Source: an uncultured Gammaproteobacteria bacterium (GTDB lineage: Bacteria > Patescibacteriota > Patescibacteriia > Magasanikbacterales > GWA2-37-8). Taken from it: a stretch of DNA of 64,000 nucleotides. This document shows, piece after piece, positions 1-64,000 of the stretch (positions within the stretch are counted from its first letter, which is position 1; each line of letters starts with the position of its first letter). A program made the position numbers and the translations under genes. Under the pieces are notes generated by a model. The model was not told where the DNA came from, did no database searches, and saw only the letters and a program-made list of their open reading frames with translations. The stretch covers positions 5,514 through 69,513 of the forward strand of contig CAZHNI010000001.1 of NCBI GenBank assembly GCA_964533715.1. The letters run 5' to 3'.

Positions 1-28
1 TACTCAACTGTAGCAGGGGGGGCGTGCC

Positions 29-871
29 TTAGTTAACTGTTGCTCTAGGGACACCTTGAGGATTGTAATTGACGTTCAACCCAATAAGAGATCCTGAAGA
101 CCCTTGCCGCCAGAACAAGTGGATCGTGCGTTTTTTGTTTATCTCAATCCTGTGAGGTCGGTCAGCGCTTTGAAAGCCAGAACCAAACACCACAGGTTTC
201 GTCGAAAAACAGAAACCCAAAAACATGAACTCAGCAATGATGTGGTCGCGCTGGTCCGTTTCAAAATCACGCTCACACGCAACTCTGAATTGGTCAGAAG
301 CGTTTCGCTCGCCGTTTTGCCATAGAATTTTGAAATAGCCTTGTTCAACCGGTTCGGGACCAGAAAATAATATCTTCAAAAGTTCAAGTGGTATATTCAC
401 GTCAGTCAAGGTATGAGTGTTGTTCACAGAGGTTGGTACATTACGTGACGATATCATGCCAAGCAAAAGTTTTATAAGCCAACGTTCAACATCATAGCCA
501 CTAAAACCCCACAACGTTTGCTCGGTTTTATTCAAGGTGATATCTCTAATACATCCGAATAGGTTGCCGGCAACGGTGTCTAACCCGCTTAGGGCTGAGT
601 TATGTCGCTTGCAGAGCACGTTAGCAACAAAAGAATTGATACCCAAACTTATTCCTTCCACAGGCATCCAAGGTAGGCCGCGGTACGTCGCCCCATCTCC
701 AATAGCTTCTAGAACAGATCGAGAAAAATAATGTTCTCCACTAAGCGAACCTCCATCGCAATCATGAAGGGAGGATGCATAGCATCCAGGCGTCTGTAGC
801 CCTGTGCTTGGTAACGGAGGTGTAGTTATTGTCGGGGCGATAAATGAAGTCTGTTTACTTTGTGTGCTCAT
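29..871 (-). CDS. hypothetical protein (contains CYASSLHDCDGGSLSGEHY Cys/His motif); start trimmed to first Met downstream of tRNA-Pro
   Basis: Long minus-strand ORF from the six-frame track (29..1135). Its 5' part runs through the tRNA-Pro gene, so I chose the Met at 869-871 as start. No family recognised from sequence. Confidence 0.35.
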   Translation of the reverse strand: MSTQSKQTSFIAPTITTPPLPSTGLQTPGCYASSLHDCDGGSLSGEHYFSRSVLEAIGDGATYRGLPWMPVEGISLGINSFVANVLCKRHNSALSGLDTVAGNLFGCIRDITLNKTEQTLWGFSGYDVERWLIKLLLGMISSRNVPTSVNNTHTLTDVNIPLELLKILFSGPEPVEQGYFKILWQNGERNASDQFRVACERDFETDQRDHIIAEFMFLGFCFSTKPVVFGSGFQSADRPHRIEINKKRTIHLFWRQGSSGSLIGLNVNYNPQGVPRATVN

Positions 872-960
872 GAAATTTTTGATATGTGGGACTTTGATAA
901 TCCTAAGCTTGGCTGCTTCAAAATATTTTTTTGAGCCAAAAATAAGTGGACTAAAATTTG

Positions 961-1033
961 TCGGGCTAGTGGGACTTGAACCCACGGCCTCATGCACCCC
1001 ATGCATGCGCGCTACCAACTGCGCTATAGCCCG
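961..1033 (-). tRNA. tRNA-Pro (anticodon GGG)
   Basis: Reverse complement folds as a cloverleaf: acceptor CGGGCTA/TAGCCCG, D-arm GCGC-AGTTGGTA-GCGC, anticodon stem CATGC/GCATG with loop ATGGGGT (GGG plus G37), T-arm GTGGG-TTCAAGT-CCCAC. Confidence 0.75.
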
Positions 1034-1121
1034 TTTGAGCTCGTTTAGCGTATCACAGCTTCCCTCACTTTTCAAGAGTTGCTGTTTGTGGTATATTATT
1101 TGTGAATTAGCCATATTATTT

Positions 1122-2156
1122 ATGCTTACTCTCAAGAGTTTTTTTAAAGAAGCCGTTAAACAAAACGCGTCCGATATTCATTTAGTTGGATCGGAAATAC
1201 CCATGCTCCGAATACATGGGGAATTAATACAGCTTGACGATAAGCCTTTGAATAATAAAGAGCTAGAAACCGCAGTTTTAGGTCTTCTTACCAAAGATCA
1301 AGAAAAAAAATACAGTGAAGAAAAAGAACTTGATTTTGGATATGAACTGGACGGTGTTCGTTTTCGTGTTAACCTGCACCAAGAACAAGACAATATTGGT
1401 TTGGCAGCTCGTTTGATTCCATCGGAAATTCCAAGCCCTGAAGATTTGCGCTTTGAGCCAATTTTAGGTGAGATTCCCGGATTTTTAGATGGTTTAGTTC
1501 TAGTTACCGGACCTACCGGCTCTGGTAAATCTACTACCATTGCATCCCTTATTGAAGAAATTAATAAAAGCCGCAAAGCACATATTATTACTATTGAGGA
1601 TCCGATTGAGTTTTTATTTAAAGATAAACTTTCTCTTATTGAACAGCGTGAAGTAGGAACAGATACAAAATCTTTTGCCAACGCGCTCAAGTATGTGTTG
1701 CGCCAGGACCCAAACATAATTTTTGTTGGTGAGATGCGTGACCCGGAAACTATTGCAACTGTTTTAACCGCTGCGGAAACTGGCCATTTGGTTTTTTCCA
1801 CCCTCCATACCTCAAGTGCCGCTGAAGCCGTGGAGCGTATTGTTGATGTGTTTGAAGGGTCCAGGCAAAAACAGGTTTTAATTCAGCTTTCGGCGGTCCT
1901 AAGAGTGGTGGTGGCGCAGCAACTTATGCCATCAATTAAGGATGGTTTGGTGCCAGCTCGTGAAATTTTGGTGAACACTTCGGGGGTTTCCAATTTGATT
2001 CGTGAAAATGCTATTACCCAAATAAAGTCGGCCATCCAAACGGGCGCTAAAGACGGAATGGTTACTATGGAAAATTCTATTAAGCAATTGTTAAAAGATG
2101 GTTTAGTTGATGAAGATACCGCAGCGCATCGCCAGGGCAGTAGAAAAAAAGTATAA
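1122..2156 (+). CDS. pilT: type IV pilus retraction ATPase PilT (twitching-motility ATPase)
   Basis: Walker A GPTGSGKST, Asp box, His box, and overall PilT/PilU architecture. The tracked ORF (804..) is extended over the tRNA. ATG 1122 is the first start clear of the tRNA, and an extended -10 (TGgTATATT) lies upstream. Confidence 0.8.
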   Translation: MLTLKSFFKEAVKQNASDIHLVGSEIPMLRIHGELIQLDDKPLNNKELETAVLGLLTKDQEKKYSEEKELDFGYELDGVRFRVNLHQEQDNIGLAARLIPSEIPSPEDLRFEPILGEIPGFLDGLVLVTGPTGSGKSTTIASLIEEINKSRKAHIITIEDPIEFLFKDKLSLIEQREVGTDTKSFANALKYVLRQDPNIIFVGEMRDPETIATVLTAAETGHLVFSTLHTSSAAEAVERIVDVFEGSRQKQVLIQLSAVLRVVVAQQLMPSIKDGLVPAREILVNTSGVSNLIRENAITQIKSAIQTGAKDGMVTMENSIKQLLKDGLVDEDTAAHRQGSRKKV

Positions 2157-2167
2157 GATTGTAACTT

Positions 2168-3631
2168 ATGGGTTTAGAGGCGAAAGAAATTTTTAAGATT
2201 GTTTTGAATGTTTCCAAGAAAACCAAAATACCGGCATATGTCGTGGGCGGATATGTCCGCGATTTTTTATTGGAAAAAGAGAATAAAAAAGATGTGGATT
2301 TTGTGGTTGCAGGGAGTGGCATAACCTTTGCTCGTGAACTCGACGCAACTTTAAAACAAGAAGGGAGCCTCATTGTATTTGAAGATTTTGATACCGCGCG
2401 TTATGTACTTGGAGAAGGTGAAAATCAAGTAGTCTTAGAATTTGCTGGAGCGCGACAAGAGTTGTATGCTCCGCATTCTCGCAAACCAGTTGTTTCTGAG
2501 GCTTCAATTGAGCAGGATTTAATGCGTCGCGATTTTACCGTTAACGCTTTGGCAGTATTGGTTGATAATTGTGTTATTCGAGGCAAACTGGTACCCACGG
2601 CCACGTTTAAAAAACATATTATTGATCCGTTTGGTGGCCTGGCCGATTTAAAAGAAAAGATTTTAAAAACACCACTCGATCCCGATGTTACGTTTAGTGA
2701 TGATCCGCTCCGCATGCTCCGCGCAGTTCGCTTTGCCGCCCAGCTTAATTTTGCTATTCATCCCAAAACTTTTGAATCGATACACACTAATCGCGAGCGG
2801 ATTAAAATTGTCTCCGCCGAACGTGTCCAGGAAGAGCTACTAAAATTATTAGCTACCAACCAGCCTTCGGTGGGGCTTTTTTTTATGTTCCAATGTCACC
2901 TAATGGATATTATTTTACCCGAAGTATCTAGACTTAATGGTGTAGAAGACGTATTTGGTCATCAGCATAAAGATAACCTCGTCCACTCTTTTAAAGTGGT
3001 AGATAATATTGCCAATGAATCACCAAAAGTATGGCTTCGTCTTGCGGGTCTGCTTCATGATATTGGCAAGCCAGCCACAAAAAAATTTGTACCTAAAATT
3101 GGTTGGACATTTCATGCGCACGAACACATGGGGAGAAAAATGGTTTATGCATTGGCGCGTCGGCTTAAATTTTCTAAGGATTTAACCGATTATCTCGCTA
3201 AACTTGTCAGATGGCATCTTCAGCCAATTGCCCTTATGGACGATGGAATAACCGATTCGGCGGTGCGGCGTTTGGTGGTTACTATGGGGGCAGAGCTTGA
3301 CGATTTACTTATTTTGGGTAGAGGTGATATAACCACAGGGAATCCTTACAAAAAAGAGAAACGTCTTAAAAATTATGATTTGCTAAGAGCTAAGATTGCC
3401 GAACTTATTGAACGCGACAAATTGAACTCTTTTCAATCTCCGGTGCGCGGGGATGAAATTATGGCTGTGTGTAAACTTAAACCAGGACCCACAGTTGGTA
3501 AAATTAAAACGGCCATTGAGGAGGCTATTTTAGACGGAAAGATACCTAATGATCACGAACAGGCGTACGCTTTTTTTCTCAATATTAAGGATTCATTTTG
3601 TTCGGTAGCTGCTGATTGGGAGCGGGTGTAG
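2168..3631 (+). CDS. cca: CCA-adding tRNA nucleotidyltransferase (poly(A) polymerase head domain plus HD domain)
   Basis: Motifs GGYVRDFLL, DVDFVV and RDFTVNALA (pol-beta NTase head). HD phosphohydrolase motif HSFKVVD...LLHDIGK follows. Confidence 0.75.
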   Translation: MGLEAKEIFKIVLNVSKKTKIPAYVVGGYVRDFLLEKENKKDVDFVVAGSGITFARELDATLKQEGSLIVFEDFDTARYVLGEGENQVVLEFAGARQELYAPHSRKPVVSEASIEQDLMRRDFTVNALAVLVDNCVIRGKLVPTATFKKHIIDPFGGLADLKEKILKTPLDPDVTFSDDPLRMLRAVRFAAQLNFAIHPKTFESIHTNRERIKIVSAERVQEELLKLLATNQPSVGLFFMFQCHLMDIILPEVSRLNGVEDVFGHQHKDNLVHSFKVVDNIANESPKVWLRLAGLLHDIGKPATKKFVPKIGWTFHAHEHMGRKMVYALARRLKFSKDLTDYLAKLVRWHLQPIALMDDGITDSAVRRLVVTMGAELDDLLILGRGDITTGNPYKKEKRLKNYDLLRAKIAELIERDKLNSFQSPVRGDEIMAVCKLKPGPTVGKIKTAIEEAILDGKIPNDHEQAYAFFLNIKDSFCSVAADWERV

Positions 3632-3648
3632 TTGTCTCTTGAGACTAT

Positions 3649-3900
3649 GTGTGGTATGATAAATATGATAAATCATATTTATATATGCGTAATTTAGGTG
3701 GTTTTTGTAAAAATGTGTGCGGTGCAACTAGCCTTGGTGAACGCGGGCAGGTTGTTATTCCCAAGGAACTTCGAGATGAAATGAAATTAAAAACTGGCGA
3801 CAAGCTTTTTGTTATAGAACACAATGGTGCGATTGTGCTCGTTTCAAAAAAAATGATGCAAAAATTTGTTTCTGCAATTACTCGTAAATTAAATCTCTAA
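3649..3900 (+). CDS. AbrB/MazE (SpoVT-AbrB) family DNA-binding protein
   Basis: GERGQVVIPKELRDEMKLKTGDKLFV matches the swapped-hairpin AbrB fold signature. It sits directly upstream of the efflux pump genes. The true start may be an internal Met. Confidence 0.45.
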   Translation: MWYDKYDKSYLYMRNLGGFCKNVCGATSLGERGQVVIPKELRDEMKLKTGDKLFVIEHNGAIVLVSKKMMQKFVSAITRKLNL

Positions 3901-5664
3901 ATGTCTATGCCAAAAATTTTTAAGAATAAAAAATTTTTAATTGGGGTCGGCTTGATTATTCTGCTTGTTGGATATTATTCATATGGCCGTTATAAAAAAG
4001 CTCACCAGCCAGTAGCGTATGACACTGTATCAGTAAAACGTGGAGATCTGGTGCAAACTGTTGATGCCACCGGAAAATTAGAATCGGTTGACGATGTGGA
4101 TCTTCGTTTTGAAATTCCTGGTACGGTTGGCCAAGTAAATGTTGTTGAGGGTGGGACCGTAAAGGCACAGGCTATTTTAGCGACTCTCCGTTTAGGCGAA
4201 CTTAATGCGGCCGTGGCACAAGCCGCGGCACTTCTTAACCAAAAGTTAGCCGGCGCTTCAACTGAGGATGTGTCATATTATAAAGCTGCTATGGACGCAG
4301 CTCAGGCGTCTTATTTGCAGTCAAAAATTGACGCAGTGGCTTTACTATCCGGTGCTCAATCGGCTGTAGAAACCGCAAAAAATAATTTAAAGCTGGCTGA
4401 GGGCGGCGATCAGAGCCAGATTGTTATTAATGCTTATCAAAATGCAGTCGTAGCACTCCATGAGTCTGTTTCTAAATTGGATGATTCTCTAACCCAAGCG
4501 GATAATATTTTGGCGGTTGATAACGTGCTTGCGAACGATGCTTTTAAAGATTATCTTTCTCGTAATGATATTTCTAAGTTGAATATCGCTAAAGCGTTGT
4601 ATGCTGATGCTAAAATTCAAAAAAATAATTTTAGAAATGTCGCCGTTGTATTGACAACAAATAGCCCGCATGCAGATGTAGATGGCGCCTTTGGTTTGTT
4701 CGACGTGGCTTTTAACAAGATGAACCAGCTCTTAATTGCGGTGTCTGATGTTTTGACCGCGACCCCGCCAGTTTCGAACTTAACCCAGGCAGCACTTGAT
4801 GCCAAGAAAACAATAATTGAAACCGCTCGCGCCGCGCTTTCATCCGAATACGCGACTATGATTAACCAAAAACAATCATTGGCCGACGCAAAAACCAGTT
4901 TGGAAGCTTACTCCGCCGCTTACACCAAGGCCCTGCGCGATTTGGAGTCGGCTAAAGCAAACGCCTCAACTTCAGTGCAACTTAAAGAGGCTGCCTACAC
5001 TCAGGCTTTGTCAACGTATCAAACCAAAGTAAACCCACCACGCGAAGTTGATATAGCGCCTCTTCGCGCCGCTCTTTCACAAGCGGTGGCTAATCGTGAA
5101 AAAGCTATCATTCGTGCGCCATTTGACGGGCAGGTAACTAAGATATCAAAAAAAGTAGGGGAAACAGTTTCTTCGGCAGATATTATTATGAATATGTTTT
5201 CTCCACATTTTGAAATAAAAGTTGATGTTCCCGAAACCGATGTAGCCAAACTTATTGGAAATAATGGCAATGCGGTTACGTTTACCGTTGATGCGCTTGG
5301 AGAAGACCAAAAATTTAACGGTCAAGTTTTAACTATTGAGAAAAAATCAACTGAAATTCAAGATGTTGTATATTATCAAGTACGAATTGCCGTTAATAAA
5401 GGATATGAAGATAAACCGTTTAAATCTGGAATGACCGCCAATGTGGTAATTCACACAGCCGATCGGTCACAGGTTTTGTTTGTTCCACTTCGCGCCGTGC
5501 GAACTCGTACCGATGGCACTAAGTATGTTCGTATTCTTGAGAATGGGGTAGAAAAGGAAGCGACTGTTAAGCTTGGTCTTAAAGCTGATGAAAATAAGGT
5601 TGAAATAGTTGAGGGTCTTACCGAAGATCAGGTGGTTATATTAGGCGTTAAACAGGCAAGTTAA
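3901..5664 (+). CDS. HlyD-family periplasmic adaptor / membrane fusion protein (MacA-like)
   Basis: N-terminal TM segment, long Ala/Gln-rich coiled-coil, and C-terminal beta-barrel (FDGQVTKISKKVGETV...). It is followed by MacB-like ABC genes. Confidence 0.65.
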   Translation: MSMPKIFKNKKFLIGVGLIILLVGYYSYGRYKKAHQPVAYDTVSVKRGDLVQTVDATGKLESVDDVDLRFEIPGTVGQVNVVEGGTVKAQAILATLRLGELNAAVAQAAALLNQKLAGASTEDVSYYKAAMDAAQASYLQSKIDAVALLSGAQSAVETAKNNLKLAEGGDQSQIVINAYQNAVVALHESVSKLDDSLTQADNILAVDNVLANDAFKDYLSRNDISKLNIAKALYADAKIQKNNFRNVAVVLTTNSPHADVDGAFGLFDVAFNKMNQLLIAVSDVLTATPPVSNLTQAALDAKKTIIETARAALSSEYATMINQKQSLADAKTSLEAYSAAYTKALRDLESAKANASTSVQLKEAAYTQALSTYQTKVNPPREVDIAPLRAALSQAVANREKAIIRAPFDGQVTKISKKVGETVSSADIIMNMFSPHFEIKVDVPETDVAKLIGNNGNAVTFTVDALGEDQKFNGQVLTIEKKSTEIQDVVYYQVRIAVNKGYEDKPFKSGMTANVVIHTADRSQVLFVPLRAVRTRTDGTKYVRILENGVEKEATVKLGLKADENKVEIVEGLTEDQVVILGVKQAS

Positions 5665-5669
5665 TATTT

Positions 5670-6392
5670 ATGTCTCTTATACGTGTTGTTGATTTAAAAA
5701 AGGAGTACCAAACCGGCGATGTTATAACGCCGGTTTTACGAGGGCTTAATTTTTCTATTGAACGTGGAGAATTTGTATCTATTATGGGTCCAAGCGGTTC
5801 TGGCAAATCTACTCTTATGCATATTTTAGGTTTTCTCGATACGCTTTCCACAGGTCAATATTTTTTTGAAGATAGAGATGTGAGTACTCTTGGCGATGAT
5901 GAACTTGCTAAAATGAGAGGGGCCAAGGTTGGTTTTGTCTTTCAAGCATTTAACTTACTTCCACGCGCGAGTGCTTTAGAAAATGTTGTTTTGCCACTTG
6001 TGTATACTACCGTTCCTAAAGAGGAACGTATAGAGCGAGGGAAAAATTTGTTAATTTCGGTTGGCCTTGAACACAGACTAAAAAATACTCCAAATCAATT
6101 ATCTGGTGGTGAGAAACAACGAGTCGCAATTGCACGTTCACTCGTTAATAAACCAGATGTTATTTTTGCCGACGAACCAACCGGCAATTTGGACTCTAAA
6201 TCTGGTTTGCAAGTTATGAAAATTCTGCAGGATCTTAACGAAGCGGGTCATACTATTATTTTGGTAACGCATGAACGCTATACGGCTGAACACGCCAAGC
6301 GTATTTTGCAAATAAAAGATGGACAGATTATTTCGGATGGGGCAGTGACTCAACGTCAGCTTGCTGATGCAAACGGGGAGCTTAAAAAATAG
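5670..6392 (+). CDS. ABC transporter ATP-binding protein (MacB/LolD family)
   Basis: Walker [10 protein letters not shown], signature [15 protein letters not shown], Walker [13 protein letters not shown]. Confidence 0.85.
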
Positions 6393-6409
6393 TACAAAGT
6401 CCATCGTAT

Positions 6410-7660
6410 ATGTTTAAGTCAATTAATTTAACAGAAAATATCCAGGGCGCCTGGCAGATTTTAAGCCGTAATAAAGTACGGTCTTTTTTGACTATGCTTG
6501 GTATTATTATTGGTGTTATGGCGGTAGTGGTTATAATGTCTGTTGGGGCGGGGGCGCAGAGCTTGATTCTTAACCAAATTAAGGGTTTAGGGTCTAATTT
6601 GGTTGGAGTTCTTCCCGGAAAATCTGATGATAAAGGACCGCCAGCCGTGGTTTTTGGTATTGTAATAACAACTTTAACAACCGAAGACGGCCGGGCAATA
6701 ATGCAGTCGGGTGATTCGCATTTAGTTGCGCAGACCGCTTATGTGCGTGGGGTCGATACTGTAAAGGCTGGCGATATTTCTGACGACACTACGTTTGTTG
6801 GGGTTAGCGCCACATATCCGCAGGTCGAATCAATTACCGTTGCAAATGGACGCTTTTTTTCTGATGAAGAAGAACGTACCTTTGGACGAGTAGCCGTGTT
6901 AGGTAGCGAAACCGCGGATACGCTATTCCCCGATATGGATCCAATTGGTCAAATAATAAAAATAAAACAAACCAATTTTCAAGTTATTGGAGTGGTTAGC
7001 AAAAGAGGGGTGAGTGGTTTCCAAAATCAAGATAATCAAATTTTTGTTCCGGTGAGTACCGCTCAAAAATTGTTGCTTGGCATTAATTATGTTAATTTTA
7101 TTCGTGTAAAAGTTGATTCGGCAGAAAATGTTGATGCAAGTGTGGAACACATAAAAGAAATTTTACGCACACGACATGAAATTTCTAACCCAGAAAATGA
7201 TGATTTTTCCGTACGTTCTTCTAATCAGGGTCTAGATGTTTTAACGAGCGTAACGAACGCACTTCGTTTCTTTTTGGCGGCAATTGCAGCCTTGTCTTTG
7301 GTGGTTGGAGGTATTGGTATTATGAATATAATGCTCGCGGCAGTTGAAGAAAGAACTAAAGAAATTGGGCTTCGAAAAGCTGTTGGGGCAACTACTCGGC
7401 ACATTACATTACAATTTCTTATTGAGACAGTAATGATTACGTTTGTTGGAGGTATTATTGGTGTTATTCTTGGTATTCTTATTTCTATAATTGTAGCAAA
7501 AGTTGCAGTAAGTAGAGGTTATCAGTGGGATCTGGTTATTACTTTTAGTTCAATTTTTTTAGGTTGTTTTGTTTCAATCATAATTGGCTTTATTTTTGGG
7601 CTCAATCCGGCAAGACGTGCGAGCCGTCTTAGCCCTATGGAAGCATTACGTTACGAATAA
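6410..7660 (+). CDS. ABC transporter permease, FtsX/MacB-like
   Basis: N-terminal TM helix, large periplasmic domain, and three C-terminal TM helices with FtsX-like conservation (GIGIMNIMLAAVEERTKEIGLRKAVGA). Confidence 0.65.
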   Translation: MFKSINLTENIQGAWQILSRNKVRSFLTMLGIIIGVMAVVVIMSVGAGAQSLILNQIKGLGSNLVGVLPGKSDDKGPPAVVFGIVITTLTTEDGRAIMQSGDSHLVAQTAYVRGVDTVKAGDISDDTTFVGVSATYPQVESITVANGRFFSDEEERTFGRVAVLGSETADTLFPDMDPIGQIIKIKQTNFQVIGVVSKRGVSGFQNQDNQIFVPVSTAQKLLLGINYVNFIRVKVDSAENVDASVEHIKEILRTRHEISNPENDDFSVRSSNQGLDVLTSVTNALRFFLAAIAALSLVVGGIGIMNIMLAAVEERTKEIGLRKAVGATTRHITLQFLIETVMITFVGGIIGVILGILISIIVAKVAVSRGYQWDLVITFSSIFLGCFVSIIIGFIFGLNPARRASRLSPMEALRYE

Positions 7661-7667
7661 AAGACAT

Positions 7668-8903
7668 ATGAATTTTGCTCCTGTCATTCTGGCTTATCAA
7701 TCTCTCCTTCGCCAGAAACGTCGAAGTCTTTTAACCATGCTTGCTATTGCTATTGGTATTGCAGCCGTTATAACTATTATGGGCGCCGGCAAAGGAATGC
7801 AACGTTTTGTGCTTGGACAGCTTGATGTATTTGGGCCAGATACATTTAATATTGAAACACGGGTGCCAAATAGCAAAAAGAATTCTAGCGGTTTTGGATC
7901 AGTAGGCATTACCATTACTTCTCTTAAAGAGCGAGATCTTAGCGCGATATTAAAACTCCCTAATATTTTAGCAGCTTATGGCATGGTTAATGGCCAGGAA
8001 GCAGTCAGCTATCAGGGGCAAATTAAAAAAGTGGCACTCATGGGGCATGGCGCCGGTATGTTATATGTGGATACATTTACGATAGATTTAGGGCGATTTT
8101 ACACTCAAGATGAAGAAGATAGTTTGGCGCAGGTGGCGGTGCTTGGTGCCACCGCCAAAGAAAAGTTATTTGGCGATGAAGACCCAATTGACAAATTAGT
8201 TTATATTCGTGGCAAACCTTTTCGTGTTATTGGAGCGATGGGGAAGCGGGGTTCGGCATTTTTTCTTGATATGGACAACCAGATTACTTTGCCTGCGAAA
8301 ACCATGCAAAAGAAATTGCTGGGCATTGATTATTACCAGATGATTATTGGAAAAATGAGAGATGGCTCGCGAGCTGACCAAACCGCCCTAGAAGTTGCTG
8401 AAGTTATTAGAAGCAATCATTCTATAACCAATTCGGATAGAGACGATTTTGCAGTTAATACCACCGCCGATGCCAGGAAAACCTTAACTACCGTAACGGG
8501 AGGAGTTACCATGCTTTTGGTGGCGCTAGTTTGTATTTCACTTATTGTGGGCGGGGTTGGTATTATGAATATTATGTATGTTTCGGTTGCAGAACGTACT
8601 TTTGAAATTGGTCTACGTAAGTCGCTCGGGGCGCGTTCTAAAGATATCTTATTACAATTTTTGGCAGAGGCGGTTCTTATTACTTTGGGCGGCGGAGTGG
8701 TTGGGGTAGTACTTGGTACAATATTGGCCTTTATTATTTATATTGTGGCGGTTTCATTTAATTTTAAATGGGTTTTTAGTGTACCACTTTCTTCTATTGC
8801 CTTGGCCGTAGGTTTTTCGGCGACCATCGGTCTCCTGTTTGGTTTATACCCAGCTAAAAAAGCAGCGGCCTTAAGCCCAATTGATGCCTTAAGACGCGAA
8901 TAA
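7668..8903 (+). CDS. ABC transporter permease, FtsX/MacB-like (second copy)
   Basis: Paralogue of the previous gene (GVGIMNIMYVSVAERTFEIGLRKSLGA). Start moved to ATG 7668 just past the upstream stop; the tracked ORF begins inside the upstream gene. Confidence 0.65.
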   Translation: MNFAPVILAYQSLLRQKRRSLLTMLAIAIGIAAVITIMGAGKGMQRFVLGQLDVFGPDTFNIETRVPNSKKNSSGFGSVGITITSLKERDLSAILKLPNILAAYGMVNGQEAVSYQGQIKKVALMGHGAGMLYVDTFTIDLGRFYTQDEEDSLAQVAVLGATAKEKLFGDEDPIDKLVYIRGKPFRVIGAMGKRGSAFFLDMDNQITLPAKTMQKKLLGIDYYQMIIGKMRDGSRADQTALEVAEVIRSNHSITNSDRDDFAVNTTADARKTLTTVTGGVTMLLVALVCISLIVGGVGIMNIMYVSVAERTFEIGLRKSLGARSKDILLQFLAEAVLITLGGGVVGVVLGTILAFIIYIVAVSFNFKWVFSVPLSSIALAVGFSATIGLLFGLYPAKKAAALSPIDALRRE

Positions 8904-9025
8904 TTAAAAATAAAAGCTTGCACGATAAGTGAGTGTTTTATAGTTAAACTTTGTTTATTTTTAAGCTAGACGGTTGCTTTTTGTGTTTAAAAATGTTACG
9001 CTGAAACTAGCCTTAAAAGCCTGTT

Positions 9026-10825
9026 TTGGATTATATGAATGATACACAAAAAATTAAAGATCGAATTGATTTGGCACAACTTATTGGCGAATATATTCCC
9101 ATTAAAAAAGCCGGGATCAATTGGAAGGCACCATGCCCGTTTCACCATGAAAAAACCCCTTCTTTTATGGTGCATCCCGAGAAACAAATTTGGCATTGTT
9201 TTGGATGTGGCAAGGGAGGGGATGTGTTTACTTTTATACAGGAAATCGAAGGCTTTGATTTTATTGAAGCTTTAAAATTTTTAGCCAAACGAGCGGGGAT
9301 TGAACTTGATTTTAGCAAACAAAGCATGGTTGATTCGAGTTTGCGTAATCGCGTGCAGGATATTAATGTAAAGGCGGCAGCTTTTTTTAATCATATTTTA
9401 ATAAATCACCCAGCCGGAAAAATCGCGCGCGATTATCTTGCAAACCGTGGGGTTACAGCTAGCTCAATTACAAATTGGCAAATTGGTTTTGTACCTGACC
9501 AATGGAATTTGTTAACAAAATATTTTTTAAACAAAGGGGTTGGAATTGATGATTTGGTGGCATCAGGTTTAATAATTAAAAAAGAAGGAGCCGATACTAC
9601 GCGAGGCGTAGGAGTGTATGACCGATTCCGGGGGCGTATTATGTTTCCTATTTGTGATGCCCATGGATCCGTAGTGGGTTTTACCGGGCGTATTTTGGTT
9701 GAAACAGAGAATTCGGGGGGGAAATATGTGAATACACCACAAACGGTGTTGTACGATAAATCCAAAGTTTTATACGGTCTTAACAAGGCTAAAGCTGAAA
9801 TTAAGACAAAAGACTTGGTAGTGTTGGTAGAAGGTCAGATGGATGTGATAGCTTGTCATCAAGCAGGCATGACCAATGTTGTGGCCGCTTCGGGAACCGC
9901 GCTTACTTTTGAACAAGTTAAACTCCTAAAACGTTATACCAATAATGTCGCCATGGCTTTTGATGCTGACGCGGCCGGTCAAAATGCAGGTAAACGTGGA
10001 AGCGAAATTGCTCTTGAAGCCGGAATGCGAGTGCGTGTTATTGAAATCCCTAAGGGGTTTGCCAAAGATGCTGATGAATGCCTTAAAAAGGATCCAGCGG
10101 TGTGGTTTAAGGCTGTGGCGGAGGCATCAGAGCTTATGGAATGGTACTTCAGAACTGTCTGCCGAGAAAAACGAGGTACCACTCCAGTTGAAAAACAAAA
10201 GATTGTTGATGAATTAGCCCCACAAATTGCCCGTATTCCTTATGCAGTTGAACGTGAAAGTTGGCTTAAGCGTTTAGGGGATGAAATTGGAATTGGAGTA
10301 GATGTACTCCGTGCCGAGTTAAAACAAAAACATAAAATATTGCCAAAAAATAATTTTCAGAGTGTCGCGCCAAGTACTTTAGAAAAATTAGAACAGCTTG
10401 ATTCTTTGTGGCAAGAATTTTGGTCTATTTTATTTAAGTTTCCGGGCTGTTACAGGGTCGTTCGCTCTCATTTAAAGCCAATGTTTGCAGAATCGAGCAT
10501 TTTTTCGGGCCTTTACGAGATATGCGAAAAAATGTATAATACTAACCAATCGTTATCTTTAGAAGAACTACGAAATTTGCTTGCTCGTGAAGGAAAGGAA
10601 AATGAAATTGATGTTTTGTTGCTCCGCCCCTATAAAAATGTATCTGAATTAGGACAAAAAGAAGCGGAATTGGAATTAGTCCAATTGGCCGAGCGTATTC
10701 GCGGCGAGTGGCGAAAGAAAAGAGGTCAAGAAATTCAGCGTGGTATTTTAGCAGCCGAACGTTCTGGAAATAAAGACAGTGTGAGTGCACTACTTGTTGA
10801 ACTGGAAAATTTGTCTTTGCAGTAA
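9026..10825 (+). CDS. dnaG: DNA primase
   Basis: CHC2 zinc finger (CPFHHEKTPSFMVHPEKQIWHCFGCGKGGD) and Toprim domain (LVEGQMDVIA...AFDADAAG). Confidence 0.85.
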   Translation: MDYMNDTQKIKDRIDLAQLIGEYIPIKKAGINWKAPCPFHHEKTPSFMVHPEKQIWHCFGCGKGGDVFTFIQEIEGFDFIEALKFLAKRAGIELDFSKQSMVDSSLRNRVQDINVKAAAFFNHILINHPAGKIARDYLANRGVTASSITNWQIGFVPDQWNLLTKYFLNKGVGIDDLVASGLIIKKEGADTTRGVGVYDRFRGRIMFPICDAHGSVVGFTGRILVETENSGGKYVNTPQTVLYDKSKVLYGLNKAKAEIKTKDLVVLVEGQMDVIACHQAGMTNVVAASGTALTFEQVKLLKRYTNNVAMAFDADAAGQNAGKRGSEIALEAGMRVRVIEIPKGFAKDADECLKKDPAVWFKAVAEASELMEWYFRTVCREKRGTTPVEKQKIVDELAPQIARIPYAVERESWLKRLGDEIGIGVDVLRAELKQKHKILPKNNFQSVAPSTLEKLEQLDSLWQEFWSILFKFPGCYRVVRSHLKPMFAESSIFSGLYEICEKMYNTNQSLSLEELRNLLAREGKENEIDVLLLRPYKNVSELGQKEAELELVQLAERIRGEWRKKRGQEIQRGILAAERSGNKDSVSALLVELENLSLQ

Positions 10826-10855
10826 TTTTTTTAGTTACTATTCAATATTTTTTGC

Positions 10856-12151
10856 ATGCCAAAAATACATAAGCGTAAAAAAAATACTGTACATAAAAAG
10901 TCGGCTCCCAAAAAGCCTAAAAAAGCTTTTAAACCAAGCCGCAAGATAACGGCTAAAAAAAGCCATATTTCGGCCCGTCACTCTAAAGCACTCAAAAAAG
11001 CCAAGCATTTTTTTATTTCGAAAAATAAGAAAAATATTCAGCCAGTAGAGGAGGTTGAAGAGCCGACAACAGCCCAATTGTGGGAGCTTGTTAAGAAGGG
11101 GCGTAATCGCGGTTTTATTACGGAAATTGAATTATTGCAGTTTTTACCTCGACCCGAGCATTATTTGGATTTATATGAAGGATTTGTTGAACTTTTAGAA
11201 AAAAATGGTGTTACTGTTGTTGAAACTGCCCCAAGTTTACTTGGTGGAAAAATACAGAATCAAGATGTTTTAAAACAATTTCAAGGAGCACAGCCGGACA
11301 TGGATGTGCCGTTTGATCTTGGCCAAATTTCATCCGATTCAATTCAAATGTATTTGCGTGAAATTGGTAAAATTCCGCTTTTGTCTGGTGAAGAAGAAGT
11401 GGCTCTCGCTAAACGTAAAGAGCGTAACGACAAAGCCGCCGAACGCAAACTCATTGAGGCTAATCTTCGTTTGGTGGTATCAATTGCTAAAAAATTTGTA
11501 GGCAAAACACTATCGCTTCTCGACCTCATTCAAGAAGGAAATATTGGTTTATTCCGGGCGGTTAAAAAGTTTGATTATCGCAAAGGATATAAATTTTCTA
11601 CATATGCCACCTGGTGGATTCGGCAGGCGATAACTCGCGCTTTGGCCGACCAATCACGCACGATTCGTATTCCGGTCCACATGGTAGAAACGATCAATCG
11701 TTTCCAGCAAGTTCAACGTCGTCTCCAGCAAGATTTGGGACGTGACCCAACCCCAGAAGAATTGGCCGCTGAGCTTGGTGAAGAAGTGGATAAAATTTAT
11801 CACATTATTAAAATTTCCCAGGATACCATGTCCTTGGAAGTGCCAATTGGCGATGAGGACGAAGAGACACAGCTATCTGATTTTATTGAGGACGTTAAGA
11901 ATGTGTCTCCAGATCGTTCTGCCGCCCTTCAGATATTGCGAGATTATGTTCAACATGCCATTAAAGACTTAACACCACGTGAACAAAAGATTTTAGAAAT
12001 GCGCTTTGGTTTATCGGATGGAGTAACTCATACACTTGAAGAAGTGGGGCAAGAGTTTGGGGTGACGCGTGAGCGTATTCGGCAGATTGAAGCCAAAGCC
12101 CTTGAGAAAATTCAACAAACCGATATCGTTAGCAAATTGAGAGACTATTAG
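10856..12151 (+). CDS. rpoD: RNA polymerase sigma-70 factor RpoD with a Lys-rich N-terminal extension
   Basis: Regions 1.2-4 are conserved: [11 protein letters not shown], the RpoD box [37 protein letters not shown], and region 4 [21 protein letters not shown]. The first ~60 aa are a KKxxK-rich basic tail. Confidence 0.85.
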
Positions 12152-12210
12152 TAGAAGTATTTGATTTTGGACGATCTGCTTTTCCAGGTAGAAATTGCGT
12201 GGTGTGATTT

Positions 12211-13293
12211 TTGCTAAATCATATGAAAATTGTTTTTTCCGGGGGCGGAACACTGGGGCCTGTTACCCCACTTTTAGCAATTTATGAAGCATTATTAGCG
12301 GCGTATCCAGATGCACATTTTGTTTGGGTTGGAACTAAAAATGGACCAGAGAAAGAAATAGTAGAAAAAGTTGGTATATCTTTTTTTACAATTGGGGCAG
12401 GAAAATGGCGTCGCTATATTTCATTTTGGAACATCACTGACCTTATAAAAATTGGCATTGCTTTCTGGCAGTCATTTTTTTTTATTATTAAAGAGCGGCC
12501 GGATATTTTAATTTCGGCTGGTGGTTTTGTTAGCGTTCCTTTACATCTAGCGGGTGCGTGTCTGGGTGTACCTTCGTGGGTACACCAACAAGATATCTAT
12601 CCCGGTTTAGCAAACAAACTTATGTTTCCGTTTGCTAAAAGAATAACTACTGCCCTTAAAGAAACCGCCATTTTGCTCAAAAAAAAACGAGCCGAGTGGA
12701 TTGGGAACCCGTCGCGAGATCTTTCGGTTGTTTCCAGGGATGATTCAAGAAAGAGGCTCGGCATTCCGCCGGGTGTACCGGTTATTTTTGCACTGGGTGG
12801 TGGTACCGGATCTACGAGCATTAATAATATTGTTATTGAGGCGCTTCCGCATTGGCCTCGTGATTGGCATATTATTCATCTGGTGGGGAAAGAACGTCCG
12901 CAGGATTTTGCTAAACGCGCAATGGACACTTTTTCCAATTATCACGTTTATCCTTTTTTTATAGACGAGATGAAAGACGCGTACGCCGCCTCTACCGTAG
13001 TAATTTCTCGAGCAGGTTTTGGAACGTTAACCGAACTAGCGGCACTGTCAAAACCCGCAGTTATTTTGCCGATGTTTGATACGCATCAGGAAGATAATGC
13101 TAGATATTTTTTTGAGCGTGGTGGCATTGTTATGCTTGAGAAAGGCGAGAGTAACGGTTTAAAATTAGCGCATATTATTTCAGAAATTATGTATAATACA
13201 CATATGAGAGATAATTTAGGCCGAACGCTTCATGCTATTTTGCCAATTGTCTCGCGGGAAAAAATTGTGGCTATTTTTGATAGCATTGTATAG
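12211..13293 (+). CDS. murG: undecaprenyl-PP-MurNAc-pentapeptide-UDP-GlcNAc GlcNAc transferase MurG
   Basis: GT28 architecture: N-terminal GGT-loop (FSGGGTLGPVTP), HEQN-equivalent (VHQQD), and a C-terminal nucleotide-binding half (ALGGGTGS...FDTHQEDNA). Confidence 0.7.
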   Translation: MLNHMKIVFSGGGTLGPVTPLLAIYEALLAAYPDAHFVWVGTKNGPEKEIVEKVGISFFTIGAGKWRRYISFWNITDLIKIGIAFWQSFFFIIKERPDILISAGGFVSVPLHLAGACLGVPSWVHQQDIYPGLANKLMFPFAKRITTALKETAILLKKKRAEWIGNPSRDLSVVSRDDSRKRLGIPPGVPVIFALGGGTGSTSINNIVIEALPHWPRDWHIIHLVGKERPQDFAKRAMDTFSNYHVYPFFIDEMKDAYAASTVVISRAGFGTLTELAALSKPAVILPMFDTHQEDNARYFFERGGIVMLEKGESNGLKLAHIISEIMYNTHMRDNLGRTLHAILPIVSREKIVAIFDSIV

Positions 13294-13296
13294 AGT

Positions 13297-13905
13297 TTGT
13301 TTTTTATGGAAGCAACTATTTTTTCAATCTTTACTTGGATTTCTCCGTTTAAATATTTTTTATTATTTGCTCTAGCTGTTATAGAAGGCCCATTTACCAT
13401 GACCATATCTGGTTTTTTGCTCAGACTCGGTTATATTGGATTCGTTCCTACATATGCTGTTTTAGTGACCGGTGATTTATTGGGGGACACTATGTGGTAC
13501 ACATTGGGGTATTATTGGGCTCGTCCTTTTATTAATCGTTTTGGAAAATATTTTGGAATAACTGATTCTCTTATTAAAAAAACTGAAAATTTGTTTGGAA
13601 GTCATCAATCCAAGATTATTTTTTTTTCTAAAATTACCATGGGATTTGGTTTTGCTCTTTTAGTGCTTATGACCGCTGGCATGATTCGAATTAAACTTAA
13701 AAAATTTATTGCTATGAATGCTCTAGGCGAATTAATCTGGCTGTCGACTCTTCTTTCAGTTGGATATTTTTTTGGCACTATGTACATTACTGTTAATCAA
13801 GATATTCGAATTATTTCGCTTGTTGCCGGTGGGGTATTTTTTGCTTTGTGCCTTTTTCAATTTGCGCGTTATATTCGAGGTCGAGTTTTTTCTAATAAAA
13901 TATGA
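13297..13905 (+). CDS. DedA/SNARE-associated family membrane protein
   Basis: Multi-pass membrane protein with a DedA-like topology and size. Confidence 0.45.
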   Translation: MFFMEATIFSIFTWISPFKYFLLFALAVIEGPFTMTISGFLLRLGYIGFVPTYAVLVTGDLLGDTMWYTLGYYWARPFINRFGKYFGITDSLIKKTENLFGSHQSKIIFFSKITMGFGFALLVLMTAGMIRIKLKKFIAMNALGELIWLSTLLSVGYFFGTMYITVNQDIRIISLVAGGVFFALCLFQFARYIRGRVFSNKI

Positions 13906-14627
13906 TCTCTATAATTATTCCTACTCTTAATGAGGAGTCTACAATTGAGCACTTGTTGCTACAGTTGCGCCAGGGAATGGGGAATTTAGAGTATGAAATT
14001 ATTGTTTCTGATGGTAACAGCAAAGACAAAACAGTTATTAAAGCAAAGTCATTGGCCGACACTGTTCTTGTTCACACTTTGCCACATCGGCAAACTATTG
14101 CCCAAGCAAAAAATTATGGCGCCGCTCACGCTCATGGTAATTTTTTTGTTTTTATGGATGCCGATACAAGTATAGAAAATGCAAATATTTTTTTTAATAA
14201 AGCGCTTGCTGTTTTTAAAAATTTTCCAGCTATAAATGCACTCACGGCTTCCTTAAGAGTTAAACCAGAATTGGCCACGAGGCGGGACATATTTTTTTCG
14301 GCGGTAGTTAATTTTGTTCATTGGATTCTCAATAATGTTTTTGGTTTTGGTAGTGGTTCGGGCGAATTTCAAATGGTACGGGCCGAAAGTTTTAAGGCAG
14401 TTGGTGGGTATCGTGAAGATTTAGCAGTAACCGAAGACAATGACTTGTTTTGGCGTCTTGCCAAACATGGTAAAACCTATTATGATGGTTCGTTAGTAGT
14501 GTTCCACAGTGGACGACGAGCGCATAAGATGGGTTGGCTTCGGCTTTTATTTTTATGGTTTATTAATGGTTTTACCGTTCTTATTTTTAAACGATCGGTT
14601 AGCAGTGAGTGGAAACCAATTAGATAA
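13902..14627 (+). CDS. glycosyltransferase family 2
   Basis: IIIPTLNEE start, DGNSKD, and DAD (DxD) motif, typical of GT-A/GT2. Confidence 0.6.
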   Translation: MISIIIPTLNEESTIEHLLLQLRQGMGNLEYEIIVSDGNSKDKTVIKAKSLADTVLVHTLPHRQTIAQAKNYGAAHAHGNFFVFMDADTSIENANIFFNKALAVFKNFPAINALTASLRVKPELATRRDIFFSAVVNFVHWILNNVFGFGSGSGEFQMVRAESFKAVGGYREDLAVTEDNDLFWRLAKHGKTYYDGSLVVFHSGRRAHKMGWLRLLFLWFINGFTVLIFKRSVSSEWKPIR

Positions 14628-14632
14628 AAAAT

Positions 14633-15391
14633 ATGAAAGTAAGCTTTGTAATTCCAGCTTTTAATGAAGAAAAATATATTGGTAAATGTTTGGATTCAAT
14701 TACGCCTCTCCTTAATAGTAAGTCCATTGATTGTGAAGTGATTGTGGTTAACAACGCGAGTACCGACAAAACTCGCGATGTTGTGTTGCAATACCCCGTT
14801 ACATTAGTTGACGAACCTCAAAAAGGACTGGCACGAGCCCGTCAAGCTGGTTTTATGGTGGCTAAGGGCGATCTTATTGCCAATGTGGATGCTGACACTG
14901 TTTTAACGTCCGAGTGGATAAAAACAGTTTTGGAAACGTTTGATAGTAATAGAGATTTAGTGGCTTTAAGCGGACCGCAGATTTTTTATGACGTTCCAAA
15001 GAGTGTAAATTATTGGGCTTTTATTTTTTATGGTATCAGTTGGTTTACACACCTTGCTAATAGGTTTTTTTGGCACACTGGTTCAGTGTTGCAAGGTGGA
15101 AATTTTGTTGTTCGACGGTCGGCACTGGAAAAAATAGGCGGTTTTAATCCACAGTTTACTTTTTATGGAGAGGATGCCGACGTGGCGCGGCGTTTAAATA
15201 AGGTGGGGGAGGTACAATTTACTTTTAAGCTTCCAATTTATGCTTCCGGCAGGCGCGTTATGAAAGAAGGTAAATTTACCATGGCAGGCCGATATTTTGT
15301 AAATTATGTATGGACAAATTTATTTAAAAAACCATTTACTACAAAATCAGAAGATATTCGTGTAGAGACTAAAGTGGGTACGAAATTTTAA
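14633..15391 (+). CDS. glycosyltransferase family 2
   Basis: VIPAFNEE, VVNNASTD and DADT motifs of GT2; tandem with the previous GT2 gene. Confidence 0.6.
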   Translation: MKVSFVIPAFNEEKYIGKCLDSITPLLNSKSIDCEVIVVNNASTDKTRDVVLQYPVTLVDEPQKGLARARQAGFMVAKGDLIANVDADTVLTSEWIKTVLETFDSNRDLVALSGPQIFYDVPKSVNYWAFIFYGISWFTHLANRFFWHTGSVLQGGNFVVRRSALEKIGGFNPQFTFYGEDADVARRLNKVGEVQFTFKLPIYASGRRVMKEGKFTMAGRYFVNYVWTNLFKKPFTTKSEDIRVETKVGTKF

Positions 15392-15430
15392 TATATTGTA
15401 AATTTGTTTTTTTCTTCTTACTTAAAATAA

Positions 15431-15458
15431 AATGCCGCCTTACGGCGGACATTTATTG
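15431..15458 (+). terminator. rho-independent terminator-like hairpin after the GT2 genes
   Basis: GCCGCC-ttac-GGCGG stem-loop followed by a TTTATT run. Confidence 0.4.
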
Positions 15459-15649
15459 GTGGGTCGGCCGGGGATCGGCTTCACCTCTCGTTCGCTTCCG
15501 CTCACTCGGGTTAGCCACCGCCTCGCCGTCGCGCTCACCACAAAACTCGCGCGACATGGCTCCGGCGTTCGATCCCAGCATGCGACCAAAACTATTTGGT
15601 CGCTCTTCCCACAAAACAAAAAACTCCTCATCGGAGTTATTTTGTTTTG

Positions 15650-15722
15650 TGGGTCGGCCGGGGATCGAACCCGGGACCTTATCCTTAAAAGGGATCTGCT
15701 CTACCAGCTGAGCTACCGACCC
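15650..15722 (-). tRNA. tRNA-Lys (anticodon TTT)
   Basis: Reverse complement gives GGGTCGG acceptor, D-arm GCTC-AGCTGGTA-GAGC, anticodon loop CTTTTAA, T-arm CCGGG-TTCGATC-CCCGG and acceptor CCGACCC+A. There is one G-A mismatch at the top of the anticodon stem. Confidence 0.7.
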
Positions 15723-15908
15723 AAAAGTATTTGTTTTTGGGCTATCCCGATTTTGCGTCGTAGCAAAATCGAGGATCCGCGATTCAGCCGAAACTGAATC
15801 GGGACCGACCAAATTATAGACTTTTGACCATTTACATGATACACTAACTCAATAAACAAATCAAGAGGTTATTCACATTCTTGGTTATTTTGTGTTAATT
15901 TTATACTT

Positions 15909-16481
15909 ATGCTTAGCAAAAAATATTTTGCAAAACTTAGAACAGAATTGCTCAGTTACGCCGAAAAACGTCGTGAGGTGATTAAGGTGGCAGGGGACGC
16001 TCAGCATCATGCCAAACGAGCTATTTTTGCCCTCCAGCGTGGTGGAGTAAAAGACGCTAAAGAATCACTTGATGCCGCCGAAATGCTTTTACTCACTCTT
16101 CGTAAAAAATTTAATAAAGACCAAGCCTTGTTTGACGAAGGGTCATTCCGTGCGGCGCTTGAAGAATACACTGAGGCTTTTTTGTTTCGGCAGTTTTTAG
16201 ATGGTTCACAGCTTGGCGAAATTGACATTTTGCCTATTGACTCTGATATTTATATTGGTGGTTTGGCCGATGTACCTGGCGAAATTGTTCGGTATGCTAT
16301 GAAATCCGCTACCGAACGTAATTTTGCCGAGGTAAAAAGAGCATACGGGGTGGCCGAAGAAATTATTGGCGAAATGATAACAATGGATTTAACCGGTTAT
16401 AACCGTCAAAAGTTTGATCAAGCTAAACAAGCTTTAGGAAAATTACAACAAATTGTGTACGAAATAAGTTTAAAAAATTAA
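15909..16481 (+). CDS. hypothetical alpha-helical protein
   Basis: ORF with a coding-like composition; no family confidently recognised (weak translin-like impression only). Confidence 0.35.
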   Translation: MLSKKYFAKLRTELLSYAEKRREVIKVAGDAQHHAKRAIFALQRGGVKDAKESLDAAEMLLLTLRKKFNKDQALFDEGSFRAALEEYTEAFLFRQFLDGSQLGEIDILPIDSDIYIGGLADVPGEIVRYAMKSATERNFAEVKRAYGVAEEIIGEMITMDLTGYNRQKFDQAKQALGKLQQIVYEISLKN

Positions 16482-16496
16482 CATAATAACCGCTTT

Positions 16497-17816
16497 GTGT
16501 TGCTACAAAAATTAAAATCACTCCGCCATCTTTTTTTAGCATGGCTTATGTATTGGCGCTACGGGCGACCAGCGCGAAATCTTATTGTTATAGGGGTTAC
16601 GGGAACCAAAGGTAAATCAACGACCTGTCGTCTTATTGCTTCAGTTCTGGAAGCGGGAGGAAATAAAGTGGGCATGCTCACAACGGTTGAATTTCAGATT
16701 GCAGAAAAACGCTGGATGAACGATCGGAAAATGACTATGCTCGGCCGTGGTGAAATTCAAAAAATGTTACGCGATATGGTGCGCGCCGGGTGCCGCTACG
16801 CAGTTGTTGAAACTTCTTCGGAAGGTATTTTACAATATCGCCATTACGGCTTGCATTATGATGTGGCAGTTTTTACTAATCTTGGAACGGAACATTCCGA
16901 ACGGCATGGTGGTTTTGAAAATTTAAAAAAAGATAAAGGAAAATTATTTCGAGCTTTACAGTACTATCCAAAAAAACAAATTGGTGGAAAAGTAATTGAA
17001 AAAAGTATTGTCGCAAATACCGATGACCCTTCAGCAGATTATTTTTTACAATTTCCGGCCGATACAAAAATCGGTTATTGTTTAAAAAATGGGCAGGGAG
17101 TTTCTGGCGTACGGAGTGAATGTGGGAAAATTATTTCTGTTCTGGAACGACAAACCATATTTCAGTCTAATGGTGAAAATTATACTCTTAATATTCCTGG
17201 TGAATTTAATGTCTATAATGCGCTGGCTGCCATTTCCGTTGGAAAGTTATTTGGCCTTAGCCAGGAGCAAATTGGCACCGGTTTAAAAAATGTCTCAAAT
17301 GTTGCAGGAAGAATGGAATTTGTTGAAGTTGGGCAACCGTTTAAAGCAATTGTAGATTACGCGCACGAACCGCTTAGCCTAACAGCTCTTTTTACAACAC
17401 TCCGCCAAATGGTTAAACCGAACAATGGTAAAATAATTTCAGTTATTGGATCTGATGGGGGTGGAAGAGATGTTAAAAAAAGAAGTAAAATGGGGGCAAT
17501 TGCCGGGCAGCTTTGCGATTATGTTGTAATTAGTGATGTAAATTGTTTTGATGAAGATCCAAAAAATATTGCTGAGATGTTGGCGAGTGGTGCCAGAGAA
17601 TTTGGTAAAAAAGATGGTGTTAATTTGTTTGTGGTAGTTGATAGGAGGGCAGGGTTTGCTAAAGCTGTTTCTTTGGCCCGTCCGGGGGATGTTGTGGTGG
17701 TAACTGCCAAGGGCACTGAGCCGGTTTTGTGTATTGCCAATGGCGTAAAAATTCCATGGGATGATAGAAAAGTTCTTAAAGAAGAGCTTCTCAAATTGTC
17801 TAAAAGAAGTAGTTAA
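16497..17816 (+). CDS. Mur ligase family protein (MurE/MurT-like central and C-terminal domains)
   Basis: P-loop VIGVTGTKGKSTT, a TNLGTEH motif, and a C-terminal Mur ligase domain. It lacks the typical MurE N-terminal domain, so the substrate is unclear. Confidence 0.55.
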   Translation: MLLQKLKSLRHLFLAWLMYWRYGRPARNLIVIGVTGTKGKSTTCRLIASVLEAGGNKVGMLTTVEFQIAEKRWMNDRKMTMLGRGEIQKMLRDMVRAGCRYAVVETSSEGILQYRHYGLHYDVAVFTNLGTEHSERHGGFENLKKDKGKLFRALQYYPKKQIGGKVIEKSIVANTDDPSADYFLQFPADTKIGYCLKNGQGVSGVRSECGKIISVLERQTIFQSNGENYTLNIPGEFNVYNALAAISVGKLFGLSQEQIGTGLKNVSNVAGRMEFVEVGQPFKAIVDYAHEPLSLTALFTTLRQMVKPNNGKIISVIGSDGGGRDVKKRSKMGAIAGQLCDYVVISDVNCFDEDPKNIAEMLASGAREFGKKDGVNLFVVVDRRAGFAKAVSLARPGDVVVVTAKGTEPVLCIANGVKIPWDDRKVLKEELLKLSKRSS

Positions 17817-17819
17817 TAT

Positions 17820-18242
17820 ATGCGGGCTTACCCAGACCGTAATGGTAAAAGTTTTTTTGGATCGCAATTATTTGTGGTTATTGGCGCAGCCGTTTGTCTT
17901 TTATTGTTAATTGCAGTAAGTCGCACTTATTATCAAAATTATCGAATTAAGATGGAAATTGCAGATTTAAAAAGTGAAGCCGAAAAATTACAGGGCAAAC
18001 GTCTGCAAACTCTTGAAACTTTACAGTATGTTGAATCCCAAGCCTTTGTTGAAGAAAAAGCCAGAACTGAGCTGAATTTACAAAAAAATGGAGAACAAAC
18101 AGCGATTATTTCCCGCACTAATTCTTTAAATTCAGAATATTCTCATAGACAGGAAAATGTCTCTGTGGTAGAATCAGAAACGATGAGCAATATTAAAAAA
18201 TGGTGGCAATATTTTTTTAATCATCAAGTACAAAATAATTAA
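17820..18242 (+). CDS. FtsB/DivIC-like septum formation initiator (TM plus coiled coil)
   Basis: Single N-terminal TM helix followed by a heptad-repeat coiled coil (IKMEIADLKSEAEKLQGKRLQTLE). Confidence 0.4.
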   Translation: MRAYPDRNGKSFFGSQLFVVIGAAVCLLLLIAVSRTYYQNYRIKMEIADLKSEAEKLQGKRLQTLETLQYVESQAFVEEKARTELNLQKNGEQTAIISRTNSLNSEYSHRQENVSVVESETMSNIKKWWQYFFNHQVQNN

Positions 18243-18262
18243 TTTTTTAAAATTATTTTTCT

Positions 18263-19285
18263 ATGGCACAATTGGAAATGTCAGACGTGAGCGAAAAGGC
18301 TCGCCCGGCCAAAGCTAACAAAAATGTCAAATTGTTTGCTGTTGGTTTTGGTGGGTTTTTGGTAGCAGTTTTAATTTTATTTTTTGGTATTGGAATATAT
18401 AGGGCATACGCCAAAACGGCTACTGATATATGGACCGTGACTGCCGCAAAAATTTTGCGTCTTCCAGCAGCGAGTGTTAATGGGCAGCGTATTTTGTATT
18501 CGGATTACGTTGATGATTTACACGCCATTGGAGTTTTGCGAGAGTATACAAAATCTAATGGGGGCGGGGCAGCAGCCTCATTTACCGACGAGCAAATGTC
18601 CGATCAAGTTTTATTTCGTTTAGTTAATAATGTGCTTCTTCAAAATGAGGCTCGTAAATATTCCGTTACCGTTGATGATAAGGATGTTGACCAGCTTAAA
18701 ACACAAATAATGCAGCAATTTAAAACAACCGGCGATATTGACTCAGAATTGGAAAAACGCTATGGATGGAATTTTGCAACCTATGAACGTAAAGTAATGC
18801 GGCCATTTTTACTTCAATCTAAATTATCAGATAAAATTCAAACTGATGAAACTAAACGCCAGGCGATTCGTGAAAAAGCCGAAGTGGTTCTTAAACAGCT
18901 TAAAGCCGGGGCTGATTTTGCACAGTTGGCTGAGCAGTATGGTAGTGATGGCACTGCTGCCAAGGGCGGTGATTTAGGTTGGTTTAAGAAAGGGGACATG
19001 GTGCCTCAATTTGAGGCGGCAGCTTTTGCTCTTAAAAAAGGAGAATTGAGTCCGGATTTAGTAGAATCTCCTTACGGTTACCACATTATTCGAGTAGATG
19101 ACCGTCGTGTGACTACAGCAAAAGACGCGCAGGGTAAATCAACCACCCAGGAAGAGGTTAAGGCTCGTCATATATTATTCTCATTTCCTTCAGTTAATGA
19201 TGAGCTGGATACTATACTTAAACAAGCGCTTGTAAAAGTGTATCTTAAAGTCCACAATCCATTCACCAGCTTGAATACAAAATAA
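18263..19285 (+). CDS. parvulin-type peptidyl-prolyl cis-trans isomerase (PpiC/PrsA/SurA-like), membrane anchored
   Basis: N-terminal TM helix, chaperone-like domain, and a parvulin domain (GGDLGWFKKGDMVPQFEAAAFALKKGELS...SPYGYHII). Confidence 0.65.
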   Translation: MAQLEMSDVSEKARPAKANKNVKLFAVGFGGFLVAVLILFFGIGIYRAYAKTATDIWTVTAAKILRLPAASVNGQRILYSDYVDDLHAIGVLREYTKSNGGGAAASFTDEQMSDQVLFRLVNNVLLQNEARKYSVTVDDKDVDQLKTQIMQQFKTTGDIDSELEKRYGWNFATYERKVMRPFLLQSKLSDKIQTDETKRQAIREKAEVVLKQLKAGADFAQLAEQYGSDGTAAKGGDLGWFKKGDMVPQFEAAAFALKKGELSPDLVESPYGYHIIRVDDRRVTTAKDAQGKSTTQEEVKARHILFSFPSVNDELDTILKQALVKVYLKVHNPFTSLNTK

Positions 19286-19300
19286 TTTTGTGTTAGCATA

Positions 19301-19330
19301 GAACAGGCCATAAGCCTGTTCTTTTGTTTT
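19301..19330 (+). terminator. rho-independent terminator after the PPIase gene
   Basis: GAACAGGC-cataa-GCCTGTTC perfect hairpin followed by TTTTGTTTT. Confidence 0.6.
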
Positions 19331-19404
19331 GCGGGTATACTAAGTTATATCCGCGGCGTTCAGAAAAAAATGCTCGAGAGAGCTCGGCATTTTATTCTTC
19401 ACTT

Positions 19405-19475
19405 GCGGGTATAGTATAGTGGTAATATGTAACCTTCCCAAGGTTAAGCGACGGGTTCGATTCCCGTTACCCGCT
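19405..19475 (+). tRNA. tRNA-Gly (anticodon CCC)
   Basis: Acceptor GCGGGTA/TACCCGC, anticodon stem TAACC/GGTTA with loop TTCCCAA, T-arm ACGGG-TTCGATT-CCCGT, discriminator U; CCA not encoded. Confidence 0.75.
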
Positions 19476-20004
19476 CATTAAAAATCCCCCGCAGTATGAG
19501 CGAGGGATTTTAGTTGTTTATTTTTTAAGACTCTTTGGTTTCATCCAGTAATTTTTACGACGGAATTTTTTTGTTTTTCGTGCCAAGGAGTGGGCTTTTT
19601 TAGTATTTTTTTTGGCGTGTTTTAAACGAGAGCGCAAGGCTGTGTTCATAAGATGATTATTTAAAAGTTTGGGTATAATAGCAGATTATCTTTAAAAATG
19701 CAAATTTTGCTTAGTCAAGCAAAAACTTTTCATTAAATTTTAAATTATTATTCGAGTAATTTAATTACCTAACCGTTGGTTGATACTCAGAATAGTACAC
19801 CTATAAAGTACACCTATACTTGACACCTGTAACAAATTGGTGTAGGCTTGTTTTGCCAAACTCCTGGCTTTTTTTGTTACCCAATTCGCCGCACCGCGCA
19901 TGTGGTGGGTAGGGAACAGGGGAACCACGGAGTTACAACCACGGGCCGCGCACGGCTGCGCGCGCCCACATCCCGCTACGCGAAAGGCGGGAGGAGGATT
20001 GACC

Positions 20005-21513
20005 ATGTTGCATCGCTGGTTCGTCACGATCGTGGCGTTCGCCTTGGCCCTGGGCCTCGGCAGCGCCGTCAACATCAACGTCAACAGCAACCGCCCCGTC
20101 CTCGGCGCCATCGTCGGCGTACTGGGTGAGGGGGTGGCGGCCGCGCAGGTGCCGACCAACTACCGGTTCTTCAACGGCACCGGCGTGAACGGCCAGCTCG
20201 GCCAGCCCTACACGCAGGGCGCTCAGTCGGCGCTCAAGGTGCGGATCGAGAAGGTGTGGCCCACCATCGCCAAGCGGCACCAGAATGCCCTGGAGTATTA
20301 TGGGGTAATGGCCAACACCAACTGGTTCAGGAACAACTCCGGTCCGCAAGGGGAGTACTGGTTCGTGGCGGGGATCTTCCGCCAGCTCACCAAGATCCCG
20401 CTGGACGACCGAAACAAGACAAACGAGGCACTGGTGGGAAAGATCTCATCGGATCCTGACTATGTCGACTCGCTGATGATCATGAACAAGACCGGCGCGC
20501 TCATCAGCGGTGGGTACGTGGGCGAGGTGCACGTCTATTTCGGCGATGTGAAGGGTGGGTGCACGCCGAACGCCCTGGCCTACTACTTCTCTCCCCCTGA
20601 CATTTCGGGGATGAAGGTAGTCGGAGTTGTGCTCTGCGGAGACGACGGCGTCCGGGTGGCCAACTTGCCAACCGACTTCGGTGGTTTCGATACTACCCTG
20701 GAAAGCATCTTCGTCCACGAGTTCGCGCATGCCGTCGACGACGTACACAAGGCAACCACAGGCAATGAGCTGAACATCTCGGATATCATGGAGATGGATC
20801 GGTCCTGCATCCGGGTCTACGGGTTGAAGGGGATCTTGGCGTTGGTGGGGAACTCGGCCTACGATCCGCTCACGTATCTCGATCTGCGAACCATCGCGGA
20901 TTGGTACCCGATCTGGGTGTCGGTGATCAACTACAATTACGATGCTTCGAAGCAGATACTGGTCGGGATGAACGTGGCGGGCGGGTCGTGCGGAGGTGTG
21001 CAAGACGATGTCGGGACGTGCAAGAACGGGCAGACCCCCGTTGCCGCTTGCGGCGGCCTCCCCATCGGCGACGCCGGCACCCCTACCGACGGGGGCATAG
21101 CACCCCTCGACCTCGGCGGCAGCTTCAGAACCCCTTGCACCTCCGACTCGCAGTGCGCCAGCAAGGTGTGCCAAGACGGCCTTTGCCGCAGCCCGTACTG
21201 CGGCAACGGAGTTTTGAACCGCGTGGGTGTCGGAGGAGGCTCCGGTGAGTCCGACATTGACTGCGGAGGGGAGGAATGCGGCAGGTGCGCCGATGGCAAG
21301 AAGTGCTTCGCGGCCACCGACTGCAAGTCCGGCGTGTGCACCGGCGGCAAGTGCGCGGGGGGCGGTGATGTCCAGGGCGGCTGCGATGTCGGCACCGGAC
21401 GCGGTGACCGCAACTGGGGCGCCATTGTGCTCCTGCTCGCTGTGCTCCTCATCTTTTCGTCGGCCATCGCCGCTTGGCGGCAGTTCGAACGGAAGCAAGG
21501 GCGTCGCACCTAG
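20005..21513 (+). CDS. secreted, C-terminally membrane-anchored zinc metalloprotease-like protein with a Cys-rich stalk
   Basis: RBS GGAGGAGG 8 nt upstream of ATG 20005. Signal peptide MLHRWFVTIVAFALALGLGSA. HEFAHAVDDVH, an HExxH motif with a third His at metzincin spacing. Repeated CxxGxC modules (CGNGVLN, CGGEECGRC, CKSGVCTGGKC), a C-terminal TM helix and a basic tail. Confidence 0.6.
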   Translation: MLHRWFVTIVAFALALGLGSAVNINVNSNRPVLGAIVGVLGEGVAAAQVPTNYRFFNGTGVNGQLGQPYTQGAQSALKVRIEKVWPTIAKRHQNALEYYGVMANTNWFRNNSGPQGEYWFVAGIFRQLTKIPLDDRNKTNEALVGKISSDPDYVDSLMIMNKTGALISGGYVGEVHVYFGDVKGGCTPNALAYYFSPPDISGMKVVGVVLCGDDGVRVANLPTDFGGFDTTLESIFVHEFAHAVDDVHKATTGNELNISDIMEMDRSCIRVYGLKGILALVGNSAYDPLTYLDLRTIADWYPIWVSVINYNYDASKQILVGMNVAGGSCGGVQDDVGTCKNGQTPVAACGGLPIGDAGTPTDGGIAPLDLGGSFRTPCTSDSQCASKVCQDGLCRSPYCGNGVLNRVGVGGGSGESDIDCGGEECGRCADGKKCFAATDCKSGVCTGGKCAGGGDVQGGCDVGTGRGDRNWGAIVLLLAVLLIFSSAIAAWRQFERKQGRRT

Positions 21514-21543
21514 TGCCCCCCACGTGAAGTAAAATCATCCGCA

Positions 21544-21590
21544 CCCCGGCCAACCCGGCCGCGTGCGCGGACGAGGTTGGGTTGGCCGGG
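21544..21590 (+). terminator. GC-rich hairpin at the 3' end of the island gene
   Basis: Perfect 11-bp stem CCGGCCAACCC / GGGTTGGCCGG; no T-run (high-GC style). Confidence 0.4.
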
Positions 21591-21668
21591 TAGGCGAGTA
21601 AAATAAAACTAAGAAAAAATGGAGGGGGAGACCGATCGACTCCTCAAATCGATCATCTACAAAAACAA

Positions 21669-21697
21669 CCTTCTAAATTGAAGGCTGTTTTTGTTTT
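21669..21697 (+). terminator. AT-rich rho-independent terminator
   Basis: CCTTC-taaatt-GAAGG stem followed by CTGTTTTTGTTTTT. Confidence 0.45.
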
Positions 21698-21857
21698 TAA
21701 GCATGCTCGCTGTGGATAAGTGGTATAGAAGAGGATTTTTAAGCATGTTACTGTAACATACATGATTATGGTTTTACTTTAATTTATTATCGCGTCTTGT
21801 ATCCACGCGGTCTAATGGTCGATCCGTGATTTAGTAAGACGTTTTAATTATGTATAT

Positions 21858-22871
21858 ATGAGTCAAAAAATAATGGCAGAGTATATTTGGATGGACGGCC
21901 AGTCCACCGCAAAGTTGCGTTCCAAAACCAAAATTGTTGATGGGCCCATTTTGAAAATAAGCGATTTACCAGATTGGGGGTTTGATGGCTCAAGCACGTA
22001 CCAGGCAGAAGGACATTTTAGCGATTGTCAATTAAAACCAGTCAAGTATATACCCGATCCAATTAGAGGTGGTAATAATGTTTTGGTAATGTGTGAGGTT
22101 TTAAATGCAGACGGTTCTACTCATGTTAGTAATACCCGGGCACACTTACGTGAGGTATCAGAAAAATATAGATTTGAGGAAGCGTGGTTTGGTATTGAGC
22201 AAGAATATACCTTTTTTAAAGGTGCCAAGCCGCTCGGTTGGCCAGATAATGGTTTTCCGGCGCCGCAAGGCGGCTATTATTGTGGCGTTGGTTCGGATGA
22301 GGTGTTTGGCAGGCCAATTGTGGAAAAACACATGCAAATGTGTTTGAGTGCGGGGCTATCAATCTGTGGAATTAATTCGGAAGTGATGCCAGCGCAATGG
22401 GAGTGGCAAGTTGGGCCTTTAGGCCCACTCGAAGTGGCCGACGAACTGTGGTTGTCTCGCTGGCTTCTATACCGAGTAGCCGAGGATTTTGATGTTTCAG
22501 CCACCTTGTATCCTAAGCCGGTAAAGGGAGACTGGAACGGGGCTGGTGCACATACCAATTTTAGTACCAAAGCCATGCGCGCTCCAGGCGGCCTCGAGGT
22601 AGTTAAGGCAGCTTGCGAAAAATTAAAGATGAAGCACAAGGAGCATATTGCAGTTTATGGGGAACACAACGAAGAGCGTTTAACTGGCAAACACGAAACC
22701 TCAAGCATTAACGATTTTCGCTATGGAGTAAGTGACCGCGGTGCATCTATCCGAATTCCTATGGCCACTGCTAATAATGGGATGGGTTATTTAGAAGATC
22801 GTCGTCCAGCCGCTAATATGGATCCTTACAAGGTGTGTGCTCGATTGTTGGAAACGGTGTGTGGGAGTTAG
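21858..22871 (+). CDS. glnII: glutamine synthetase type II (eukaryote-like GSII)
   Basis: N-terminal EYIWMDG...LRSKTK and the FGIEQEYTFF catalytic motif. Length (~337 aa) is typical of GSII rather than dodecameric GSI. Confidence 0.7.
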   Translation: MSQKIMAEYIWMDGQSTAKLRSKTKIVDGPILKISDLPDWGFDGSSTYQAEGHFSDCQLKPVKYIPDPIRGGNNVLVMCEVLNADGSTHVSNTRAHLREVSEKYRFEEAWFGIEQEYTFFKGAKPLGWPDNGFPAPQGGYYCGVGSDEVFGRPIVEKHMQMCLSAGLSICGINSEVMPAQWEWQVGPLGPLEVADELWLSRWLLYRVAEDFDVSATLYPKPVKGDWNGAGAHTNFSTKAMRAPGGLEVVKAACEKLKMKHKEHIAVYGEHNEERLTGKHETSSINDFRYGVSDRGASIRIPMATANNGMGYLEDRRPAANMDPYKVCARLLETVCGS

Positions 22872-23083
22872 TAAAAAATTATTTCCAAAGCCAGCTGAAA
22901 GGTTGGCCTTTTGTTTGTTATTAAGGCAGTGTAATTATCTGTTATTCATTTTTCATCACATCTGTGTATGATTCTAAAGAACAGACACGGGTGCCCCCCT
23001 TGTTTTATCTCCCTGGTCAAGAATGATACTTTTTTTCATTTTTAGTGTATACTATATTAGTTATTAATTTAAATGTACTTTGT

Positions 23084-23629
23084 ATGAACAAATTATTTAT
23101 TGCGTTTTCTGGTATGGGGTTATGCCTTGTTTTGTTGGGGGCGGGTTGTAGTAAGGCTTCACCAACAACAAATACACCCCCGCTAACAAGTGAGAGTGTC
23201 TCGCAGCCGCTGCAATCGCCACAAACTGTTACGGTGCCGTATCCTACTGAGGCCCCAAGTACCCAAAGTACCCAAACTGGTGGTTCAGGTGGAACTGGCG
23301 GCTCAGGGACGGCAACAAAACCAGCCTCTAGCCCTTCACCTGTTGTGGCCGCGATGACTTATACCCAAGCGCTTAATGTATACAAAAAAACCGGTGCCTA
23401 TATTCAGTTCGCTCGTTGCCATGGTAACCCCGGCTATATTTCAATGAAGAAGGGCACAAAATTTATGTTGGATAATCGCGATAAGGCCACCCACACAATT
23501 GGCGTTGGTAAAATTGCCAGTTACAAAGTTGGTGGGTATGGCTTTGCGGTTGTTTCCGCTCCCGGAGCTGGACAATATTACCTCACCTGTGATGGTGGTG
23601 GAGCCGCGCTTCTTAATGTTGAGAGTTAA
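23084..23629 (+). CDS. lipoprotein (signal peptide plus lipobox LGAGC), Ser/Thr/Pro-rich linker
   Basis: MNKLFIAFSGMGLCLVLLGAGCSK lipobox; low-complexity TNTPPLTSESVSQPLQSPQT linker; start set at ATG 23084. Confidence 0.5.
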   Translation: MNKLFIAFSGMGLCLVLLGAGCSKASPTTNTPPLTSESVSQPLQSPQTVTVPYPTEAPSTQSTQTGGSGGTGGSGTATKPASSPSPVVAAMTYTQALNVYKKTGAYIQFARCHGNPGYISMKKGTKFMLDNRDKATHTIGVGKIASYKVGGYGFAVVSAPGAGQYYLTCDGGGAALLNVES

Positions 23630-23680
23630 AATATATTTGTTTAACTAGAAAATAGTAGAATTTCACTTATTGCTTTAGTT

Positions 23681-24181
23681 ATGCTTTCTAATTTTATTAT
23701 TTTTGGGGCGCAATACCTCGTTTTTGTTATTGCCTTGGTGGCCACAGTATATTTTTTGTTACAACCTCGTACTCAACAAAAAGAATTAGTTATTTTTGCG
23801 CTTATTACCTTGCCGCTTACTTATTTATTAGCTCGTATTGCCGGGTGGCTTTATTACAATCCGCGTCCGTTTGTAGTGGGGCATTTTGTCCCTATTATTC
23901 CGCACAAAGATGTTAATGGTTTCCCGTCCGACCATACGTTGGCGAGCGCGGCAATGGCGGTGGTAATTTTTAAATTTAACAAAAAGTTGGGCGTTGTATT
24001 GGGCGTGTTAGCGTTAGTCGTTGGTATTTCTCGGGTGGCGGCGGGCGTTCATCATGTTATTGATATAGTGGCCAGCGTTTGTATCGCGGCGGTGGTTGGT
24101 TGGTTAGTGAATAAATATATTTATTCTAAAATTTTTCATAATTCTCCCCATCAAAAATTATTTTATGAGCCAAAAAATTAA
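23681..24181 (+). CDS. PAP2-family phosphatase (undecaprenyl-diphosphatase/BcrC-like)
   Basis: PAP2 motifs PSDHT and [13 protein letters not shown] in a multi-pass membrane protein. Confidence 0.55.
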
Positions 24182-25631
24182 AGCTCGGAGTGAAGATTAT
24201 TCCGAATGGTACAACAATATTGTGGAGCAAGCCGATTTAGCCGAACATTCGGCTGTAAAAGGGTGCATGGTAATAAAACCGCACGGCTATGCCATTTGGG
24301 AAAAAATGCAACGCGCGCTCGACGATATGTTTAAAAAAACTGGTCACGTCAACGCTTATTTTCCGCTTTTTATACCCAAATCTTTTTTTAGCAAAGAAGC
24401 CAGCCATGTGGATGGTTTTGCCAAAGAGTGTGCTGTTGTTACCCACTACCGCCTTAAAACTGCCAAAGACGGCAGTATTGTAGTAGATGAAAACGCAAAA
24501 TTGGAAGAGGAATTAATTGTCCGTCCGACATCGGAAACAATTATTTGGAATACCTACAAAAATTGGATACATTCTTATAGGGATTTACCGCTTCTTATTA
24601 ACCAATGGGCAAATGTAGTAAGGTGGGAGATGCGCACAAGACTTTTTTTGCGTACGACCGAATTTTTGTGGCAAGAGGGGCACACCGCGCACGCAACGGC
24701 CGAAGAAGCAATTGAGGAAACTAAAAAAATGCTTGATGTATATGCTGATTTTGTTGAAAACTGGATGGCTATACCTGTTATAAAGGGAATAAAAACCGAA
24801 AATGAACGTTTTGCCGGCGCCATAGAAACATATTGTATTGAGGCGATGATGCAAGATGGCAAGGCTCTGCAATCCGGGACCTCTCACTTTTTAGGACAAA
24901 ATTTTGCCAAGGCATTTGACGTAAAATTTGCAGACAAAGAAGGCAAACTGGATTACGTGTGGGCCACCTCTTGGGGTGTTTCTACCCGTCTCATGGGCGC
25001 CCTTATAATGGCCCATTCCGATGACCAGGGGTTAGTTTTGCCACCACGCTTGGCGCCAATTCAGGTCGCAATTGTGCCTATTTATAAAGAAATTGAGGAA
25101 TTGGCAGATATCTCTGTGGTTGCTAACAAAATAAAAACCGAACTTGGAACCAAAGGTATTACTGTTAAATATGATGATGACGACAGTAAACGTCCGGGTT
25201 GGAAATTTAATGAGTATGAATTAAAAGGCGTGCCAATACGTTTAGCTATAGGGGCGCGCGACCTTGCTAACGGCACAATTGAATTGGTTCGTCGTGATAC
25301 CAGGCAAAAACAGGTGGTAGAAATTTCCAAAATTGCAGAAACCGTTGAAGAAACGCTTGGACTTATTCAGACTTATTTGTTTGAAAAAGCGGCAACGTTT
25401 TTGCAAGAGCATACTTATACTGTTGATGATTTTGCTGAATTTAAAGAAAAAATAGATAAAGGGTTTGTGTTGGCACATTGGGATGGGACCACCGAAACAG
25501 AATTAAAAATTAAAGAAGAAACAAAAGCTACCATTCGTTGCATTCCACTAAATTCCAAAGAAGAAAAAGGAAAGTGTATTTATACAGGCAAACCGTCTAA
25601 ACAGCGTGTCATTTTTGCCAAGGCGTATTGA
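24165..25631 (+). CDS. proS: prolyl-tRNA synthetase, archaeal/eukaryotic type
   Basis: Class II aaRS motifs; N-terminal FSEWYNNIV, a C-terminal zinc-binding-like extension, and no bacterial-type INS editing domain. Confidence 0.85.
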
Positions 25632-25646
25632 TCAAACAAGATACAC

Positions 25647-26510
25647 ATGTATACGTCCGTAACAATTAAACAGTTGCACCACGCACTCCAAGCGCTTGAC
25701 CCATCAGCGCTTGTTTTGTTAGGGGGCAGTTATTTATATGACGAAGCGGTAGAGGAAAGTGATGTTGATTTTTATTTTATAATACCTTCATGGAAGATAT
25801 TTTTTTTAAAGAAATTTAAAAAAATAATTCAGAATTTAAAACAGCGTTTTTCTGGCGTGAATTTTAGTGTTATGATTGTGCCACAATGGCTTCGACGGCA
25901 TGGATACTATATTTATGGAAAAGATGTCAGCGGTAAAATTCATACATGGGAACTCCCAATTTCAATATTAATAAGGAATTGTCTTAAGCTGGCCTATTTT
26001 AATTATTTACGGTCAATGGTGGAACCAAAAAATAAAGAGAGAAATGTTCAGAAAGTAAAAAAGCAACTTGCGGTAGCAGAACTTGCCGCGCAAGGTAAGG
26101 TAGATTTTAAAGAACCAATTTTTTCGTGGAAATATATCAAACGACATTTGGTCTCGTCTGTCATTTCGACCGTAGCGACCAAAGGGAGCGAAGTGGAGAA
26201 ATCGCTTGACTGCAGTGACTCACAGATCAAGGGATTCCTCGACTGCGGCTTCGCCTTCGCTCGGAATGACAACGCGAATGACGGTCTACGGCAAGTGCAT
26301 GGACAATTCCTCCCATATTTTAATTTTTCCTTGTCAAATTATTTGCTTTACAATATTCGTTTTTTGCTCAAAGGCAACCCCTTGTTTCTATTTAGTAATC
26401 CTGATAAAATGGTGTTAGAAAAAATGGTTATTGGAATTGAGCACGAAGAAAAACTCCCAGAATTGTATAAAGAAATAAAAAGAATTGTTTTTCCTGTTAT
26501 TATTTTTTAA
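25647..26510 (+). CDS. nucleotidyltransferase-domain protein with an in-frame palindromic-element insertion
   Basis: LLGGSYLYDEAVEESDVDFYFI matches the pol-beta superfamily GS...DxD signature. Codons ~172-209 are encoded by repeat copy 26159-26271. Confidence 0.4.
   Translation: MYTSVTIKQLHHALQALDPSALVLLGGSYLYDEAVEESDVDFYFIIPSWKIFFLKKFKKIIQNLKQRFSGVNFSVMIVPQWLRRHGYYIYGKDVSGKIHTWELPISILIRNCLKLAYFNYLRSMVEPKNKERNVQKVKKQLAVAELAAQGKVDFKEPIFSWKYIKRHLVSSVISTVATKGSEVEKSLDCSDSQIKGFLDCGFAFARNDNANDGLRQVHGQFLPYFNFSLSNYLLYNIRFLLKGNPLFLFSNPDKMVLEKMVIGIEHEEKLPELYKEIKRIVFPVIIF
26159..26271. repeat. palindromic MITE-like element copy (TIR TGTCATTTCGACCG...CGCTCGGAATGACA), in frame in the nucleotidyltransferase gene
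   Basis: Terminal inverted repeats and internal sub-palindromes are shared with the other copies. Confidence 0.7.
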
Positions 26511-26556
26511 GGCCGCGCCTCAAAGGACGTTGCGCGGCATGATTTCGTCAAATCAT

Positions 26557-27144
26557 ATGTCCAAAGAAATAGTTTTTGACATTGAAACACAAAACACCTT
26601 CGCCGATGTTAATAATGACTTTAAGAAACTTAAAATTTCTTGTGTTTCCATTTATCAATATGAAACAGATTCTTATAGCAGTTTTGAGGAGCATGAATTA
26701 AAAAATTTATGGCCGATTTTAGAAAAAGCTGATCGGCTTATTGGGTTTAATAGCGGGCATTTTGATTTGCCGGTTATGAATAACTATTATTTGGGAGATT
26801 TATTAGCGTTTCCACATTTAGATATCATGGATAGTGTTAAGGCGGCGCTCGGGTTTCGTCTTAAGTTGGATGATATTGCCAAAGCTACCCTTGATAATAT
26901 AGAAAAAAGTGCGGAAGGTCTGCAAGCTATACGTTGGTGGAAAGAAGGTAAAATTGATGAAATAAAAAAATATTGTGAGCAGGATGTGCGGGTTACCAAA
27001 GAAGTGTATGATTTTGGGAGAAAAAATAGGCAGCTATTTTATAAGTCTTTAACCGGTGAGGTATTACCCTTTAGAGTAGATTTTGCGTTATTGAAGACCC
27101 AGGCGGACAAAGGAAAAAATATTAATTTGACGTTGCCATTTTAA
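26557..27144 (+). CDS. DEDDy-type 3'-5' exonuclease (DnaQ-like fold)
   Basis: Exo I FDIET, Exo II GFNSGHFDLPVM, Exo III YCEQD (Y-x3-D). Start set at ATG 26557 (MSKEIVFDIET). Confidence 0.55.
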   Translation: MSKEIVFDIETQNTFADVNNDFKKLKISCVSIYQYETDSYSSFEEHELKNLWPILEKADRLIGFNSGHFDLPVMNNYYLGDLLAFPHLDIMDSVKAALGFRLKLDDIAKATLDNIEKSAEGLQAIRWWKEGKIDEIKKYCEQDVRVTKEVYDFGRKNRQLFYKSLTGEVLPFRVDFALLKTQADKGKNINLTLPF

Positions 27145-27150
27145 ATCAGT

Positions 27151-28326
27151 ATGGCTCAGCCTAAAAAAATTATATATCTCGATCACGCTGCAGCGACACC
27201 AATTGATCCACGCGTCAGAAAAGCCATGGAGCCATTTTTGAATTCAGAATTTGCCAATCCGTCTGCTTTGTATACGGCGGCGTTGGTAGCTCGAAAAGCT
27301 ATTGAGTTAAGCAGAAAGAAAGTGGCGAACGTACTTCATACGCAACCTGATTGTGTAGTTTTTACAAATGGGGGAACAGAATCTAACAATTTGGCTCTTT
27401 TGGGAACAGCCCGGGCACACGAAAAACAGGGAAAACATATTATTATTTCCGCGGTAGAGCATAGTGCCATGTTGGAACCAGCCAAAGCCTTAGAAAAAAA
27501 AGGCTGGAAAATTTCGGTGATTCCGGTAGATAAAAATGGTGTCGTAAATGTGAATGCGGTAGTTGGCGCAATAAGACCAGATACCGTGTTCGTGAGTATT
27601 ATATATGCCAATAATGAAATTGGCTCAATTCAGCCAATAAGTGAAATTGGTCGTGCTATTGTGCGATATCGAAAAGAGCATAAAACAAATTTCCCTTATT
27701 TTCATACCGACGCTGCTCAAGCGGCTGGATTTCTTGTTCTTGATGTAGAAAAATTACATGTGGATTTTATGTCTTTTAATGGTGGAAAAATGTATGGGCC
27801 ACGGGGGAGTGGTGTATTGTATCTCCGACGTGGAATTACCGTAGAACCACTTATGTATGGCGGATCACAAGAGCACGCTCTTCGCCCAGGAACGGAAAAT
27901 ACGGCGGCGATAGTTGGTTTTGCCACCGCTCTCCAAATTGCACAGAAAAATATGGGTAAAGAGTCGGAGAAATTGCAGGAGCTATCGAGTTTGTTGTGGA
28001 ATAAGCTAAAAAATAAAGCGCCAGGCCTACAACTGAATGGCCCGGAAATTGGGCCAAATCGTTTATCAAATAATCTTAATATATTTTTTCCCGGTGTTGA
28101 TGGTGAAACTTTTGTAATTTATCTTAGTGAAGAGGGTGTGTATGTTTCTACTGGTTCATCGTGTAATTATGAAACCGCCTCGTTGTCGCCTGTGCTCAAG
28201 GCGATTGGTCTACCAGACGCAACCATAAATGGTTCTGTTAGATTCAGTTTGGGGCGAAGCACAACCAAAAAAGATATTAATTTTGTTGTTACGACAATTA
28301 TAAACAGCATTAAAATATTGACGTAA
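27151..28326 (+). CDS. iscS: cysteine desulfurase (class V aminotransferase, NifS/IscS family)
   Basis: PLP-Lys region SFNGGKMYGPRGSGVL, active-site Cys loop STGSSC, and overall NifS length. Confidence 0.75.
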   Translation: MAQPKKIIYLDHAAATPIDPRVRKAMEPFLNSEFANPSALYTAALVARKAIELSRKKVANVLHTQPDCVVFTNGGTESNNLALLGTARAHEKQGKHIIISAVEHSAMLEPAKALEKKGWKISVIPVDKNGVVNVNAVVGAIRPDTVFVSIIYANNEIGSIQPISEIGRAIVRYRKEHKTNFPYFHTDAAQAAGFLVLDVEKLHVDFMSFNGGKMYGPRGSGVLYLRRGITVEPLMYGGSQEHALRPGTENTAAIVGFATALQIAQKNMGKESEKLQELSSLLWNKLKNKAPGLQLNGPEIGPNRLSNNLNIFFPGVDGETFVIYLSEEGVYVSTGSSCNYETASLSPVLKAIGLPDATINGSVRFSLGRSTTKKDINFVVTTIINSIKILT

Positions 28327-28379
28327 TTGATTTTTGCTTTTTTCTTATTTTTTTGTTAGTATGAAGCCATACCATTTGT

Positions 28380-29045
28380 ATGGCTTTTTTGTATATTGTT
28401 GCTACACCAATTGGCAATTTTGATGATATTACCCTTCGCGCTCTTGAAACGCTCAAAAGCGTTGATGTTGTGTTATGCGAAGATACCCGGGTAACTAAAA
28501 ATTTGCTTGACCACTATAAAATACACAAGCCGACGCTCAGCTATCACCATCATAGTGATGCCAGGAAAGTTAATGAGATTATTAGTTTATTGGAAAGTGG
28601 TAAAAATTTAGCTTTAGTGACCGACGCCGGCACACCAGGGATTTCTGACCCTGGGAATGAGCTTGTTTCACAAATAACAAATAACAAAGAACAAATAACA
28701 ATTGTTCCTATACCAGGCCCATCAGCAGTAGTTGCCGCTCTCAGTATTTCCGGCTTTCCTACCGACAAATTTTTATTTTTAGGATTTCCTCCCCATAAAA
28801 ATAAACGGCAAAAATTTTTTAAAGAAGTTGCCGCGGCCGAGCACACGGTGGTGTTTTACGAATCCGGTCATCGTATTATAAAATGTTTGGGGGAATTAAA
28901 AGAAGTGCTGGATATAAAAAGACAGATAGTTGTCTGTCGTGAACTCACCAAAAAGTTTGAGACGATTTATCGTGGGACAGTTGAAGAAATCTCTAAGCAA
29001 AATATAGATGAAAGAGGGGAGTTTGTGGTGGTTATAAATGCTTAA
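28380..29045 (+). CDS. rsmI: 16S rRNA (cytidine1402-2'-O)-methyltransferase RsmI
   Basis: Tetrapyrrole-methylase fold: LYIVATPIGN...DIT.RAL..LK.VDVVLCEDTRVT..LL, and VTDAGTPGISDPG. Confidence 0.75.
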   Translation: MAFLYIVATPIGNFDDITLRALETLKSVDVVLCEDTRVTKNLLDHYKIHKPTLSYHHHSDARKVNEIISLLESGKNLALVTDAGTPGISDPGNELVSQITNNKEQITIVPIPGPSAVVAALSISGFPTDKFLFLGFPPHKNKRQKFFKEVAAAEHTVVFYESGHRIIKCLGELKEVLDIKRQIVVCRELTKKFETIYRGTVEEISKQNIDERGEFVVVINA

Positions 29046-29103
29046 ATTGCTGTATCGTTAAATTGTTTCTTTAGTTATCCAACAATTTAGCCATTTAATA
29101 ATT

Positions 29104-30639
29104 ATGTCAAAATCAATATTTTTTATAACTACCGCTATACCATACGCCAACGCGGAACCGCACATGGGGCACGCGATTGAATTTTTGTATGCCGATATAA
29201 TGGCGCGTTATCAGCGTTTGCTTGGCAATGAGGTGTATTTTTTAAGTGGCACCGATGAACATGGCCAAAAAATGCTCAAAACTGCCAAAGAAGCCGGTAG
29301 ACCCGTGGAAGAGTTTGCTGCTGAGAAATCGGCAACTTTTAACAATCTTTTGGATCAATGGAATATTTCTAACGACGATTTTATTCGTACCACAGAAAAA
29401 CGTCATCTTGACGGCGCCAGCAAATTTTGGAGCACGGTGATGGAAAATGGACATATTTATAAAAAGAAATATACTGGTTTGTATTGTTACGGTTGTGAAT
29501 CTTTTAAAACTGAAAAAGATTTGGTGGAAGGTAAATGCCCTCTGCACAATCGTGTGCCCGATGAGGTCTCAGAAGAAAATTACTTTTTTAAGTTATCTAA
29601 CTTTCAGGAACAACTTGAATTTTTGTTTGAAAAAAATTCAGATTTTGTACACCCCAAAGGTCGCATGAACGAAATGCTAAACGTGCTTAAAGAGGGAGTG
29701 GAAGATATTAGTATTTCTCGTACTGCTTCCAAAATGCCATGGGGTATACCAGTGCCAGGTGATAATAGCCAAGTAATGTATGTGTGGTTTGATGCTCTTA
29801 CAAATTATATTACTGCTTTGGGCTATGCCAGTGATGAAAAATTATTAAAAAAGTATTGGCCCGCTACGCACGTTATTGGCAAAGATATTAATCGATTTCA
29901 TTCCCTATTATGGCCAGCCATGCTTATGGCAGCAGGCCTAGAGGTACCAAAACAAATTGCGGTGCACGGTTTTGTATATGCTGGTGATGGCCAAAAAATG
30001 AGTAAGACCTTGGGTAATGTTATTGATCCCGCGGAAATTATAAATGAGTTTCCTCTTGAGTCCGTGCGATATTTTCTCGCTCGTGAAATTCCTTTTGATG
30101 GTGATGGTAATTTTTCTCGCGAAGCATTAAGCACACGTTATAATGCGGATTTGGCCAATGGACTTGGCAACCTCACTAATCGCATTTTAACCATGGTGGA
30201 AAAATATAGCGATGGGGCTGTGCCAAAAGTCACTACGGTTGATAATGATTTTATTAAGTCGTTGGAAAAAATTTGGGTTGAGTATGACGCCGCTATAAAA
30301 GCTTGGCAATTTAACCGTGCTTTGGAAAGTGTGTGGAAATTTGTGGCTATGTGCGACCAGACAATTTCCGACAAACAACCGTGGGCGATGGTAAAGATGG
30401 GCAAGACAACGGAGGTAAACGACCTGCTCTATCATTTATGCGAGGGGTTACGCCACATCGGCATCATGATTTGGCCAGTAATGCCAGAAACAGCCGAAAA
30501 AATTATTTTGCAACTTGGTTTGTCCTTAGAAAAAGAATTTGCCAAGCCGCTTGTCGAGCTTCAACAGTGGGTAGAGCTGACTGTGGGAAACAAAATAGAT
30601 AAAGGTCAACCGCTTTTTCCGCGCTTAAGTGATAAGTAG
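29104..30639 (+). CDS. metG: methionyl-tRNA synthetase
   Basis: Class I HMGH (PHMGHAIE) and KMSKT motifs, a CxxC...CPLH zinc knuckle, and an anticodon-binding helical domain. Confidence 0.85.
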   Translation: MSKSIFFITTAIPYANAEPHMGHAIEFLYADIMARYQRLLGNEVYFLSGTDEHGQKMLKTAKEAGRPVEEFAAEKSATFNNLLDQWNISNDDFIRTTEKRHLDGASKFWSTVMENGHIYKKKYTGLYCYGCESFKTEKDLVEGKCPLHNRVPDEVSEENYFFKLSNFQEQLEFLFEKNSDFVHPKGRMNEMLNVLKEGVEDISISRTASKMPWGIPVPGDNSQVMYVWFDALTNYITALGYASDEKLLKKYWPATHVIGKDINRFHSLLWPAMLMAAGLEVPKQIAVHGFVYAGDGQKMSKTLGNVIDPAEIINEFPLESVRYFLAREIPFDGDGNFSREALSTRYNADLANGLGNLTNRILTMVEKYSDGAVPKVTTVDNDFIKSLEKIWVEYDAAIKAWQFNRALESVWKFVAMCDQTISDKQPWAMVKMGKTTEVNDLLYHLCEGLRHIGIMIWPVMPETAEKIILQLGLSLEKEFAKPLVELQQWVELTVGNKIDKGQPLFPRLSDK

Positions 30640-30674
30640 TTTATAATTATGCCTATGAATAGTATTTATTTAAT

Positions 30675-31202
30675 ATGTCATTTTTTGATGTAATTCTTAT
30701 TTGTATAATAGTTGGATTTGGTTTTTTTGGATTTTGGTTTGGCTTCGTGCATACCATCGGTTCACTTATTGGCACCGTACTCGGTGTTTATTTGGCTACG
30801 CGTTGGTACTACCCTCTATCTGGTTGGATAATACACTTTACAGGTTGGACAGGAAATTTTATAAAAGTAATTGTATTTATTTTGGTTTTTGTAATAATCA
30901 ATCGAATTGTTGGTATTATTTTCTTTTTAATTGACAAAGCGCTATCTATTTTTACTCGTCTACCTTTTATACACGCGTTTGATCGTTTTTTGGGTTTTGC
31001 GTTTGGCATTGGTGAGGGTATTATTGTAATTGGTGTAGTGTTATATTTTATAAATAAATTTCCCTTAACGCCAGCTTTTATGACCGATCTGGCTCAGTCG
31101 AGCGTCGCTTTGTTGTGCGTGCATGTTGCTTCGTTGTTTCTCCCGCTTATTCCATTAGCTTTAAAACAAATTTCTGATTCGGTAAGCAACTTTGGTTTTT
31201 AG
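30675..31202 (+). CDS. cvpA: CvpA-family membrane protein
   Basis: Four TM helices with the FFDVILICIIVGFGFFGFWFG start typical of CvpA. Confidence 0.5.
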   Translation: MSFFDVILICIIVGFGFFGFWFGFVHTIGSLIGTVLGVYLATRWYYPLSGWIIHFTGWTGNFIKVIVFILVFVIINRIVGIIFFLIDKALSIFTRLPFIHAFDRFLGFAFGIGEGIIVIGVVLYFINKFPLTPAFMTDLAQSSVALLCVHVASLFLPLIPLALKQISDSVSNFGF

Positions 31203-31214
31203 AATTTTGTAATT

Positions 31215-32165
31215 ATGATGATAGATACACACGCCCATGCGCACTTTAACGCCTATAAGGATGATATGGACGAAGTAATAGAGCGGAGCCTTGCTAGGGG
31301 TGCTGTTATTAATTTAGTTGGGACCCAAGCAGATACGAGCAAGCGGGCGGTTGAAGTCGCCGAAAAATATGACGGAGTATACGCCACAATTGGTCTTCAT
31401 CCAGAACATCTTTTTTCCAAGTGGGTTGACGAAGAAGAAACCTCTTTTCAATCGCGGGAAGAAAGTTTTGATTATGAGTACTACAAAAGTTTGGCGGTAA
31501 TGCCCAAAGTTATTGGCATAGGGGAGTGTGGGTTAGATTTTTACCGTATTCCCGAAGGTATGACCAAAGAGGCTATGCTCCCTAAACAGGCAGAAGTTTT
31601 TAGGCAGCATATTAATTTATCTCAAGAAACAAACTTGCCGCTGATAATTCATTGTCGTGAGGCGCATGAGGAGATGATTGCCATCCTGAACACGTTCGTT
31701 TCGCTCAGTGTAAACTCCGCGGAGCGTGGTGAAGGACCCCCTCAAAAGCAAGGGGATTATTCGGTCGTCCCGAGCAATTCGGGACTCCCTCAGAATGACA
31801 ATGCAAACAAAAAATTACGTGGCACGATGCACTGCTACACCAGCAGCTGGATTAATGCCCAAAAATATTTAGAAATGGGTTTTTACATTGGTTTTACCGG
31901 CGTTATTACATTTCCTCCCCAAAAAGCGAACCCGCAAGCCCAGGCGGATTTATTGGAAGTTGTTCGTAAGATGCCAGAGGACAGGATACTTTTGGAAACC
32001 GATTGCCCTTATTTATCACCAATTCCATATAGAGGAAAGCGAGGCGAGCCTTGGATGATTGAGGCAACAGCAGCAAAAATAGCGGAACTCCGCGGAATAA
32101 GTTTGGAAGAAACCCTAAGCGTAACAACAAAAAATGCGCGGAACCTTTTTCAGAAAATGGTTTAG
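31215..32165 (+). CDS. tatD: TatD-family metal-dependent hydrolase with an in-frame palindromic-element insertion
   Basis: IDTHAHAH, GECGLDFY, IIHCREAHEE, HCYTSSW and ETDCPYL motifs. About 35 extra residues (VSLSVNSAERGEGPPQKQGDYSVVPSNSGLPQNDNA) between the third and fourth metal-binding motifs are encoded by repeat copy 31697-31798. Confidence 0.7.
   Translation: MMIDTHAHAHFNAYKDDMDEVIERSLARGAVINLVGTQADTSKRAVEVAEKYDGVYATIGLHPEHLFSKWVDEEETSFQSREESFDYEYYKSLAVMPKVIGIGECGLDFYRIPEGMTKEAMLPKQAEVFRQHINLSQETNLPLIIHCREAHEEMIAILNTFVSLSVNSAERGEGPPQKQGDYSVVPSNSGLPQNDNANKKLRGTMHCYTSSWINAQKYLEMGFYIGFTGVITFPPQKANPQAQADLLEVVRKMPEDRILLETDCPYLSPIPYRGKRGEPWMIEATAAKIAELRGISLEETLSVTTKNARNLFQKMV
31697..31798. 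repeat. degenerate palindromic element copy, in frame in tatD
   Basis: Right TIR CCCTCAGAATGACA, left arm degenerate (CGTTTCGCTCAGTG), inner palindrome GTCCCGAGcaatTCGGGAC. Confidence 0.55.
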
Positions 32166-32198
32166 TTAAGTTATTCACATTTTCTATTAAAAATTCTC

Positions 32199-32227
32199 TT
32201 GACCTTTTGTGTTAATTCGTTTATACT
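32199..32227 (+). promoter_or_regulatory. sigma-70-like promoter TTGACC-N17-TATACT upstream of the atp operon
   Basis: Near-consensus -35 and -10 with 17-nt spacer, located in the tatD-atpI spacer. Confidence 0.45.
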
Positions 32228-32243
32228 AATGTCGTCCTTTTTT

Positions 32244-32501
32244 ATGGAGAATAAGCCCCAAAAGACGTCTGATCGAGAGTATTATATATTTGCACTTCGC
32301 ATCATGGGCGATTTTGGGGCCACTATTGCGGCACCAGTCATAATTTTTGTACTTATTGGGCAATATTTTGATAATCGTTACGGTCATGCACCAATTTTTA
32401 CAGTAATTGGGTTTCTGTTGGCAGCATTTGGTTCTGGTAGCATTATCTACAAAAAGGCAAAAAAATACGGAAAAGAATTTCAACAGATGAATAAAAAGTA
32501 G
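32244..32501 (+). CDS. small two-TM membrane protein (AtpI/AtpZ-like, first gene of the atp operon)
   Basis: Position immediately upstream of atpB plus two hydrophobic helices. Start set downstream of the predicted promoter (tracked ORF 32199.. overlaps the promoter). Confidence 0.35.
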   Translation: MENKPQKTSDREYYIFALRIMGDFGATIAAPVIIFVLIGQYFDNRYGHAPIFTVIGFLLAAFGSGSIIYKKAKKYGKEFQQMNKK

Positions 32502-32503
32502 TT

Positions 32504-33286
32504 ATGTCCCAATTGATTTTACCACCACTCGGCGCTGAAACCATGTTTCATATTGGTTCGATACCTGTTACCAACACCATCGTTAACACTTGGATAGCGA
32601 TGGTTATTTTTTTAATCTTTGGCTTGGCGCTTCGCAAACGCGTATCGCTCCGACCAGGAAAATTGCAAAATTATTGCGAATATTTTTTGGATATTTTACT
32701 CGGATATTTTGACCAAGTAACTGGTAGCCGAAAAAAGACAATCCAATTTCTTCCTGTTGTTGGTTCAATTTTTTTCTTTATTTTACTTTCTAACTGGCTT
32801 GGGCTTCTCCCTGGAACCGGCAGCATTCTTAAGGGCCACGAACCATTGCTGCGTCCGGCTAATACCGATTTGAATTTAACCATTGCTATGGCCGCAGTGG
32901 CGGTTATTTCATCGCATATTTTTGGTTTTTTATCGGTAGGATTTTTTACACATATTGGTAAATTTGTTCAAATCAAAAATTTTATAAAAAGTATCCCCAA
33001 AGGTCCGGTTGCAATTTTTCAAGCAATTGTGGAATTTGCAGTTGGGCTAATTGAAATTGTGAGTGAACTTGCCAAAGTAATGTCGCTTTCACTTCGTCTT
33101 TTTGGTAATATTTTTGCTGGTGAAGTTTTAATGACGGTGATGCTTAGTTTGGTAGCGGCGGTGGTTCCGGTTCCATTTATGCTTTTGGAGTTGTTGGTCG
33201 GCATTATTCAAGCTAGTGTGTTTGCCATACTTACGTTAGTATATATGTCTGTTGCCAGCGCTGAACCACACGGAGCGGAACACTAA
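32504..33286 (+). CDS. atpB: F0F1 ATP synthase subunit a
   Basis: Five-six TM helices with the conserved Arg in LSLSLRLFGNIFAGEV. Confidence 0.85.
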   Translation: MSQLILPPLGAETMFHIGSIPVTNTIVNTWIAMVIFLIFGLALRKRVSLRPGKLQNYCEYFLDILLGYFDQVTGSRKKTIQFLPVVGSIFFFILLSNWLGLLPGTGSILKGHEPLLRPANTDLNLTIAMAAVAVISSHIFGFLSVGFFTHIGKFVQIKNFIKSIPKGPVAIFQAIVEFAVGLIEIVSELAKVMSLSLRLFGNIFAGEVLMTVMLSLVAAVVPVPFMLLELLVGIIQASVFAILTLVYMSVASAEPHGAEH

Positions 33287-33323
33287 AACATAAAAACACA
33301 AGAACATTAAAACACAATAAGCC

Positions 33324-33356
33324 GTTTTAATGTTTTAATGTTTTAATGTTTTAATG
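33324..33356. repeat. tandem octamer (TTTTAATG)x4 preceded by an 11-bp perfect hairpin in the atpB-atpE spacer
   Basis: AACATTAAAAC...GTTTTAATGTT stem, then GTTTTAATG repeated four times. Confidence 0.7.
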
Positions 33357-33650
33357 ATATCTACCCTGAATCGTATAAGCCGTACATTCGGCGATTCAAC
33401 GGAGATGGATATCAAGAAAGTTAATTCTATGGATCACGAATCACTCGTGACGATTATGAAGGGTGCCACGATGGCGCTCGGCGGCGTTGTTCCCGCCATA
33501 TCAATTGGTCGTATCGTAACCAAGGCTATGGAGTCTATTGGCCGTAATCCGGAATCAGCCGGTAAATTGTTCGTTCCCATGCTTCTTGGTGCTGCTTTTG
33601 CCGAAGCTATCGCTATTTACGCTCTTGTAGTTGTATTTACTCTCAAATAG
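33354..33650 (+). CDS. atpE: F0F1 ATP synthase subunit c (probable true start near 33429, MDHESL..., giving ~73 aa)
   Basis: Two-helix hairpin with GRNPE loop and conserved carboxylate in AAFAEAIAIYALVV. Confidence 0.8.
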   Translation: MISTLNRISRTFGDSTEMDIKKVNSMDHESLVTIMKGATMALGGVVPAISIGRIVTKAMESIGRNPESAGKLFVPMLLGAAFAEAIAIYALVVVFTLK

Positions 33651-33657
33651 CTCAACT

Positions 33658-33682
33658 CACCGGGCCACTTGTTGGCCTGGTG
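33658..33682 (+). promoter_or_regulatory. stem-loop between atpE and atpF (attenuator-like)
   Basis: CACCGGGCCA-cttgt-TGGCCTGGTG hairpin with no immediate T-run. Confidence 0.3.
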
Positions 33683-33701
33683 AACTTGGATTATTTTAAA
33701 C

Positions 33702-33824
33702 TGTCATTCTGAGCCTGCCTCCTGCATGCGCAGGTATGGCGCAGACAGGTGAAATGAAGAATCTTCCTATTATGAAGATCCTTCCCCAAAGGGGTCCCTT
33801 TGGGACGCTCTGCTCAGGATGACA
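33702..33824. repeat. palindromic element copy, intergenic atpE-atpF
   Basis: TIR TGTCATTCTGAGC...GCTCAGGATGACA. Carries the CCTGCCTCCTGCATGCGCAGG and GAAGAATCTTCCTATTATGAAGATCCTTC modules. Confidence 0.75.
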
Positions 33825-33835
33825 AAATAGAATCT

Positions 33836-34381
33836 ATGCAATTTATTGACACTGTTTACGCTGCCGAAATCGCCGAGTCAGCGCAGGAAGGCCTCTTAAC
33901 CTCCCTTGGTATCAATGGGACGTTATTTATTTTTCAACTCGTCAACTTTGCTATCGTGGCAACAATTATTTGGTTTTTAATTTTAAAACCACTTACAAAA
34001 AAAATGACTGAGCGTCAAAAGATGATTGACGACAGTATCGATAATTCAAAAAAAATTCAAGAAACACTTCAGCACAGTGAACAAAAATATCAGGAACGCA
34101 TTGACCAGGCGAAAGTGGAATATAATAAAATTTTGGAAAAAGCCACTGTTGATGCGGTAGCGACAACAGATGCCATGAAAGTAAAGGCTAAGCAAGAGAT
34201 TGAAATGTTGGTAGATCAGGCAAAAAGAAATATTAAAATTGAAAAAGAAGAAATGGTATCAGCTTTAAAAAATGAAACCGCTGGATTTATTGTAATGGCA
34301 TTAGAAAAAATTCTGGGAGAAAAAGTTGATAGTAAAAAAGATAAAGAAATGATTGAGGAAATGATTAAAAAGTTAAAATAA
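33836..34381 (+). CDS. atpF: F0F1 ATP synthase subunit b
   Basis: N-terminal TM helix (LFIFQLVNFAIVATIIWFLIL) followed by a long charged helix. Start set at ATG 33836, because tracked ORF 33800.. begins inside an intergenic palindromic element. Confidence 0.75.
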   Translation: MQFIDTVYAAEIAESAQEGLLTSLGINGTLFIFQLVNFAIVATIIWFLILKPLTKKMTERQKMIDDSIDNSKKIQETLQHSEQKYQERIDQAKVEYNKILEKATVDAVATTDAMKVKAKQEIEMLVDQAKRNIKIEKEEMVSALKNETAGFIVMALEKILGEKVDSKKDKEMIEEMIKKLK

Positions 34382-34382
34382 T

Positions 34383-34775
34383 ATGCCAAAAAAGGCACAG
34401 GATATTAAAAAAATAGCAGCCGCTCTATACGAGGTTACTAAAGATTTAAGCGGTCAGGAGCTCGGCAAAGCCTTGCAAGGTTTTGTGTCTCTTTTGGTAA
34501 GAAAAAATTTGTTTGGTCAGGCTGAAAAAATAATTTCGGCATTTGTAGCCTATGCAAAAAAACAAGAATGTATTCTAGAGATTGATGTAACGACTGCTCG
34601 AGAAATTGAAACGAAATTGTTGCAGGCAATCCAGAACGCTTTTGGTAAAAATGTAGAGTCTACAACAAACGTGGATGATTCCCTTGTCGGTGGTTTTGTA
34701 GTTAAAACAAAGGATACTGTTTTTGATGCCAGCTTAAAAACACAACTACAAAAATTAAAACAAAGCTTGATTTAA
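34383..34775 (+). CDS. atpH: F0F1 ATP synthase subunit delta (short form)
   Basis: Position between atpF and atpA and an OSCP-like C-terminal part (LVGGFVVKTKDTVFDASLKTQL). Confidence 0.65.
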   Translation: MPKKAQDIKKIAAALYEVTKDLSGQELGKALQGFVSLLVRKNLFGQAEKIISAFVAYAKKQECILEIDVTTAREIETKLLQAIQNAFGKNVESTTNVDDSLVGGFVVKTKDTVFDASLKTQLQKLKQSLI

Positions 34776-34776
34776 T

Positions 34777-34884
34777 TGTCATTGCGAGGAGCAAAGCGAC
34801 GAAGCAATCCCCCTGAGTTCAGTGCTCCTGAAAACAAGGGGATCGCCACGTCAGCCGGTGCGAACCGGCTTCCTCGCGATGATA
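34777..34884. repeat. palindromic element copy, intergenic atpH-atpA
   Basis: TIR TGTCATTGCGAGG...CCTCGCGATGATA; shares the GCAATCCCCCTGA core with the rlmN copy. Confidence 0.7.
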
Positions 34885-34904
34885 GCTTTAATCTAATAAA
34901 ACCT

Positions 34905-36392
34905 ATGTCCATCAACTCAATTGTCGAAGAACTCAGAAAGAATATTAGTAAATTTGAAAAGCAGGTCGAAGTGGAAGAAATTGGAACCGTTACCGAGGTA
35001 GGGGATGGTATTGCTCGTGTGAACGGCCTTACCAATTGCCAGGCGAGCGAAATGTTGGAATTCCCGGATAACACTATCGGCGTGGCCTTAAACTTGGATG
35101 AAGATTCCGTTGGCGCGGTTGTACTTGGTGAGTTTAAACATATTAAAGAAGGAGATACCGTAAAACGTACCGGCCGTATTTTATCGGTACCGGTTGGGGA
35201 GGAGCTTATTGGCCGCGTTGTTAACCCGCTTGGTGTTCCTATTGATGGTGGGGCTAACCTTAATAGCAAAAAATTCTATCCAATTGAAAAAATTGCTCCT
35301 GGTGTTATGACTCGTGAGGGCGTCAGCCAGCCAGTGCAAACTGGTATTAAAGCCATCGATGCCATGATCCCAATTGGTCGCGGTCAACGCGAGCTTATTA
35401 TTGGTGATCGTCAAACCGGCAAAACCGCTGTGGCAATTGATACAATTATTAACCAAAAAGGTCAGAACATGATTTGTGTGTACGTGGCAGTTGGGCAAAA
35501 GGAGGCAAAAATCGCCCGTATTATGGCAAAACTTAAAGAGGCTGGTGCCATGGATTATACTATTATTGTTTCGGCCGCCGCTTCTGACCCAGCCGCTCTG
35601 CAATATATTGCCCCGTATGCTGGTGTGGCTATGGCCGAATATTTTATGGACCAAGGTAAAGATGTGCTTTGTGTTTATGATGATCTTTCTAAACAAGCCG
35701 TTGCCTACCGTGAAATTTCACTCTTGCTGCGTCGCCCACCGGGTCGTGAAGCTTATCCTGGTGATGTTTTCTATTTGCACTCACGCCTCTTGGAACGTGC
35801 TTGTAGACGTAATAAAGAAGCTGGTGGCGGGTCAATTACCGCTCTTCCAATTATAGAAACTCAGGCCGGTGACGTTACCGCCTACATTCCAACCAACGTT
35901 ATTTCCATTACTGATGGTCAAATTTTCTTAGAATCAGATTTGTTTTATCGTGGTATTCGCCCGGCGGTAAACGTTGGTATCTCTGTGTCGCGTGTTGGCT
36001 CTTCCGCTCAAATTAAACCAATGAAAAAAGTAGCCGGTAAACTTAAGTTAAGTCTAGCCCAGTTTCGTGAACTTGAAGCTTTTTCTCAGTTTTCAAGCGA
36101 TCTTGACCCGGAAACAAAAAAACAAATTGATCTTGGTGTGCGCATGGTAGAAATTCTTAAACAACCACAGTATCAACCAATGGGTGTGGCTCATCAGGTT
36201 GCTATTATTTACGCGGTATCAAACGGATACGCCAATGAAATTGAGGTGCAAAATATGAAAGAATGGGAAGATAAATTTCACATTTTCTTTGAAAAAACTC
36301 GCCAGTCACTCTTAGAAAAAATTAGCAAAGGAGAGTGGGATGAGAAAATTGAAGGTGAGTTAAAAGAAGCGATTGCCGAATACAAAAAATAA
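34905..36392 (+). CDS. atpA: F0F1 ATP synthase subunit alpha
   Basis: Walker A GDRQTGKT and alpha-subunit signature regions. Start set at ATG 34905 ([10 protein letters not shown]...). The 43 upstream codons of tracked ORF 34776.. are an intergenic palindromic element read in frame. Confidence 0.9.
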
Positions 36393-36714
36393 ATATTTTA
36401 TGAAAAAGCTCCTCAGTCTAGAGGATATCAAATTAAGAATAGATCAAATTATCGATGAGCTTAGCTCCGGGGCAATTTCGATTAGAGAAATTGAACCTAT
36501 CCATGAAAAATTGCAGCAAGCTAGGGCGGATTATTTAAGGATTGTTGAAGAAATAAAAGCAGATGATCCAGAAATTTTAAATCATAATGCTACATTGGTT
36601 AGGGTGTACATTGAGATTGGCAGGCTCTATGACGCGGCTCTTTCGTTGATAAGAAAAATTGAACGAGAGGGAATAGGTGAATTTCGGTCTGAAGGTAGGG
36701 GATCTAAAAATTAG
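36373..36714 (+). CDS. hypothetical coiled-coil protein inserted between atpA and atpG
   Basis: ORF with coding-like composition overlapping the atpA end; no recognisable family. Confidence 0.3.
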
Positions 36715-36716
36715 AT

Positions 36717-37739
36717 ATGGCAGTAAGTACCAAAACAATTAAACGCCGCATCAAATCAATTTCCAACACCAAAAAAATTACTAAGGCCATGGAGATGATT
36801 AGTGCGGTAAAAATGCGCCGAGCGGTAGCCAATGTTTTGGCTACCCGAAATTATGCTAGCCTGGCTTGGGAAATGCTTAAAGAAATTTCCGAGTACACGC
36901 ACGATGGCCACCATGCACTCTTGCAAAAAAGGCCTGTTAAAAAAATCGGTCTCATTTTAATTACCAGTAACCGAGGGTTGGCTGGCGGTTTTAGCAGCCG
37001 GTTATTGCAGGAAGTAGACAGCTACATAAAAAAAATCACTCATCAAACTGTCATTCCGACGACACGTGCGCTCCGCTCAGTGCAGGCTCCAGAGGAATCT
37101 CTGGCTCATTCGAATGACGGACAGAGATCCCTCGTCGGCGCGAGCCTCACTCGGGATGACAAAGTGCAAATTGGCATTGAAGCCGACATCATTCTTACTG
37201 GTAAGCGCGGCAAAAAAATTTATCATCGTTTTGGGCACACTGTGGTGGCCGAATTTGATAAAGTAGATCTTACCACCAGAATTGAAGAAATTTTACCCAT
37301 GGCCCAGTTGGCGGTAAAAGAATTTGTTGCCGGAACATACGACCAAATTGTAGTGGCGTACATGCATTTTAAATCCGCAATTGAACAAGTGGCCACAGTA
37401 AAACAAATTTTGCCGCTTACGAAAGATTCAATTAAAGAACTGGCCGCCAAAGAAGCTGATGACACTGAAGAAATAGAAGAGAGCACATTTTTGTTTGAGC
37501 CAAACCCGGCGCTGGTGCTTGATGTACTCTTGCCACGTTTGGTTGAAATGCAAATGTATCAGGCAATTTTGGAATCGGACGCCTCCGAGCACAGCGCTCG
37601 CATGATGGCTATGCGAAACGCCAGTGATTCGGCCAGCGATATGATTAAAGAGTTGCAAAACAGCTTTAACAAAGCACGCCAAGCAGCTATTACCCAAGAA
37701 ATTAGTGAAATTGTGGGTGGTGCAGCGGCCCTGGAGTAA
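36717..37739 (+). CDS. atpG: F0F1 ATP synthase subunit gamma with an in-frame palindromic-element insertion
   Basis: Conserved N-terminus (TKTIKRRIKSISNTKKITKAMEMISAVKMRRA) and C-terminus (MMAMRNASDSA...ITQEISEIVGGAAALE). About 38 extra residues (TVIPTTRALRSV...TRDDK) are encoded by repeat copy 37049-37161. Confidence 0.85.
   Translation: MAVSTKTIKRRIKSISNTKKITKAMEMISAVKMRRAVANVLATRNYASLAWEMLKEISEYTHDGHHALLQKRPVKKIGLILITSNRGLAGGFSSRLLQEVDSYIKKITHQTVIPTTRALRSVQAPEESLAHSNDGQRSLVGASLTRDDKVQIGIEADIILTGKRGKKIYHRFGHTVVAEFDKVDLTTRIEEILPMAQLAVKEFVAGTYDQIVVAYMHFKSAIEQVATVKQILPLTKDSIKELAAKEADDTEEIEESTFLFEPNPALVLDVLLPRLVEMQMYQAILESDASEHSARMMAMRNASDSASDMIKELQNSFNKARQAAITQEISEIVGGAAALE
37049..37161. repeat. 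palindromic element copy, in frame in atpG
   Basis: TIR TGTCATTCCGACG...CTCGGGATGACA; inner GAGGAATCTCTGG...GGACAGAGATCC module. Confidence 0.75.
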
Positions 37740-37772
37740 TTTAGTTTCTAGTAATCTAAAAAACTAAATTGT

Positions 37773-38159
37773 ATGGAGGAAAGATATCGTGATTTTACAG
37801 AGCTTGAAGTTTGGCAAAAAGCGCATGAACTAAGATTAAAAGTACGGATTCTTTGCAAATTTCTACCATCTGAAGAAAAATATGGCCTGATCTCACAAAT
37901 TTTAAGATCGTCCGCTTCAGTCGGTGCTAATATAGCTGAAGGTCATGGTAGATTTCACTATCAAGAAAATATCCAATATTGCAGACAAGCAAGAGGATCG
38001 CTAGATGAAACTCGTGATCATCTAATCTATATACGTGACGCTGATTTAATAAGAAAAGTGAGTAGTTTGGAATATTTAGTTAATCTATGTTTACAAATAA
38101 AGGCTTTGTTAAATGGTTATATCGGTTATTTAAAAAAATGTAAACAAGGGCAAGACTAA
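37773..38159 (+). CDS. four-helix-bundle protein (23S rRNA intervening-sequence protein family)
   Basis: Characteristic LEVWQKAHEL...SASVGANIAEGHGR...DETRDHL pattern of the four-helix-bundle/IVS protein family; AT-richer than its neighbours. Confidence 0.6.
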   Translation: MEERYRDFTELEVWQKAHELRLKVRILCKFLPSEEKYGLISQILRSSASVGANIAEGHGRFHYQENIQYCRQARGSLDETRDHLIYIRDADLIRKVSSLEYLVNLCLQIKALLNGYIGYLKKCKQGQD

Positions 38160-38193
38160 TTTTTACTAACTTTCGAATAAACTAATATACTAA

Positions 38194-39573
<1,380 letters not shown>

Positions 39574-39638
39574 CAACATACAAGATACATGGAATAAAAT
39601 ATAATTTGTATATTTTTCCATGTATATTGAATATTTTT

Positions 39639-40049
39639 ATGATGTTTAAAATTGTTACACCCGAACGTCAAGTCTTCACCGATGAAGTTTCCCAAGTTAC
39701 TATGATGACCACCATGGGTGAAATTAGTATTTTACCGCATCACATTCCGCTCGTGGCTAATTTGGTTCCCGGAGAAATTAGATACAAAAAAAATAACGAG
39801 GAATTATCCATTGCTGTTTCGGGAGGTTTTGCCGAAGTCCGACCAGATGGGTCGGTTGTTATTCTCGCAGATACTGCCGAGCACGCACATGAAATTGACT
39901 TGGCTCGTGCCGAAGAAGCCAAATTACGCGCGGAAAAACTTATGTCCGAAGCGCGCAATAAAGATGAAGTGGATTATACGGCCCTCGCAGTAAAACTAGA
40001 AAAAGAATTAGCAAGACTCCGAGTAGGAAAAAAGTATCGCAAAGTCTAA
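39639..40049 (+). CDS. atpC: F0F1 ATP synthase subunit epsilon
   Basis: Beta-sandwich N-terminus (KIVTPERQVF...) and a C-terminal helical hairpin. Start set at ATG 39639. Confidence 0.75.
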   Translation: MMFKIVTPERQVFTDEVSQVTMMTTMGEISILPHHIPLVANLVPGEIRYKKNNEELSIAVSGGFAEVRPDGSVVILADTAEHAHEIDLARAEEAKLRAEKLMSEARNKDEVDYTALAVKLEKELARLRVGKKYRKV

Positions 40050-40138
40050 AATAACATTAACAAAATCGATCGCCCTAAACGATCGGTTTTTGTTTAAGTG
40101 TAACATTTTGGCTAATTTTGCGTCTTCTATACAAAGCA

Positions 40139-40162
40139 CCCCTGATTCCAGGGGCATTTTTT
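40139..40162 (+). terminator. rho-independent terminator of the atp operon
   Basis: CCCCTG-attc-CAGGGG hairpin followed by CATTTTTTG. Confidence 0.6.
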
Positions 40163-40167
40163 GTCTT

Positions 40168-40224
40168 TATTCCCCCTCCTCGACTCCTCCCTTATGTTTA
40201 GGGGAGGGATGTGGGCGGGGAATA
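40168..40224. repeat. GC-rich nested palindrome (second element class) downstream of the atp terminator
   Basis: TATTCCCC-CTCCTCG-ACTCCTCCC...GGGGAGGG...GGGGAATA nested inverted repeats; related in style to the helicase insert 44899-44975. Confidence 0.45.
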
Positions 40225-40235
40225 GAGTATAAATT

Positions 40236-41999
40236 ATGAAATATAACACAAGATTAACGTTAAAAATTTATTGGAGCGAAGCACGTCGACACTGGCTTTC
40301 GATGATTATTATTGTTATCGGAGTGGTGGGCGGTTCTTTTGCTGGAATTATTATCCCCCTTTATTTTAAGGCATTTTTTGATATTCTAGCGAGCTCAAAT
40401 TCATCAGCTGCTTCGGTCTCGGCTCTTTTTGGAGTGCTTGTTGCCATTGCCATGGTTGAGGCTGCTCGTTGGCTGTGTTGGCGCACCGCTGGTTTTTTTA
40501 ATAATTATTTTCAACCAAAAGTAATGGCAGCTTTGGCTAATCGATGTTTTGCATATTTGCACAAGCACTCTTTTGGGTACTTTAACAGCAATTTTGTTGG
40601 CTCTTTGGTTAAGCGTGTTAATTGGTTTACGCGCGCCTTCGAAAGTGTCGCCGATAAAATTACCTGGACATTCATTAACTTGTTTGTAGATTTAGGCGTG
40701 GTGGTGTTTATTTTATTTCGAAAAGATTTTCGTCTAGGCCTCGGCAGTTTAGCTTGGATTATTTTATTCTTATCGGTAAACTGGATTTTTACTTCATACA
40801 AATTACGGTTTGATATTAAACGCAACGAAGCCGAAACAAAAGCCACCGGTGTTTTAGCCGATACCATTACTAATAACAGTAATGTGAAGTTGTTTGTTGG
40901 GTATGGGCGCGAACGCCAAAGGTTTGCTGAGGCTATGGAAAAGGTACGCTATCTTCGCCGTTTCACTTGGAACCTCGACAGTGTATTTGAAGCTGTGCAA
41001 GGTTTTTTGGTAGTTTTGTTTGAGCTTGGTATTTTTTACTTAGCCACTATTCTTTGGAAAGAAGGACATTTAACGGTAGGTGACTTTGTCCTGCTTCAAT
41101 CATTCCTTATAATAATTTTTGATAAGGTGTGGGATTTTGGGAAGATCGTGCGTAATTTGTATACAGATTTATCGGATGCCGAAGAGATGACTGTCATATT
41201 AAATACCCCGCACGAAATTCAGGATGCTCCGGGAGCCAAAAAACTGCGCGTAGAAGCGGGTCTTATTCAGTTCAAGAATGTCGATTTTTATTATCACGAG
41301 ACGCGCAAAATTTTCCGAAAATTAAATTTGGAAATTGCCGGCAGTGAAAAAATTGCCTTAGTTGGCCCATCGGGGGCAGGTAAATCTACCATTATCAAAT
41401 TGCTTCTTCGCATGCATGATGTTTCGGGTGGGAGTATTTATATTGATAACCAAAAAGTATCGGCTGTAACGCAAGAAAGTTTGTGGGGAGCCATTAGTAT
41501 GGTGCCGCAGGATCCAATTTTGTTTCACCGCACGCTACTAGAAAATATTCGCTACGGCAAACCAGAGGCTACGGATGAAGAGGTGATTGCGGCCGCCAAA
41601 CTCGCACATTGTCATGAATTCATTTCGGAATTTCCAGACAAATATGAAACTTATGTGGGCGAACGCGGTGTCAAATTATCTGGCGGTGAACGTCAGCGTG
41701 TAGCTATTGCCCGGGCAATTTTACGCAACGCTCCAATACTGGTACTCGATGAAGCCACCTCGAGTCTTGATTCAGAATCCGAACATCTTATTCAAGATGC
41801 GTTGGCCAAACTCATGGAGAACAAAACCGTTATTGTAATCGCTCACCGTCTGTCTACTATAATGAAAATGGACAGAATTTTAGTGGTAGACCACGGCGAG
41901 GTGGTAGAAAGCGGTACCCACCAAGAGCTTCTTAAACTCAAATCCGGCCTTTATCATCAGCTGTGGAAACGACAGGCAGGTGGGTTTATACAGGACTAG
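40236..41999 (+). CDS. ABC transporter, fused permease/ATP-binding (MsbA-like exporter)
   Basis: Six-TM N-terminal domain, Walker A GPSGAGKST, signature LSGGERQRVAIARA, Walker B ILVLDEATS. Confidence 0.75.
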   Translation: MKYNTRLTLKIYWSEARRHWLSMIIIVIGVVGGSFAGIIIPLYFKAFFDILASSNSSAASVSALFGVLVAIAMVEAARWLCWRTAGFFNNYFQPKVMAALANRCFAYLHKHSFGYFNSNFVGSLVKRVNWFTRAFESVADKITWTFINLFVDLGVVVFILFRKDFRLGLGSLAWIILFLSVNWIFTSYKLRFDIKRNEAETKATGVLADTITNNSNVKLFVGYGRERQRFAEAMEKVRYLRRFTWNLDSVFEAVQGFLVVLFELGIFYLATILWKEGHLTVGDFVLLQSFLIIIFDKVWDFGKIVRNLYTDLSDAEEMTVILNTPHEIQDAPGAKKLRVEAGLIQFKNVDFYYHETRKIFRKLNLEIAGSEKIALVGPSGAGKSTIIKLLLRMHDVSGGSIYIDNQKVSAVTQESLWGAISMVPQDPILFHRTLLENIRYGKPEATDEEVIAAAKLAHCHEFISEFPDKYETYVGERGVKLSGGERQRVAIARAILRNAPILVLDEATSSLDSESEHLIQDALAKLMENKTVIVIAHRLSTIMKMDRILVVDHGEVVESGTHQELLKLKSGLYHQLWKRQAGGFIQD

Positions 42000-42005
42000 G
42001 GTAAT

Positions 42006-42070
42006 TGTCATTCCGAGCGAGGCCAAAGGCCGGCGAGAAATCTCTGTCTCAATCAAATGGACAGAGATTT
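42006..42070. repeat. truncated palindromic element copy (left TIR plus AAATCTCTGTCtcaatcaaatgGACAGAGATTT module)
   Basis: TGTCATTCCGAGCGAGGCC left end identical to the helicase copies; right TIR missing. Confidence 0.65.
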
Positions 42071-42075
42071 TTTTC

Positions 42076-42104
42076 TGGACAAATGTTTATATTTGTGCTA
42101 AAAT
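42076..42104 (+). promoter_or_regulatory. sigma-70-like promoter TGGACA-N17-TAAAAT upstream of rlmN
   Basis: Lies between two palindromic-element copies (42006-42070 and 42123-42187). Confidence 0.4.
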
Positions 42105-42122
42105 GAGCAAAAATTATCGAAT

Positions 42123-42187
42123 TGTCATTCTGAGTGAAACGAAGAATCCTCCTATTATGAAGATCCTTCGCTCCGCTCAGGATGACA
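42123..42187. repeat. short palindromic element copy immediately upstream of, and overlapping, the rlmN start region
   Basis: TGTCATTCTGAGTG...CGCTCAGGATGACA with the GAAGAATCCTCCTATTATGAAGATCCTTC module. Confidence 0.75.
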
Positions 42188-42199
42188 GACGATTATCAC

Positions 42200-43411
42200 A
42201 TGACTAAAATTGTCAAAACAATAGAATCCATTCTAGCTAATGAACCCGCCTTCCGCATTAAGCAAATTGAAAAGGCGTGGTTTGATGTGTCCTTAAATTC
42301 GTACGATGAAATTACTACCTTGCCAAAAGAGCTTCGCGAAAAATTAAAAGATATTCCCTGGTTAAGTTTGGAAGTCCACACCGAATTAAAAAGCAAAATG
42401 GATAACACGCGCAAATACCTTTTTAAACTAGGGGATGGGAATTTGATTGAGATGGTCTTGATGGGTCGTATGTCATTGCGAGCCCCGAAGGGGCGCGGCA
42501 ATCCCCCTGATTTGATCGAGGACGTTGACGAGGAGATTGCTTCGTCAGTCGCTGCGACGCTCCTTTCTCGCAATGACACATCGGCGATTGGCCGCGACAC
42601 CAGTGGCGATCGTTACACCATCTGTATTTCATCTCAAGCCGGGTGCCCCATGCGGTGTGCGTTTTGCGCCACGAGCAAAAGCGGTTTTAAGCGTAATCTT
42701 ACCGCCGAAGAAATTATAGATCAATATCGTTTCGCCCAGCGACTACTGGCCAAAGAAAATAATCGGGTGAATAATATTGTGCTCATGGGCCAAGGGGAAC
42801 CGCTGGTAAACTATGAGAACGTAAAAAAAGCGATCAATACTATTTTAAAAAACAGCGACATCGGCTCTACCAAAATAACTCTATCCACTGTTGGTTATGT
42901 GCCCGCCATGGAAAAAATGATAACCGACACCGACTTTCCGCCGGTGCGTTTTGCCTTGTCACTTCACAGCGCTATAGAAGAATCGCGTAAAAAAATTATT
43001 CCAACGCACAAACCAGGGTTTTTGGAATGGCTCGTGAAGTGGGGGAATGCCTACCACGAAAAATTTGGCAACCGCACCCATTTTATTGGTTTTGAGTACA
43101 TTATGTTAAGTGGGGTAAATGATGATGAAGCACATTTGAAGGCACTGATAAAATTGTGCAAACGTTTTCCTATCGTTCGCGTTAACCTCATTCCGTACAA
43201 CACCACCAACGATGCCGGTGAGGTTGATGAAATTAATAAATTGGAAGAACAAATGGGCTCTAATTATCGCATTTTTACCCGCACCCCGCACGAGCTTATT
43301 GAACATTGGCACGAGAGTCTTATGGATGCGGGAATTACGTCCACTATCCGTTATTCGCAGGGGCAGGATATTGCGGCGGCGTGTGGGCAACTCCGGAATA
43401 AAGAAAAATAG
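42200..43411 (+). CDS. rlmN: radical SAM rRNA/tRNA adenosine-C2 methyltransferase RlmN with an in-frame palindromic-element insertion
   Basis: Radical SAM CxxxCxxC (CPMRCAFC), GQGEPL, and a C-terminal catalytic Cys region. About 36 extra residues (MSLRAPKGRGNPPDLIEDVDEEIASSVAATLLSRND) upstream of the cluster are encoded by repeat copy 42471-42578. Start set at ATG 42200, because tracked start 42182 lies inside a repeat. Confidence 0.75.
   Translation: MTKIVKTIESILANEPAFRIKQIEKAWFDVSLNSYDEITTLPKELREKLKDIPWLSLEVHTELKSKMDNTRKYLFKLGDGNLIEMVLMGRMSLRAPKGRGNPPDLIEDVDEEIASSVAATLLSRNDTSAIGRDTSGDRYTICISSQAGCPMRCAFCATSKSGFKRNLTAEEIIDQYRFAQRLLAKENNRVNNIVLMGQGEPLVNYENVKKAINTILKNSDIGSTKITLSTVGYVPAMEKMITDTDFPPVRFALSLHSAIEESRKKIIPTHKPGFLEWLVKWGNAYHEKFGNRTHFIGFEYIMLSGVNDDEAHLKALIKLCKRFPIVRVNLIPYNTTNDAGEVDEINKLEEQMGSNYRIFTRTPHELIEHWHESLMDAGITSTIRYSQGQDIAAACGQLRNKEK
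42471..42578. repeat. palindromic element copy, in frame in rlmN (108 bp, 36 codons)
   Basis: TIR TGTCATTGCGAGC...CTCGCAATGACA. Confidence 0.75.
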
Positions 43412-43446
43412 ATTTTAGGCACTAACTAATCTAACTTTATTATAGT

Positions 43447-43950
43447 ATGTTTGAATTAATAATAGATATAACCAACAAATTATTTCCTTTATCTGGCATC
43501 GTTGCTTTGCTCTCTACAACAGTTGGTATTTGGTTGGCGTTGGCTGAGTATAGGTTAAAATTAAGAGCAGAATCGAGAATTGCCGACAGTGCCAAAATTG
43601 AAGCTGATATCAATTTAATTAAACATTTTACTGAATTGATGAATGTTGCCCACGCTAGAAGCGGTTATTCAGTTTCTGAAACCGTGATTGAAAAAATGTT
43701 TGAAAATGGATTTTTTACTGATGATGATAAAAATAATTTGGAAATTTTAAATCAAAAACTAGAAGATGCTGCTATTTTGACATTGCCTGTAGGTCTTGCC
43801 GCACAGGATGCAGCTATGGCTGCAATTTCTGTTTTGGCAAAAAAACACGATATTTTAAAAAAACCGGCGCTTCAAGCATTAGAATCAATGAAGTTTTTTA
43901 AAAAAGAACTGTCCGAAAAATACATCACGGAGATTAATGCCAGCAACTAA
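43447..43950 (+). CDS. hypothetical protein with N-terminal TM helix
   Basis: ORF with coding-like composition; no recognised family. Confidence 0.3.
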   Translation: MFELIIDITNKLFPLSGIVALLSTTVGIWLALAEYRLKLRAESRIADSAKIEADINLIKHFTELMNVAHARSGYSVSETVIEKMFENGFFTDDDKNNLEILNQKLEDAAILTLPVGLAAQDAAMAAISVLAKKHDILKKPALQALESMKFFKKELSEKYITEINASN

Positions 43951-43996
43951 ATCAATCGCTTGACACAAATTCCGCCAAAGTTTAAACTATAGATAT

Positions 43997-44257
43997 ATGA
44001 ACGAAGATAAAATTATCATGGAAATAGTCGAACTCAAAACTGATGTAACAGAAATTAAGGAAGCAATGAAAACTACTTTAGTGACTAAAGCAGATCTCGA
44101 ACCAATTGTGCGTACCCAAGATGAAATTTTGGTTATTCTAAAACGCCTTGATAATGAACGTCTTGTTAATAATCATAGGATTACAAATCTAGAAGATAGG
44201 GACGAAAAACACAACAAGGACATAACTCAAATCAAAGTTAATCTAAAAATGGCCTAA
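43997..44257 (+). CDS. hypothetical small charged protein
   Basis: ORF only; no recognised family. Confidence 0.25.
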   Translation: MNEDKIIMEIVELKTDVTEIKEAMKTTLVTKADLEPIVRTQDEILVILKRLDNERLVNNHRITNLEDRDEKHNKDITQIKVNLKMA

Positions 44258-44306
44258 ATTATAGCGTTTTTTGCGATTTGTAAAGCTTACCAAATTACGA
44301 TATACT

Positions 44307-44331
44307 AGTACCACTAAATTGGTACTTTTTT
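44307..44331 (+). terminator. rho-independent terminator
   Basis: AGTACCA-ctaaat-TGGTACT hairpin followed by TTTTTT. Confidence 0.55.
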
Positions 44332-44340
44332 AATTGCGGA

Positions 44341-44370
44341 CAGTGATTCTTCACTGCGCTCAGAATGACA
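44341..44370. repeat. partial palindromic element (right end CGCTCAGAATGACA plus CAGTGAttcttCACTG hairpin) at the helicase start
   Basis: Right TIR matches the family consensus. Confidence 0.45.
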
Positions 44371-44376
44371 GAAAAT

Positions 44377-47300
44377 ATGGGAAAATACTCTTTAAACAAG
44401 GCGCAACGTGAAGCCGTGGAGTATACCAGCGGCCCGCTTTTGATTGTGGCTGGGGCGGGGACGGGAAAGACGACGGTGATTACAAGTAAAATTTGTCGGT
44501 TGATTGAGGAAAAACTCGCCAAACCCGAGGAAATTTTGGCATTAACGTTTACCGAAAAAGCGGCGGCGGAAATGCAGGATAGGGTAGATGAGATAACCAA
44601 TATTGGCTACGCCGATCTCCACATTTCTACCTTCCACGCCTTTTGTCAAAAAATTCTGGAGCGGCATGCCATTGATATCGGCCTCTCCAATTCGTTTAAA
44701 CTCCTCACCGACACGGCGGGCTGGGTTTTGCTCCACAAAAATTTGGATAAATTTAATTTGGATTACTACCGACCGCTCGGCAACCCTACTAAACACATTC
44801 ACGAATTTTTAAAACATTTTTCTAAGTGCAAAGATGAATTAATTACACCGCAGGAATATTTGGAGTATGCGGAAGGTTTAAAATTGAACAATGGACGAGA
44901 CCCCACCCTGCCCTCCCCTTTGCGAAGGAGAGGGGACAAAACCCCCTCCTCTGCAGAGGAGGGGGTAGGGGGAGATCTCGCGGAGGTCGAGCGGCTTACG
45001 GAAATTGCCAACGCGTATCACACGTATAATCAACTGCTTTTGGACAACGCGCTATTTGATTTTGGCGATTTGCTTTTTTATACCGTCAAATTATTTCGCG
45101 AACGGCCGAATGTGCTCAAAATGTTCCAGAATAAATATAAATATATTTTGGTGGATGAATTTCAGGATGTGAACTATTCGCAGTATGAATTAATTAAACT
45201 CCTGGCGGACGCCTCATTGTCATTTCGACCGGAGCCCCAAAGGGGCGAAGTGGAGAAATCCCTGTCTCAATCACGAACGGACAGAGATTCCCTGCCTGCA
45301 CCATGCCTGCGCATGCAGGAGGCAGGCTCGTCGGCCTCCGGCCTCGCTCGGAATGACAATATTGTTGGTCCCAACCTCACCGTGGTAGGGGATGATGACC
45401 AAAGTATTTATGCCTTTCGCGGCGCCAGTGTGGCGAATATTCTAAGGTTTAAAGATGATTATCCAACAGCCAAAGAAGTGGTGCTATCGGAAAATTTTCG
45501 TTCCGGCCAAAAGATTTTGGATGTGGCGTATGAGTCTATTCAGAACAATAACCCGGATCGGTTGGAAGTGAAGTTAAAGATAGACAAGCGACTAAAGGCC
45601 AAAAGGCCATCTGTCATTTCGACGACGAAGGAGAAATCTCTGGCTCACCAAACGATGAATAGAGATTCCCTGCCTGCACCATGCCTGCGCATGCAGGAGG
45701 CAGGCTCGTCGGCCTCCGGCCTCGCTCGGAATGACAATGGGGATGGCGTGGTGATACATTTGCACAAACCAACCGTCGAAGACGAGGTAGCGGCTGTTTT
45801 GGACGAAATTACGCGTATTAAAACGGTTACCGAAGGCGTAACCTGGGATGATTTTGCTATTTTGGTTCGTGCCAACAATCACGCGGATGCGTTTATAAAC
45901 CAACTGCAAACACGAGGCATTCCATACGAATTTTTGGCTTCTAGCGGATTGTATCGTCAACCGATTATTTTGGATTGCATAAACTTTTTTAAACTCCTGA
46001 ATAATTATCACGAATCCAGCGCAATTTATCGACTGCTCTGTTTACCTTTTTTTGAATTTAGAGAAAATGATTTACAAAAAATTACCTTTAATGCCAAGCG
46101 CAAAAGTATTTCGTATTACGAAGCACTCAAACGCGCTCCCGAATTTGATGTGTCGCAAGCAGGGATTAGCGTGTGTGCTAAATTGGTGGAAGTAATTCAT
46201 GCCGGCCTCCAGAGTATGCGTTACGAAAAGCCATCGGTGGTGCTGTATTCATTTTTGGAAAATAGTGGTTACCTCAAATACTTAACACACCAGGAAAACG
46301 AAGGTAAGGGCGATGTGATTCGCCAAATTCATTATTTAAAACAGTTTTTTGATTACATTGCGCAGTATGAATCGGTAACGCCTGAGGCGCATGTGGTCGG
46401 GTTTATAGAGCATTTTATGATGGTAGTGGACGCGGGTGATAAGGGAAGCCTCTACCAGCCGAGCGACACACCGGATTCCGTAAATATTTTGACGGTGCAC
46501 GCCTCCAAGGGCTTGGAATTTCGCTATGTGTTTGTAGTGAATTTGGTAGAAGATCGGTTTCCATCACGCAGTCGCAGTGACGCGCTGGAAATTCCGCTTG
46601 AACTCGTGAAAGAGCAATTGCCGGAAGGCGATAGCCATATTCAAGAAGAACGACGATTGTTTTATGTGGCCATGACGCGCGCCAAGGAACGTTTGTATTT
46701 TACCAGCGCGAGCGATTATGGTGGTACGCGCACAAAAAAGATTAGCCGATTTTTGGCGGAGTTAGATTTTGGTTCTGTCATTCTGAACGGAGCAAAGCGC
46801 AGTGAAGAATCCCTGTCTGCGCAGGCAGGTCTGTCTCAATCACCAACCGACGGACAGGGATCCTTCGCTTCGCTCAGGATGACAAAAAAAGTAAATGAAA
46901 TGAGTGAGCGAGTGTACGAAACGCCAAAAACTTTTTCATTCTCACAATTGCGATCGTACGAAACCTGTCCATATCAATACAAACTGGCGCATATTTTGCA
47001 TATCCCCATGAAGGGCAGTGCGAGTTTTAGTTTTGGTTCCAGCATGCACAACACACTCCAAGCGTTTTATGAACGGGTAATTGAGCTTAACAGTTCCAAA
47101 CAAGTCTCACTTTTTGACACACCCAAACCATCTGTCATCCCGAGCGTAGTCGAGGGATCCCTTTCGCCAACGTCAAGGGATTCCTCCACTCCGCTACGCT
47201 CCGGTCGGAATGACAAAGCGGTGAAAGTACCAGAATTTGAGGAGCTCTTAAAAATGTACGACGCTAAGTGGATTTCGGATTGGTTTAAGGATAAACGCCA

Positions 47301-47790
47301 GCGCGAGGACATGTACAAAAAAGGTAAGGAAATTTTGAAAATATTTTATACTTCGCAAGAAGGCAATTGGAATATTCCAATTGGTTTAGAAAGCTGGTTC
47401 AAAATCAAGGTGGGGGATTATGTGATTAACGGACGTATTGACCGTTTGGATCAGCTCCCCGATGGTACCATTGAAATTATTGACTATAAAACCGGACAGG
47501 GCAAAGATAAATTAACCAGCGACGACAAAGAGCAACTTTTGTTGTATCAAATTGCAGTAGAAGAAATTGCCGAGTTTAAAGCGTACGGCAAACCAAGCAA
47601 ACTTACTTTCTACTATCTCAACGATGATTTAAAAACATCGTTTATTGGTGAACCAAAAGATACTGAGAAATTAAAAGAAAAATTCAAAACCACCATCGAG
47701 AGTATCGTCAAGGGAGATTTTACCGCCACACCCAGTCAATTTATTTGCGGCCGATGTGATTTTAGGGATATTTGTGAGTTTAGAGTATGA
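44377..47790 (+). CDS. UvrD/PcrA-like SF1 helicase fused to a C-terminal Cas4/AddB-like PD-(D/E)xK Fe-S nuclease (AddA-like helicase-nuclease), carrying five in-frame repeat insertions
   Basis: Helicase motifs GAGTGKTTV, DEFQD, VGDDDQSIYAFRGA, TVHASKGLEFRYVF and VAMTRAKERLYF. C-terminal nuclease EIIDYKTG plus QLLLYQIAV, with four Cys (CPYQY...CGRCDFRDIC). Repeat-encoded segments lie at 44899-44975, 45218-45358, 45612-45736, 46776-46884 and 47133-47215. Start set at ATG 44377. Confidence 0.8.
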   Translation: MGKYSLNKAQREAVEYTSGPLLIVAGAGTGKTTVITSKICRLIEEKLAKPEEILALTFTEKAAAEMQDRVDEITNIGYADLHISTFHAFCQKILERHAIDIGLSNSFKLLTDTAGWVLLHKNLDKFNLDYYRPLGNPTKHIHEFLKHFSKCKDELITPQEYLEYAEGLKLNNGRDPTLPSPLRRRGDKTPSSAEEGVGGDLAEVERLTEIANAYHTYNQLLLDNALFDFGDLLFYTVKLFRERPNVLKMFQNKYKYILVDEFQDVNYSQYELIKLLADASLSFRPEPQRGEVEKSLSQSRTDRDSLPAPCLRMQEAGSSASGLARNDNIVGPNLTVVGDDDQSIYAFRGASVANILRFKDDYPTAKEVVLSENFRSGQKILDVAYESIQNNNPDRLEVKLKIDKRLKAKRPSVISTTKEKSLAHQTMNRDSLPAPCLRMQEAGSSASGLARNDNGDGVVIHLHKPTVEDEVAAVLDEITRIKTVTEGVTWDDFAILVRANNHADAFINQLQTRGIPYEFLASSGLYRQPIILDCINFFKLLNNYHESSAIYRLLCLPFFEFRENDLQKITFNAKRKSISYYEALKRAPEFDVSQAGISVCAKLVEVIHAGLQSMRYEKPSVVLYSFLENSGYLKYLTHQENEGKGDVIRQIHYLKQFFDYIAQYESVTPEAHVVGFIEHFMMVVDAGDKGSLYQPSDTPDSVNILTVHASKGLEFRYVFVVNLVEDRFPSRSRSDALEIPLELVKEQLPEGDSHIQEERRLFYVAMTRAKERLYFTSASDYGGTRTKKISRFLAELDFGSVILNGAKRSEESLSAQAGLSQSPTDGQGSFASLRMTKKVNEMSERVYETPKTFSFSQLRSYETCPYQYKLAHILHIPMKGSASFSFGSSMHNTLQAFYERVIELNSSKQVSLFDTPKPSVIPSVVEGSLSPTSRDSSTPLRSGRNDKAVKVPEFEELLKMYDAKWISDWFKDKRQREDMYKKGKEILKIFYTSQEGNWNIPIGLESWFKIKVGDYVINGRIDRLDQLPDGTIEIIDYKTGQGKDKLTSDDKEQLLLYQIAVEEIAEFKAYGKPSKLTFYYLNDDLKTSFIGEPKDTEKLKEKFKTTIESIVKGDFTATPSQFICGRCDFRDICEFRV
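44899..44975. repeat. GC-rich palindromic insert (second class) in frame in the helicase
   Basis: CTCCCCTTtgcgAAGGAGAG and perfect CCCCCTCCTCTGCAGAGGAGGGGG palindromes; encodes PTLPSPLRRRGDKTPSSAEEGVGGD. Confidence 0.5.
45218..45358. repeat. palindromic element copy (141 bp, 47 codons), in frame in the helicase
   Basis: TIR TGTCATTTCGACCGGAGCC...GGCCTCGCTCGGAATGACA. The internal 95 bp are near-identical to copy 45612-45736. Confidence 0.8.
45612..45736. repeat. palindromic element copy, in frame in the helicase
   Basis: TIR TGTCATTTCGACG...CGCTCGGAATGACA; shares ...AGAGATTCCCTGCCTGCACCATGCCTGCGCATGCAGGAGGCAGGCTCGTCGGCCTCCGGCCTCGCTCGGAATGACAAT with copy 45218. Confidence 0.8.
46776..46884. 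repeat. palindromic element copy, in frame in the helicase
   Basis: TIR TGTCATTCTGAACG...GCTCAGGATGACA. Confidence 0.75.
47133..47215. repeat. short palindromic element copy, in frame in the helicase
   Basis: TIR TGTCATCCCGAGCG...CGGTCGGAATGACA. Confidence 0.7.
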
Positions 47791-48122
47791 TGAGACCGAT
47801 TGGTGATATAATTAGCAAACACTTGTCGACAAAATCGACTGTTTTAACCGGTGCGCGAGCCGCCAATTTTGTTGAACTTGCCAATGATTGGCTTTACAAG
47901 GAATTTGGCCCGGACGTGAGAACCTTTGCCTCTGCAAAATATTTTAAGACCGGGGCTCTTTCAATCACCTGTCTCAATTCGGTAGTCGCCCAGGAAATTA
48001 GGCTACGAGAGGCCTCTTTACTCCAATTTTTAGCTCAAAAATCAGGTTCATCAATGGTCAAAAAAATACTCTATAGGCAGATTCCGGAGAGCGCCTATGA
48101 GGACTTGCCAAACGGCGATTAA
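47787..48122 (+). CDS. DUF721/DciA-like protein
   Basis: Size and pattern (IGDIISKHL...GALSITCLNSVVAQEIRLREASLLQFL) resemble the DUF721 family; weak call. Confidence 0.35.
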   Translation: MMRPIGDIISKHLSTKSTVLTGARAANFVELANDWLYKEFGPDVRTFASAKYFKTGALSITCLNSVVAQEIRLREASLLQFLAQKSGSSMVKKILYRQIPESAYEDLPNGD

Positions 48123-48139
48123 AGAATTAGAATAGGGGA

Positions 48140-48523
48140 ATGAAACCACGCTTTTTCTTGTTTACCATGCTCGGAATAAGCATCCTATGTTGGGTAGCTT
48201 TTGTTTGCATTGTATTTAATATTGACCCAACCGCGGCTTCATTTTTTGGATTCGGTGCCTTTTATACCAGTTTGTTTTTAGCCTTAGCGGGTTCTTTTTT
48301 TGTCATCGGTATTTTAATTTATTTTGCCATCAGCGATAATCAGCAACTGTTATTTCGATACTTAGGGAATATTTTTTTACATTCTTTACTTTTATCGAGC
48401 GGAATTATTGTTAGTTTAATTTTACTAGGTTTTGGTTTGCTCCGTTGGTGGAATGAGTTGTTCGTTTTGTTAATTATAATTTCTATTGAGGGTGTATTTT
48501 ATTCTTATAGAATTGAAGGTTAA
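48140..48523 (+). CDS. hypothetical membrane protein (four TM helices)
   Basis: Hydrophobic ORF upstream of mreB. Confidence 0.3.
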   Translation: MKPRFFLFTMLGISILCWVAFVCIVFNIDPTAASFFGFGAFYTSLFLALAGSFFVIGILIYFAISDNQQLLFRYLGNIFLHSLLLSSGIIVSLILLGFGLLRWWNELFVLLIIISIEGVFYSYRIEG

Positions 48524-48533
48524 AAGATTTTGT

Positions 48534-49583
48534 ATGTTTGCGAATGTATTTAAAAAATTGCGACGAGAACTGGGGATTGATCTGGGAACGGCCAATACCC
48601 TTATTTATGTAAAAGGACGTGGCATTGTAATTAACGAACCAAGCGTGGTGGCGGTAAATACTCGTACCGAACAGATTTTGGCTGTAGGGCACGAAGCCAA
48701 AGAAATGCTTGGTAAAACCCCGCCGCATATTGTAACTACGCGCCCGTTAACCGGGGGTATTATTTCGGATTTTGAAGTAGCGGAAAAAATGCTTAAATAT
48801 TTTATCGATAAGGTATACGAGGACGGCGGTTTAAATTTTCTGTCACGTCCCCGAGTTATTATTGGTGCCCCGGTAGATATTACCGAAGTGGAACGGCGCG
48901 CCATTGCTGATGCGGTAATAAGCGCGGGGGCTCGCGAAGTTTGGATTGTAGAAGAACCTATGGCTGCGGCGATAGGTTCAAGAATGCCGGTACGAGAGCC
49001 AGTTGGTAATTTGATTGTCGAAATTGGCGGGGGAACCTGTGAAATTGCAGTTATTTCCCTCAGTGGTATTACCACTCGCAAATCTATAAAAATTGCCGGT
49101 GATGAACTGAACCGTAATATTATGAATTACGCCCGTGATGTATTTGGTTTACTACTTGGCGAAAGGCAGGCCGAAGAAATAAAAATTAAAGTTGGTTCGG
49201 CAGTTGAACTAACTGAACACATTGAGTTTCCTATGCGCGGTCGAGATATTGTAAGCGGGTTACCGAAAGAAATAATGATTAACGATGGTCAAGTGCGCGA
49301 AGCAATTATAAAGTCCCTCCGTACCATTGTAGAAAATATTAAAAGTATTCTCGAAATTACTCCTCCGGAACTTGTGGCCGATATTCACGAGCGTGGCATT
49401 CTTCTCTCAGGGGGCGGAGCGCTTTTGCGAGGTATGGATCAGTTAATTCACCGCGCGCTGGAAATTCCGGTTCGCATTGCTGATGATCCGCTTACTGCAG
49501 TGGTGCGAGGTACTGGAATTTTGCTTGATGAGGATGATCTTCTTAAAGAGGTAGCTATTTATCCCGATCATTCTTCACGTTAA
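48534..49583 (+). CDS. mreB: rod-shape-determining actin homologue MreB
   Basis: Actin-fold phosphate motifs IGIDLGTANTLIYV and GGGTCEIAVISLSG; start at ATG 48534. Confidence 0.88.
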   Translation: MFANVFKKLRRELGIDLGTANTLIYVKGRGIVINEPSVVAVNTRTEQILAVGHEAKEMLGKTPPHIVTTRPLTGGIISDFEVAEKMLKYFIDKVYEDGGLNFLSRPRVIIGAPVDITEVERRAIADAVISAGAREVWIVEEPMAAAIGSRMPVREPVGNLIVEIGGGTCEIAVISLSGITTRKSIKIAGDELNRNIMNYARDVFGLLLGERQAEEIKIKVGSAVELTEHIEFPMRGRDIVSGLPKEIMINDGQVREAIIKSLRTIVENIKSILEITPPELVADIHERGILLSGGGALLRGMDQLIHRALEIPVRIADDPLTAVVRGTGILLDEDDLLKEVAIYPDHSSR

Positions 49584-49592
49584 AATACATGT

Positions 49593-50402
49593 ATGCAGAG
49601 AAGAACCGCGCACAATAGACGGGTTGGTTTGATTGTTGGCTTCATTCTTTTTGTATTAATTGGAATGCACTATATTGGCTGGCTCGGTACCATTGAAGAA
49701 CTAATCCGCACGCTCAGTTTCCCTGTTTTTAGAAGTGTTTATAATACCGGAGCTTTTATTCGTGACAAGGCTTCTTTCTGGCGCGGGCGCAGCGAGCTCG
49801 TTAGTGCTCTTCAGACCTGTCGACAAAATGCGAGCATAACCCAATTACAGGTGGCTGATGTAAAAAAGTTAAAGGATGAAAATGATGATTTACGTAAACA
49901 ACTGCACCTCTTGCTCCATTCGCAAACCCCCATGATTATAGCAGAAGTGGTAGGAAAGGATATTACTAATGAACAACAACTGCTTTTATTAAATAAAGGG
50001 GAGCGTGCTGGCATAAAAGTCGGCTACCCAGTTGTGGTTGACGAAGGTGTGTTGGTGGGAAAAGTTATTAAAGTAACGCCAGATGCCTCGTGGATTTTAC
50101 TTATTAATGATAACCAGAGTAAAGTGGCGGCCACGATTTTAAATAAGGATAAGAGTTTGGGTGTAGTTGAAGGTGGCTATGGTATTAGTCTCCAAATGAA
50201 ATTAATTCCCCGTAATGAAACCGTAGCGGTGGGGGATCAGGTGATGACCTCTGGTCTTGAAAAAAACATTCCACGCGGGCTTTTGATTGGATCGGTTTCG
50301 GTTGTAGAGAATGAAGCTTACCAGCCATTTCAACAGGCTCTTATCGATCCACCGCACGATCTCTCAAAAATTTTTATTGTAGGCGTTCTCCAAACAAATT
50401 AG
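49593..50402 (+). CDS. mreC: rod-shape-determining protein MreC
   Basis: N-terminal TM helix, coiled coil, and a beta-rich C-terminal domain (GYPVVVDEGVLVGKV...) immediately after mreB. Confidence 0.65.
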   Translation: MQRRTAHNRRVGLIVGFILFVLIGMHYIGWLGTIEELIRTLSFPVFRSVYNTGAFIRDKASFWRGRSELVSALQTCRQNASITQLQVADVKKLKDENDDLRKQLHLLLHSQTPMIIAEVVGKDITNEQQLLLLNKGERAGIKVGYPVVVDEGVLVGKVIKVTPDASWILLINDNQSKVAATILNKDKSLGVVEGGYGISLQMKLIPRNETVAVGDQVMTSGLEKNIPRGLLIGSVSVVENEAYQPFQQALIDPPHDLSKIFIVGVLQTN

Positions 50403-50406
50403 GCAT

Positions 50407-50931
50407 ATGAAATTTTTACAGACGCTGTGGCAAATTGGCGTGGCACTTTTTTTTATTTTGCTCCAAGTGAGCATTACAATTCTTTTTCCGCATTTATTGG
50501 TTAACTTTAATATTATTTTAATTGCCGCTATTTGTTGGATTCTACTCAGACAATCTTATGAGCCAATAATTTGGTCCTTATTTTTACAATTGATATTGGA
50601 AATTTTTGGAGTTTTACCATTTGGTACTAGTCTTATACCGCTTGCAGTATCTTTATTTTTAGTACACAAAATGGTTCAAACTATATTTACTAATCGTTCG
50701 CTCTACATGGTTTTTATAGCTAGTGCTATAGGAATAATGCTATTTCAAATTATTTTTATTCTTTTGCGTTGGGGAATAACCGTATGGAATGGTGGGCAAT
50801 ACTATTTTTCAATTCAATTTTTTGTGGACACTTTTAAAATGTGGTTTATTCAAACAGCTATCGTGGCAATTTTTTATTTTATTATATTTCGATTAAGCTC
50901 TGCGCGGAGTCCAAAGTTTATCCATCTATAA
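50407..50931 (+). CDS. mreD: MreD-like polytopic membrane protein
   Basis: Position after mreC and five TM helices. Confidence 0.45.
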   Translation: MKFLQTLWQIGVALFFILLQVSITILFPHLLVNFNIILIAAICWILLRQSYEPIIWSLFLQLILEIFGVLPFGTSLIPLAVSLFLVHKMVQTIFTNRSLYMVFIASAIGIMLFQIIFILLRWGITVWNGGQYYFSIQFFVDTFKMWFIQTAIVAIFYFIIFRLSSARSPKFIHL

Positions 50932-50938
50932 GCCACTT

Positions 50939-52921
50939 ATGTCCAGTAGCGATTTATTTAAAATAGGAAAAAATTTGGTAAAGAATGGCACGCTTGGTGG
51001 CAAATATCGTTATAATTGGGCGGAGGAATCATTTGATATCGAGGGTGAAAAACAGGCCCGTCTTGGAATAGGGCACACACGTCGTTTTTTAGGAGTTGGC
51101 ATATCAAAAAGAGCTTTGTTTATTTTTGCTATTTTTATTGCGTTTATTTCGCTCATTATTTTTGGGCGCATAATTTACCTCCAAGTGGGCAAGGGTTCAT
51201 TTTATCGCACATTGGCAGAAGGAAATCGTAATCGATTAGAAAGAATTACTCCAGAACGGGGCATTATCTATGATGTTTCTGGTAAACAGTTAGTCTCTAA
51301 TATTCCTAATTTTTCATTAGTTTTTGTACCACGTGATTTACCCAGAAACCAGACGGAGCGCTACTCTTTAATTGAAAAAGTTAGTTCAATGAGCGGTATC
51401 ACCGTAACTGATTTGTTGGCTTTGATTAGTGAAGCTAGCCCATACGGAAGCGAACCAATTGTTTTAAAAGAAAATATTGATTATGAATCAGCTTTGGCTC
51501 TTTATGTAGCGAATGCCGATTTGCCAGGAATAAGTATTATTAGTGGCATGCGTAGACATTACGGTTTAATAAATTCTTCCATATCCAGTAGCACTCTTAG
51601 TTTGTCTCATATTTTGGGCTATACGGGAAAACTTTCTCCACAAGAATTGAAAGATTTAAGTTCTGAAGGGTATGTACCAACCGATAAAATTGGAAAAAGC
51701 GGAATTGAGAAGATGTATGAAGATGATTTGCGTGGTGTGTATGGTAGAAAGCGTGTGGAGGTGGATGCATTTGGGAAAGAAAGAACTGTTTTGGCAGTCG
51801 ATCCACCACAGCCAGGGAAAAATGTATATCTTACCATTGATATTGAGGCACAGAGTGTGCTCGAGAGGTTAATTAAACAATCATCAGAAAAAACGGGGAG
51901 AAGAAAGTTTGCCGCTATCGCAATGAATCCTCAAAATGGTCATATTTTGGCAATGGTTAGCTGGCCAGCTTTTGATAATAATGAATTTGCCAACGGCATT
52001 CGGCAACAAACTTACTCAGCATATATTTCGGACCCAGACCAGCCACTGTTTAATCGGGTAATTGCTGGTACTTTTCCATCCGGTTCAACGGCAAAATTAG
52101 TAGTAGCGGCGGCGGCGCTGGAAGAAAAAGTAATAACACAGAATACAGTTTTTAATAGTGTTGGTGGGCTTCATGTGGGAAAATGGTACTTTAAAGATTG
52201 GAAAGCCGGAGGTCACGGTATTACTAATGTGACTAAGGCGCTGGCTTGGTCGGTGAATACTTTTTTTTATTATGTCGGCGGCGGGTACGATTCGTTTGTC
52301 GGTCTTGGGTTTGATCGTCTGAAACATTATATGTCTCTCTTTAATATTTCACAAAAAACCGGTATTGATTTGCCAGGAGAAAGTAGTGGCTTTTTACCAA
52401 CCAAAGAGTGGAAGCAAAAAACTAAAGGGGAACAATGGTATGTTGGTGATACTTACAACCTATCTATCGGGCAAGGTGATTTATTAGTTACACCACTTCA
52501 AGTGGCTATTTGGACGGCCGCCATTGCGAACGGTGGCAAGGTTATGTGGCCACATATTATTAATAAAATTGTTGATCCCACGACCCAAAAAGAAACTGTT
52601 GTATCCGATGTAACACTTCGAAAAGATTTTGTTTCACCTTCTAACATCGCGATAGTACAGCGCGGGCTTAGGGCCTGTGTTACTGATGGTAGTTGTAAGT
52701 TACTTGGGACGTTGCCATTTTTAGCAGCGGGCAAAACCGGTACAGCACAATGGAATAGTACTAAGCCAACCCATGCGTGGTTTACTTCTTTTGCCCCTTT
52801 TGATAAACCACAAATTGTGGTAACGATACTTGCCGAAGAAGGTGGTGAGGGAGCAACCGCGGCAATGCCGATTGCGCGTGATTTTTTGGCGTGGTGGGGA
52901 AAAAAGTATTTGTCTCTGTAA
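50939..52921 (+). CDS. mrdA: penicillin-binding protein 2 (elongasome transpeptidase)
   Basis: N-terminal TM helix, dimerisation domain, and transpeptidase motifs STAK (GSTAKL), SVN (SxN) and KTGTA. Confidence 0.8.
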   Translation: MSSSDLFKIGKNLVKNGTLGGKYRYNWAEESFDIEGEKQARLGIGHTRRFLGVGISKRALFIFAIFIAFISLIIFGRIIYLQVGKGSFYRTLAEGNRNRLERITPERGIIYDVSGKQLVSNIPNFSLVFVPRDLPRNQTERYSLIEKVSSMSGITVTDLLALISEASPYGSEPIVLKENIDYESALALYVANADLPGISIISGMRRHYGLINSSISSSTLSLSHILGYTGKLSPQELKDLSSEGYVPTDKIGKSGIEKMYEDDLRGVYGRKRVEVDAFGKERTVLAVDPPQPGKNVYLTIDIEAQSVLERLIKQSSEKTGRRKFAAIAMNPQNGHILAMVSWPAFDNNEFANGIRQQTYSAYISDPDQPLFNRVIAGTFPSGSTAKLVVAAAALEEKVITQNTVFNSVGGLHVGKWYFKDWKAGGHGITNVTKALAWSVNTFFYYVGGGYDSFVGLGFDRLKHYMSLFNISQKTGIDLPGESSGFLPTKEWKQKTKGEQWYVGDTYNLSIGQGDLLVTPLQVAIWTAAIANGGKVMWPHIINKIVDPTTQKETVVSDVTLRKDFVSPSNIAIVQRGLRACVTDGSCKLLGTLPFLAAGKTGTAQWNSTKPTHAWFTSFAPFDKPQIVVTILAEEGGEGATAAMPIARDFLAWWGKKYLSL

Positions 52922-52928
52922 AATTAAT

Positions 52929-52957
52929 TTGACAGAGACTTGCTATCTGTTTATACT
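52929..52957 (+). promoter_or_regulatory. sigma-70-like promoter TTGACA-N17-TATACT upstream of greA
   Basis: Perfect -35, 17-nt spacer and a near-consensus -10. Confidence 0.45.
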
Positions 52958-52987
52958 ATTTAACATACTTATTTTTATTTAATTTTT

Positions 52988-53449
52988 ATGGATGATCCTA
53001 TTCAATATCTTTCAGCGGAGAGTTTAGCAACGCTTAATAAAGAATACGAAGACTTAAAGAATATAAAAATTCCAGAAATTGCCAAGCGCATTGATGAAGC
53101 TAAACAACAAGGCGACTTGTCAGAAAATGCTGAGTACCATCAAGCACGCGAGGATATGTCGTGGGCTCAAGGTAGATTGGTTGAGCTCGAACAAATTATT
53201 AAAAATGCAAAGGTTATTGTTAAACAGTCATCGGGTGTCGTATCGGTTGGAAGCGTTTTGGTAGTAGAAACAAATAAACAGAAGAAAACCTACACCATTG
53301 TTGGCCCGCAAGAGATTAATCCGGCTAAAGGCCTTATTTCCAACGAATCACCGCTTGGCGAGGCATTTTTGGGGCATAAGGTAGGGGATAGCGTTGAAGT
53401 AACTGTCCCGTCAGGAAAGATGAAGTATACCATTCTCGAAATTAAATGA
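52988..53449 (+). CDS. greA: transcription elongation factor GreA
   Basis: N-terminal coiled coil with conserved acidic tip (DLSENAEY) and a C-terminal FKBP-like domain. Confidence 0.85.
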   Translation: MDDPIQYLSAESLATLNKEYEDLKNIKIPEIAKRIDEAKQQGDLSENAEYHQAREDMSWAQGRLVELEQIIKNAKVIVKQSSGVVSVGSVLVVETNKQKKTYTIVGPQEINPAKGLISNESPLGEAFLGHKVGDSVEVTVPSGKMKYTILEIK

Positions 53450-53494
53450 GACTTACAAAATAGCTTAAATTAGGGAAAATTTTAAAATAAACAG

Positions 53495-53523
53495 GCACAC
53501 CAAAAAGACGGTGTGTCTTTTTT
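53495..53523 (+). terminator. rho-independent terminator after greA
   Basis: GCACACC-aaaaagac-GGTGTGTC hairpin followed by TTTTTT. Confidence 0.5.
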
Positions 53524-53550
53524 GACGATTTTATTAATTTCAGGTATACT
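53522..53550 (+). promoter_or_regulatory. sigma-70-like promoter TTGACG-N17-TATACT upstream of lysS
   Basis: Same consensus as the greA and atp promoters. Confidence 0.45.
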
Positions 53551-53579
53551 TTTATGGACTTTTCTTAATTTAAATTGAT

Positions 53580-55067
53580 ATGTCAGCCCAAAACAAGCCA
53601 ACTGATGCGAGCCTTCTTAAAGAAGATGCTATTCGGCTTGAACACCTAAAGCGTTTACAAGAAAACAATATTAATCCGTACCCTACAACAGCCGAGCGTT
53701 CTCACACCCTCGAAGAAGCCCGCCTACTCCCATCTGGTACAGCGGTTACAGTGGTAGGGCGAATTATGGCGCGCCGTGAAATGGGAAAAATTACCTTTTG
53801 TCATCTCAAAGATTTTTCTGGGCGCTTGCAAATTGCTTTTTCGGAAGTTGAACTAGGTAAAGAATCATATAAATTTTTTATTAAAAATTTTGACTGCGGC
53901 GATCTGTTCCAAATAAGTGGGGAAATGTTTGTAACGCACAAGGGTGAAGTTTCGGTTTTAGTAAAAAAATACACCGTGCTCGCCAAGAGTTTGTTGCCGC
54001 TTCCAGAAAAATTTCATGGTTTAACCGATATTGAGCAACGTTATCGTAGACGTTACTTGGATTTAATTTCCAATGAGGATGCAATGCGCATCGCCAAAAT
54101 GCGCAGTGATCTTGTTAGACATATCCGAAATTATTTTGATGCCAAAGATTTTTTTGAAGTGGAAACGCCGGTATTACAAACACTTTATGGTGGTGCTTTG
54201 GCCAAACCATTTGTGACCCATCACAACGCGCTTGATATTCCTCTATATCTCCGCATTGCACCGGAACTATACCTAAAACGGCTTATTGTTGGCGGGTTTG
54301 AGGCTGTATACGAAATTGCCAAATGTTTTCGTAATGAAGGTATTGATCACAATCATAACCCGGAATTTACCCAAATTGAATTTTATTGGGCCTACAAAAA
54401 TTATCGCGATTTAATGGATTTAATGGAAGATCTACTCCCACATCTTATTAAAAAATTAGGGTTATCCCTTAAAATGAAAATTGGCAACGATGCGGTTGAT
54501 TTTACTCCTCCGTATCCACGCGTTTCCATGCGAGAACTAATACAACAATACGCAAAAATTGATATTGAAGATTTTCCTGATCGCGAGTCGCTCTTTGCAC
54601 AAGCCAAAAAATTAAAAGTAGATGACGTGGATGAAACTATGGATCGCGGAACATTAATTGATGAAATTTATAAAAAATTTGCCCGACCAAATATTATCAA
54701 CCCGGTTTTCATGATAGATCACCCGGTTGAGCTGTCACCACTTGCCAAACGAAAGCCCGAAAATCCACTCTATGTAGAACGTTTTCAACTGCTGTGCGTG
54801 GGTGGCAACGAACTCTGTAATGCATTTACCGAGTTGAATGACCCGCTCGACCAGGAGGCGCGTTTTAAAGAACAAGTACAAAATAAAGAAGCCGGGAATG
54901 ACGAAAGCATGCCCTATGATGAAGATTTTGTAACCGCGCTCAAGTATGGCATGCCGCCAACCGCTGGTCTTGGTATGGGAATTGATCGCTTGGTGAAACT
55001 ACTGACTAACGTCGACAACCTTAAAGAGGTTATTCTGTTTCCCACCATGCGGCCGGAGCAGAAATAA
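53580..55067 (+). CDS. lysS: lysyl-tRNA synthetase, class II
   Basis: OB-fold anticodon-binding N-terminus plus class II motifs 1-3 (FRNEG..., GGNELCNAFTELNDP, GMGIDRLV). Confidence 0.88.
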   Translation: MSAQNKPTDASLLKEDAIRLEHLKRLQENNINPYPTTAERSHTLEEARLLPSGTAVTVVGRIMARREMGKITFCHLKDFSGRLQIAFSEVELGKESYKFFIKNFDCGDLFQISGEMFVTHKGEVSVLVKKYTVLAKSLLPLPEKFHGLTDIEQRYRRRYLDLISNEDAMRIAKMRSDLVRHIRNYFDAKDFFEVETPVLQTLYGGALAKPFVTHHNALDIPLYLRIAPELYLKRLIVGGFEAVYEIAKCFRNEGIDHNHNPEFTQIEFYWAYKNYRDLMDLMEDLLPHLIKKLGLSLKMKIGNDAVDFTPPYPRVSMRELIQQYAKIDIEDFPDRESLFAQAKKLKVDDVDETMDRGTLIDEIYKKFARPNIINPVFMIDHPVELSPLAKRKPENPLYVERFQLLCVGGNELCNAFTELNDPLDQEARFKEQVQNKEAGNDESMPYDEDFVTALKYGMPPTAGLGMGIDRLVKLLTNVDNLKEVILFPTMRPEQK

Positions 55068-55071
55068 ATGT

Positions 55072-55467
55072 ATGAAAAAAGTAATGGTGTTTGGGACATT
55101 CGACATTTTACATCCCGGTCACACTCATATGCTTAAAGAGGCGAAAGAATATGGTGACTATTTTGTTGTTGTTGTTAGTCGTGATGAGACAGTGTGCCAA
55201 CTGAAAGGAAAACCTCCAAAAAATTCAGAAAATTTACGATTAAAGCAGGTAGAAGCCTTAGGCATAGCCGATAAAGTGAGATTAGGTTGTTTGGACGACA
55301 AACATCAGGCGGTTAAAGAGGAAGATCCTGACATTGTGGCCATAGGCTATGATCAAAAGTTTTTTTTAGATGATCTAGAAAAAAGCTTAAAAAGTTCTGC
55401 TCAGATAGTACGGCTGACCCCTTTTAAACCGGAAATTTACAAAAGCTCAAAATTACGACATGATTAA
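55072..55467 (+). CDS. cytidylyltransferase-like HxGH nucleotidyltransferase (RibL/TagD family)
   Basis: GTFDILHPGH motif and ~130 aa length. Confidence 0.5.
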   Translation: MKKVMVFGTFDILHPGHTHMLKEAKEYGDYFVVVVSRDETVCQLKGKPPKNSENLRLKQVEALGIADKVRLGCLDDKHQAVKEEDPDIVAIGYDQKFFLDDLEKSLKSSAQIVRLTPFKPEIYKSSKLRHD

Positions 55468-56485
55468 AATTCTTTTTGCCACCACCAACGAAGGAAAATT
55501 TAAAGAACTTCTTACCGAAGTAGGGGATTTACCATTTAAATTTGTAAGTCTTAAAGATGTTGGGCTTAGCGGCTATTTGGTAGACGAACCATTTGAAACT
55601 ACCTGGGAAAATGCCGTTCACAAATCACAAGAATATGGCAAGAAGAGCGGTCTCATTACATTTTCTGAGGACACTGGTTTTTTTGTTCAGGCACTCAAAG
55701 GAGCCCCAGGGGTAAAAGCGCATCGCTATGCCAACTCGCCAAACGAACGCGTAAGCAAAGTTTTGCAATCGCTTAAAAATGTACCGGAAAAAAAACGCCA
55801 GGCATATTTTGAAGCAAGCGGATGTTTGTATAATCCAAAAAACGATTCTTTTACAATTTTAAGAGGCAAAGTTAAAGGGTTCATCACAACACGGATGATT
55901 GGTCAAAACGAACTGGGAATGACCTACGATGCTATTTTTTACTATCCACCACTTAAAAAAACTTTTTCTCAAATTTCAATTCAAGACAAGAATTTAATTA
56001 GCCACCGCGGTAAAATTATTAACCAACTCCGTATTTTTTTACTCCGCAACTACGGGTTTAAACAAATTATTGTCCCCATTGCTTTTGTAGTAAAGAATCG
56101 CAAATTACTTCTTCTCAAACGCCGCGACCATCGTAAGAATCTCAACGAACGGTGGGAATTTCCGGGCGGGGGAATAGAGAATGGTGAAAGCGTAGAAAAA
56201 GCAATTGTGCGGGAAACAAAGGAAGAAAGCGGGTTTACGGTCGACATCACCAAACAACTAACGGGAATACCTACCATTGTGCGTAAAGCACAAAATGATC
56301 CATTTCAAATTTTTTTAGTGCCATTTTTGTGTTCTGTAAAAAGTGGCAAGTTAAAAATTGCTCCGCATGAAGCATCCGAAGCAGGCTGGTTTACTATTAA
56401 AGAATCTTTAGCTTTAAATCAATTTCCACTTAATAAAAAAATAATTCGTCAACATTTATCATTACTTAAAAAATATATTGATTAA
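55460..56485 (+). CDS. fusion of Ham1/RdgB-type non-canonical NTP pyrophosphatase (N-terminal) and NUDIX hydrolase (C-terminal)
   Basis: N-terminal ILFATTNEGKFKEL...SEDTGFFV Ham1 signature. C-terminal Nudix box GGGIENGESVEKAIVRETKEESGF. Confidence 0.65.
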   Translation: MIKILFATTNEGKFKELLTEVGDLPFKFVSLKDVGLSGYLVDEPFETTWENAVHKSQEYGKKSGLITFSEDTGFFVQALKGAPGVKAHRYANSPNERVSKVLQSLKNVPEKKRQAYFEASGCLYNPKNDSFTILRGKVKGFITTRMIGQNELGMTYDAIFYYPPLKKTFSQISIQDKNLISHRGKIINQLRIFLLRNYGFKQIIVPIAFVVKNRKLLLLKRRDHRKNLNERWEFPGGGIENGESVEKAIVRETKEESGFTVDITKQLTGIPTIVRKAQNDPFQIFLVPFLCSVKSGKLKIAPHEASEAGWFTIKESLALNQFPLNKKIIRQHLSLLKKYID

Positions 56486-56491
56486 TAACAT

Positions 56492-57775
56492 ATGATAGAC
56501 ATAAAATTTATTCGAGAGAGTAGGGCGCTCGTTGAAAAAAATAATACAGCCCGTCGCGTTTCCATTGACTTGGACGCTTTGTTAGCGCTTGATGCAGAAT
56601 ATCTTGATTTGCAAAAAAAGGCCGATGATTTACGCGCGAAACGAAATCAACGTTCCAAAACCAAACCAACAGATGAAGAGATAGCCCTAATGCGAAAATT
56701 AGGCGATGAAATAACGGATTTAGAGGGCCTGGCAAAAGAAAAATGGGATGATCTTAAACAACTTTTATATAAATTACCTAACTTTACGCACACTGATGTG
56801 CCTATTGGAAAGGATGATACGGAAAATAAAGTTGTGCGCAAAGTAGGGGAACCAAAAATATTTAATTTTAAACCTTTAGAACATTTCGAACTTGGTGAAA
56901 AGCTTGGGTTAATTGACCTCACAACCGCCGCTAAAGTTTCTGGTTCTCGGTTCGCATATCTTAAGGGGGCTCTAGCACTCCTCGAATTTGCTTTAGTTCA
57001 ACATGTTTTTTCCATTCTTACAAATGCAGAAATATTAGAAAAAATTATTACCGAAAATAAGCTCACTGTTTCTGCTAAACCTTTTTTACCAATTGTTCCG
57101 CCGGTAATGATTCGCCCCGATGTATTTGAAAAAATGGGCCGACTAGAACCACGTGAAGAGCGCTATCATTTGGACCAAGACGATATGTATTTGGTGGGGA
57201 GTGCGGAACACACCCTCGGCCCCATGCATATGGACAGCACTTTTACGGAAAGCGAACTGCCTGTACGCTATATTGGTTTTTCTACAGCGTTCCGTCGTGA
57301 GGCTGGTAGTTATGGTAAAGATACTAAGGGAATTTTTCGAGTTCATCAGTTTGATAAAATGGAGATGGAGTCATTTACTACTGCGGAGCAATCTGCTTCT
57401 GAGCAAGATCTTATATTGGCTATTCAAGAATATCTTATGCAATCGCTTGGTATCCCATATCAGGTATTACTTAAATGTACCGGCGACATGGGTTTGCCGG
57501 ATTACCGTGAGTATGATATTGAAGCTTGGTTGCCAGGGCAGGGAAAATATCGCGAAACACATACAGCCGATCTTATGACCGACTACCAATCGCGCCGTTT
57601 AAATATAAAGGTAAAACGATCTACCGGTAAAGCAGAGCTTGTTCACATGAATGACGCAACGGCTTTTGCCATTGGCAGGACTCTTATCGCCATCATGGAA
57701 AATTATCAGACCGAGGATGGCCATATTATTGTTCCAGAAGCTCTTAAAAAGTACGTTAGTTTTGACCGCATCTAA
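56492..57775 (+). CDS. serS: seryl-tRNA synthetase
   Basis: N-terminal coiled-coil arm plus class II core (FRREAGSYGKDTKGIFRVHQFDKME, and motif 3 GRTLIAIMENYQ). Confidence 0.88.
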   Translation: MIDIKFIRESRALVEKNNTARRVSIDLDALLALDAEYLDLQKKADDLRAKRNQRSKTKPTDEEIALMRKLGDEITDLEGLAKEKWDDLKQLLYKLPNFTHTDVPIGKDDTENKVVRKVGEPKIFNFKPLEHFELGEKLGLIDLTTAAKVSGSRFAYLKGALALLEFALVQHVFSILTNAEILEKIITENKLTVSAKPFLPIVPPVMIRPDVFEKMGRLEPREERYHLDQDDMYLVGSAEHTLGPMHMDSTFTESELPVRYIGFSTAFRREAGSYGKDTKGIFRVHQFDKMEMESFTTAEQSASEQDLILAIQEYLMQSLGIPYQVLLKCTGDMGLPDYREYDIEAWLPGQGKYRETHTADLMTDYQSRRLNIKVKRSTGKAELVHMNDATAFAIGRTLIAIMENYQTEDGHIIVPEALKKYVSFDRI

Positions 57776-57802
57776 ATAGGCATACGGTTTTGAGCTAAAA
57801 TT

Positions 57803-58933
57803 ATGAAAAACATGCAACCGCCGCTCACCTGGGTTGAAATAAGCCGTTCGGCTTTTAATTACAATATTTCAGCCTTCCGTAAACGTATTGGGAAAAAAGT
57901 GCTTCTCATGCCAGTTATAAAATCCAATGCATACGGGCATGATATTGTTTTGATTGGAAAGTTATGTGAAGCTAATGCTGATGTTGATAGAATTTGTGTG
58001 GTAAGTTTAGATGAAGCCTTGCTTTTGCGTAAAAATGGGATTACCAAACCCATTGTTATTCTAGCAATCTATTCTTTTGAAGAGCGCAAAATTGCTGAGG
58101 CAGTTCGTAAAAAAATTATTTTCCCTTTGTATACACGTGAACAAGCCAAGTTAATCCATACAGTTGCAAAGAGGCTCCACACAAAGGCCCTAGTTCATCT
58201 CAAAGTGGATATTGGGACATCCCGAATTGGCGTGCCCGTTGCAGAACTTCCTGTATTTTTAAAAGATATTAAAACATGTTCACATCTTATTTTTGATGGG
58301 GTGTTCGGGCATTTTGCCTCGAGCGAAGATGACGCCGAAAGAACAAATAAACAAAACAGCACTTTTCAAAAAGCACTCACAATTTTAAAAACAGCCGGCC
58401 TATCTGTTCCGGTACAACACGTTGCTTGTTCGGCTTCTACAACTTTACACGCAAAAACTCACTACAATGCAGTCCGTGTTGGCCTTGGAGTGTATGGTTT
58501 AGACCCTTCAGGTGCTTCCCGTAAGAAAATAGAATTAAAACCTATTCTGCAGTGGTTTACCACAATACTACAAACTAAAACCGTTCCAGCCGGCACTCAG
58601 GTGAGCTATGGCGGCACCTATACAACAAAACAAAAAACCACTCTTGCCACCCTTCCGGTAGGCTATTTTGACGGGTATGATAGGGGATTTTCTAATAATT
58701 CCGTTGTCCTAGTACGAGGAAAACGTTGCCCAGTTAGAGGGCGGGTATGCATGAATTTAAGCATAATTGACATTACTGGCGTTCCTAATGTTAAAGCAGG
58801 GGACACCGTAGTACTTCTTGGTACAAATAAAAAAGTAAATGTGAGCGCCGACGAGCTTGCCAAAAATATTAACACCATCAATTACGAGATAGTTACTCGA
58901 ATAAATCAGAACATTCCTCGGTTAGTTGTTTAA
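57803..58933 (+). CDS. alr: alanine racemase
   Basis: PLP-Lys motif VIKSNAYGHD and a C-terminal beta domain (SYGGTYT...VCMNLSIIDIT). Confidence 0.8.
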   Translation: MKNMQPPLTWVEISRSAFNYNISAFRKRIGKKVLLMPVIKSNAYGHDIVLIGKLCEANADVDRICVVSLDEALLLRKNGITKPIVILAIYSFEERKIAEAVRKKIIFPLYTREQAKLIHTVAKRLHTKALVHLKVDIGTSRIGVPVAELPVFLKDIKTCSHLIFDGVFGHFASSEDDAERTNKQNSTFQKALTILKTAGLSVPVQHVACSASTTLHAKTHYNAVRVGLGVYGLDPSGASRKKIELKPILQWFTTILQTKTVPAGTQVSYGGTYTTKQKTTLATLPVGYFDGYDRGFSNNSVVLVRGKRCPVRGRVCMNLSIIDITGVPNVKAGDTVVLLGTNKKVNVSADELAKNINTINYEIVTRINQNIPRLVV

Positions 58934-59945
58934 ATGTATGCGATACTTTCGTTCTTCACAAAGCTTTCGCAGTTATGAGCCGCGTGAAGGCTGGCTAAAG
59001 CGTTGGAAAAAGAGACGTGCACAGCGAAAATTTAAGCCCGTTTCTTTATTACCAATTCACGACTGGGGGCGCAACCCTTTTGTGAGAGAAAATAACCATA
59101 ATGGTTATTCGATACGTTTTCGTGTTCTAATTTTCTTATGTATTGTTATTAGTTGGGTAGGATTAGTTTTATTTTTACCATTCTTTAAAATCACTCAAAT
59201 TCGTTATTCGGGTCTAAAGATAATTCAACAAAATGAACTCGAAGCCGCGGTTCGAGAAAATTTTTTTACACCTCGTTTATTTATCCCTCGCGACAATTAT
59301 TTTTTAGTAAATCCAACAAAAATTGAAGCATTTTTGAAACAAAGGTACGCAGTTCGTTCAATTCATATCCAGAAAATTTTTCCGCACACTTTACAAATAA
59401 ATATTGAAGAGAGTTCGGCTACGCTGATATACGATAATGGCTCAAACTATTTTTTACTCGATGAATTTGGAACCGCTATTAAATCCCTGGGCCAAACAAG
59501 CGACAACACCTTACCCCAGCCTATTTCTGCTACCTCTATCACCAGTACCTTTTTTGTTAATTCCACAGCTAGCACAACCAATCACGCCCCAGATTTCCGC
59601 AAACTAATAAAAGAATATGGTGGTTTGTATCCAATTGTATTTGATAAACGCAAGTTAGTAATAAACGAAAAACAAACGGGGATTCTGAAACCGGATTTTA
59701 TTTCTGCGTTAATCACGCTTTCCGATCAGATTAAAAAACAAAAAATTGTGAGCATGGTTTATTACTTTACCATGGATAACCCCGAGAGTGGGGTAGGGGT
59801 GATTTCTAACCAACCCTGGCGAATTGATATTCGGCCACTTGGTGACTTAAATACGCAACTGGAAAATTTTCGGTATATTTTAAAATCAAACCATCCAACA
59901 GAATACGTTGACGTCCGTTTTGGAGACCGTGTGTACTGGAAATAG
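58926..59945 (+). CDS. ftsQ: FtsQ/DivIB-like cell division protein (TM helix plus POTRA domain)
   Basis: Single TM helix VLIFLCIVISWVGLVLFLPFF followed by a POTRA-like block (ITQIRYSGLKIIQQNELEAAV...IHIQKIFPHTLQINIEE). Confidence 0.45.
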   Translation: MFKCMRYFRSSQSFRSYEPREGWLKRWKKRRAQRKFKPVSLLPIHDWGRNPFVRENNHNGYSIRFRVLIFLCIVISWVGLVLFLPFFKITQIRYSGLKIIQQNELEAAVRENFFTPRLFIPRDNYFLVNPTKIEAFLKQRYAVRSIHIQKIFPHTLQINIEESSATLIYDNGSNYFLLDEFGTAIKSLGQTSDNTLPQPISATSITSTFFVNSTASTTNHAPDFRKLIKEYGGLYPIVFDKRKLVINEKQTGILKPDFISALITLSDQIKKQKIVSMVYYFTMDNPESGVGVISNQPWRIDIRPLGDLNTQLENFRYILKSNHPTEYVDVRFGDRVYWK

Positions 59946-60073
59946 GCGGGCCTCTTTAAAAGAGAGGGGGCCAATAGAACCAAAGGGTTCCGTGTTACTC
60001 AACGTCGTATAACATAGACAAAATGGCTAAGGTTAGTTGAAATAACGACCTAGCCAGTTATCCAAGTGACTAA

Positions 60074-60100
60074 CCAAGTTGATTAACAACTTGGTTTTTT
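60074..60100 (+). terminator. rho-independent terminator
   Basis: CCAAGTTG-attaa-CAACTTGG perfect hairpin followed by TTTTTT. It marks the boundary between the housekeeping block and the phage-like block. Confidence 0.6.
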
Positions 60101-60569
60101 GTGCTTATAAAAGGTCGAAAATATATGCACAAAATCTTCCCACATAGTATTCACTCAACTGGTAGTGTTTGCTCCATAGGCCCGGGAAGGCCTCGTGCAG
60201 AGTTTACACTACTGGTTTAGTGAATTTTTTATTATGTACGCCTTTATGAAGACCTACCGCGATTGCTTTAATTCTCATGGCATAATGTCGGGCCGAGAAA
60301 AAACTCATTACGGATTAGCAATCATGGTTACTATCCTGTTTATTTCCGCTCTTTACGGACTACGGCTCTTACAAAATTATTTAGCTTACCAAAACCTATG
60401 TCGGACACACAAACCTGCGGCCACGACGTGTCAGGTGACGATGCGCGAGTTATTGGAGATGTAGTTTGTTGCGCTGGTTGCCAAGATCGTTATTATGCCG
60501 CAAAGCAAGAAGAAGAAAATTAAAAATCCGCCTGCGTTACAGCGCGAAGCGGATTTAACCTAAAACTAT

Positions 60570-61292
60570 ATGACTACTGAATTAAGTATAGCAGACATTA
60601 AAAAAGAACTCAATGCACAGATTAAGGATCCGGAAACGCTTAAATCTTTGTTGGTTACTACCTTCAAAGGTTTAACCGCGGACACAGCCAAACAAGCCAT
60701 GTTAGAAGGGATGATGCGCGGTTTTACTTTCAAGGACTTTCTCCAGAAAAATGTTTATGCCGTGCCGTTCGGTCAATCTTACAGCCTTGTTACGTCGATT
60801 GATAATGCCAGAAGAATAGGCATGCGCAATGATGTGGTAGGCAAAACAGCCCCAATCTACGAGGAAGAGGTTATTACTACCGGCGAGAAAAAGGTAAACA
60901 AAATCGTTTCGTGCACTGTTACAGTAAAACGCAAAATTAAGGACTACATAGGTGATTTTACAGCGACGGTATTCTTTGATGAGTATAACACGGGACGCAA
61001 CCAATGGGCTTCCAAGCCGCGCACCATGATCGCTAAAGTTGCCGAGATGCACGCCCTGCGCATGGCTTGCCCGGAAGACGCCTCGCAGATGTACCTTGAG
61101 GAAGAATACGAAAAAGAAACAATCGTTGAAGAAGAGATATTTAATCTTGAGGAGCACAAATTAAAATTAGAAGCCTGTAAAAATCTTGAAGAAGTAAAAA
61201 CAGTTTGGGCCTCTTTACCGGCTAAAGCTAAAGGCGAGCTGTTTACACTCAAAGAAGAAATGAAAAAAAAATATGAAAGTCCTAAAGTTTAA
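60570..61292 (+). CDS. recT: RecT-family single-strand annealing protein
   Basis: RecT core including W..KPRTMIAKVAEMHALRMACPED, matching the RecT W-x-P-x-M-x-x-K-x-A motif. Confidence 0.65.
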   Translation: MTTELSIADIKKELNAQIKDPETLKSLLVTTFKGLTADTAKQAMLEGMMRGFTFKDFLQKNVYAVPFGQSYSLVTSIDNARRIGMRNDVVGKTAPIYEEEVITTGEKKVNKIVSCTVTVKRKIKDYIGDFTATVFFDEYNTGRNQWASKPRTMIAKVAEMHALRMACPEDASQMYLEEEYEKETIVEEEIFNLEEHKLKLEACKNLEEVKTVWASLPAKAKGELFTLKEEMKKKYESPKV

Positions 61293-61875
61293 TAACGAGG
61301 AAGCGTGGCTAGAAGCCCGCAAAACTAAAATAACCGGTTCGCGCCTCAAGGATATTGTCGTCAAACGCGGTACAGGGCAAAAAATAGGCTATTACGAGCT
61401 TATTGCCGAGCGTTTGGCGCTTCCACCTAACGGACAAGACCCAATGGACAGAGGGCACGAATTAGAGAAAGAAGCGATGGAGCGGTTTACTAAGGAAATG
61501 GGAAAAAAGGTTGATGGGAGTTTGGTAATTTGGACGCGAGAGGACAACGAAAGTATTGCAATTTCACCAGATGGTTTTATTGGTAAAACCGAGGCCGTTG
61601 AGGTGAAGTGTTTATCATCGGCCCGGCACATTGAAGCGTTTTTAACGCAACAGATACCAGACGAATATCACTTGCAAGTCATTCAATACTTCATCGTAAA
61701 CGACAAACTCAAAACTCTATATTTCTGTTTCTACGATCCGCGTTTATCGGTTAAAGATTTTTTCTATATCACAGTTGAGCGCGAACAAATTAAGGAAGAA
61801 GTTGATAATTATTTGGAGTATCAAAAAAAGATTCTGCAAGAGGTAAACGACATAGTGAACAAGTTGACGTTCTAA
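61273..61875 (+). CDS. YqaJ-like viral recombinase exonuclease (lambda Exo-like PD-(D/E)xK)
   Basis: N-terminal EAWLEARKTKITGSRLKDIV (the YqaJ QGSxEWLxxRxGxxTAS pattern) and a D...EVK catalytic core; overlaps the recT stop. Confidence 0.65.
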   Translation: MKVLKFNNEEAWLEARKTKITGSRLKDIVVKRGTGQKIGYYELIAERLALPPNGQDPMDRGHELEKEAMERFTKEMGKKVDGSLVIWTREDNESIAISPDGFIGKTEAVEVKCLSSARHIEAFLTQQIPDEYHLQVIQYFIVNDKLKTLYFCFYDPRLSVKDFFYITVEREQIKEEVDNYLEYQKKILQEVNDIVNKLTF

Positions 61876-62233
61876 TTTTCTAGCTCACTCGCGCTCCTAG
61901 TTACAAATTCTGGGGGCGCGGTGAGGCGGATAAAAACCGATTATTGTTGGTGGTGCACACACCGCGTATGGTGCTTGAATAAAGCATTGTACGAAAGGCC
62001 TGTGCCACACCAAGAGGAATAGGTTTTACCATGCTTTTTTTAACCTATGAAACGCCCAAAGTGGGAACAAAAACTCAATAATTTAGAGCAAAAATTCTTT
62101 TTGTCATCTAAGCAAAACCCACTCCCGACCGAGCGGGATATTTTGATTTTTTATTGGGAGAAATTGAAGCCATTACTGATTGAGTTTATACAGAGAAATT
62201 TTGTTTTGAGAAAGAAAATTAAAAAGTAATTAT

Positions 62234-62962
62234 ATGGCAAAAAATAGAATCGTAAATACCAAATTTTGGATGGACGATTATATTTCTAACCTTGATCCGG
62301 TTGAAAAATTGCTATTTTTGTACTTTATAACTTGTCCGGCTACGGATATTTCTGGTGTATATGAAGTTCCAATTAAAACGGTGGCGACTGATACCGGAAT
62401 TGACCACCAAACTGTTACCAGAATTATTAAGCGTTTTACCCGCGACAAGAAGATTTTTTATATCCATGGATGGGTTGGAGTGGCAAATTTTGCCAAACAC
62501 CAACTTAATAATCCAAAAGTACAGGCAGGTATTAAAAATGGCTTATCTAAGGCACCAAAAGAGATTTTAGATAGACTATCATTGTCTATGGATAGTCTAT
62601 TGCACACAGACACAGACACAGACACAGACACAGACACAGACATTGAGAGAGAGCGACCACAAGCACTTGAAAAACAAATCGAACCATTTTCCGGCCAATA
62701 CGCACCCTCAATGATCGCCAAATTCATTCTTCACTGGTCGGAACAAGACAAACGCGGTCGGGAGCGCTGGCAGAAAGAAAAAACGTGGGAAATTGGTAAG
62801 CGTCTGGCGCGCTGGAAATTACAGGATGAAGAATGGAGTCATCAGCGCGATGCGCGGCAAGAGTTAAAAAAGGTCGAAGAGATGCCAACCCACCGAGAAC
62901 CGGTAGCAGAGAGAACAGACACAGGATTTTCAAAACCAGATTTTAGTAGGTTTCAAAAATAA
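62234..62962 (+). CDS. phage replisome-organizer-like protein (N-terminal winged-helix domain) with internal (TD)7 repeat
   Basis: N-terminus NTKFWMDDYISNLDPVEKLLFLYFI resembles the phage replication-organizer N-terminal family; weak call. Confidence 0.4.
   Translation: MAKNRIVNTKFWMDDYISNLDPVEKLLFLYFITCPATDISGVYEVPIKTVATDTGIDHQTVTRIIKRFTRDKKIFYIHGWVGVANFAKHQLNNPKVQAGIKNGLSKAPKEILDRLSLSMDSLLHTDTDTDTDTDTDIERERPQALEKQIEPFSGQYAPSMIAKFILHWSEQDKRGRERWQKEKTWEIGKRLARWKLQDEEWSHQRDARQELKKVEEMPTHREPVAERTDTGFSKPDFSRFQK
62604..62643. repeat. (ACAGAC)n hexanucleotide microsatellite inside the replisome-organizer-like gene
   Basis: CACAGACACAGACACAGACACAGACACAGACACAGACA encodes TDTDTDTDTDTDTD. Confidence 0.8.
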
Positions 62963-62963
62963 T

Positions 62964-63317
62964 ATGACCAACAAATTTCAAATTGCCTCCACGATTGAAT
63001 CAATCGCCACTCGTTCTGATAACACGATTAAAGTTGTTCTCGGTACTCAAGAGCTTGAACCCGACCAAGCAACCGCGTTATTTGCCCTAAAAGGCAAATT
63101 AGGCTGGTTTCTTTTCTCGGAAACAACATTGAATGAAGCTGACATACCAAAAGAGCCTATAAACGAATTTAAACGCGATAAAAGCCCATCACAGAGGTTA
63201 AGGGATTGCTTGTATGTGTGGTGGTCTAAAAATACTAACAAAAATAAACCGTTTGATGACGTATGGAAAGAGTGGTGTAACCGAAAATGCGAGGAAATTA
63301 AGGAGACATTAAATTAG
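62964..63317 (+). CDS. hypothetical phage-region protein
   Basis: ORF only. Confidence 0.3.
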   Translation: MTNKFQIASTIESIATRSDNTIKVVLGTQELEPDQATALFALKGKLGWFLFSETTLNEADIPKEPINEFKRDKSPSQRLRDCLYVWWSKNTNKNKPFDDVWKEWCNRKCEEIKETLN

Positions 63318-63318
63318 T

Positions 63319-63684
63319 ATGAAAATTAAAATTTGGCCTGCCGATAAAATTTTTAGTCAAATTATTAGAAAAAGAGATAAAAAATGCGTGAGGTGTCAAT
63401 CTAAAGTTGAATTTAATTCTTCTGGTGAACCGATCAGTCATCAGTGTAGCCATTATTGGGGACGGGGAAACTGGGGGACACGATATGACCCCGAAAATTG
63501 TGACACCCTGTGTATGCCCTGTCATCGGATCTGGGGTGGCGATGACCGGCGAGTGTATGAAAATTTTAAACGCAAGCAACTAGGTGAACGTGGTTATAAT
63601 CTTTTGGAGATGAGAAAAAACGCTTATGCGAAAAGGGATTATAAATTAGCATTGATTTATGTTAAAGAGCTTTTGAAAAAATAA
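63319..63684 (+). CDS. Cys/His zinc-finger phage protein (NinG/Rap-like, HNH-like His-Me finger)
   Basis: CVRC...HQCSHYWGRGNWGTRYDPENCDTLCMPCH pattern. Confidence 0.4.
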   Translation: MKIKIWPADKIFSQIIRKRDKKCVRCQSKVEFNSSGEPISHQCSHYWGRGNWGTRYDPENCDTLCMPCHRIWGGDDRRVYENFKRKQLGERGYNLLEMRKNAYAKRDYKLALIYVKELLKK

Positions 63685-63688
63685 ATAT

Positions 63689-63937
63689 ATGCCCTCAGGC
63701 TATATTGAAAAACCAACACAAGAAAAACGAGTATTAGAAATTTTACGTGCCGCTCACGGGCAACCGGTAGACGGAATGGTTTTTTATAACCTAGAGCGGC
63801 CAATCACGCAGTACCATGCCAGAATATGGAGCTTGCAGAAAAAGGGTTTTAAAATTGAGCCGGTTGAGTTGGAAGGCAAAAATTGGAAGGCGTACAAACT
63901 GATTGAGGAACCAGTACAAACAAAATTGTTTAATTAA
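63689..63937 (+). CDS. hypothetical small phage-region protein
   Basis: ORF only. Confidence 0.25.
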   Translation: MPSGYIEKPTQEKRVLEILRAAHGQPVDGMVFYNLERPITQYHARIWSLQKKGFKIEPVELEGKNWKAYKLIEEPVQTKLFN

Positions 63938-64000
63938 CCCTTAATTAGATTGAGGTATGGAGAAAATAATTTTAGATTTGTGTGGCGGTACAGGGTCGTG

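Follow-up and report, generated by a model that had tools for sequence, protein, structure and literature searches.

The tatD/ycfH-type metal-dependent hydrolase gene at 31215..32165 (+ strand, 316 amino acids) of the window, by which we mean the entire 64,000-nucleotide stretch of DNA that was analyzed, contains an in-frame, stop-free segment that is very probably a decayed palindromic repeat, inserted into a permissive loop of the protein with the frame kept and presumably read through. The degenerate inverted-repeat copy occupies 31697..31800 (+ strand) and encodes approximately residues 162-195. It was recognized by a match to the profile of its repeat family, by comparison with two orthologous loci (L107 and L111), and by its G+C content, which is 55% in the insert against 43.5% in the rest of tatD and 41% in the window. 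At 104 nucleotides, it falls within the family's size range.

The host gene gives a full-length match to Pfam TatD_DNase (E 2.6e-71, profile positions 1-253 of 253), has PDB relatives in 2gzx and 1j6o, and lies in a gene order, metG-cvpA-tatD-atp operon, that is conserved in L081, L107 and L111. Against solved TatD/YcfH structures (2gzx, 6l25 and 1j6o), query residues 159-199 remain unaligned where the structures have about six residues, leaving 34-35 extra residues; comparison with the syntenic, 78% identical orthologue in L107 gives a net insertion of 34 codons. It sits between the histidine motifs IIHCRE (H146) and HCYTS (H206). An in-frame segment of about 35 residues at this position, as given in a preliminary description of the sequence, is borne out by structures and orthologue alike. 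Both histidines, together with H6, H8, E104 and D263, are invariant among 42 orthologues. In the AlphaFold model of the protein (mean pLDDT 89), a helix at residues 151-170 is followed by an unstructured stretch (171-202) and by a strand (203-205) leading to H206, with pLDDT below 50 at residues 181-195. The inserted loop is predicted to be disordered and to lie on the non-catalytic side of TatD, between helix alpha-5 and strand beta-6 on the TIM-barrel face opposite the catalytic metal site. Peptide segments within residues 160-200 include GEGPPQK and QGDYSVVPSNSGLPQNDNANK.

The repeat family consists of GC-rich copies of 65-141 nucleotides that begin with TGTCATTCYGAGCG and end with CGCTCRGAATGACA, with a central hairpin (consensus GGAATCYCT...AGRGATTCC) and variable hairpin modules between. 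The terminal inverted repeats are 13-14 nucleotides long and of the TG...CA type, with TGTCA...TGACA ends, and all 10 intact copies that were folded form a terminal stem of 11-14 bp. The window contains 13 copies or fragments of it and L081 contains 8, with others in L001, L014, L085, L107, L111 and L112.

Eight of the 13 in the window are intragenic and in frame, all on the + strand. Apart from tatD, single copies are found in a nucleotidyltransferase-domain gene (copy at 26159..26271, gene at 25647..26510; supported by the L107 comparison and the profile), in atpG (37049..37161 within 36717..37739; empty in L107, with the same position occupied in L081) and in a radical-SAM gene (42471..42578 within 42182..43411; site empty in L107). 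These three copies and that in tatD are whole-codon insertions relative to L107. The remaining four lie in a UvrD/PD-(D/E)XK helicase-nuclease gene (44365..47790), at 45218-45358, 45612-45736, 46776-46884 and 47133-47215; they are judged to be in frame and stop-free from its unbroken 1,141-residue reading frame, in which Pfam domains are intact on both sides of the copies, whereas the empty-site comparison with L107 covers the other four genes. Intergenic copies or fragments, identified by profile, are at 33702..33824 (+ strand) and at 34777-34884, 42006-42075, 42123-42187 and 44335-44370.

All intragenic copies keep the reading frame, as expected if they are translated. We rejected the idea that the elements are stop-free by design, as their frames are open at a rate of 0.30 compared to 0.24-0.29 by chance; the intragenic set is therefore a selected subset. 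Inspection of the flanks of 12 copies revealed no consistent direct repeat that could be a target-site duplication. Taken modulo 3, the in-frame copies have lengths of 0, 1 or 2, and a duplication of a single fixed length is thereby disfavored. A scan of viral contigs returned a single 65-nucleotide copy, on a contig of 59% G+C, and is uninformative as to a vector or parent element.

A seed profile built from 10 window copies, searched against the window, matched 31682-31800 with 9.4 bits (E 0.037). A larger profile of 21 copies, from which all copies in tatD loops were excluded, matched the insert with 18.1 bits over profile positions 4-93 of 93 (window E 8e-5). The similarity extends beyond the right terminal repeat: a profile lacking that repeat scored 9.1 bits (E 0.035), and a core-only profile lacking both terminal repeats had 31715-31772 as its top non-seed match (9.2 bits, E 0.037), the next non-family match having an E of 7.8. 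Dinucleotide shuffles of 31694-31786 equaled the real score in only 1 of 5,000 cases for the core and 4 of 5,000 without the right repeat. The whole-window E of the partial profiles is only about 0.035, and strong significance relies on the site having been predefined by the protein alignment. By sequence similarity, the tatD insert is thus confirmed as a member of the window's TGTCATTCYGAGCG inverted-repeat family, as the preliminary description had supposed. The finding that would have refuted that description, a lack of significant family similarity outside the right repeat, did not materialize.

The right terminal inverted repeat of the tatD copy, CCCTCAGAATGACA (31787..31800, + strand), is present as an exact motif and encodes P-Q-N-D. 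It differs from the consensus CGCTCRGAATGACA at two of the less conserved inner positions, and the window has 11 matches to CCCTCAGAATGACA with up to two mismatches, where 0.29 are expected. The element core (31715..31772, + strand, as located by the profile without both terminal repeats) includes the central hairpin CCCCT-N8-AGGGG (31738-31755), and the minimum-energy fold contains a 7-bp right-arm module hairpin, GTCCCGA-GCAAT-TCGGGAC, at 31767..31785 (+ strand). The left terminal repeat is decayed. Codon alignment with L111 (CTG CGC TCA AT/T GTC ATT CCG versus CTG AAC ACG TT/C GTT TCG CTC) sets CGTTTCGCTCAGT at 31697..31709 (+ strand) in register with the TGTCATTCCGACC of that orthologue, an alternative register starting at 31694.

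The left boundary of the copy is soft, lying within 31680-31697. In register with L111 it falls at 31697, the very start proposed originally, whereas the family profile puts the left repeat on native helix codons at 31682-31691. These belong to the codons for I-A-I-L-N of helix alpha-5 (31679..31691, + strand; TGCCATCCTGAAC), which resemble a left terminal repeat, matching TGTCATCCTGAAC at 12 of 13 positions. The profile placement at 31682 was rejected: in P0002, P0008 and L111 the IAIL residues are likewise followed by an intact repeat, and their codons are therefore native and not part of the element. Only three local hairpins remain in the fold of the tatD copy, with z-scores of -2.1 to -2.8, and the terminal stem is absent. 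It is this, together with the loss of the left terminal repeat, that makes the copy degenerate. The right repeat and the lost terminal stem agree with the original account of an intact right end and a decayed left arm; the left arm, with 7-8 of 13 identities to any repeat variant, is not significant by itself. We also considered an intein, an intron or some other excised sequence, and rejected these: Rfam gave no family for 31600-31900 at E up to 1 and only three tRNAs over the window at gathering score, the peptide has no Pfam domain, and an intein would need more than 34 residues.

The closest orthologue, 75% identical (L111, the DNA of P0123, a cluster member of P0002), has an intact 101-nucleotide copy at the same tatD junction. 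In pairwise comparison, this copy also matches the window insert best, by a small margin (20 versus 18.5), and on alignment the two insertions are likely to be orthologous. Further intact copies are found in the tatD loop of L081, L082, L108 and L109, and the junction register of the window copy is common to L111, L082, L108 and L109. Lone element ends are present in the loop of L083 and L086. In a census of 120 orthologues, some loops contained other subfamilies at a distance of one codon, some a second repeat that is unrelated, some a left or a right end alone, and some no element; loops of 27-30 residues without an insert were common and interspersed in the tree. Lone left ends read VILSEAKN/D, and lone right ends form the series SAQND, SVQND, STQNE, HVQDD and QVQGD; between relatives, the loop sequences are wholly different except at these repeat-encoded ends.

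Occupancy of the alpha-5/beta-6 loop of TatD extends from Magasanikbacteria to other Patescibacteria and to one Saccharibacteria genome. Besides the second repeat, at least three subfamilies are found there, read in different frames and with junctions one codon apart. The comparison of TatD orthologues suggested in the preliminary description hence yields an intact copy at the same junction, but also a recurrently occupied site in Patescibacteria that it had missed. A scan of a genome collection with a TatD alignment, whose peptide patterns were too generic, yielded largely distant TatD genes from outside the CPR and none from Magasanikbacteria. A metagenome scan with a single TatD protein found 23 loci, of which none exceeded 68% identity or had a complete element in the loop.

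We propose that a GC-rich palindromic repeat, non-autonomous and of the miniature-inverted-repeat type, inserted into the alpha-5/beta-6 loop of tatD, presumably by transposition. The copy would have survived as a whole number of codons, with no stop, in a permissive surface loop, and both transcription and translation would run through it, giving a disordered, Gly/Pro/Ser-rich loop of about 34 residues. Later selection on TatD may have kept only the reading frame. The left terminal repeat would have mutated away such that the terminal stem cannot form, leaving the copy presumably immobile, with the core and the right repeat still recognizable. The lone ends in the loops of relatives could be leftovers of internal deletions.

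An older, eroding insertion, as envisaged originally, is supported by a score of about 18 bits, joint lowest among full-length copies (17-50 bits for the others, scored leave-one-out), by the loss of the terminal stem, and by the later stages of decay seen in orthologues; the copy would then be older than the intact ones. The strongest competing explanation, although an improbable one, is that the insert is not older at all, being a recent insertion of a defective or variant copy, or that the other copies have been homogenized, in which case degeneracy carries no information on age. Leave-one-out scores do overlap (17.4 for the copy at 34777-34884 and 19.5 for that in L001), and terminal repeats at shared sites outlast neutral sites. 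In the atpG copy common to the window and L081, the left repeat is identical at 13 of 13 positions, compared to 51% of the third codon positions of the gene; both repeats persist in L111 tatD, where third codon positions are 48% identical to those of the window tatD. Given that shared-site repeats are far better kept than third positions, the intact copies would be either younger than the split of their hosts, homogenized, or constrained at the DNA level, and the degeneracy of a copy is not to be read naively as age. The time axis that the preliminary description hoped for thus exists as a series of decay states, but one that is not clock-like. However, the shared junction register and the best pairwise match to L111 both favor one old event in the subclade, and a one-ended element would be hard to mobilize by a mechanism dependent on inverted repeats, thus disfavoring a recent arrival.

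A broader conjecture, which we regard as doubtful, is that CPR/Patescibacteria have undescribed protein-coding palindromes resembling Rickettsia palindromic elements (RPEs), with hot spots in loops and intragenic copies maintained at the DNA level. At sites shared between genomes, the central hairpin as well as the terminal repeats is conserved far better than neutral positions. Such maintenance, if true, would mean that the machinery of transposition targets these sites, that gene conversion is ongoing, or that the hairpin has a function. A possible cause of the hot spot is that the helix-coding DNA (..ATC CTG AA..) mimics the terminal repeat of the element, with the 12 of 13 matches in the window. 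Mimicry as a general targeting rule was rejected, as the flank of the atpG copy, the one inspected, has no repeat-like sequence.

The preliminary description further suggested that the insert is being domesticated or eroded. Under domestication, its peptide or its RNA or DNA hairpins would serve TatD or its expression and be kept by selection. The reading frame is indeed kept, local hairpins persist (z -2.1 to -2.8), many lineages retain something in the loop, and, in the in-register alignment, three left-arm changes relative to a VILS-type repeat are of the synonymous type (GTC to GTT, CTG to CTC and AGC to AGT). We nonetheless consider domestication very unlikely, as the third-position bias amounts to 4 of 6 changes (p about 0.1), the loop is predicted to be disordered, its peptide matches no protein family, insert-free loops of 27-30 residues are common and interspersed in the tree, and conservation of the peptide among relatives goes no further than that of the terminal repeats. 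An ordinary lineage-specific, low-complexity expansion that resembles the family by chance and by a fortuitous 14-mer would suit the marginal partial-profile E (0.035-0.037) and the non-significant left arm, but is effectively refuted by the full-profile E of 8e-5, by shuffle probabilities of about 2e-4 to 8e-4 without the 14-mer, by the jump in G+C, and by the intact copies that the closest orthologues have at this junction.

To our knowledge, palindromic repeats that are translated in frame have been viewed as a peculiarity almost confined to Rickettsia. An unrelated element with the same behavior in a candidate-phylum bacterium of the Magasanikbacteria, with 8 of 13 copies in 64 kb sitting inside essential-type genes, suggests a general outcome of combining small genomes with small GC-rich palindromic repeats. 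For annotation, such insertions inflate protein lengths and, where the proteins come from metagenome-assembled genomes, give rise to 'lineage-specific loops' that are spurious. The TatD loop, seen empty, with an intact copy, with another subfamily, with a second family, with lone ends or with a decayed copy, is a natural experiment, and the series could be used to study how a protein absorbs selfish DNA that is then eroded. Our literature searches turned up no account of this repeat, nor of any in-frame repeats in CPR bacteria, and the terminal-repeat string gave only chance occurrences, mostly primers.

Among known systems, the family resembles miniature inverted-repeat elements (MITEs) in its small size, terminal inverted repeats, strong hairpin potential and lack of transposase coding capacity, and in its multiple copies dispersed both between and within genes, the tatD copy retaining one repeat only. 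Unlike MITEs, no target-site duplication was identified in the flanks of 12 copies, no parent insertion sequence sharing these ends turned up in the DNA covered by the analysis, and the in-frame intragenic share (8 of 13 in the window) is unusually high. REP/BIME sequences, which are mobilized by REP-associated tyrosine transposases, are likewise clustered, GC-rich, hairpin-forming palindromic repeats (PMC3733652). However, REPs are extragenic, 20-40 bp long and carry GTAG or CGTC heads (PMC3733652), whereas the window elements span 65-141 nucleotides, have TGTCA...TGACA ends and are often intragenic.

The closest parallel is with RPEs, short repeats inserted in frame and translated (Ogata et al. 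2000, 2002; as covered in the summary given in PMC10969869). In that summary, RPEs are palindromic, about 100-150 bp long and dispersed in a small genome, with many copies in frame in unrelated housekeeping genes as extra peptide segments, at positions compatible with the fold, and ranging from intact to degraded (PMC10969869), in all of which our family is similar. In-frame insertion into housekeeping genes at permissive surface sites is also what we observe, the loop position in TatD coming from a predicted model. In contrast to this likeness in behavior, there is no sequence relationship, as five insert peptides searched against NCBIfam and Pfam matched no model at E up to 10. NCBIfam should include the TIGRFAM models of RPE domains. 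The host also differs, belonging to the Patescibacteria/CPR, which are free-living or episymbiotic, and not to the Rickettsiales, and the elements have clear TG...CA terminal inverted repeats of 13-14 nucleotides and modular hairpin inserts. As far as sequence and placement can tell, the element behaves as an RPE does without belonging to that group, and, unlike RPEs, several of its subfamilies have recurrently occupied one loop of one protein.

The tatD gene (31215..32165, + strand) encodes a 316-residue protein that matches the whole Pfam TatD_DNase profile (E 2.6e-71). A preliminary description had reported a ~35-residue extra segment between its IIHCREAHEE and HCYTSSW motifs, and the segment is real: residues 159-199 are unmatched in alignments to the nearest solved structures, the TatD/YcfH hydrolases 2gzx, 6l25 and 1j6o, which have ~6 residues there. 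Six residues are invariant in an alignment of 42 orthologues, H6, H8, E104, H146 (in IIHCRE), H206 (in HCYTS) and D263, which we take to be the metal ligands of the amidohydrolase-type TIM barrel of TatD. The insert is 55% G+C, versus 43.5% for the remaining tatD. The names carried by the best hits assign the genome to Candidatus Magasanikbacteria (Patescibacteria/CPR). Since the gene order metG-cvpA-tatD-atp operon is kept at the relatives' loci L081, L107 (syntenic, nearly repeat-free) and L111 (the closest tatD orthologue), the compared tatD genes are true orthologues.

The palindromic repeat family is well represented in the window, where CCCTCAGAATGACA occurs 11 times at <=2 mismatches (0.29 expected). 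When left ends (TGTCATTCYGAGCG) are matched to right ends (CGCTCRGAATGACA), ten full copies (65-141 nt) emerge, along with fragments. Family copies are 45-61% G+C in a 41% window, and each intact copy folds to a long hairpin whose closing terminal stem is 11-14 bp long (z-scores -2.5 to -6.6). All 13 copies and fragments lie within a 21-kb span at 26.1-47.2 kb (26159-47215), the ProRS-to-helicase region that includes the atp operon; none was found in 1-26 kb or 47-64 kb of the window. The syntenic region holds 8 copies in 20.8 kb in L081 and 1 in L107. Compared with L107, the window has in-frame element insertions in atpG, a radical-SAM gene and a nucleotidyltransferase-domain gene, and the uninterrupted 1141-aa ORF of a UvrD/PD-(D/E)XK helicase-nuclease contains four further copies. 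The copy at 34777 adjoins the true atpA start on the upstream side. Element frames are open at 0.30, versus 0.24-0.29 by chance; thus in-frame, stop-free intragenic copies are survivors of selection, not a design feature, and this also argues that intragenic copies are translated rather than removed. The family has no Rfam entry, and the encoded insert peptides have no Pfam or NCBIfam match.

Two of the helicase-nuclease copies (45252-45360 and 45630-45738), 378 nt apart, have 109-nt right halves that are 90% identical, which suggests module exchange or recent duplication; these halves include a CCTGCCTGCACCATGCCTGCGCATGCAGGAGGCAGG module that occurs inverted at 33711-33749. Directly 3' of copy 26159-26271, a second repeat-like end (ACGCGAATGACGG, 26272-26284, read as ..ARNDNANDG..) suggests tandem or nested right ends. 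Elsewhere in the window, an island of 56-60% G+C at 19900-21600 may be of foreign origin or a chimera of assembly or binning; Pfam gives no match for its 537-aa ORF 19900..21513. An AT-rich inverted repeat with a tandem run of (GTTTTAAT)n directly after atpB (33281-33356) could act as a terminator or in regulation.

Membership of the tatD insert was assessed with profiles of 21 copies from the window, L081 and other loci, every tatD-loop copy being left out, and with E-values for the whole window on both strands (128 kb). The seed profile of 10 window copies matched 31682-31800 (9.4 bits, E 0.037); the 21-copy profile matched the insert over profile positions 4-93 of 93 (18.1 bits, E 8e-5) and placed it immediately under the seed copies. 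The signal persisted without the right repeat columns (9.1 bits, E 0.035) and without both repeats (31715-31772, 9.2 bits, E 0.037), where the best non-family match after the insert had E 7.8. Because the insert site is set independently by protein alignment, the search that counts here spans a few hundred bases, not 128 kb. The interval 31694-31786, which stops short of the right repeat, was also dinucleotide-shuffled 5000 times; the real score was reached by one shuffle with the core profile and by four with the profile lacking the right repeat. The likeness therefore extends beyond the right repeat, and on these sequence comparisons we identify the insert as a copy of the family.

The copy is strongly degenerate. 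Leave-one-out scores for the 21 full copies range from 17 to 50 bits (median ~36), and the tatD copy, at ~18, lies at the bottom beside a single comparable copy, 34777-34884, which has a decayed right end of its own. Its terminal stem is gone, and only three local hairpins are predicted (31697-31726, 31738-31755 and 31757-31798). The family profile placed the left repeat at 31682-31691, and 31679-31691 (TGCCATCCTGAAC) has 12/13 identity to the repeat variant TGTCATCCTGAAC; we rejected this end, as these are the native helix codons I-A-I-L-N, and IAIL then R-S-I precede the intact repeat in the closest orthologues. With L111 CTG CGC TCA AT|T GTC ATT CCG ACC aligned to window CTG AAC ACG TT|C GTT TCG CTC AGT, the left end would fall at 31697, the start first proposed, and is ambiguous overall. 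In that register the preliminary description's "decayed left arm" is apt; from the arm by itself it is not demonstrable, since identity to any repeat variant is 7-8/13 bases at best.

The junction register is common to the window and four relatives (L111, L082, L108 and L109). Among 27 copies, the L111 tatD copy is the best pairwise match of the window insert, by a narrow margin (20 vs 18.5), and the central stretch CCTCAAAAGCAAGGGGATTATTCG is ~75% identical to CCTCAACAGCCAAGAGATTTCTCG, much as the remaining gene is at the DNA level (74.7%). The most economical reading, not a proven one, is that a single insertion occurred in the ancestor of this subclade.

We surveyed the loop in 120 orthologous TatD proteins (50-79% identity), the majority of which are without insert and have 26-34 residues between the two histidine motifs. 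Many carry one subfamily, ..LRSI|VIPT...SARND|.. (P0002, P0011, P0012, P0031, P0085, P0091, P0096 and others), and a GCGAG-type subfamily sits one codon upstream, ..LR(T)|VIA[RS]...APRND|.. (P0003-5, P0067, P0074, P0078). Other proteins read the repeat in another frame, ..SL|CHPE[RQ]SEGS...QND|.. (P0093, P0113, P0099), or have second-frame right ends, ..ATLGMTK.. (P0077, P0088, P0101). At the DNA level, the loop holds an intact element in L081 (86 nt), L082 (101 nt), L108 (122 nt), L109 (89 nt) and L111 (101 nt), and the same loop holds an element copy in the Saccharibacteria locus L003. Loops of 'empty' length can hold a lone right end (L083, 1021-1113, CTTCGCTCAGCTCAGAATGACA, ..LRSAQNDSKKL..) or left end (L086, 969-1061, GTCATCCTGAGCGAAGCGAAGGATCC, ..VILSEAKDPS..), and related sequences have increasingly blurred lone ends (SVQND, STQNE, HVQDD, QVQGD). 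In the apparently empty loop of L107 (10436-10525), ..CAG GTT CAG GGT GAC AAG.. resembles a further-decayed right end. Some native-looking loop diversity in this clade may therefore be repeat debris. A loop-masked neighbour-joining tree has occupied and empty loops thoroughly interspersed; the loop has thus been entered repeatedly, by different subfamilies and in different frames and junctions, and has repeatedly been eroded as well.

A second, unrelated repeat also occupies the TatD loop, as PLPPPLQRRG and SPPFQGGDRGG types (P0007, P0034, P0072, P0087, P0111). Its palindromes are of the CCCTCCCC/GGGGAGGG type and translate as PLPPPLQRRG, SPPFQGGDRGG or PSPYKGEDGGRG; the repeat is also in frame in atpG of relatives (L081, about residues 236-280). 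The inverted-repeat pair I9 (40184-40217 and 19963-19996) is a possible occurrence in the window.

Degeneracy had been proposed as a time axis for the family, a proposal that intact copies weaken. Both terminal repeats survive in L111, although the tatD genes of L111 and the window agree at 48% of third codon positions. In atpG (window 36717-37739, L081 15601-16764) the two genomes carry an element at the same site; the left repeat matches at 13/13 bases and the core blocks are conserved, against 51% identity at third positions of the gene. Within this element the three codon positions are similarly conserved (71, 65 and 59%), a pattern of conservation at the DNA level and not that of protein-level selection. 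Such intact intragenic copies are therefore younger than host divergence (hot-spot re-insertion), homogenised by exchange among copies, or under constraint at the level of DNA or RNA. The window tatD copy has fallen out of whichever process keeps them, which supports the view that it is eroding.

An AlphaFold model from the orthologue alignment (mean pLDDT 89, pTM 0.86) extends helix 151-170 (alpha-5) with left-arm residues at falling confidence, leaves residues 171-202 unstructured (pLDDT <50 at 181-195), and resumes with strand 203-205, which runs to H206. In a TIM barrel, helix-to-strand loops lie at the N-terminal strand ends, opposite the catalytic face, and the model agrees with this position for the insert. 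Tolerance of a floppy 34-residue loop there is thus expected, and nothing points to a new function. The insert is a degenerate in-frame copy, as first described, and probably old and eroding; domestication is not supported, nor does the copy serve as a reliable clock.

Peptide strings derived from the repeat, for instance ..RFAQNDK.., occur commonly in hypothetical metagenomic proteins. A single 65-nt intergenic copy with perfect terminal repeats, on a 59% G+C viral-classed contig (L110, IMGVR_UViG_3300000062_000066, 6909-6973), indicates that palindromes of this type are not confined to CPR genomes. In the literature covered, which is incomplete, neither this repeat nor any in-frame repeat of CPR bacteria was found described. 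In architecture and copy number the family fits the miniature-inverted-repeat class; no target-site duplication was found at the window copies. Functionally it matches the Rickettsia palindromic elements, short palindromic repeats that lie in frame within unrelated housekeeping genes, where the protein structure can tolerate them (PMC10969869). Unlike those elements, it has clear TG...CA-type inverted-repeat termini and a host in a different phylum, and Pfam and NCBIfam peptide searches gave no sequence relationship; it therefore lies outside that family. The known kind here is the protein-coding palindromic repeat, of which this family is a new instance; the recurrent occupation of the TatD loop and the conservation, at the DNA level, of intragenic copies that are intact add interest to it.

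Follow-up and report, generated by a model that had tools for sequence, protein, structure and literature searches.

Correia elements (CREE) of Neisseria and ERIC sequences are co-transcribed, MITE-like palindromes of operons; the terminal stems of Correia elements can be cut by RNase III, and ERIC can alter the access of RNase E. Correia elements carry 26-bp terminal inverted repeats, duplicate a TA target, contain IHF sites and have ends that resemble promoters. In REP systems, the gene of the cognate RAYT is usually flanked by REPs. REPINs are doublets of REPs that form hairpins and are mobilised by RAYT tyrosine transposases (Bertels and Rainey, 2011; PMC3116915), and in SBW25 only 14 of 1067 REPs overlap genes (PMC3116915). 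The REP hairpin between malE and malF serves as a protective 3' structure against 3'->5' exonucleases and stabilises the upstream segment (PMC5927463). Rickettsia palindromic elements (RPEs), in the part of PMC10969869 that cites Ogata et al. (2000), are palindromes of 100-150 nt that lie in frame and stop-free in conserved genes of a reduced genome and also occur in intergenic DNA. REP-doublet architecture and RPE-style colonisation of coding sequence are usually treated as separate phenomena. The element described here, found in a 64-kb stretch of a Patescibacteria (CPR) genome (the window, which is the whole stretch analysed), joins REP-doublet architecture with in-frame colonisation of essential genes in this CPR genome; its family crosses phylum boundaries, and it is a tractable case for hairpin-repeat movement, protein tolerance and recruitment to operon spacers.

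A repeat family with doublet architecture

The terminal motif GTCATTSYGAG, allowing at most one mismatch, was found 21 times in the window, compared with 2.2 ± 1.3 expected (0 of 100 shuffles reached 21). The family has 13 copies there, 11 full and 2 partial (Table 1), a density of about 1 per 5 kb; relatives, scanned over 0.91 Mb, have about 1 per 50 kb, and decoys gave 0-2 matches. The elements are 65-141 nt long with terminal stems of 13-16 bp and invariant termini GTCAT...ATGAC, and only the copy at 47133..47215 has the opposite orientation.

Table 1. Positions of repeat copies and associated features in the 64-kb window
Feature	Position	Strand	Length	Location or remark
Family copy	26159..26271	+		In frame in nucleotidyltransferase-domain ORF 25647-26510
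Older copy, left end degenerate	31703..31800	+		In frame in TatD-family DNase
Native GC-rich hairpin TCACCGGGCCACTTGTTGGCCTGGTGA	33657-33683	+		Directly after atpE; separate from element; position kept in relatives
Element copy A	33702-33824	+	123 nt	atpE->atpF (c->b) spacer
atpF (b subunit)	33836..34381	+		Start ATG 33836, homologue-supported
Element copy B	34777-34884	+	108 nt	atpH->atpA (delta->alpha) spacer
atpA (alpha subunit)	34905..36392	+		Start ATG 34905, homologue-supported
Family copy	37049..37161	+		In frame in atpG
Truncated copy, left half only	42006..42075	+		Intergenic
Minimal copy	42123..42187	+	65 nt	Core and loop same as copy A
Family copy	42471..42578	+		In frame in radical-SAM (RlmN-like) ORF 42182-43411, upstream of radical-SAM domain
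Right half-unit alone	44345..44370	+		At called start of helicase-nuclease ORF
Family copy	45218..45358	+		In frame in UvrD/PD-(D/E)XK helicase-nuclease, immediately ahead of helicase motif III
Family copy	45612..45736	+		In frame in UvrD/PD-(D/E)XK helicase; last 76 nt identical to 45218 copy
Family copy	46776..46884	+		In frame in UvrD/PD-(D/E)XK helicase, between UvrD_C and PD-(D/E)XK domains
Family copy	47133..47215	-		In frame in UvrD/PD-(D/E)XK helicase, within PD-(D/E)XK region

Every element consists of two self-complementary half-units, both imperfect palindromes, arranged as an inverted doublet around a variable loop, and follows the pattern YY-GTC-ATTNN...NNAAT-C, variable loop, G-ATYNN...NNRAT-GAC-RR. 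Both halves were perfectly self-complementary in 10 of 10 intact window copies, whereas the long-range stems were mismatched in 9 of 10. Among the matches listed, the two halves of 57 asymmetric environmental copies were perfect in 81% and 79%, respectively, and the inner long-range stem in 7%. Judging from these alignments, the conserved feature is the half-unit pattern, not the long mRNA hairpin. The terminal stem showed covariation, with 55 double-change cells compared with 24 ± 4 after shuffling (0 of 500 shuffles reached 55), and a tandem array with a 121-nt period was present in L252.

The distribution of the family points to mobility: it also occurs in other Patescibacteria, in an alphaproteobacterial (Methylosinus) plasmid copy and, among the matches listed, on many viral and metagenome contigs, including phage and GTA-like contigs. 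A BLAST search of copy A against plasmids gave no match. No target-site duplication was detected in 228 copies among the matches listed, where flank identity equalled the shuffled expectation for k = 2-8 at offsets of 0-3. Inspection of the 70 window ORFs revealed no mobilising enzyme or RAYT (Y1/HUH transposase), and no transposase recurred within 1.5 kb of 232 environmental copies among the matches listed, where only phage and GTA structural genes recur; neither these ORFs nor the genes recurring within 1.5 kb of the environmental copies listed included a candidate parent IS. A search of the literature outside subscription journals by DNA motif, typical peptides and MITE/CPR context found no paper describing the repeat.

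The element resembles REPINs and BIMEs in being an inverted doublet of imperfect palindromes around a variable spacer that can form a long hairpin as single-stranded DNA or mRNA, in its compensatory stem changes, in combining mixed half types, in its tandem arrays, in lacking target-site duplications and in being mostly intergenic in relatives. However, it ends in GTCAT/ATGAC where REPs have a conserved GTAG-type tetranucleotide at their head, no RAYT was recognised among the window ORFs and none recurred in the 1.5-kb flanks of the environmental copies listed, and it spans phyla (CPR, Alphaproteobacteria, phage contigs), whereas REPINs form a lineage-specific, vertically inherited population. 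It is also mostly intragenic in this genome (8 of 13 copies), in contrast to the almost wholly extragenic REPs. With classical MITEs, which are derivatives of DDE transposons, it shares terminal inverted repeats and small size but not the flanking target-site duplications.

In-frame copies inside protein-coding genes

Eight of the 13 window copies are read through in frame, one each in atpG, the TatD gene, the gene for the RlmN-like radical-SAM protein and the nucleotidyltransferase gene, and four in the UvrD/PD-(D/E)XK helicase gene. All eight are stop-free, and each ends in ..RAT GAC A... The copies appear as clean insertions when compared with AtpG orthologues and with the TatD and PcrA structures. 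In AtpG, a 41-residue insertion (..VIPTTRALRSVQAPEESLAHSNDGQRSLVGASLTRDD..) lies in a variable loop and is missing from the closest orthologues; query residues 159-199 of the TatD protein stand opposite 6 residues of PDB 2gzx; and in the helicase, residues 283-336, from the 45218 copy, stand opposite 3 residues of PcrA. Elsewhere, a family copy lies in frame inside the Topoisom_bac domain of a topoisomerase I, while the family copies in 80 relatives are all intergenic. Pfam and NCBIfam searches of the element-encoded peptides gave no match. Excision or translational bypass of the copies within ORFs was considered and rejected, since every such copy is in frame and stop-free, and this openness would be needless if the copies were removed. 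One tryptic peptide predicted from the AtpG insert is SVQAPEESLAHSNDGQR.

These copies resemble RPEs in being in-frame, stop-free insertions into unrelated conserved protein genes, in fold-compatible loops (AtpG, TatD, helicase, topoisomerase I). RPEs, in contrast, occur in Rickettsia alone and share a conserved peptide reading, whereas this element is pan-bacterial, its left-end frame varies and its loop is hypervariable. The element is at most an RPE analogue, its host being a Patescibacterium and the likeness one of description. The eight in-frame copies, including that in atpG of the operon considered below, the REP-like doublet and the cross-phylum spread all lie beyond what the first-pass annotation had reported.

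Two copies in the spacers of the atp operon

The first-pass annotation had placed copies of one repeat family in both the c->b and the delta->alpha spacers of the atp operon, and both were found there as copies A and B. It had also stated that they fill these spacers; both are indeed occupied, but copy A leaves the first 51 nt of the c->b spacer native, with the small conserved hairpin (33657-33683) inside them. Copy A runs from TGTCATTCTGAGC to GCTCAGGATGACA, with a left half-unit at about 33702-33763 (ATTCT at 33706-33710 pairing with AGAAT at 33758-33762), the central loop CTATTAT, a right half-unit at about 33774-33824 (ATCCT at 33778-33782 pairing with AGGAT at 33816-33820) and two small nested hairpins (33714-33750 and 33785-33804). 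Copy B begins 2 nt past the atpH stop codon and runs from TGTCATTGCGAGG to CCTCGCGATGATA, its 3' terminus having decayed to ATGATA. Its left half-unit (34777-34812) has ATTGC at 34781 opposite GCAAT at 34804 and a GCAAAGC mini-hairpin at 34791, and its right half-unit (34838-34884), with ATCGC at 34842 opposite GCGAT at 34876, holds the hairpin AGCCGGT..ACCGGCT (34853-34870). The two copies belong to different subfamilies, a CTGAG type and a GCGAG type.

Predicted RNA folding of the spacers agreed with the earlier suggestion that the element RNA forms stable intercistronic hairpins. Each copy gave a very stable closed fold of -58.0 kcal/mol (z = -5.9 for copy A and -7.7 for copy B), with no shuffled sequence as stable in either case, and the reverse strands folded equally stably. 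Both copies are predicted to fold autonomously, leaving the start codons of atpF and atpA unpaired. Rfam searches returned only tRNAs for the whole window at the gathering score, with no family for the repeat, and nothing credible for 33250-34950 at E <= 10. G.U wobble might suggest a strand-specific RNA, but this idea was discarded: on the sense strand T.G occurs in the outer stem and A.C in the inner one, and one compensated difference that separates the half-units accounts for both. The occurrence of relatives' family copies in both orientations also counts against such an RNA.

Strong GC-rich hairpins within an operon could be internal transcription terminators or attenuators that lower read-through into atpF and atpA. 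An intrinsic terminator combines a GC hairpin with a U-tract, but no T-run follows either element, and neither copy was called in a terminator scan that does find a terminator-like site 3' of atpC (40139-40154). Moreover, it would be senseless to attenuate alpha, gamma and beta, since none of them is needed in smaller amounts than delta, and the copies within ORFs would then terminate essential genes. Being largely refuted by these sequence features, termination has next to no probability in our view. The terminator/promoter scan found no promoter-like match within copy A or copy B.

Spacer lengths were compared with those of related genomes. The c->b spacer is 185 nt here and about 62 nt without copy A, and in the closest relatives it is 59-77 nt; the delta->alpha spacer is 129 nt here and 21 nt without copy B, and measures 2-24 nt in the closest relatives, with a median of 11 nt in relatives. 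The first-pass annotation had named this comparison as the one that could overturn its reading; relatives without the repeats have much shorter spacers, so the insertion reading stands. Both insertions are missing from the closest relatives (83-85% AtpA identity), whose c->b spacers keep the same native hairpin and its 'attatttta' tail. Exact-protein look-ups with AtpH and AtpD and a metagenome scan with AtpH found no same-species contig, and so gave no empty-site allele. Copies A and B are probably recent, independent insertions of a hairpin-forming, non-autonomous mobile repeat. About 80% of relatives have a delta->alpha spacer without structure, and on present comparisons the junction is ancestrally tight, a hairpin there being sporadic and not conserved. 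A link to the neighbouring gene for a 23S-IVS protein was rejected, as the inverted repeats on either side of that gene are AT-rich ones of its own and not GTCAT ends.

Alternatively, the hairpins could be selected cis-acting elements of the atp mRNA, either 3'-exonuclease barriers like the malE-malF REP or RNase III sites like those of Correia elements, in which case differing half-lives of the atpB-E, atpF-H and atpA-C segments would help set subunit ratios. Their very stable autonomous folds adjoin cistron boundaries, and there are precedents for such roles (PMC5927463; PMC10969869). Several observations in relatives could also count against mere tolerance and mean selection for intercistronic hairpins. 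Family copies occur in atp spacers at 10 loci compared with 3 loci in gaps of other kinds (odds ratio 4.0 per gap, p = 0.03), although this test is weak, since copies that share a genome are not independent and the sampling of loci was centred on atp. Structure is stronger in atp gaps of at least 40 nt than in the remaining co-directional gaps (median z of -3.3 versus -1.7, p = 1.6e-4), 80% of c->b spacers have structure of -15 kcal/mol or stronger, and in close relatives the delta->alpha spacer holds palindromes from at least three unrelated families, with unrelated palindromes in this same spacer in L001 and L003. Against selection, each insertion is restricted to this lineage, relatives mostly have a short, unstructured delta->alpha spacer, the conserved hairpin after atpE is native and present without the element, and relatives' family copies in atp spacers lie in both orientations with respect to transcription (about 6 forward to 5-6 reverse). 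In addition, it is the half-unit pattern rather than the long mRNA hairpin that is conserved, the same family occurs in coding sequence and at unrelated loci, and the stoichiometric logic points the other way, as a hairpin ahead of alpha, of which each complex has 3 copies, would stabilise delta, of which it has 1. We find selection of these hairpins doubtful. The earlier proposal that the elements could tune the coupling or stoichiometry of c, b and alpha found no support, given the missing insertions, the tight delta->alpha junction, the native origin of the conserved hairpin, the mixed orientations and the 1:3 ratio of delta to alpha. A broader reading would make the GTCAT...ATGAC doublet an undescribed pan-bacterial REPIN-like replicator that spread horizontally, as its commonness on phage and GTA-like contigs would fit, evolved or was filtered to be translatable and colonised coding sequence in frame in gene-dense CPR genomes, with about 1 copy per 5 kb. 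Its hairpins, and unrelated palindromes likewise, would be repeatedly retained between Patescibacteria atp cistrons as mRNA processing or stability elements. We hold this reading to be unlikely.

The best explanation overall, and in our judgement a likely one, is that the atp copies are tolerated selfish insertions. By analogy with REP doublets, the element was probably mobilised in trans via a single-stranded hairpin intermediate, without target duplication. This CPR genome is gene-dense, with hardly any free intergenic space, so that surviving copies would be those in operon spacers or, as with RPEs, those in frame and stop-free in protein loops. The atp copies may be tolerated because each folds into a closed domain, which would disturb neither the native hairpin after atpE nor the AU-rich regions where atpF and atpA initiate. 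If the copies affect the mRNA at all, whether by shielding upstream cistrons from 3'-exonucleases, by offering an RNase III site or by loosening translational coupling between delta and alpha, the effect would be a by-product. Correia and ERIC elements are known precedents for the processing role proposed in the first-pass annotation; however, none of the Correia hallmarks was seen here, where the outer stems are 13-16 bp, with neither a duplication nor a promoter-like match, and the host is another. The native hairpin after atpE fits the malE-malF model and the element hairpins could act likewise, but they are lineage-specific additions, not conserved structures. An effect of the atp copies on mRNA processing or stability is possible by such analogy, and the conserved regulatory candidate in the atp operon is the small native hairpin, not the repeats.

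Gene starts and annotation

The demonstrated consequence of the atp copies is annotational. That the repeats create false N-terminal extensions of atpF and atpA had been proposed from the sequence, and homologue alignments support ATG 33836 and ATG 34905 in their place. The six-frame ORF of atpF starts at TTG 33800, inside copy A, and that of atpA at TTG 34776, one base 5' of copy B. From the ATG codons, the closest AtpF homologues align from residue 1, and AtpA homologues in 80 related genomes align from residues 1-6. These alignments mark the TTG 33800 start as an artefact.

For atpA, it could be argued that copy B is translated: ribosomes terminating at the atpH stop codon would reinitiate at TTG 34776, which abuts it, or at an internal codon, and AtpA would start there. 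The alpha subunit would thereby gain an N-terminal extension of 43 residues encoded by copy B. No stop codon interrupts the atpA frame anywhere in this copy, its right-end frame (..GAT GAT AGC) is that of the copies within ORFs, and the genome tolerates translated copies in essential enzymes, with eight other in-frame copies carried in proteins. Nevertheless, ATG 34905 marks the position where 80 of 80 homologues begin, the open frame is unremarkable given that about 40% of the family's sense frames are open by composition alone, and a 16-bp stem encloses the putative start. In F1Fo, alpha contacts delta/OSCP through its N-terminus, and the extension would likely be costly there. Copy A, moreover, is untranslatable into atpF, all three sense frames containing stop codons. 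We consider translation of copy B very unlikely.

Similar effects were seen at two further genes. The called start of the RlmN-like ORF, ATG 42182, is supplied by the terminal ATGAC of the 42123 copy, and the true start is likely ATG 42200; the called start of the helicase-nuclease ORF, ATG 44365, is supplied by the ATGAC of the 44345 half-unit, and the true start is likely ATG 44377. In the window, four genes (atpF, atpA, the RlmN-like gene and the helicase) thus receive false starts from the repeat, and at least five proteins carry inserts of 27-47 residues that derive from it. As the family is abundant in metagenomes, the same corruption of gene calls is expected in many MAGs.

The two atp spacer elements and the gene starts around them

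The F1Fo ATP-synthase operon was identified on the + strand through Pfam, and both repeats that the first-pass annotation had named in it, copy A between atpE and atpF and copy B between atpH and atpA, are present (Table). G+C content is 52% in copy A and 57% in copy B, compared with 41% for the genome. The annotation was also right that they would form strong hairpins as RNA (each -58 kcal/mol; z -5.9 and -7.7), while their opposite strands fold equally well or better, as would be expected for DNA palindromes. When folded in mRNA context, each element closed on itself as a separate domain, leaving the native atpE hairpin in place and the start codons of atpF and atpA in unpaired AU-rich sequence.

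Table. Features of the atp operon and copies of the repeat family.
Feature	Position	Strand	Basis or ends
atpB	32504-33286	+	Pfam
atpE	about 33429-33650	+	Pfam
Copy A	33702-33824		ends TGTCATTCTGAGC...GCTCAGGATGACA
atpF	33836-34381	+	Pfam
atpH	34383-34775	+	Pfam
Copy B	34777-34884		ends TGTCATTGCGAGG...CCTCGCGATGATA
atpA	34905-36392	+	Pfam
Orphan ORF	36373-36714	+	no Pfam or NCBIfam match
atpG	36717-37739	+	Pfam
23S-IVS-protein / four-helix-bundle gene	37773-38159	+	PF05635, TIGR02436
atpD	38206-39573	+	Pfam
atpC	about 39642-40049	+	Pfam
Full-length copies (starts)	26159, 31703, 33702, 34777, 37049, 42123, 42471, 45218, 45612, 46776, 47133		inspection and alignment
Partial (half) copies (starts)	42006, 44345		inspection and alignment

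As had been claimed, the mechanical ORF starts of atpF (TTG 33800) and atpA (TTG 34776) lie inside or abut the elements. Copy A has stops in every sense frame; the atpA frame is open throughout copy B, but about 40% of the family copies' sense frames are open anyway. The protein starting at ATG 34905 aligns from residues 1-6 in 80 of 80 AtpA loci, its best relatives being Candidatus Magasanikbacteria and other Patescibacteria MAGs (identity up to 85%), and we consider it very unlikely that AtpA carries a translated, element-encoded extension. It is hardly conceivable that the elements act as a terminator, as neither is terminator-like; neither was promoter-like in a promoter scan, and a terminator-like site lies 3' of atpC (40139-40154).

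Comparison of the spacers with those of relatives

Among relatives, the median length of the atpH-atpA spacer is 11 nt, with structure of -15 kcal/mol or stronger in 20%, and that of the atpE-atpF spacer is 78 nt, with such structure in 80%. The atpE-atpF spacers of the closest relatives (59-77 nt) consist of a small GC hairpin and then an AT-rich tail, a layout kept in the window as a hairpin at 33657-33683, then ..ggattattttaaa, then copy A. Without the elements the two spacers measure 62 nt (atpE-atpF) and 21 nt (atpH-atpA), which are normal values, and the elements are therefore insertions that lengthen them; equal spacers in repeat-free relatives, which would have spoken for the opposite, were not found, theirs being shorter. 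AtpH and AtpD look-ups and a metagenome scan with AtpH yielded no same-species contigs with possible empty sites. The closest relative (L001) has a different 187-nt palindrome in the atpH-atpA spacer (5814-6000; -69 kcal/mol, z -10.5), and among close relatives at least three unrelated families of palindromes have independently invaded this junction.

Anatomy of the element

The window contains 21 occurrences of the terminal motif, versus 2.2 expected, and inspection with alignment yielded 11 full-length and 2 partial copies. The GTCAT and ATGAC termini are invariant, the palindrome extends outward as YY-GTCAT...ATGAC-RR, and the stem positions inward of the termini covary (55 double-change cells versus 24 +/- 4 in shuffles, with 0 of 500 shuffles reaching 55, and 4-18 in the control with the partner slid). 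Each half is self-complementary, with ATTCT/AGAAT (left) and ATCCT/AGGAT (right) in copy A and ATTGC/GCAAT and ATCGC/GCGAT in copy B. Both halves are perfect in all 10 intact window copies, nine of which have mismatched long-range outer and inner stems; in 57 environmental copies with differing halves, the two halves pair perfectly in 81% and 79% of cases and the inner long-range stem in only 7%. The unit is thus a REP-like imperfect palindrome, often around a GCGAAGC- / GCAAAGC-type mini-hairpin or a longer nested hairpin, and the element joins two such units as an inverted doublet with a hypervariable loop between them. It also follows that the outer-stem G.U wobble and the inner-stem A.C mismatch are a single compensated difference between two units. 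A strand-specific RNA argument from the sense-strand wobble was dropped, as the half-unit difference accounts for it.

Adding one nested hairpin to each half of the minimal 65-nt copy (42123) gives copy A. Halves recombine, the 45218 and 45612 copies sharing an identical 76-nt 3' part. A 21-nt sub-module (CCTGCCTCCTGCATGCGCAGG), at 33714-33734 in copy A and in opposite orientation in two copies within the UvrD/PD-(D/E)XK helicase-nuclease ORF (45306-45326, 45684-45704), is apparently a smaller palindromic module lying within half-units; similar CCTGCC..GGCAGG hairpins occur in copy 46776 and in locus L065.

The large genes of the window are all on the + strand, and eight copies sit in long ORFs that remain open across them; all eight have their right end in the frame ..RAT GAC A.., thereby avoiding the TGA of ATGACA. 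These copies are true insertions: the one in atpG adds 41 residues to a variable loop and is missing from the closest orthologues, the TatD copy fills a 41-residue gap versus PDB 2gzx, and two of the four copies in the helicase occupy gaps versus PcrA, one directly before motif III. Two called starts, ATG 42182 of the RlmN-like radical-SAM ORF and ATG 44365 of the helicase-nuclease ORF, are the ATG of an element's terminal ATGAC, the probable true starts being ATG 42200 and ATG 44377.

Distribution of the family

A strict detector, which gave 0-2 matches with decoys, returned 17 matches (15 genuine) in 0.91 Mb of relatives and 8 copies in the window, missing further window copies because of their degenerate ends; by these counts the window genome is about ten-fold richer in the family. 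The genuine copies of relatives are all intergenic, with AT-rich, stop-containing loops, and many occupy atp spacers: atpE-atpF (L019), atpF-atpH (L003, L019), atpH-atpA (L024, L077), atpA-atpG (L027) and atpG-atpD (L019, L037). Plasmids of Methylosinus and Methylocystis carry sites with 94-97% identity to the left module of copy B; the one in Methylosinus is an element of 80 nt that has the same architecture and lies between convergent genes.

Pattern scans found at least 120 loci in viral contigs and at least 120 in metagenome contigs, ranging from 30% to 72% G+C among the matches listed. Some of the 232 copies among these matches lie in frame inside real proteins, including a topoisomerase I (L211, within its Topoisom_bac domain), a membrane protein resembling O-antigen ligase (L251) and phage proteins (typical reading VIPSEARNL...RND), and further copies listed join adjacent genes without a stop codon. 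At L283, L250 and L267, the downstream gene starts at or just past the element's terminal ATG. Metagenome contig Ga0207055_1035 (L252, 3969-5019) carries a tandem array of about nine GCGAG-type copies with a 121-nt period (88-nt element plus conserved 33-nt linker), reminiscent of BIME-2 arrays.

Relation to known repeats

The element resembles REPIN/BIME in architecture (PMC3116915) and Rickettsia palindromic elements in its behaviour in the window genome (PMC10969869). However, REPIN/BIME have a GTAG rather than a GTCAT head, are extragenic, unlike the window-genome copies, and have a RAYT, whereas no mobilising gene was found among the window ORFs by inspection and none recurred near the 232 environmental copies among the matches listed; the host, moreover, is not Rickettsia. 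On the defining features tested, the family belongs to neither group. Target-site duplications are absent, which rules out classical MITEs of the DDE type, Correia among them. The repeat matched no Rfam or protein family, and no description of it was found in the openly searchable literature. Strings such as HCEERSDEAIQ and LRFARNDG are well known as a nuisance in spurious ORFs, and informally the repeat has therefore probably been seen before. The two spacer copies are in themselves ordinary; moderately surprising at the family level are the GTCAT-unit doublet, its cross-phylum spread and the dense in-frame colonisation of essential CPR genes.

Role of the atp copies

We regard the atp copies as probably tolerated selfish insertions: in an essential operon packed this tightly, an insert would survive only if it is compact, folds on itself and carries no signals. 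A selected role of the hairpins in the atp mRNA, for which the malE-malF REP (PMC5927463) and Correia elements cut by RNase III (PMC10969869) are precedents, seems unlikely to us. In relatives, the family lies in atp gaps at 10 loci versus 3 elsewhere (odds ratio 4.0, p = 0.03, the copies not being independent), structure is stronger in atp gaps of 40 nt or more (median z -3.3) than in other co-directional gaps (median z -1.7; p = 1.6e-4), and unrelated palindromes occupy the atpH-atpA spacer of L001 and L003; all three would be equally compatible with such a tolerance filter. Both insertions are, however, lineage-specific, the atpH-atpA junction is normally tight, copies in relatives lie in both orientations (about 6 forward versus 5-6 reverse), and the conserved entity is the half-unit and not a long mRNA hairpin. 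Stabilising delta relative to alpha would, moreover, be contrary to their 1:3 stoichiometry. Apart from the half-unit, the same points argue against the first-pass proposal that the hairpins could modulate coupling or stoichiometry.

Other features of the operon and the window

The atpB-atpE spacer (33281-33356) holds an AT-rich palindrome with four tandem GTTTTAAT units, inside which the six-frame atpE ORF starts (ATG 33354); the true start is likely ATG 33429, giving a 73-residue c subunit, and this false N-terminal extension is the operon's third. The called atpC start (TTG 39606) is upstream of the likely ATG 39642, and an AT-rich near-perfect palindrome (39571-39639; 34-nt arms, 79% complementary) extends from the stop codon of atpD to the region where atpC starts. 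The helix-rich, 113-residue orphan ORF overlaps the atpA end by 20 nt and has no counterpart in the 80 relatives' loci; atpA-atpG junction inserts of 300-450 nt are also present in several relatives.

The 23S-rRNA-IVS-protein gene between atpG and atpD is flanked by AT-rich inverted repeats (37740-37772, 38160-38205). It occurs at the same position in two close relatives (L003 5036-5404, L079 2654-3028; 66-71% identity), a distant one lies in an atpE-atpF spacer (L034 4480-4695), and the atpH-atpA spacer of L003 (2565-2637) has gene-less AT-rich inverted repeats with the same words as the flanks of its IVS-protein gene. The arrangement resembles a second mobile cassette, unrelated to the repeat family, which uses atp spacers together with a gene-less derivative.

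A tRNA (19405-19475) lies just upstream of an island of 58% G+C (about 19900-21600; genome 41%), which is followed by an inverted repeat (21545-21590). The island has a 537-residue ORF without a family match and overlapping ORFs on both strands, and it gave no Rfam match at E <= 1; it would be foreign DNA or else a large structured RNA. A phage-like gene run at about 60570-63940, its genes judged by eye (RecT-like, YqaJ-like exonuclease, replication-protein-like, small HNH-like), is possibly a prophage remnant.

Follow-up and report, generated by a model that had tools for sequence, protein, structure and literature searches.

A four-helix-bundle gene cassette and an orphan gene within the atp operon of a Magasanikbacteria-like bacterium

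Introduction

The atp operon of a tiny-genome, Magasanikbacteria-like bacterium carries two genes outside the canonical atp set, one between atpA and atpG (ORF1) and another between atpG and atpD (ORF2), which raises the question of what these genes are, when they arrived and how an essential operon accommodates them. ORF2 encodes a four-helix-bundle (4HB) protein of the S23p / Avd-like family (PF05635 / TIGR02436), to our knowledge a very large family whose function has not been established since the early 1990s, when the intervening sequences (IVSs) of rRNA genes came to light; the origin and mobility of IVSs are, as far as we know, still unsettled.

Members of this family have been described in several genomic settings. 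The Coxiella IVS comprises an inverted-repeat stem, with tandem heptamers preceding the S23p ORF; it is oriented in the sense direction and is cleaved by RNase III (PMC4990558). In addition, 23S_rRNA_IVP ORFs are found in rRNA insertions of CPR genomes (10.1101/2024.02.27.582315). Zhang and Ye (2014, PMC3936711) place 23S_rRNA_IVP genes between cas genes, e.g., cmr3 and cmr2 in Pleurocapsa, and describe a common RxxxSxxxNxxE motif.

In this work, we analyzed the whole 64,000-nt stretch that holds the operon (hereafter the window) and compared it with sampled genomes and loci designated by L numbers, the clade under comparison being Magasanikbacteria-like. The explanation that we regard as likely is that the ORF2 cassette has been inherited within this clade, that ORF1 is a separate acquisition, and that the palindromic elements of the operon constitute a separate family.

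Results

Layout of the operon

Pfam searches recognized atpI, B, E, F, H, A, G, D and C, and two non-atp genes interrupt this series as atpA-ORF1-atpG and atpG-ORF2-atpD, as the original prediction had it. Both ORFs were verified on the + strand of the 64-kb window, in the orientation of the atp genes. The relevant features are as follows:

34905-36392, + strand: atpA (F1 alpha), by Pfam ATP-synt_ab_N/ab/ab_C
36400-36714, + strand: ORF1, orphan of 104 aa, with an alternative TTG start at 36373
36717-37739, + strand: atpG (F1 gamma), 340 aa with a 41-aa in-frame insert, by Pfam ATP-synt in two stretches and by alignment with L002, L003 and L082
37736-37771, + strand: left flank of the 4HB cassette, with a residual 5' arm (37736-37745 plus 37749-37752) overlapping the atpG stop codon, by folding
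37773-38159, + strand: ORF2, 128 codons, 4HB protein, by profiles, structure and codon usage
38181-38198, + strand: residual 3' arm (AACTAATATACTAAGTTAC), ending 7 nt before the atpD ATG, with marginal support
38206-39573, + strand: atpD (F1 beta), by Pfam

The start of atpA is probably the ATG at 34905, judging from the sequence; a longer ORF from TTG 34776 runs through a palindromic element. Both extra genes are additions to the canonical order, as none of 57 operons from outside the Patescibacteria has a gap of >200 nt at either junction, and the corresponding spacers measure 9 and 19 nt in L002, the closest sampled relative. ORF2 is co-oriented with atpG and atpD and has no promoter signal of its own, and a promoter and terminator scan gave no excess over shuffles inside the inserts (19 promoter-like sites versus 18.3 expected). 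The co-orientation, the short spacers and this lack of excess would fit co-transcription of the inserts with the atp operon.

ORF1 is an orphan at the atpA-atpG junction

Read from the TTG codon, ORF1 covers 36373-36714 (113 codons) and overlaps the end of atpA; the ATG at 36400, which is also used by the public gene call (P0001), is the likelier start. From this ATG the frame occupies nearly the whole 324-nt gap, leaving 7 nt past the atpA stop and 2 nt ahead of the atpG ATG, and it is probably translationally coupled to both neighbours. No match was obtained in Pfam, NCBIfam, PHROG or PADLOC, and the sole match among 5.8 G clustered proteins and in a 1.84 G HMMER library was ORF1 itself. Further HMMER matches among the 1.84 G representatives, in multiple stretches of proteins of 323-1304 aa, were read as coiled-coil/low-complexity noise. 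Origin from a diverged 4HB gene was rejected (hhalign probability 0.15%), and so was kinship with any atp subunit or with the ORFs found between atpA and atpG in L004, L013 or L012, for which blastp and tblastn returned nothing. An AF2 single-sequence model predicts a three-helix bundle (pLDDT 84.4, pTM 0.71), which describes the protein better than the coiled coil initially proposed.

A rather unlikely alternative is that ORF1 is not a gene, and is instead a chance open frame in decayed spacer or the remnant of an older insertion. It would agree with the want of any homologue or family match in these searches, with a codon-usage score about 1.8 sd under the mean of the window genes, and with fold matches that are generic only; moreover, helical, Lys/Glu-rich ORFs from AT-rich DNA can score high pLDDT. 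Against it, the frame fills the gap almost exactly, while the chance of a 104-codon open frame at 37.5% GC, estimated from base composition, is ~7e-4 per frame and ~2e-3 over the three sense frames; its codon-usage score (+0.13) is clearly the best of six frames, the others reaching -0.40 or lower; the structural model is confident for a single sequence; and the tight spacing to both neighbours is typical of translational coupling.

We favour ORF1 as a real but orphan gene for a predicted three-helix-bundle protein, probably acquired separately, later and in this lineage only. In the sister genomes L002 and L003, nothing is inserted between atpA and atpG, ORF1 is missing from all sampled relatives, and other genomes carry unrelated cargo at this junction (PQ-loop, GIY-YIG and orphan ORFs). 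Its GC3 (0.32) resembles that of atpH and atpF, and it showed no sign of membership in a mobile cassette.

Profile and structural assignment of ORF2

The assignment of ORF2 to the four-helix-bundle / 23S-IVS family was borne out by profile searches, with matches to PF05635 (E 1.7e-30, 105.8 bits, cut-off 33.8) and TIGR02436 (E 1.5e-31, 108.8 bits, cut-off 24). Its AlphaFold model is a four-helix bundle (pLDDT 93.3) that superposes on 2GSC (Xcc0516; Foldseek TM 0.86-0.95) and 2RLD (BT_0352; 0.72-0.88), and more distantly on Avd, a protein of diversity-generating retroelements (DGRs; 4DWL, TM 0.71-0.86). ORF2 was modelled as a monomer, and the 2GSC and 2RLD entries each hold five chains; by analogy to Avd and S23p, its biochemical role may be nucleic-acid binding by a pentameric ring. 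The RxxxSxxxNxxE motif is present as R45, S49, N53 and E56, which are invariant or nearly so in a 32-sequence alignment.

ORF2 is compositionally foreign, with a GC3 of 0.20 versus 0.36-0.46 in the long atp genes (atpA, atpG, atpD, atpC) and a codon score lower than that of every training gene. Its site is the atpG-atpD spacer, not a 23S or 16S rRNA helix; Rfam, PHROG and PADLOC searches gave nothing relevant, and positions 31000-43000 contain no rRNA or Rfam match.

The atpG-4HB-atpD arrangement is shared across the clade

A 4HB gene lies between atpG and atpD in five other genomes, with identities to ORF2 of 71% (L003), 72% (L082), 63% (L093), 59% (L094) and 61% (L096); L082, L093, L094 and L096 were found with a 4HB query, and their number is therefore no unbiased estimate of the frequency of the arrangement. 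ORF2 is thus no insertion into this genome alone, and of the two genes initially taken as insertions it is the one with relatives at the same position, ORF1 being unique. On an atpA+atpD tree, the five genomes are spread over the whole clade, in both branches, and L002, L004 and L013, which lack a 4HB gene at the junction, are nested among them; the atpG-atpD spacer of L013 holds a CA-rich 8-mer arm relic. The five occupied genomes, the three nested absences and this relic together argue for an old insertion followed by losses, the arrangement being probably ancestral to the clade and lost three times. The 4HB tree is largely congruent with the genome tree; the small 4HB tree groups L082 with L003 and the atp tree groups it with L093 and L094, a conflict that leaves room for some re-insertion or transfer of the 4HB gene at the same site.

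These data also bear on whether ORF2 is a recent, private insertion by an active mobile element, which we consider improbable. Its atypical GC3, its absence from L002, whose atpG is the most similar among the sampled genomes, and the occurrence of the same family in other operons would be expected of such an event; on the other hand, the junction is occupied in clade-spanning genomes at 59-72% protein identity, L013 retains an arm relic, the two gene histories already largely agree, the arms in the window are eroded, and the 64-kb window holds no second 4HB copy.

ORF2 and its flanks as one of a family of small cassettes

Together with its flanks (~37736-38198), ORF2 makes up one of a family of small cassettes that have no promoter and in which a 4HB gene lies between inverted arrays of ~8-nt repeats. 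In relatives, the cassette is a discrete unit of ~480 nt whose arrays pair over 28-40 bp into a stem that holds the ORF in its loop. Its boundaries can be seen in L088, L089 and L090, where 90-93% identical 4HB proteins stand in three unrelated contexts and nucleotide similarity begins ~40 nt before the ATG and ends ~40 nt past the stop codon; these copies are old (dS about 0.9). Periodicity of 8 nt reaches 0.43/0.41 at the cassettes versus 0.34 in other spacers of the same contigs (p = 4e-4 and 3e-3). Arm duplex energies range from -27 to -38 kcal/mol in L003, L082, L085, L096, L099 and L103, and in L003 the whole cassette is closed by a 38-bp stem in both MFE and centroid structures; over all 74 unique loci, the stems have a median z of -2.0 and 27 attain z < -3 against shuffles, only about one third being clearly significant.

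The 4HB gene is co-oriented with the upstream ORF in 62 of 64 loci (binomial p = 2.5e-6 against an assumed rate of 0.75) and with the downstream ORF in 54 of 63. In 22 tightly packed loci, the stem starts at the upstream stop codon or inside it, and the median distance from its end to the following ATG is 6 nt; between the two cistrons, a median of 4 nt are unpaired. The 4HB genes are under strong purifying selection (dN/dS 0.04-0.11). Sense and antisense arms did not differ in stability (23/38, p = 0.34), and the arms may accordingly act as RNA or as DNA.

In the window, the arms are largely eroded. The 38181-38198 segment pairs with 37736-37752 over 14 bp (-12.9 kcal/mol, z -2.1), a value equalled by 3.5% of shuffles; the MFE fold of the whole cassette (z 0.11) does not contain this stem; the left flank also forms a local hairpin between 37738-37747 and 37761-37770 (-8 kcal/mol, z -2.6); and the 8-nt repeats are degenerate in both flanks. 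We infer cassette mobility from the distribution, not from observed movement: no empty/filled site pair was found between near-identical strains, no convincing target-site duplication flanks the cassette (the only direct repeat at its borders, TAATTT, includes both stop codons), and the 4HB gene is the sole ORF, with no transposase.

The junctions as an insertion hotspot, and further elements of the operon

Gene-sized insertions occur at the two junctions in 9 of 18 Patescibacteria operons, an unbiased set with varied cargo, versus 0 of 57 in other bacteria (Fisher p = 4e-7), and on this basis the tolerant hotspot that had been suggested holds at clade level. Elsewhere in the operon, the following elements were located:

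33281-33356: ORF-less long hairpin in the atpB-atpE spacer, with inverted 8-nt arrays (AAAACATA)x3.8 and (GTTTTAAT)x4.1
33702-33824 (approximate): palindromic element between atpE and atpF
34777-34885: palindromic element between atpH and atpA
37049-37161 (approximate): palindromic element (TGTCATTCCGA...CTCGGGATGACA) in frame inside atpG, by alignment
39571-39639: AT-rich hairpin with 34-nt arms, filling the atpD-atpC spacer (z -3.0)

The three palindromic elements are real and are absent from L002 and L003, which makes the earlier count of at least five insertion events a fair one; up to seven extra features were counted here. They would stem from additional, independent insertion events by an unrelated family of MITE-like elements. 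The 33281-33356 hairpin is the longest inverted repeat of the window (-23.8 kcal/mol, z -6.8) and the 39571-39639 hairpin the second longest. The 8-mers of the former are of the same kind as those in the cassette arms of relatives and form a clean array pair.

Candidate roles within ATP synthase or a retroelement

Retention of ORF2 between atpG and atpD would also be explained if it had been recruited as an F1Fo ATP synthase accessory (e.g., in assembly or regulation), and its position has indeed been kept across genomes in which identity is just 38-56% for the atpG proteins but 59-72% for the 4HB proteins, with a dN/dS of about 0.1. We consider such recruitment very improbable, given that equally close members (70-72%) follow a glycosyltransferase, a T2SS ATPase, gpmI and other genes, that L017 carries another 4HB gene at its atpF-atpH junction, that the gene was lost with no replacement in three nested genomes, and that rRNA IVSs, cas loci and DGRs are the settings with which the family as a whole is associated. 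A related idea makes ORF1 a new, lineage-specific regulatory or assembly subunit of F1, analogous to the alphaproteobacterial zeta subunit or IF1; its place between atpA and atpG with coupling-type spacing, the small all-helical bundle of the model and its host-like GC3 would suit that function. This proposal is slightly less probable still: ORF1 resembles no known subunit or inhibitor in sequence, nor does its fold match one specifically, every sampled relative, sister genomes included, lacks it, and the junction holds unrelated cargo in other genomes.

CPR genomes are rich in DGRs, which favours a reading of ORF2 as a DGR accessory protein Avd. Although PF05635 is an Avd-like family (PMC10053308) and the model is structurally similar to 4DWL and 8UB7, we rejected this reading as extremely unlikely, since the NCBIfam Avd equivalog NF033474 gave no hit with ORF2 at E < 0.01, the window holds neither an RT-like ORF (its sole YxDD ORF is a 340-aa protein lacking the RT SQ motif) nor a TR/VR-type repeat (two palindromic elements make up its sole long direct repeat), and the immediate neighbours are atpG and atpD.

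Discussion

Our preferred account is that a cassette entered the atpG-atpD spacer in an ancestor of the Magasanikbacteria-like clade and may afterwards have been inherited mostly vertically, with loss in some lineages and with copies seeded into, or exchanged with, other operons. It would be transcribed by read-through from the atp promoter, and the base of its stem would draw the upstream stop and downstream start codons within a few nt of each other; this proximity could render the insert tolerable in an essential operon, whether through maintained translational coupling or through excision by RNase III of the kind known from rRNA. The window contains no RNase III signature and no rnc gene. 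With its arms largely decayed and its protein under selection, the copy studied here would have become a fixed resident gene.

The cassette resembles the ORF-bearing IVSs of 23S rRNA (S23p of Coxiella burnetii; Leptospira) in protein family, in the placement of the ORF within the loop of an inverted-repeat stem and the 7-8 nt tandem repeats beside the start codon (both in relatives), in its sense orientation to the host transcript with no promoter of its own, and in a sporadic distribution with gains and losses (PMC4990558). It differs in that its host is the spacer of a protein-coding operon and not an rRNA helix, in that the 4HB genes are under purifying selection whereas the Coxiella ORF is decaying, and in that the stem in the window is eroded, excision by RNase III being only proposed here. 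The cas-operon genes are likewise family members, sharing the same motif, between two genes of an unrelated operon; unlike here, the part of that report concerned with them (PMC3936711) reads them as CRISPR-associated, with no flanking-repeat or hitch-hiking interpretation. Avd of Bordetella phage BPP-1 (4DWL) is a distant homologue with the same four-helix fold, and the five-chain entries of relatives of ORF2 point to a comparable pentameric ring, but ORF2 lacks the RT, the TR/VR pair and the Avd equivalog match. By analogy, integron gene cassettes may be compared as well, being promoter-less, co-directional single ORFs expressed from an upstream promoter and carrying an imperfect inverted-repeat recombination/structure element; in contrast, no integrase, attI or array accompanies the present cassettes, which stand singly inside housekeeping operons and have repeats of 8-nt tandem units on both sides of the ORF.

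More broadly, 4HB (S23p / Avd-like) genes could be the cargo of a widespread, hitherto undescribed class of operon-riding cassettes, a tentative reading that, taken whole, we hold to be somewhat unlikely. Under it, a promoter-less ORF would sit inside inverted 8-nt-repeat arrays; the stem would rejoin the interrupted cistrons by translational coupling or RNase III excision, permitting the element to persist in essential operons as well as in rRNA genes; the protein, a conserved pentamer, would attach to the repeat arrays and aid the spread of the element, possibly with a reverse transcriptase in trans; and rRNA IVSs would be merely the first-noticed special case. As a separate part of this reading, ORF1 might represent a novel small protein associated with F1.

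Viewing 4HB genes as repeat-flanked, selected cassettes, almost always co-directional with the upstream gene and tolerated even in an essential atp operon, leads to testable hypotheses, namely that the stem is needed for RNA processing or translational coupling, and that the 4HB protein binds the 8-mer arrays. It also advises caution, in that the presence of a 4HB gene in cas or other operons need not mean functional association. For the Patescibacteria, the picture is one of housekeeping operons that contain many small inserts of a selfish or orphan nature, as do their rRNA genes.

The atp operon and its two additional ORFs

The window contains a complete F-type ATP synthase operon whose gene identities were assigned by Pfam, with two extra ORFs interrupting the F1 genes at the exact places initially claimed: ORF1 between atpA and atpG, and ORF2 between atpG and atpD. 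The closest relatives of atpG and ORF2 are found in Magasanikbacteria/Patescibacteria MAGs, which makes the source a CPR bacterium.

Layout of the atp operon
32199, + strand, atpI
32504, + strand, atpB
33354, + strand, atpE
33800, + strand, atpF
34383, + strand, atpH
between atpH and atpG, + strand, atpA
36717-37739, + strand, atpG
37773-38159, ORF2 (128 aa; spacers of 33 nt to atpG and 46 nt to atpD)
38206-39573, + strand, atpD
downstream of atpD, + strand, atpC

ORF2 encodes a four-helix-bundle protein

ORF2 matched both PF05635 (E 1.7e-30) and, in an HMM search, TIGR02436 (E 1.5e-31), far over the curated cut-offs, bearing out its assignment to the four-helix-bundle (4HB; S23p/Avd-like) family. 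By sequence it also matches two pentameric proteins of solved structure, 2GSC and 2RLD; its model (pLDDT 93) superposes on 2GSC with a TM of 0.86-0.95, and it contains the family motif RxxxSxxxNxxE (PMC3936711). The model also superposes, more distantly, on Avd, a protein of diversity-generating retroelements (DGR); a role as DGR component was rejected because ORF2 has no Avd-equivalog match and the window contains neither an RT-like ORF nor a TR/VR pair. The composition of ORF2 is odd, with a GC3 of 0.20 versus 0.36-0.46 in the long genes atpA, atpG, atpD and atpC, and a codon score under that of every training gene.

Cassette architecture in related genomes

The main advance over the first reading is the architecture of the cassette formed by the 4HB ORF and its flanks. 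In relatives (designated by locus handles such as L003), the ORF is bracketed by a pair of inverted repeats, 40-60 nt per side, the upstream arm being GT-rich (e.g., GTTTAATAGTTTATTGGTTTAATAG) and the downstream arm its complement. These arms are tandem arrays with a period of 8 nt, their lag-8 autocorrelation being 0.43 and 0.41 versus 0.34 in co-oriented spacers elsewhere on those contigs (p = 4e-4 and 3e-3), and they pair into stems of 28-40 bp (-27 to -38 kcal/mol) whose loop holds the ORF. The whole cassette of the sister genome L003 adopts the same stem-loop in MFE and centroid structures, and z < -3 against shuffles was obtained in 36% of 74 non-identical loci (median z -2.0). Arm sequence varies between loci, with complementarity kept within each locus.

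Three copies encoding 90-93% identical proteins occur in three unrelated contexts, after a T2SS ATPase gene, between membrane protein and solute-binding protein genes, and after gpmI. They align only from ~40 nt before the ATG to ~40 nt past the stop, which defines the cassette as a discrete unit of ~480 nt. In L090 (9-3390), two tandem gpmI paralogues are each followed by a 4HB gene of a different subfamily (979-1323 and 2992-3390).

The 4HB gene is co-oriented with its upstream gene in 62 of 64 loci (binomial p = 2.5e-6 against an assumed co-orientation rate of 0.75) and with its downstream gene in 54 of 63, and purifying selection on its protein is strong (dN/dS 0.04-0.11). Where loci are tightly packed, the upstream stop codon marks or overlaps the beginning of the stem, whose end lies a median of 6 nt ahead of the following start codon, leaving a median of 4 unpaired nt between the two host cistrons.

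The arms of the window's own cassette are eroded. Pairing is possible between 37736-37745 plus 37749-37752 and 38181-38184 plus 38189-38198 (14 bp, -12.9 kcal/mol; z -2.1, equalled by 3.5% of shuffles), a remnant of the stem base that adjoins the atpG stop and lies 7 nt short of the atpD start. Folded at full length, the cassette favours a local hairpin at 37738-37770, and its stability does not exceed that of shuffles. The window's cleanest pair of 8-nt arrays, also its longest inverted repeat, lies instead in the atpB-atpE spacer (33281-33356), an ORF-less 33-bp hairpin (z -6.8, 10-nt loop) built of (AAAACATA)x3.8 and (GTTTTAAT)x4.1, with the CA-rich arm first. Its 8-mers are of the same type as the 4HB cassette arms of L003, and it may represent an ORF-less stem of the type found in 23S rRNA intervening sequences (IVS) or an arm-to-arm junction. 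The second-longest inverted repeat, an AT-rich hairpin with 34-nt arms (39571-39639, z -3.0), fills the atpD-atpC spacer, reaching into the atpD stop on one side and the start region of atpC on the other.

Age and inheritance of ORF2

A search of metagenome and encoding contigs with ORF2 recovered the order atpG-4HB-atpD in L003, L082, L093, L094 and L096, with 59-72% protein identity, and the view of ORF2 as a private insertion was thus not sustained. According to the atpA+atpD tree (W denotes the window), ((((L004,(W,(L002,L003))),L013),L096),((L094,L093),L082)), carriers span the whole clade and the non-carriers L002, L004 and L013 are nested inside it. The atpG-atpD spacer of L013 (6940-7000) keeps a CA-rich 8-mer array, ttaatccattaattaatcaacaaatttactaatcaac, which resembles a solo 3' arm of the cassette and points to cassette loss. 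A single ancestral insertion followed by three losses is the most economical history, and the 4HB tree is broadly compatible with it; the one discordance, a grouping of L082 with L003, would allow for some exchange at this site. Since copies located in other operons branch from among the atp-linked ones in this tree, the atp site may be the source of copies elsewhere. ORF2 is therefore probably part of an ancient cassette, mostly vertically inherited.

Insertions at atp junctions across bacteria

All atp genes were mapped in 80 atpG-centred loci, one genome per species. None of 57 non-Patescibacteria operons had a gene-sized gap (atpA-atpG never >125 nt, atpG-atpD never >116 nt), in agreement with the otherwise conserved order that the original prediction had assumed, whereas 9 of 18 Patescibacteria operons, chosen without reference to inserts, had one at atpA-atpG or atpG-atpD (Fisher p = 4e-7). 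L002, whose atpG is the most similar among the sampled genomes, lacks both ORFs, its two spacers measuring 9 and 19 nt; therefore, judging from the sampled operons, the canonical order is the ancestral state. Junction contents vary from genome to genome:

Cargo at the atpA-atpG or atpG-atpD junction of Patescibacteria operons
L003: 4HB gene
L004 and L013: orphan ORFs
L012: PQ-loop/SemiSWEET-like protein
L006: Bro-N plus Gp49/HTH toxin-antitoxin-like pair
L016: GIY-YIG nuclease
L007, L014 and L017: small reverse-strand ORFs

With such varied cargo, the proposed hotspot holds, both junctions being tolerant hotspots in this clade. L094, which was recovered with the ORF2 query and lies outside the sample of 18, carries a GIY-YIG nuclease at atpA-atpG. 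Other junctions are also occupied: a second 4HB gene, of a second subfamily, lies at atpF-atpH in L017 (2440-2790), and atpD-atpC holds GxxExxY proteins (TIGR04256) in L016 (9183-9611) and L017 (9738-10166), and a cyclophilin plus an orphan ORF in L093 (4892-5596) and L094 (4863-5582).

Palindromic elements

The palindromic elements constitute a family separate from the cassette, with termini TGTCATTCYGA...TCRGRATGACA and at least 12 copies or termini across the window, with a cluster at 42-47 kb; one pair of copies shares 90% identity over 109 nt.

Palindromic family sites
26261
33702-33824
34777-34885
42005-42070
42122-42185
42472
44360
45252-45360
45630-45738
46776-47215

Resembling Rickettsia palindromic elements, they are inserted in frame within two protein genes, atpG (37049-37161; 41 additional aa, absent from L002, L003 and L082) and a TatD-like gene (31215-32165; element at ~31695-31801). 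The mechanical atpA ORF from TTG 34776 (538 aa) runs through an element, the true start probably being ATG 34905, and the N-terminus of the atpF ORF (MGRSAQDDKIES) is translated from the last part of the 33702-33824 element. Palindromic termini of the same kind bracket a small GIY-YIG nuclease gene at atp junctions of L094 (1575-2000; Pfam GIY-YIG, E 3e-15) and L016 (6990-7560), so the window's ORF-less elements may be MITE-like derivatives or partners of a GIY-YIG element; the 64-kb window contains no GIY-YIG gene. A perfect hexanucleotide microsatellite, (ACACAG)x6.5, was also observed at 62604-62642.

ORF1, an orphan between atpA and atpG

ORF1 probably starts at ATG 36400 (104 aa), as in the public gene call, rather than at TTG 36373. 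Family searches gave no match, ORF1 itself was the sole hit when 5.8 G protein clusters were searched by word index, and HMMER run in full against 1.84 G representatives added only multi-stretch matches to long proteins, which we read as coiled-coil noise. Comparisons showed no kinship with ORF2, with the ORFs that other genomes carry at this junction or with any atp subunit, and ORF1 has no flanking arms. As evidence for a gene we count its exact occupation of the atpA-atpG gap (starting 7 nt past the atpA stop and ending 2 nt ahead of the atpG ATG), a frame score far above those of the five other frames, a GC3 of 0.32, like atpH and atpF, and a confident three-helix bundle in the single-sequence model (pLDDT 84; generic fold matches only). 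We thus regard ORF1 as a real, lineage-specific orphan gene whose translation is probably coupled to that of atpA and atpG; a function alongside F1 is conceivable, though unsupported.

Mechanism and relation to known systems

Because a promoter and terminator scan revealed no excess, the ORF2 cassette would be transcribed by read-through. The stem might make the insert tolerable, either through translational coupling across its base or through RNase III excision; a strand-asymmetry test of the arms, addressing an RNA versus a DNA role, was null. The cassette would have been mobile at some past time, not recently, since dS between the three-context copies is ~0.9.

In relatives the cassette has the design of ORF-bearing 23S rRNA IVS, with which it shares a stem of inverted repeats, short tandem repeats and a sense ORF. 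The 428-nt Coxiella IVS has an inverted-repeat stem and tandem heptamers just upstream of an S23p ORF that is sense in the precursor, and RNase III excises the element (PMC4990558). CPR bacteria encode this domain within insertions in their rRNA genes (10.1101/2024.02.27.582315), and it is also found between cas genes (PMC3936711). In contrast to the IVS, the cassette is hosted by a protein-operon spacer, and whereas the Coxiella S23p ORF is decaying, the 4HB protein of the cassette is clearly maintained. By analogy, the cassette would work like an IVS but lacks the location that defines one. The value of these findings lies in a generalization, as the sequences suggest that IVS-type 4HB genes are operon-riding cassettes with flanking repeat arrays.
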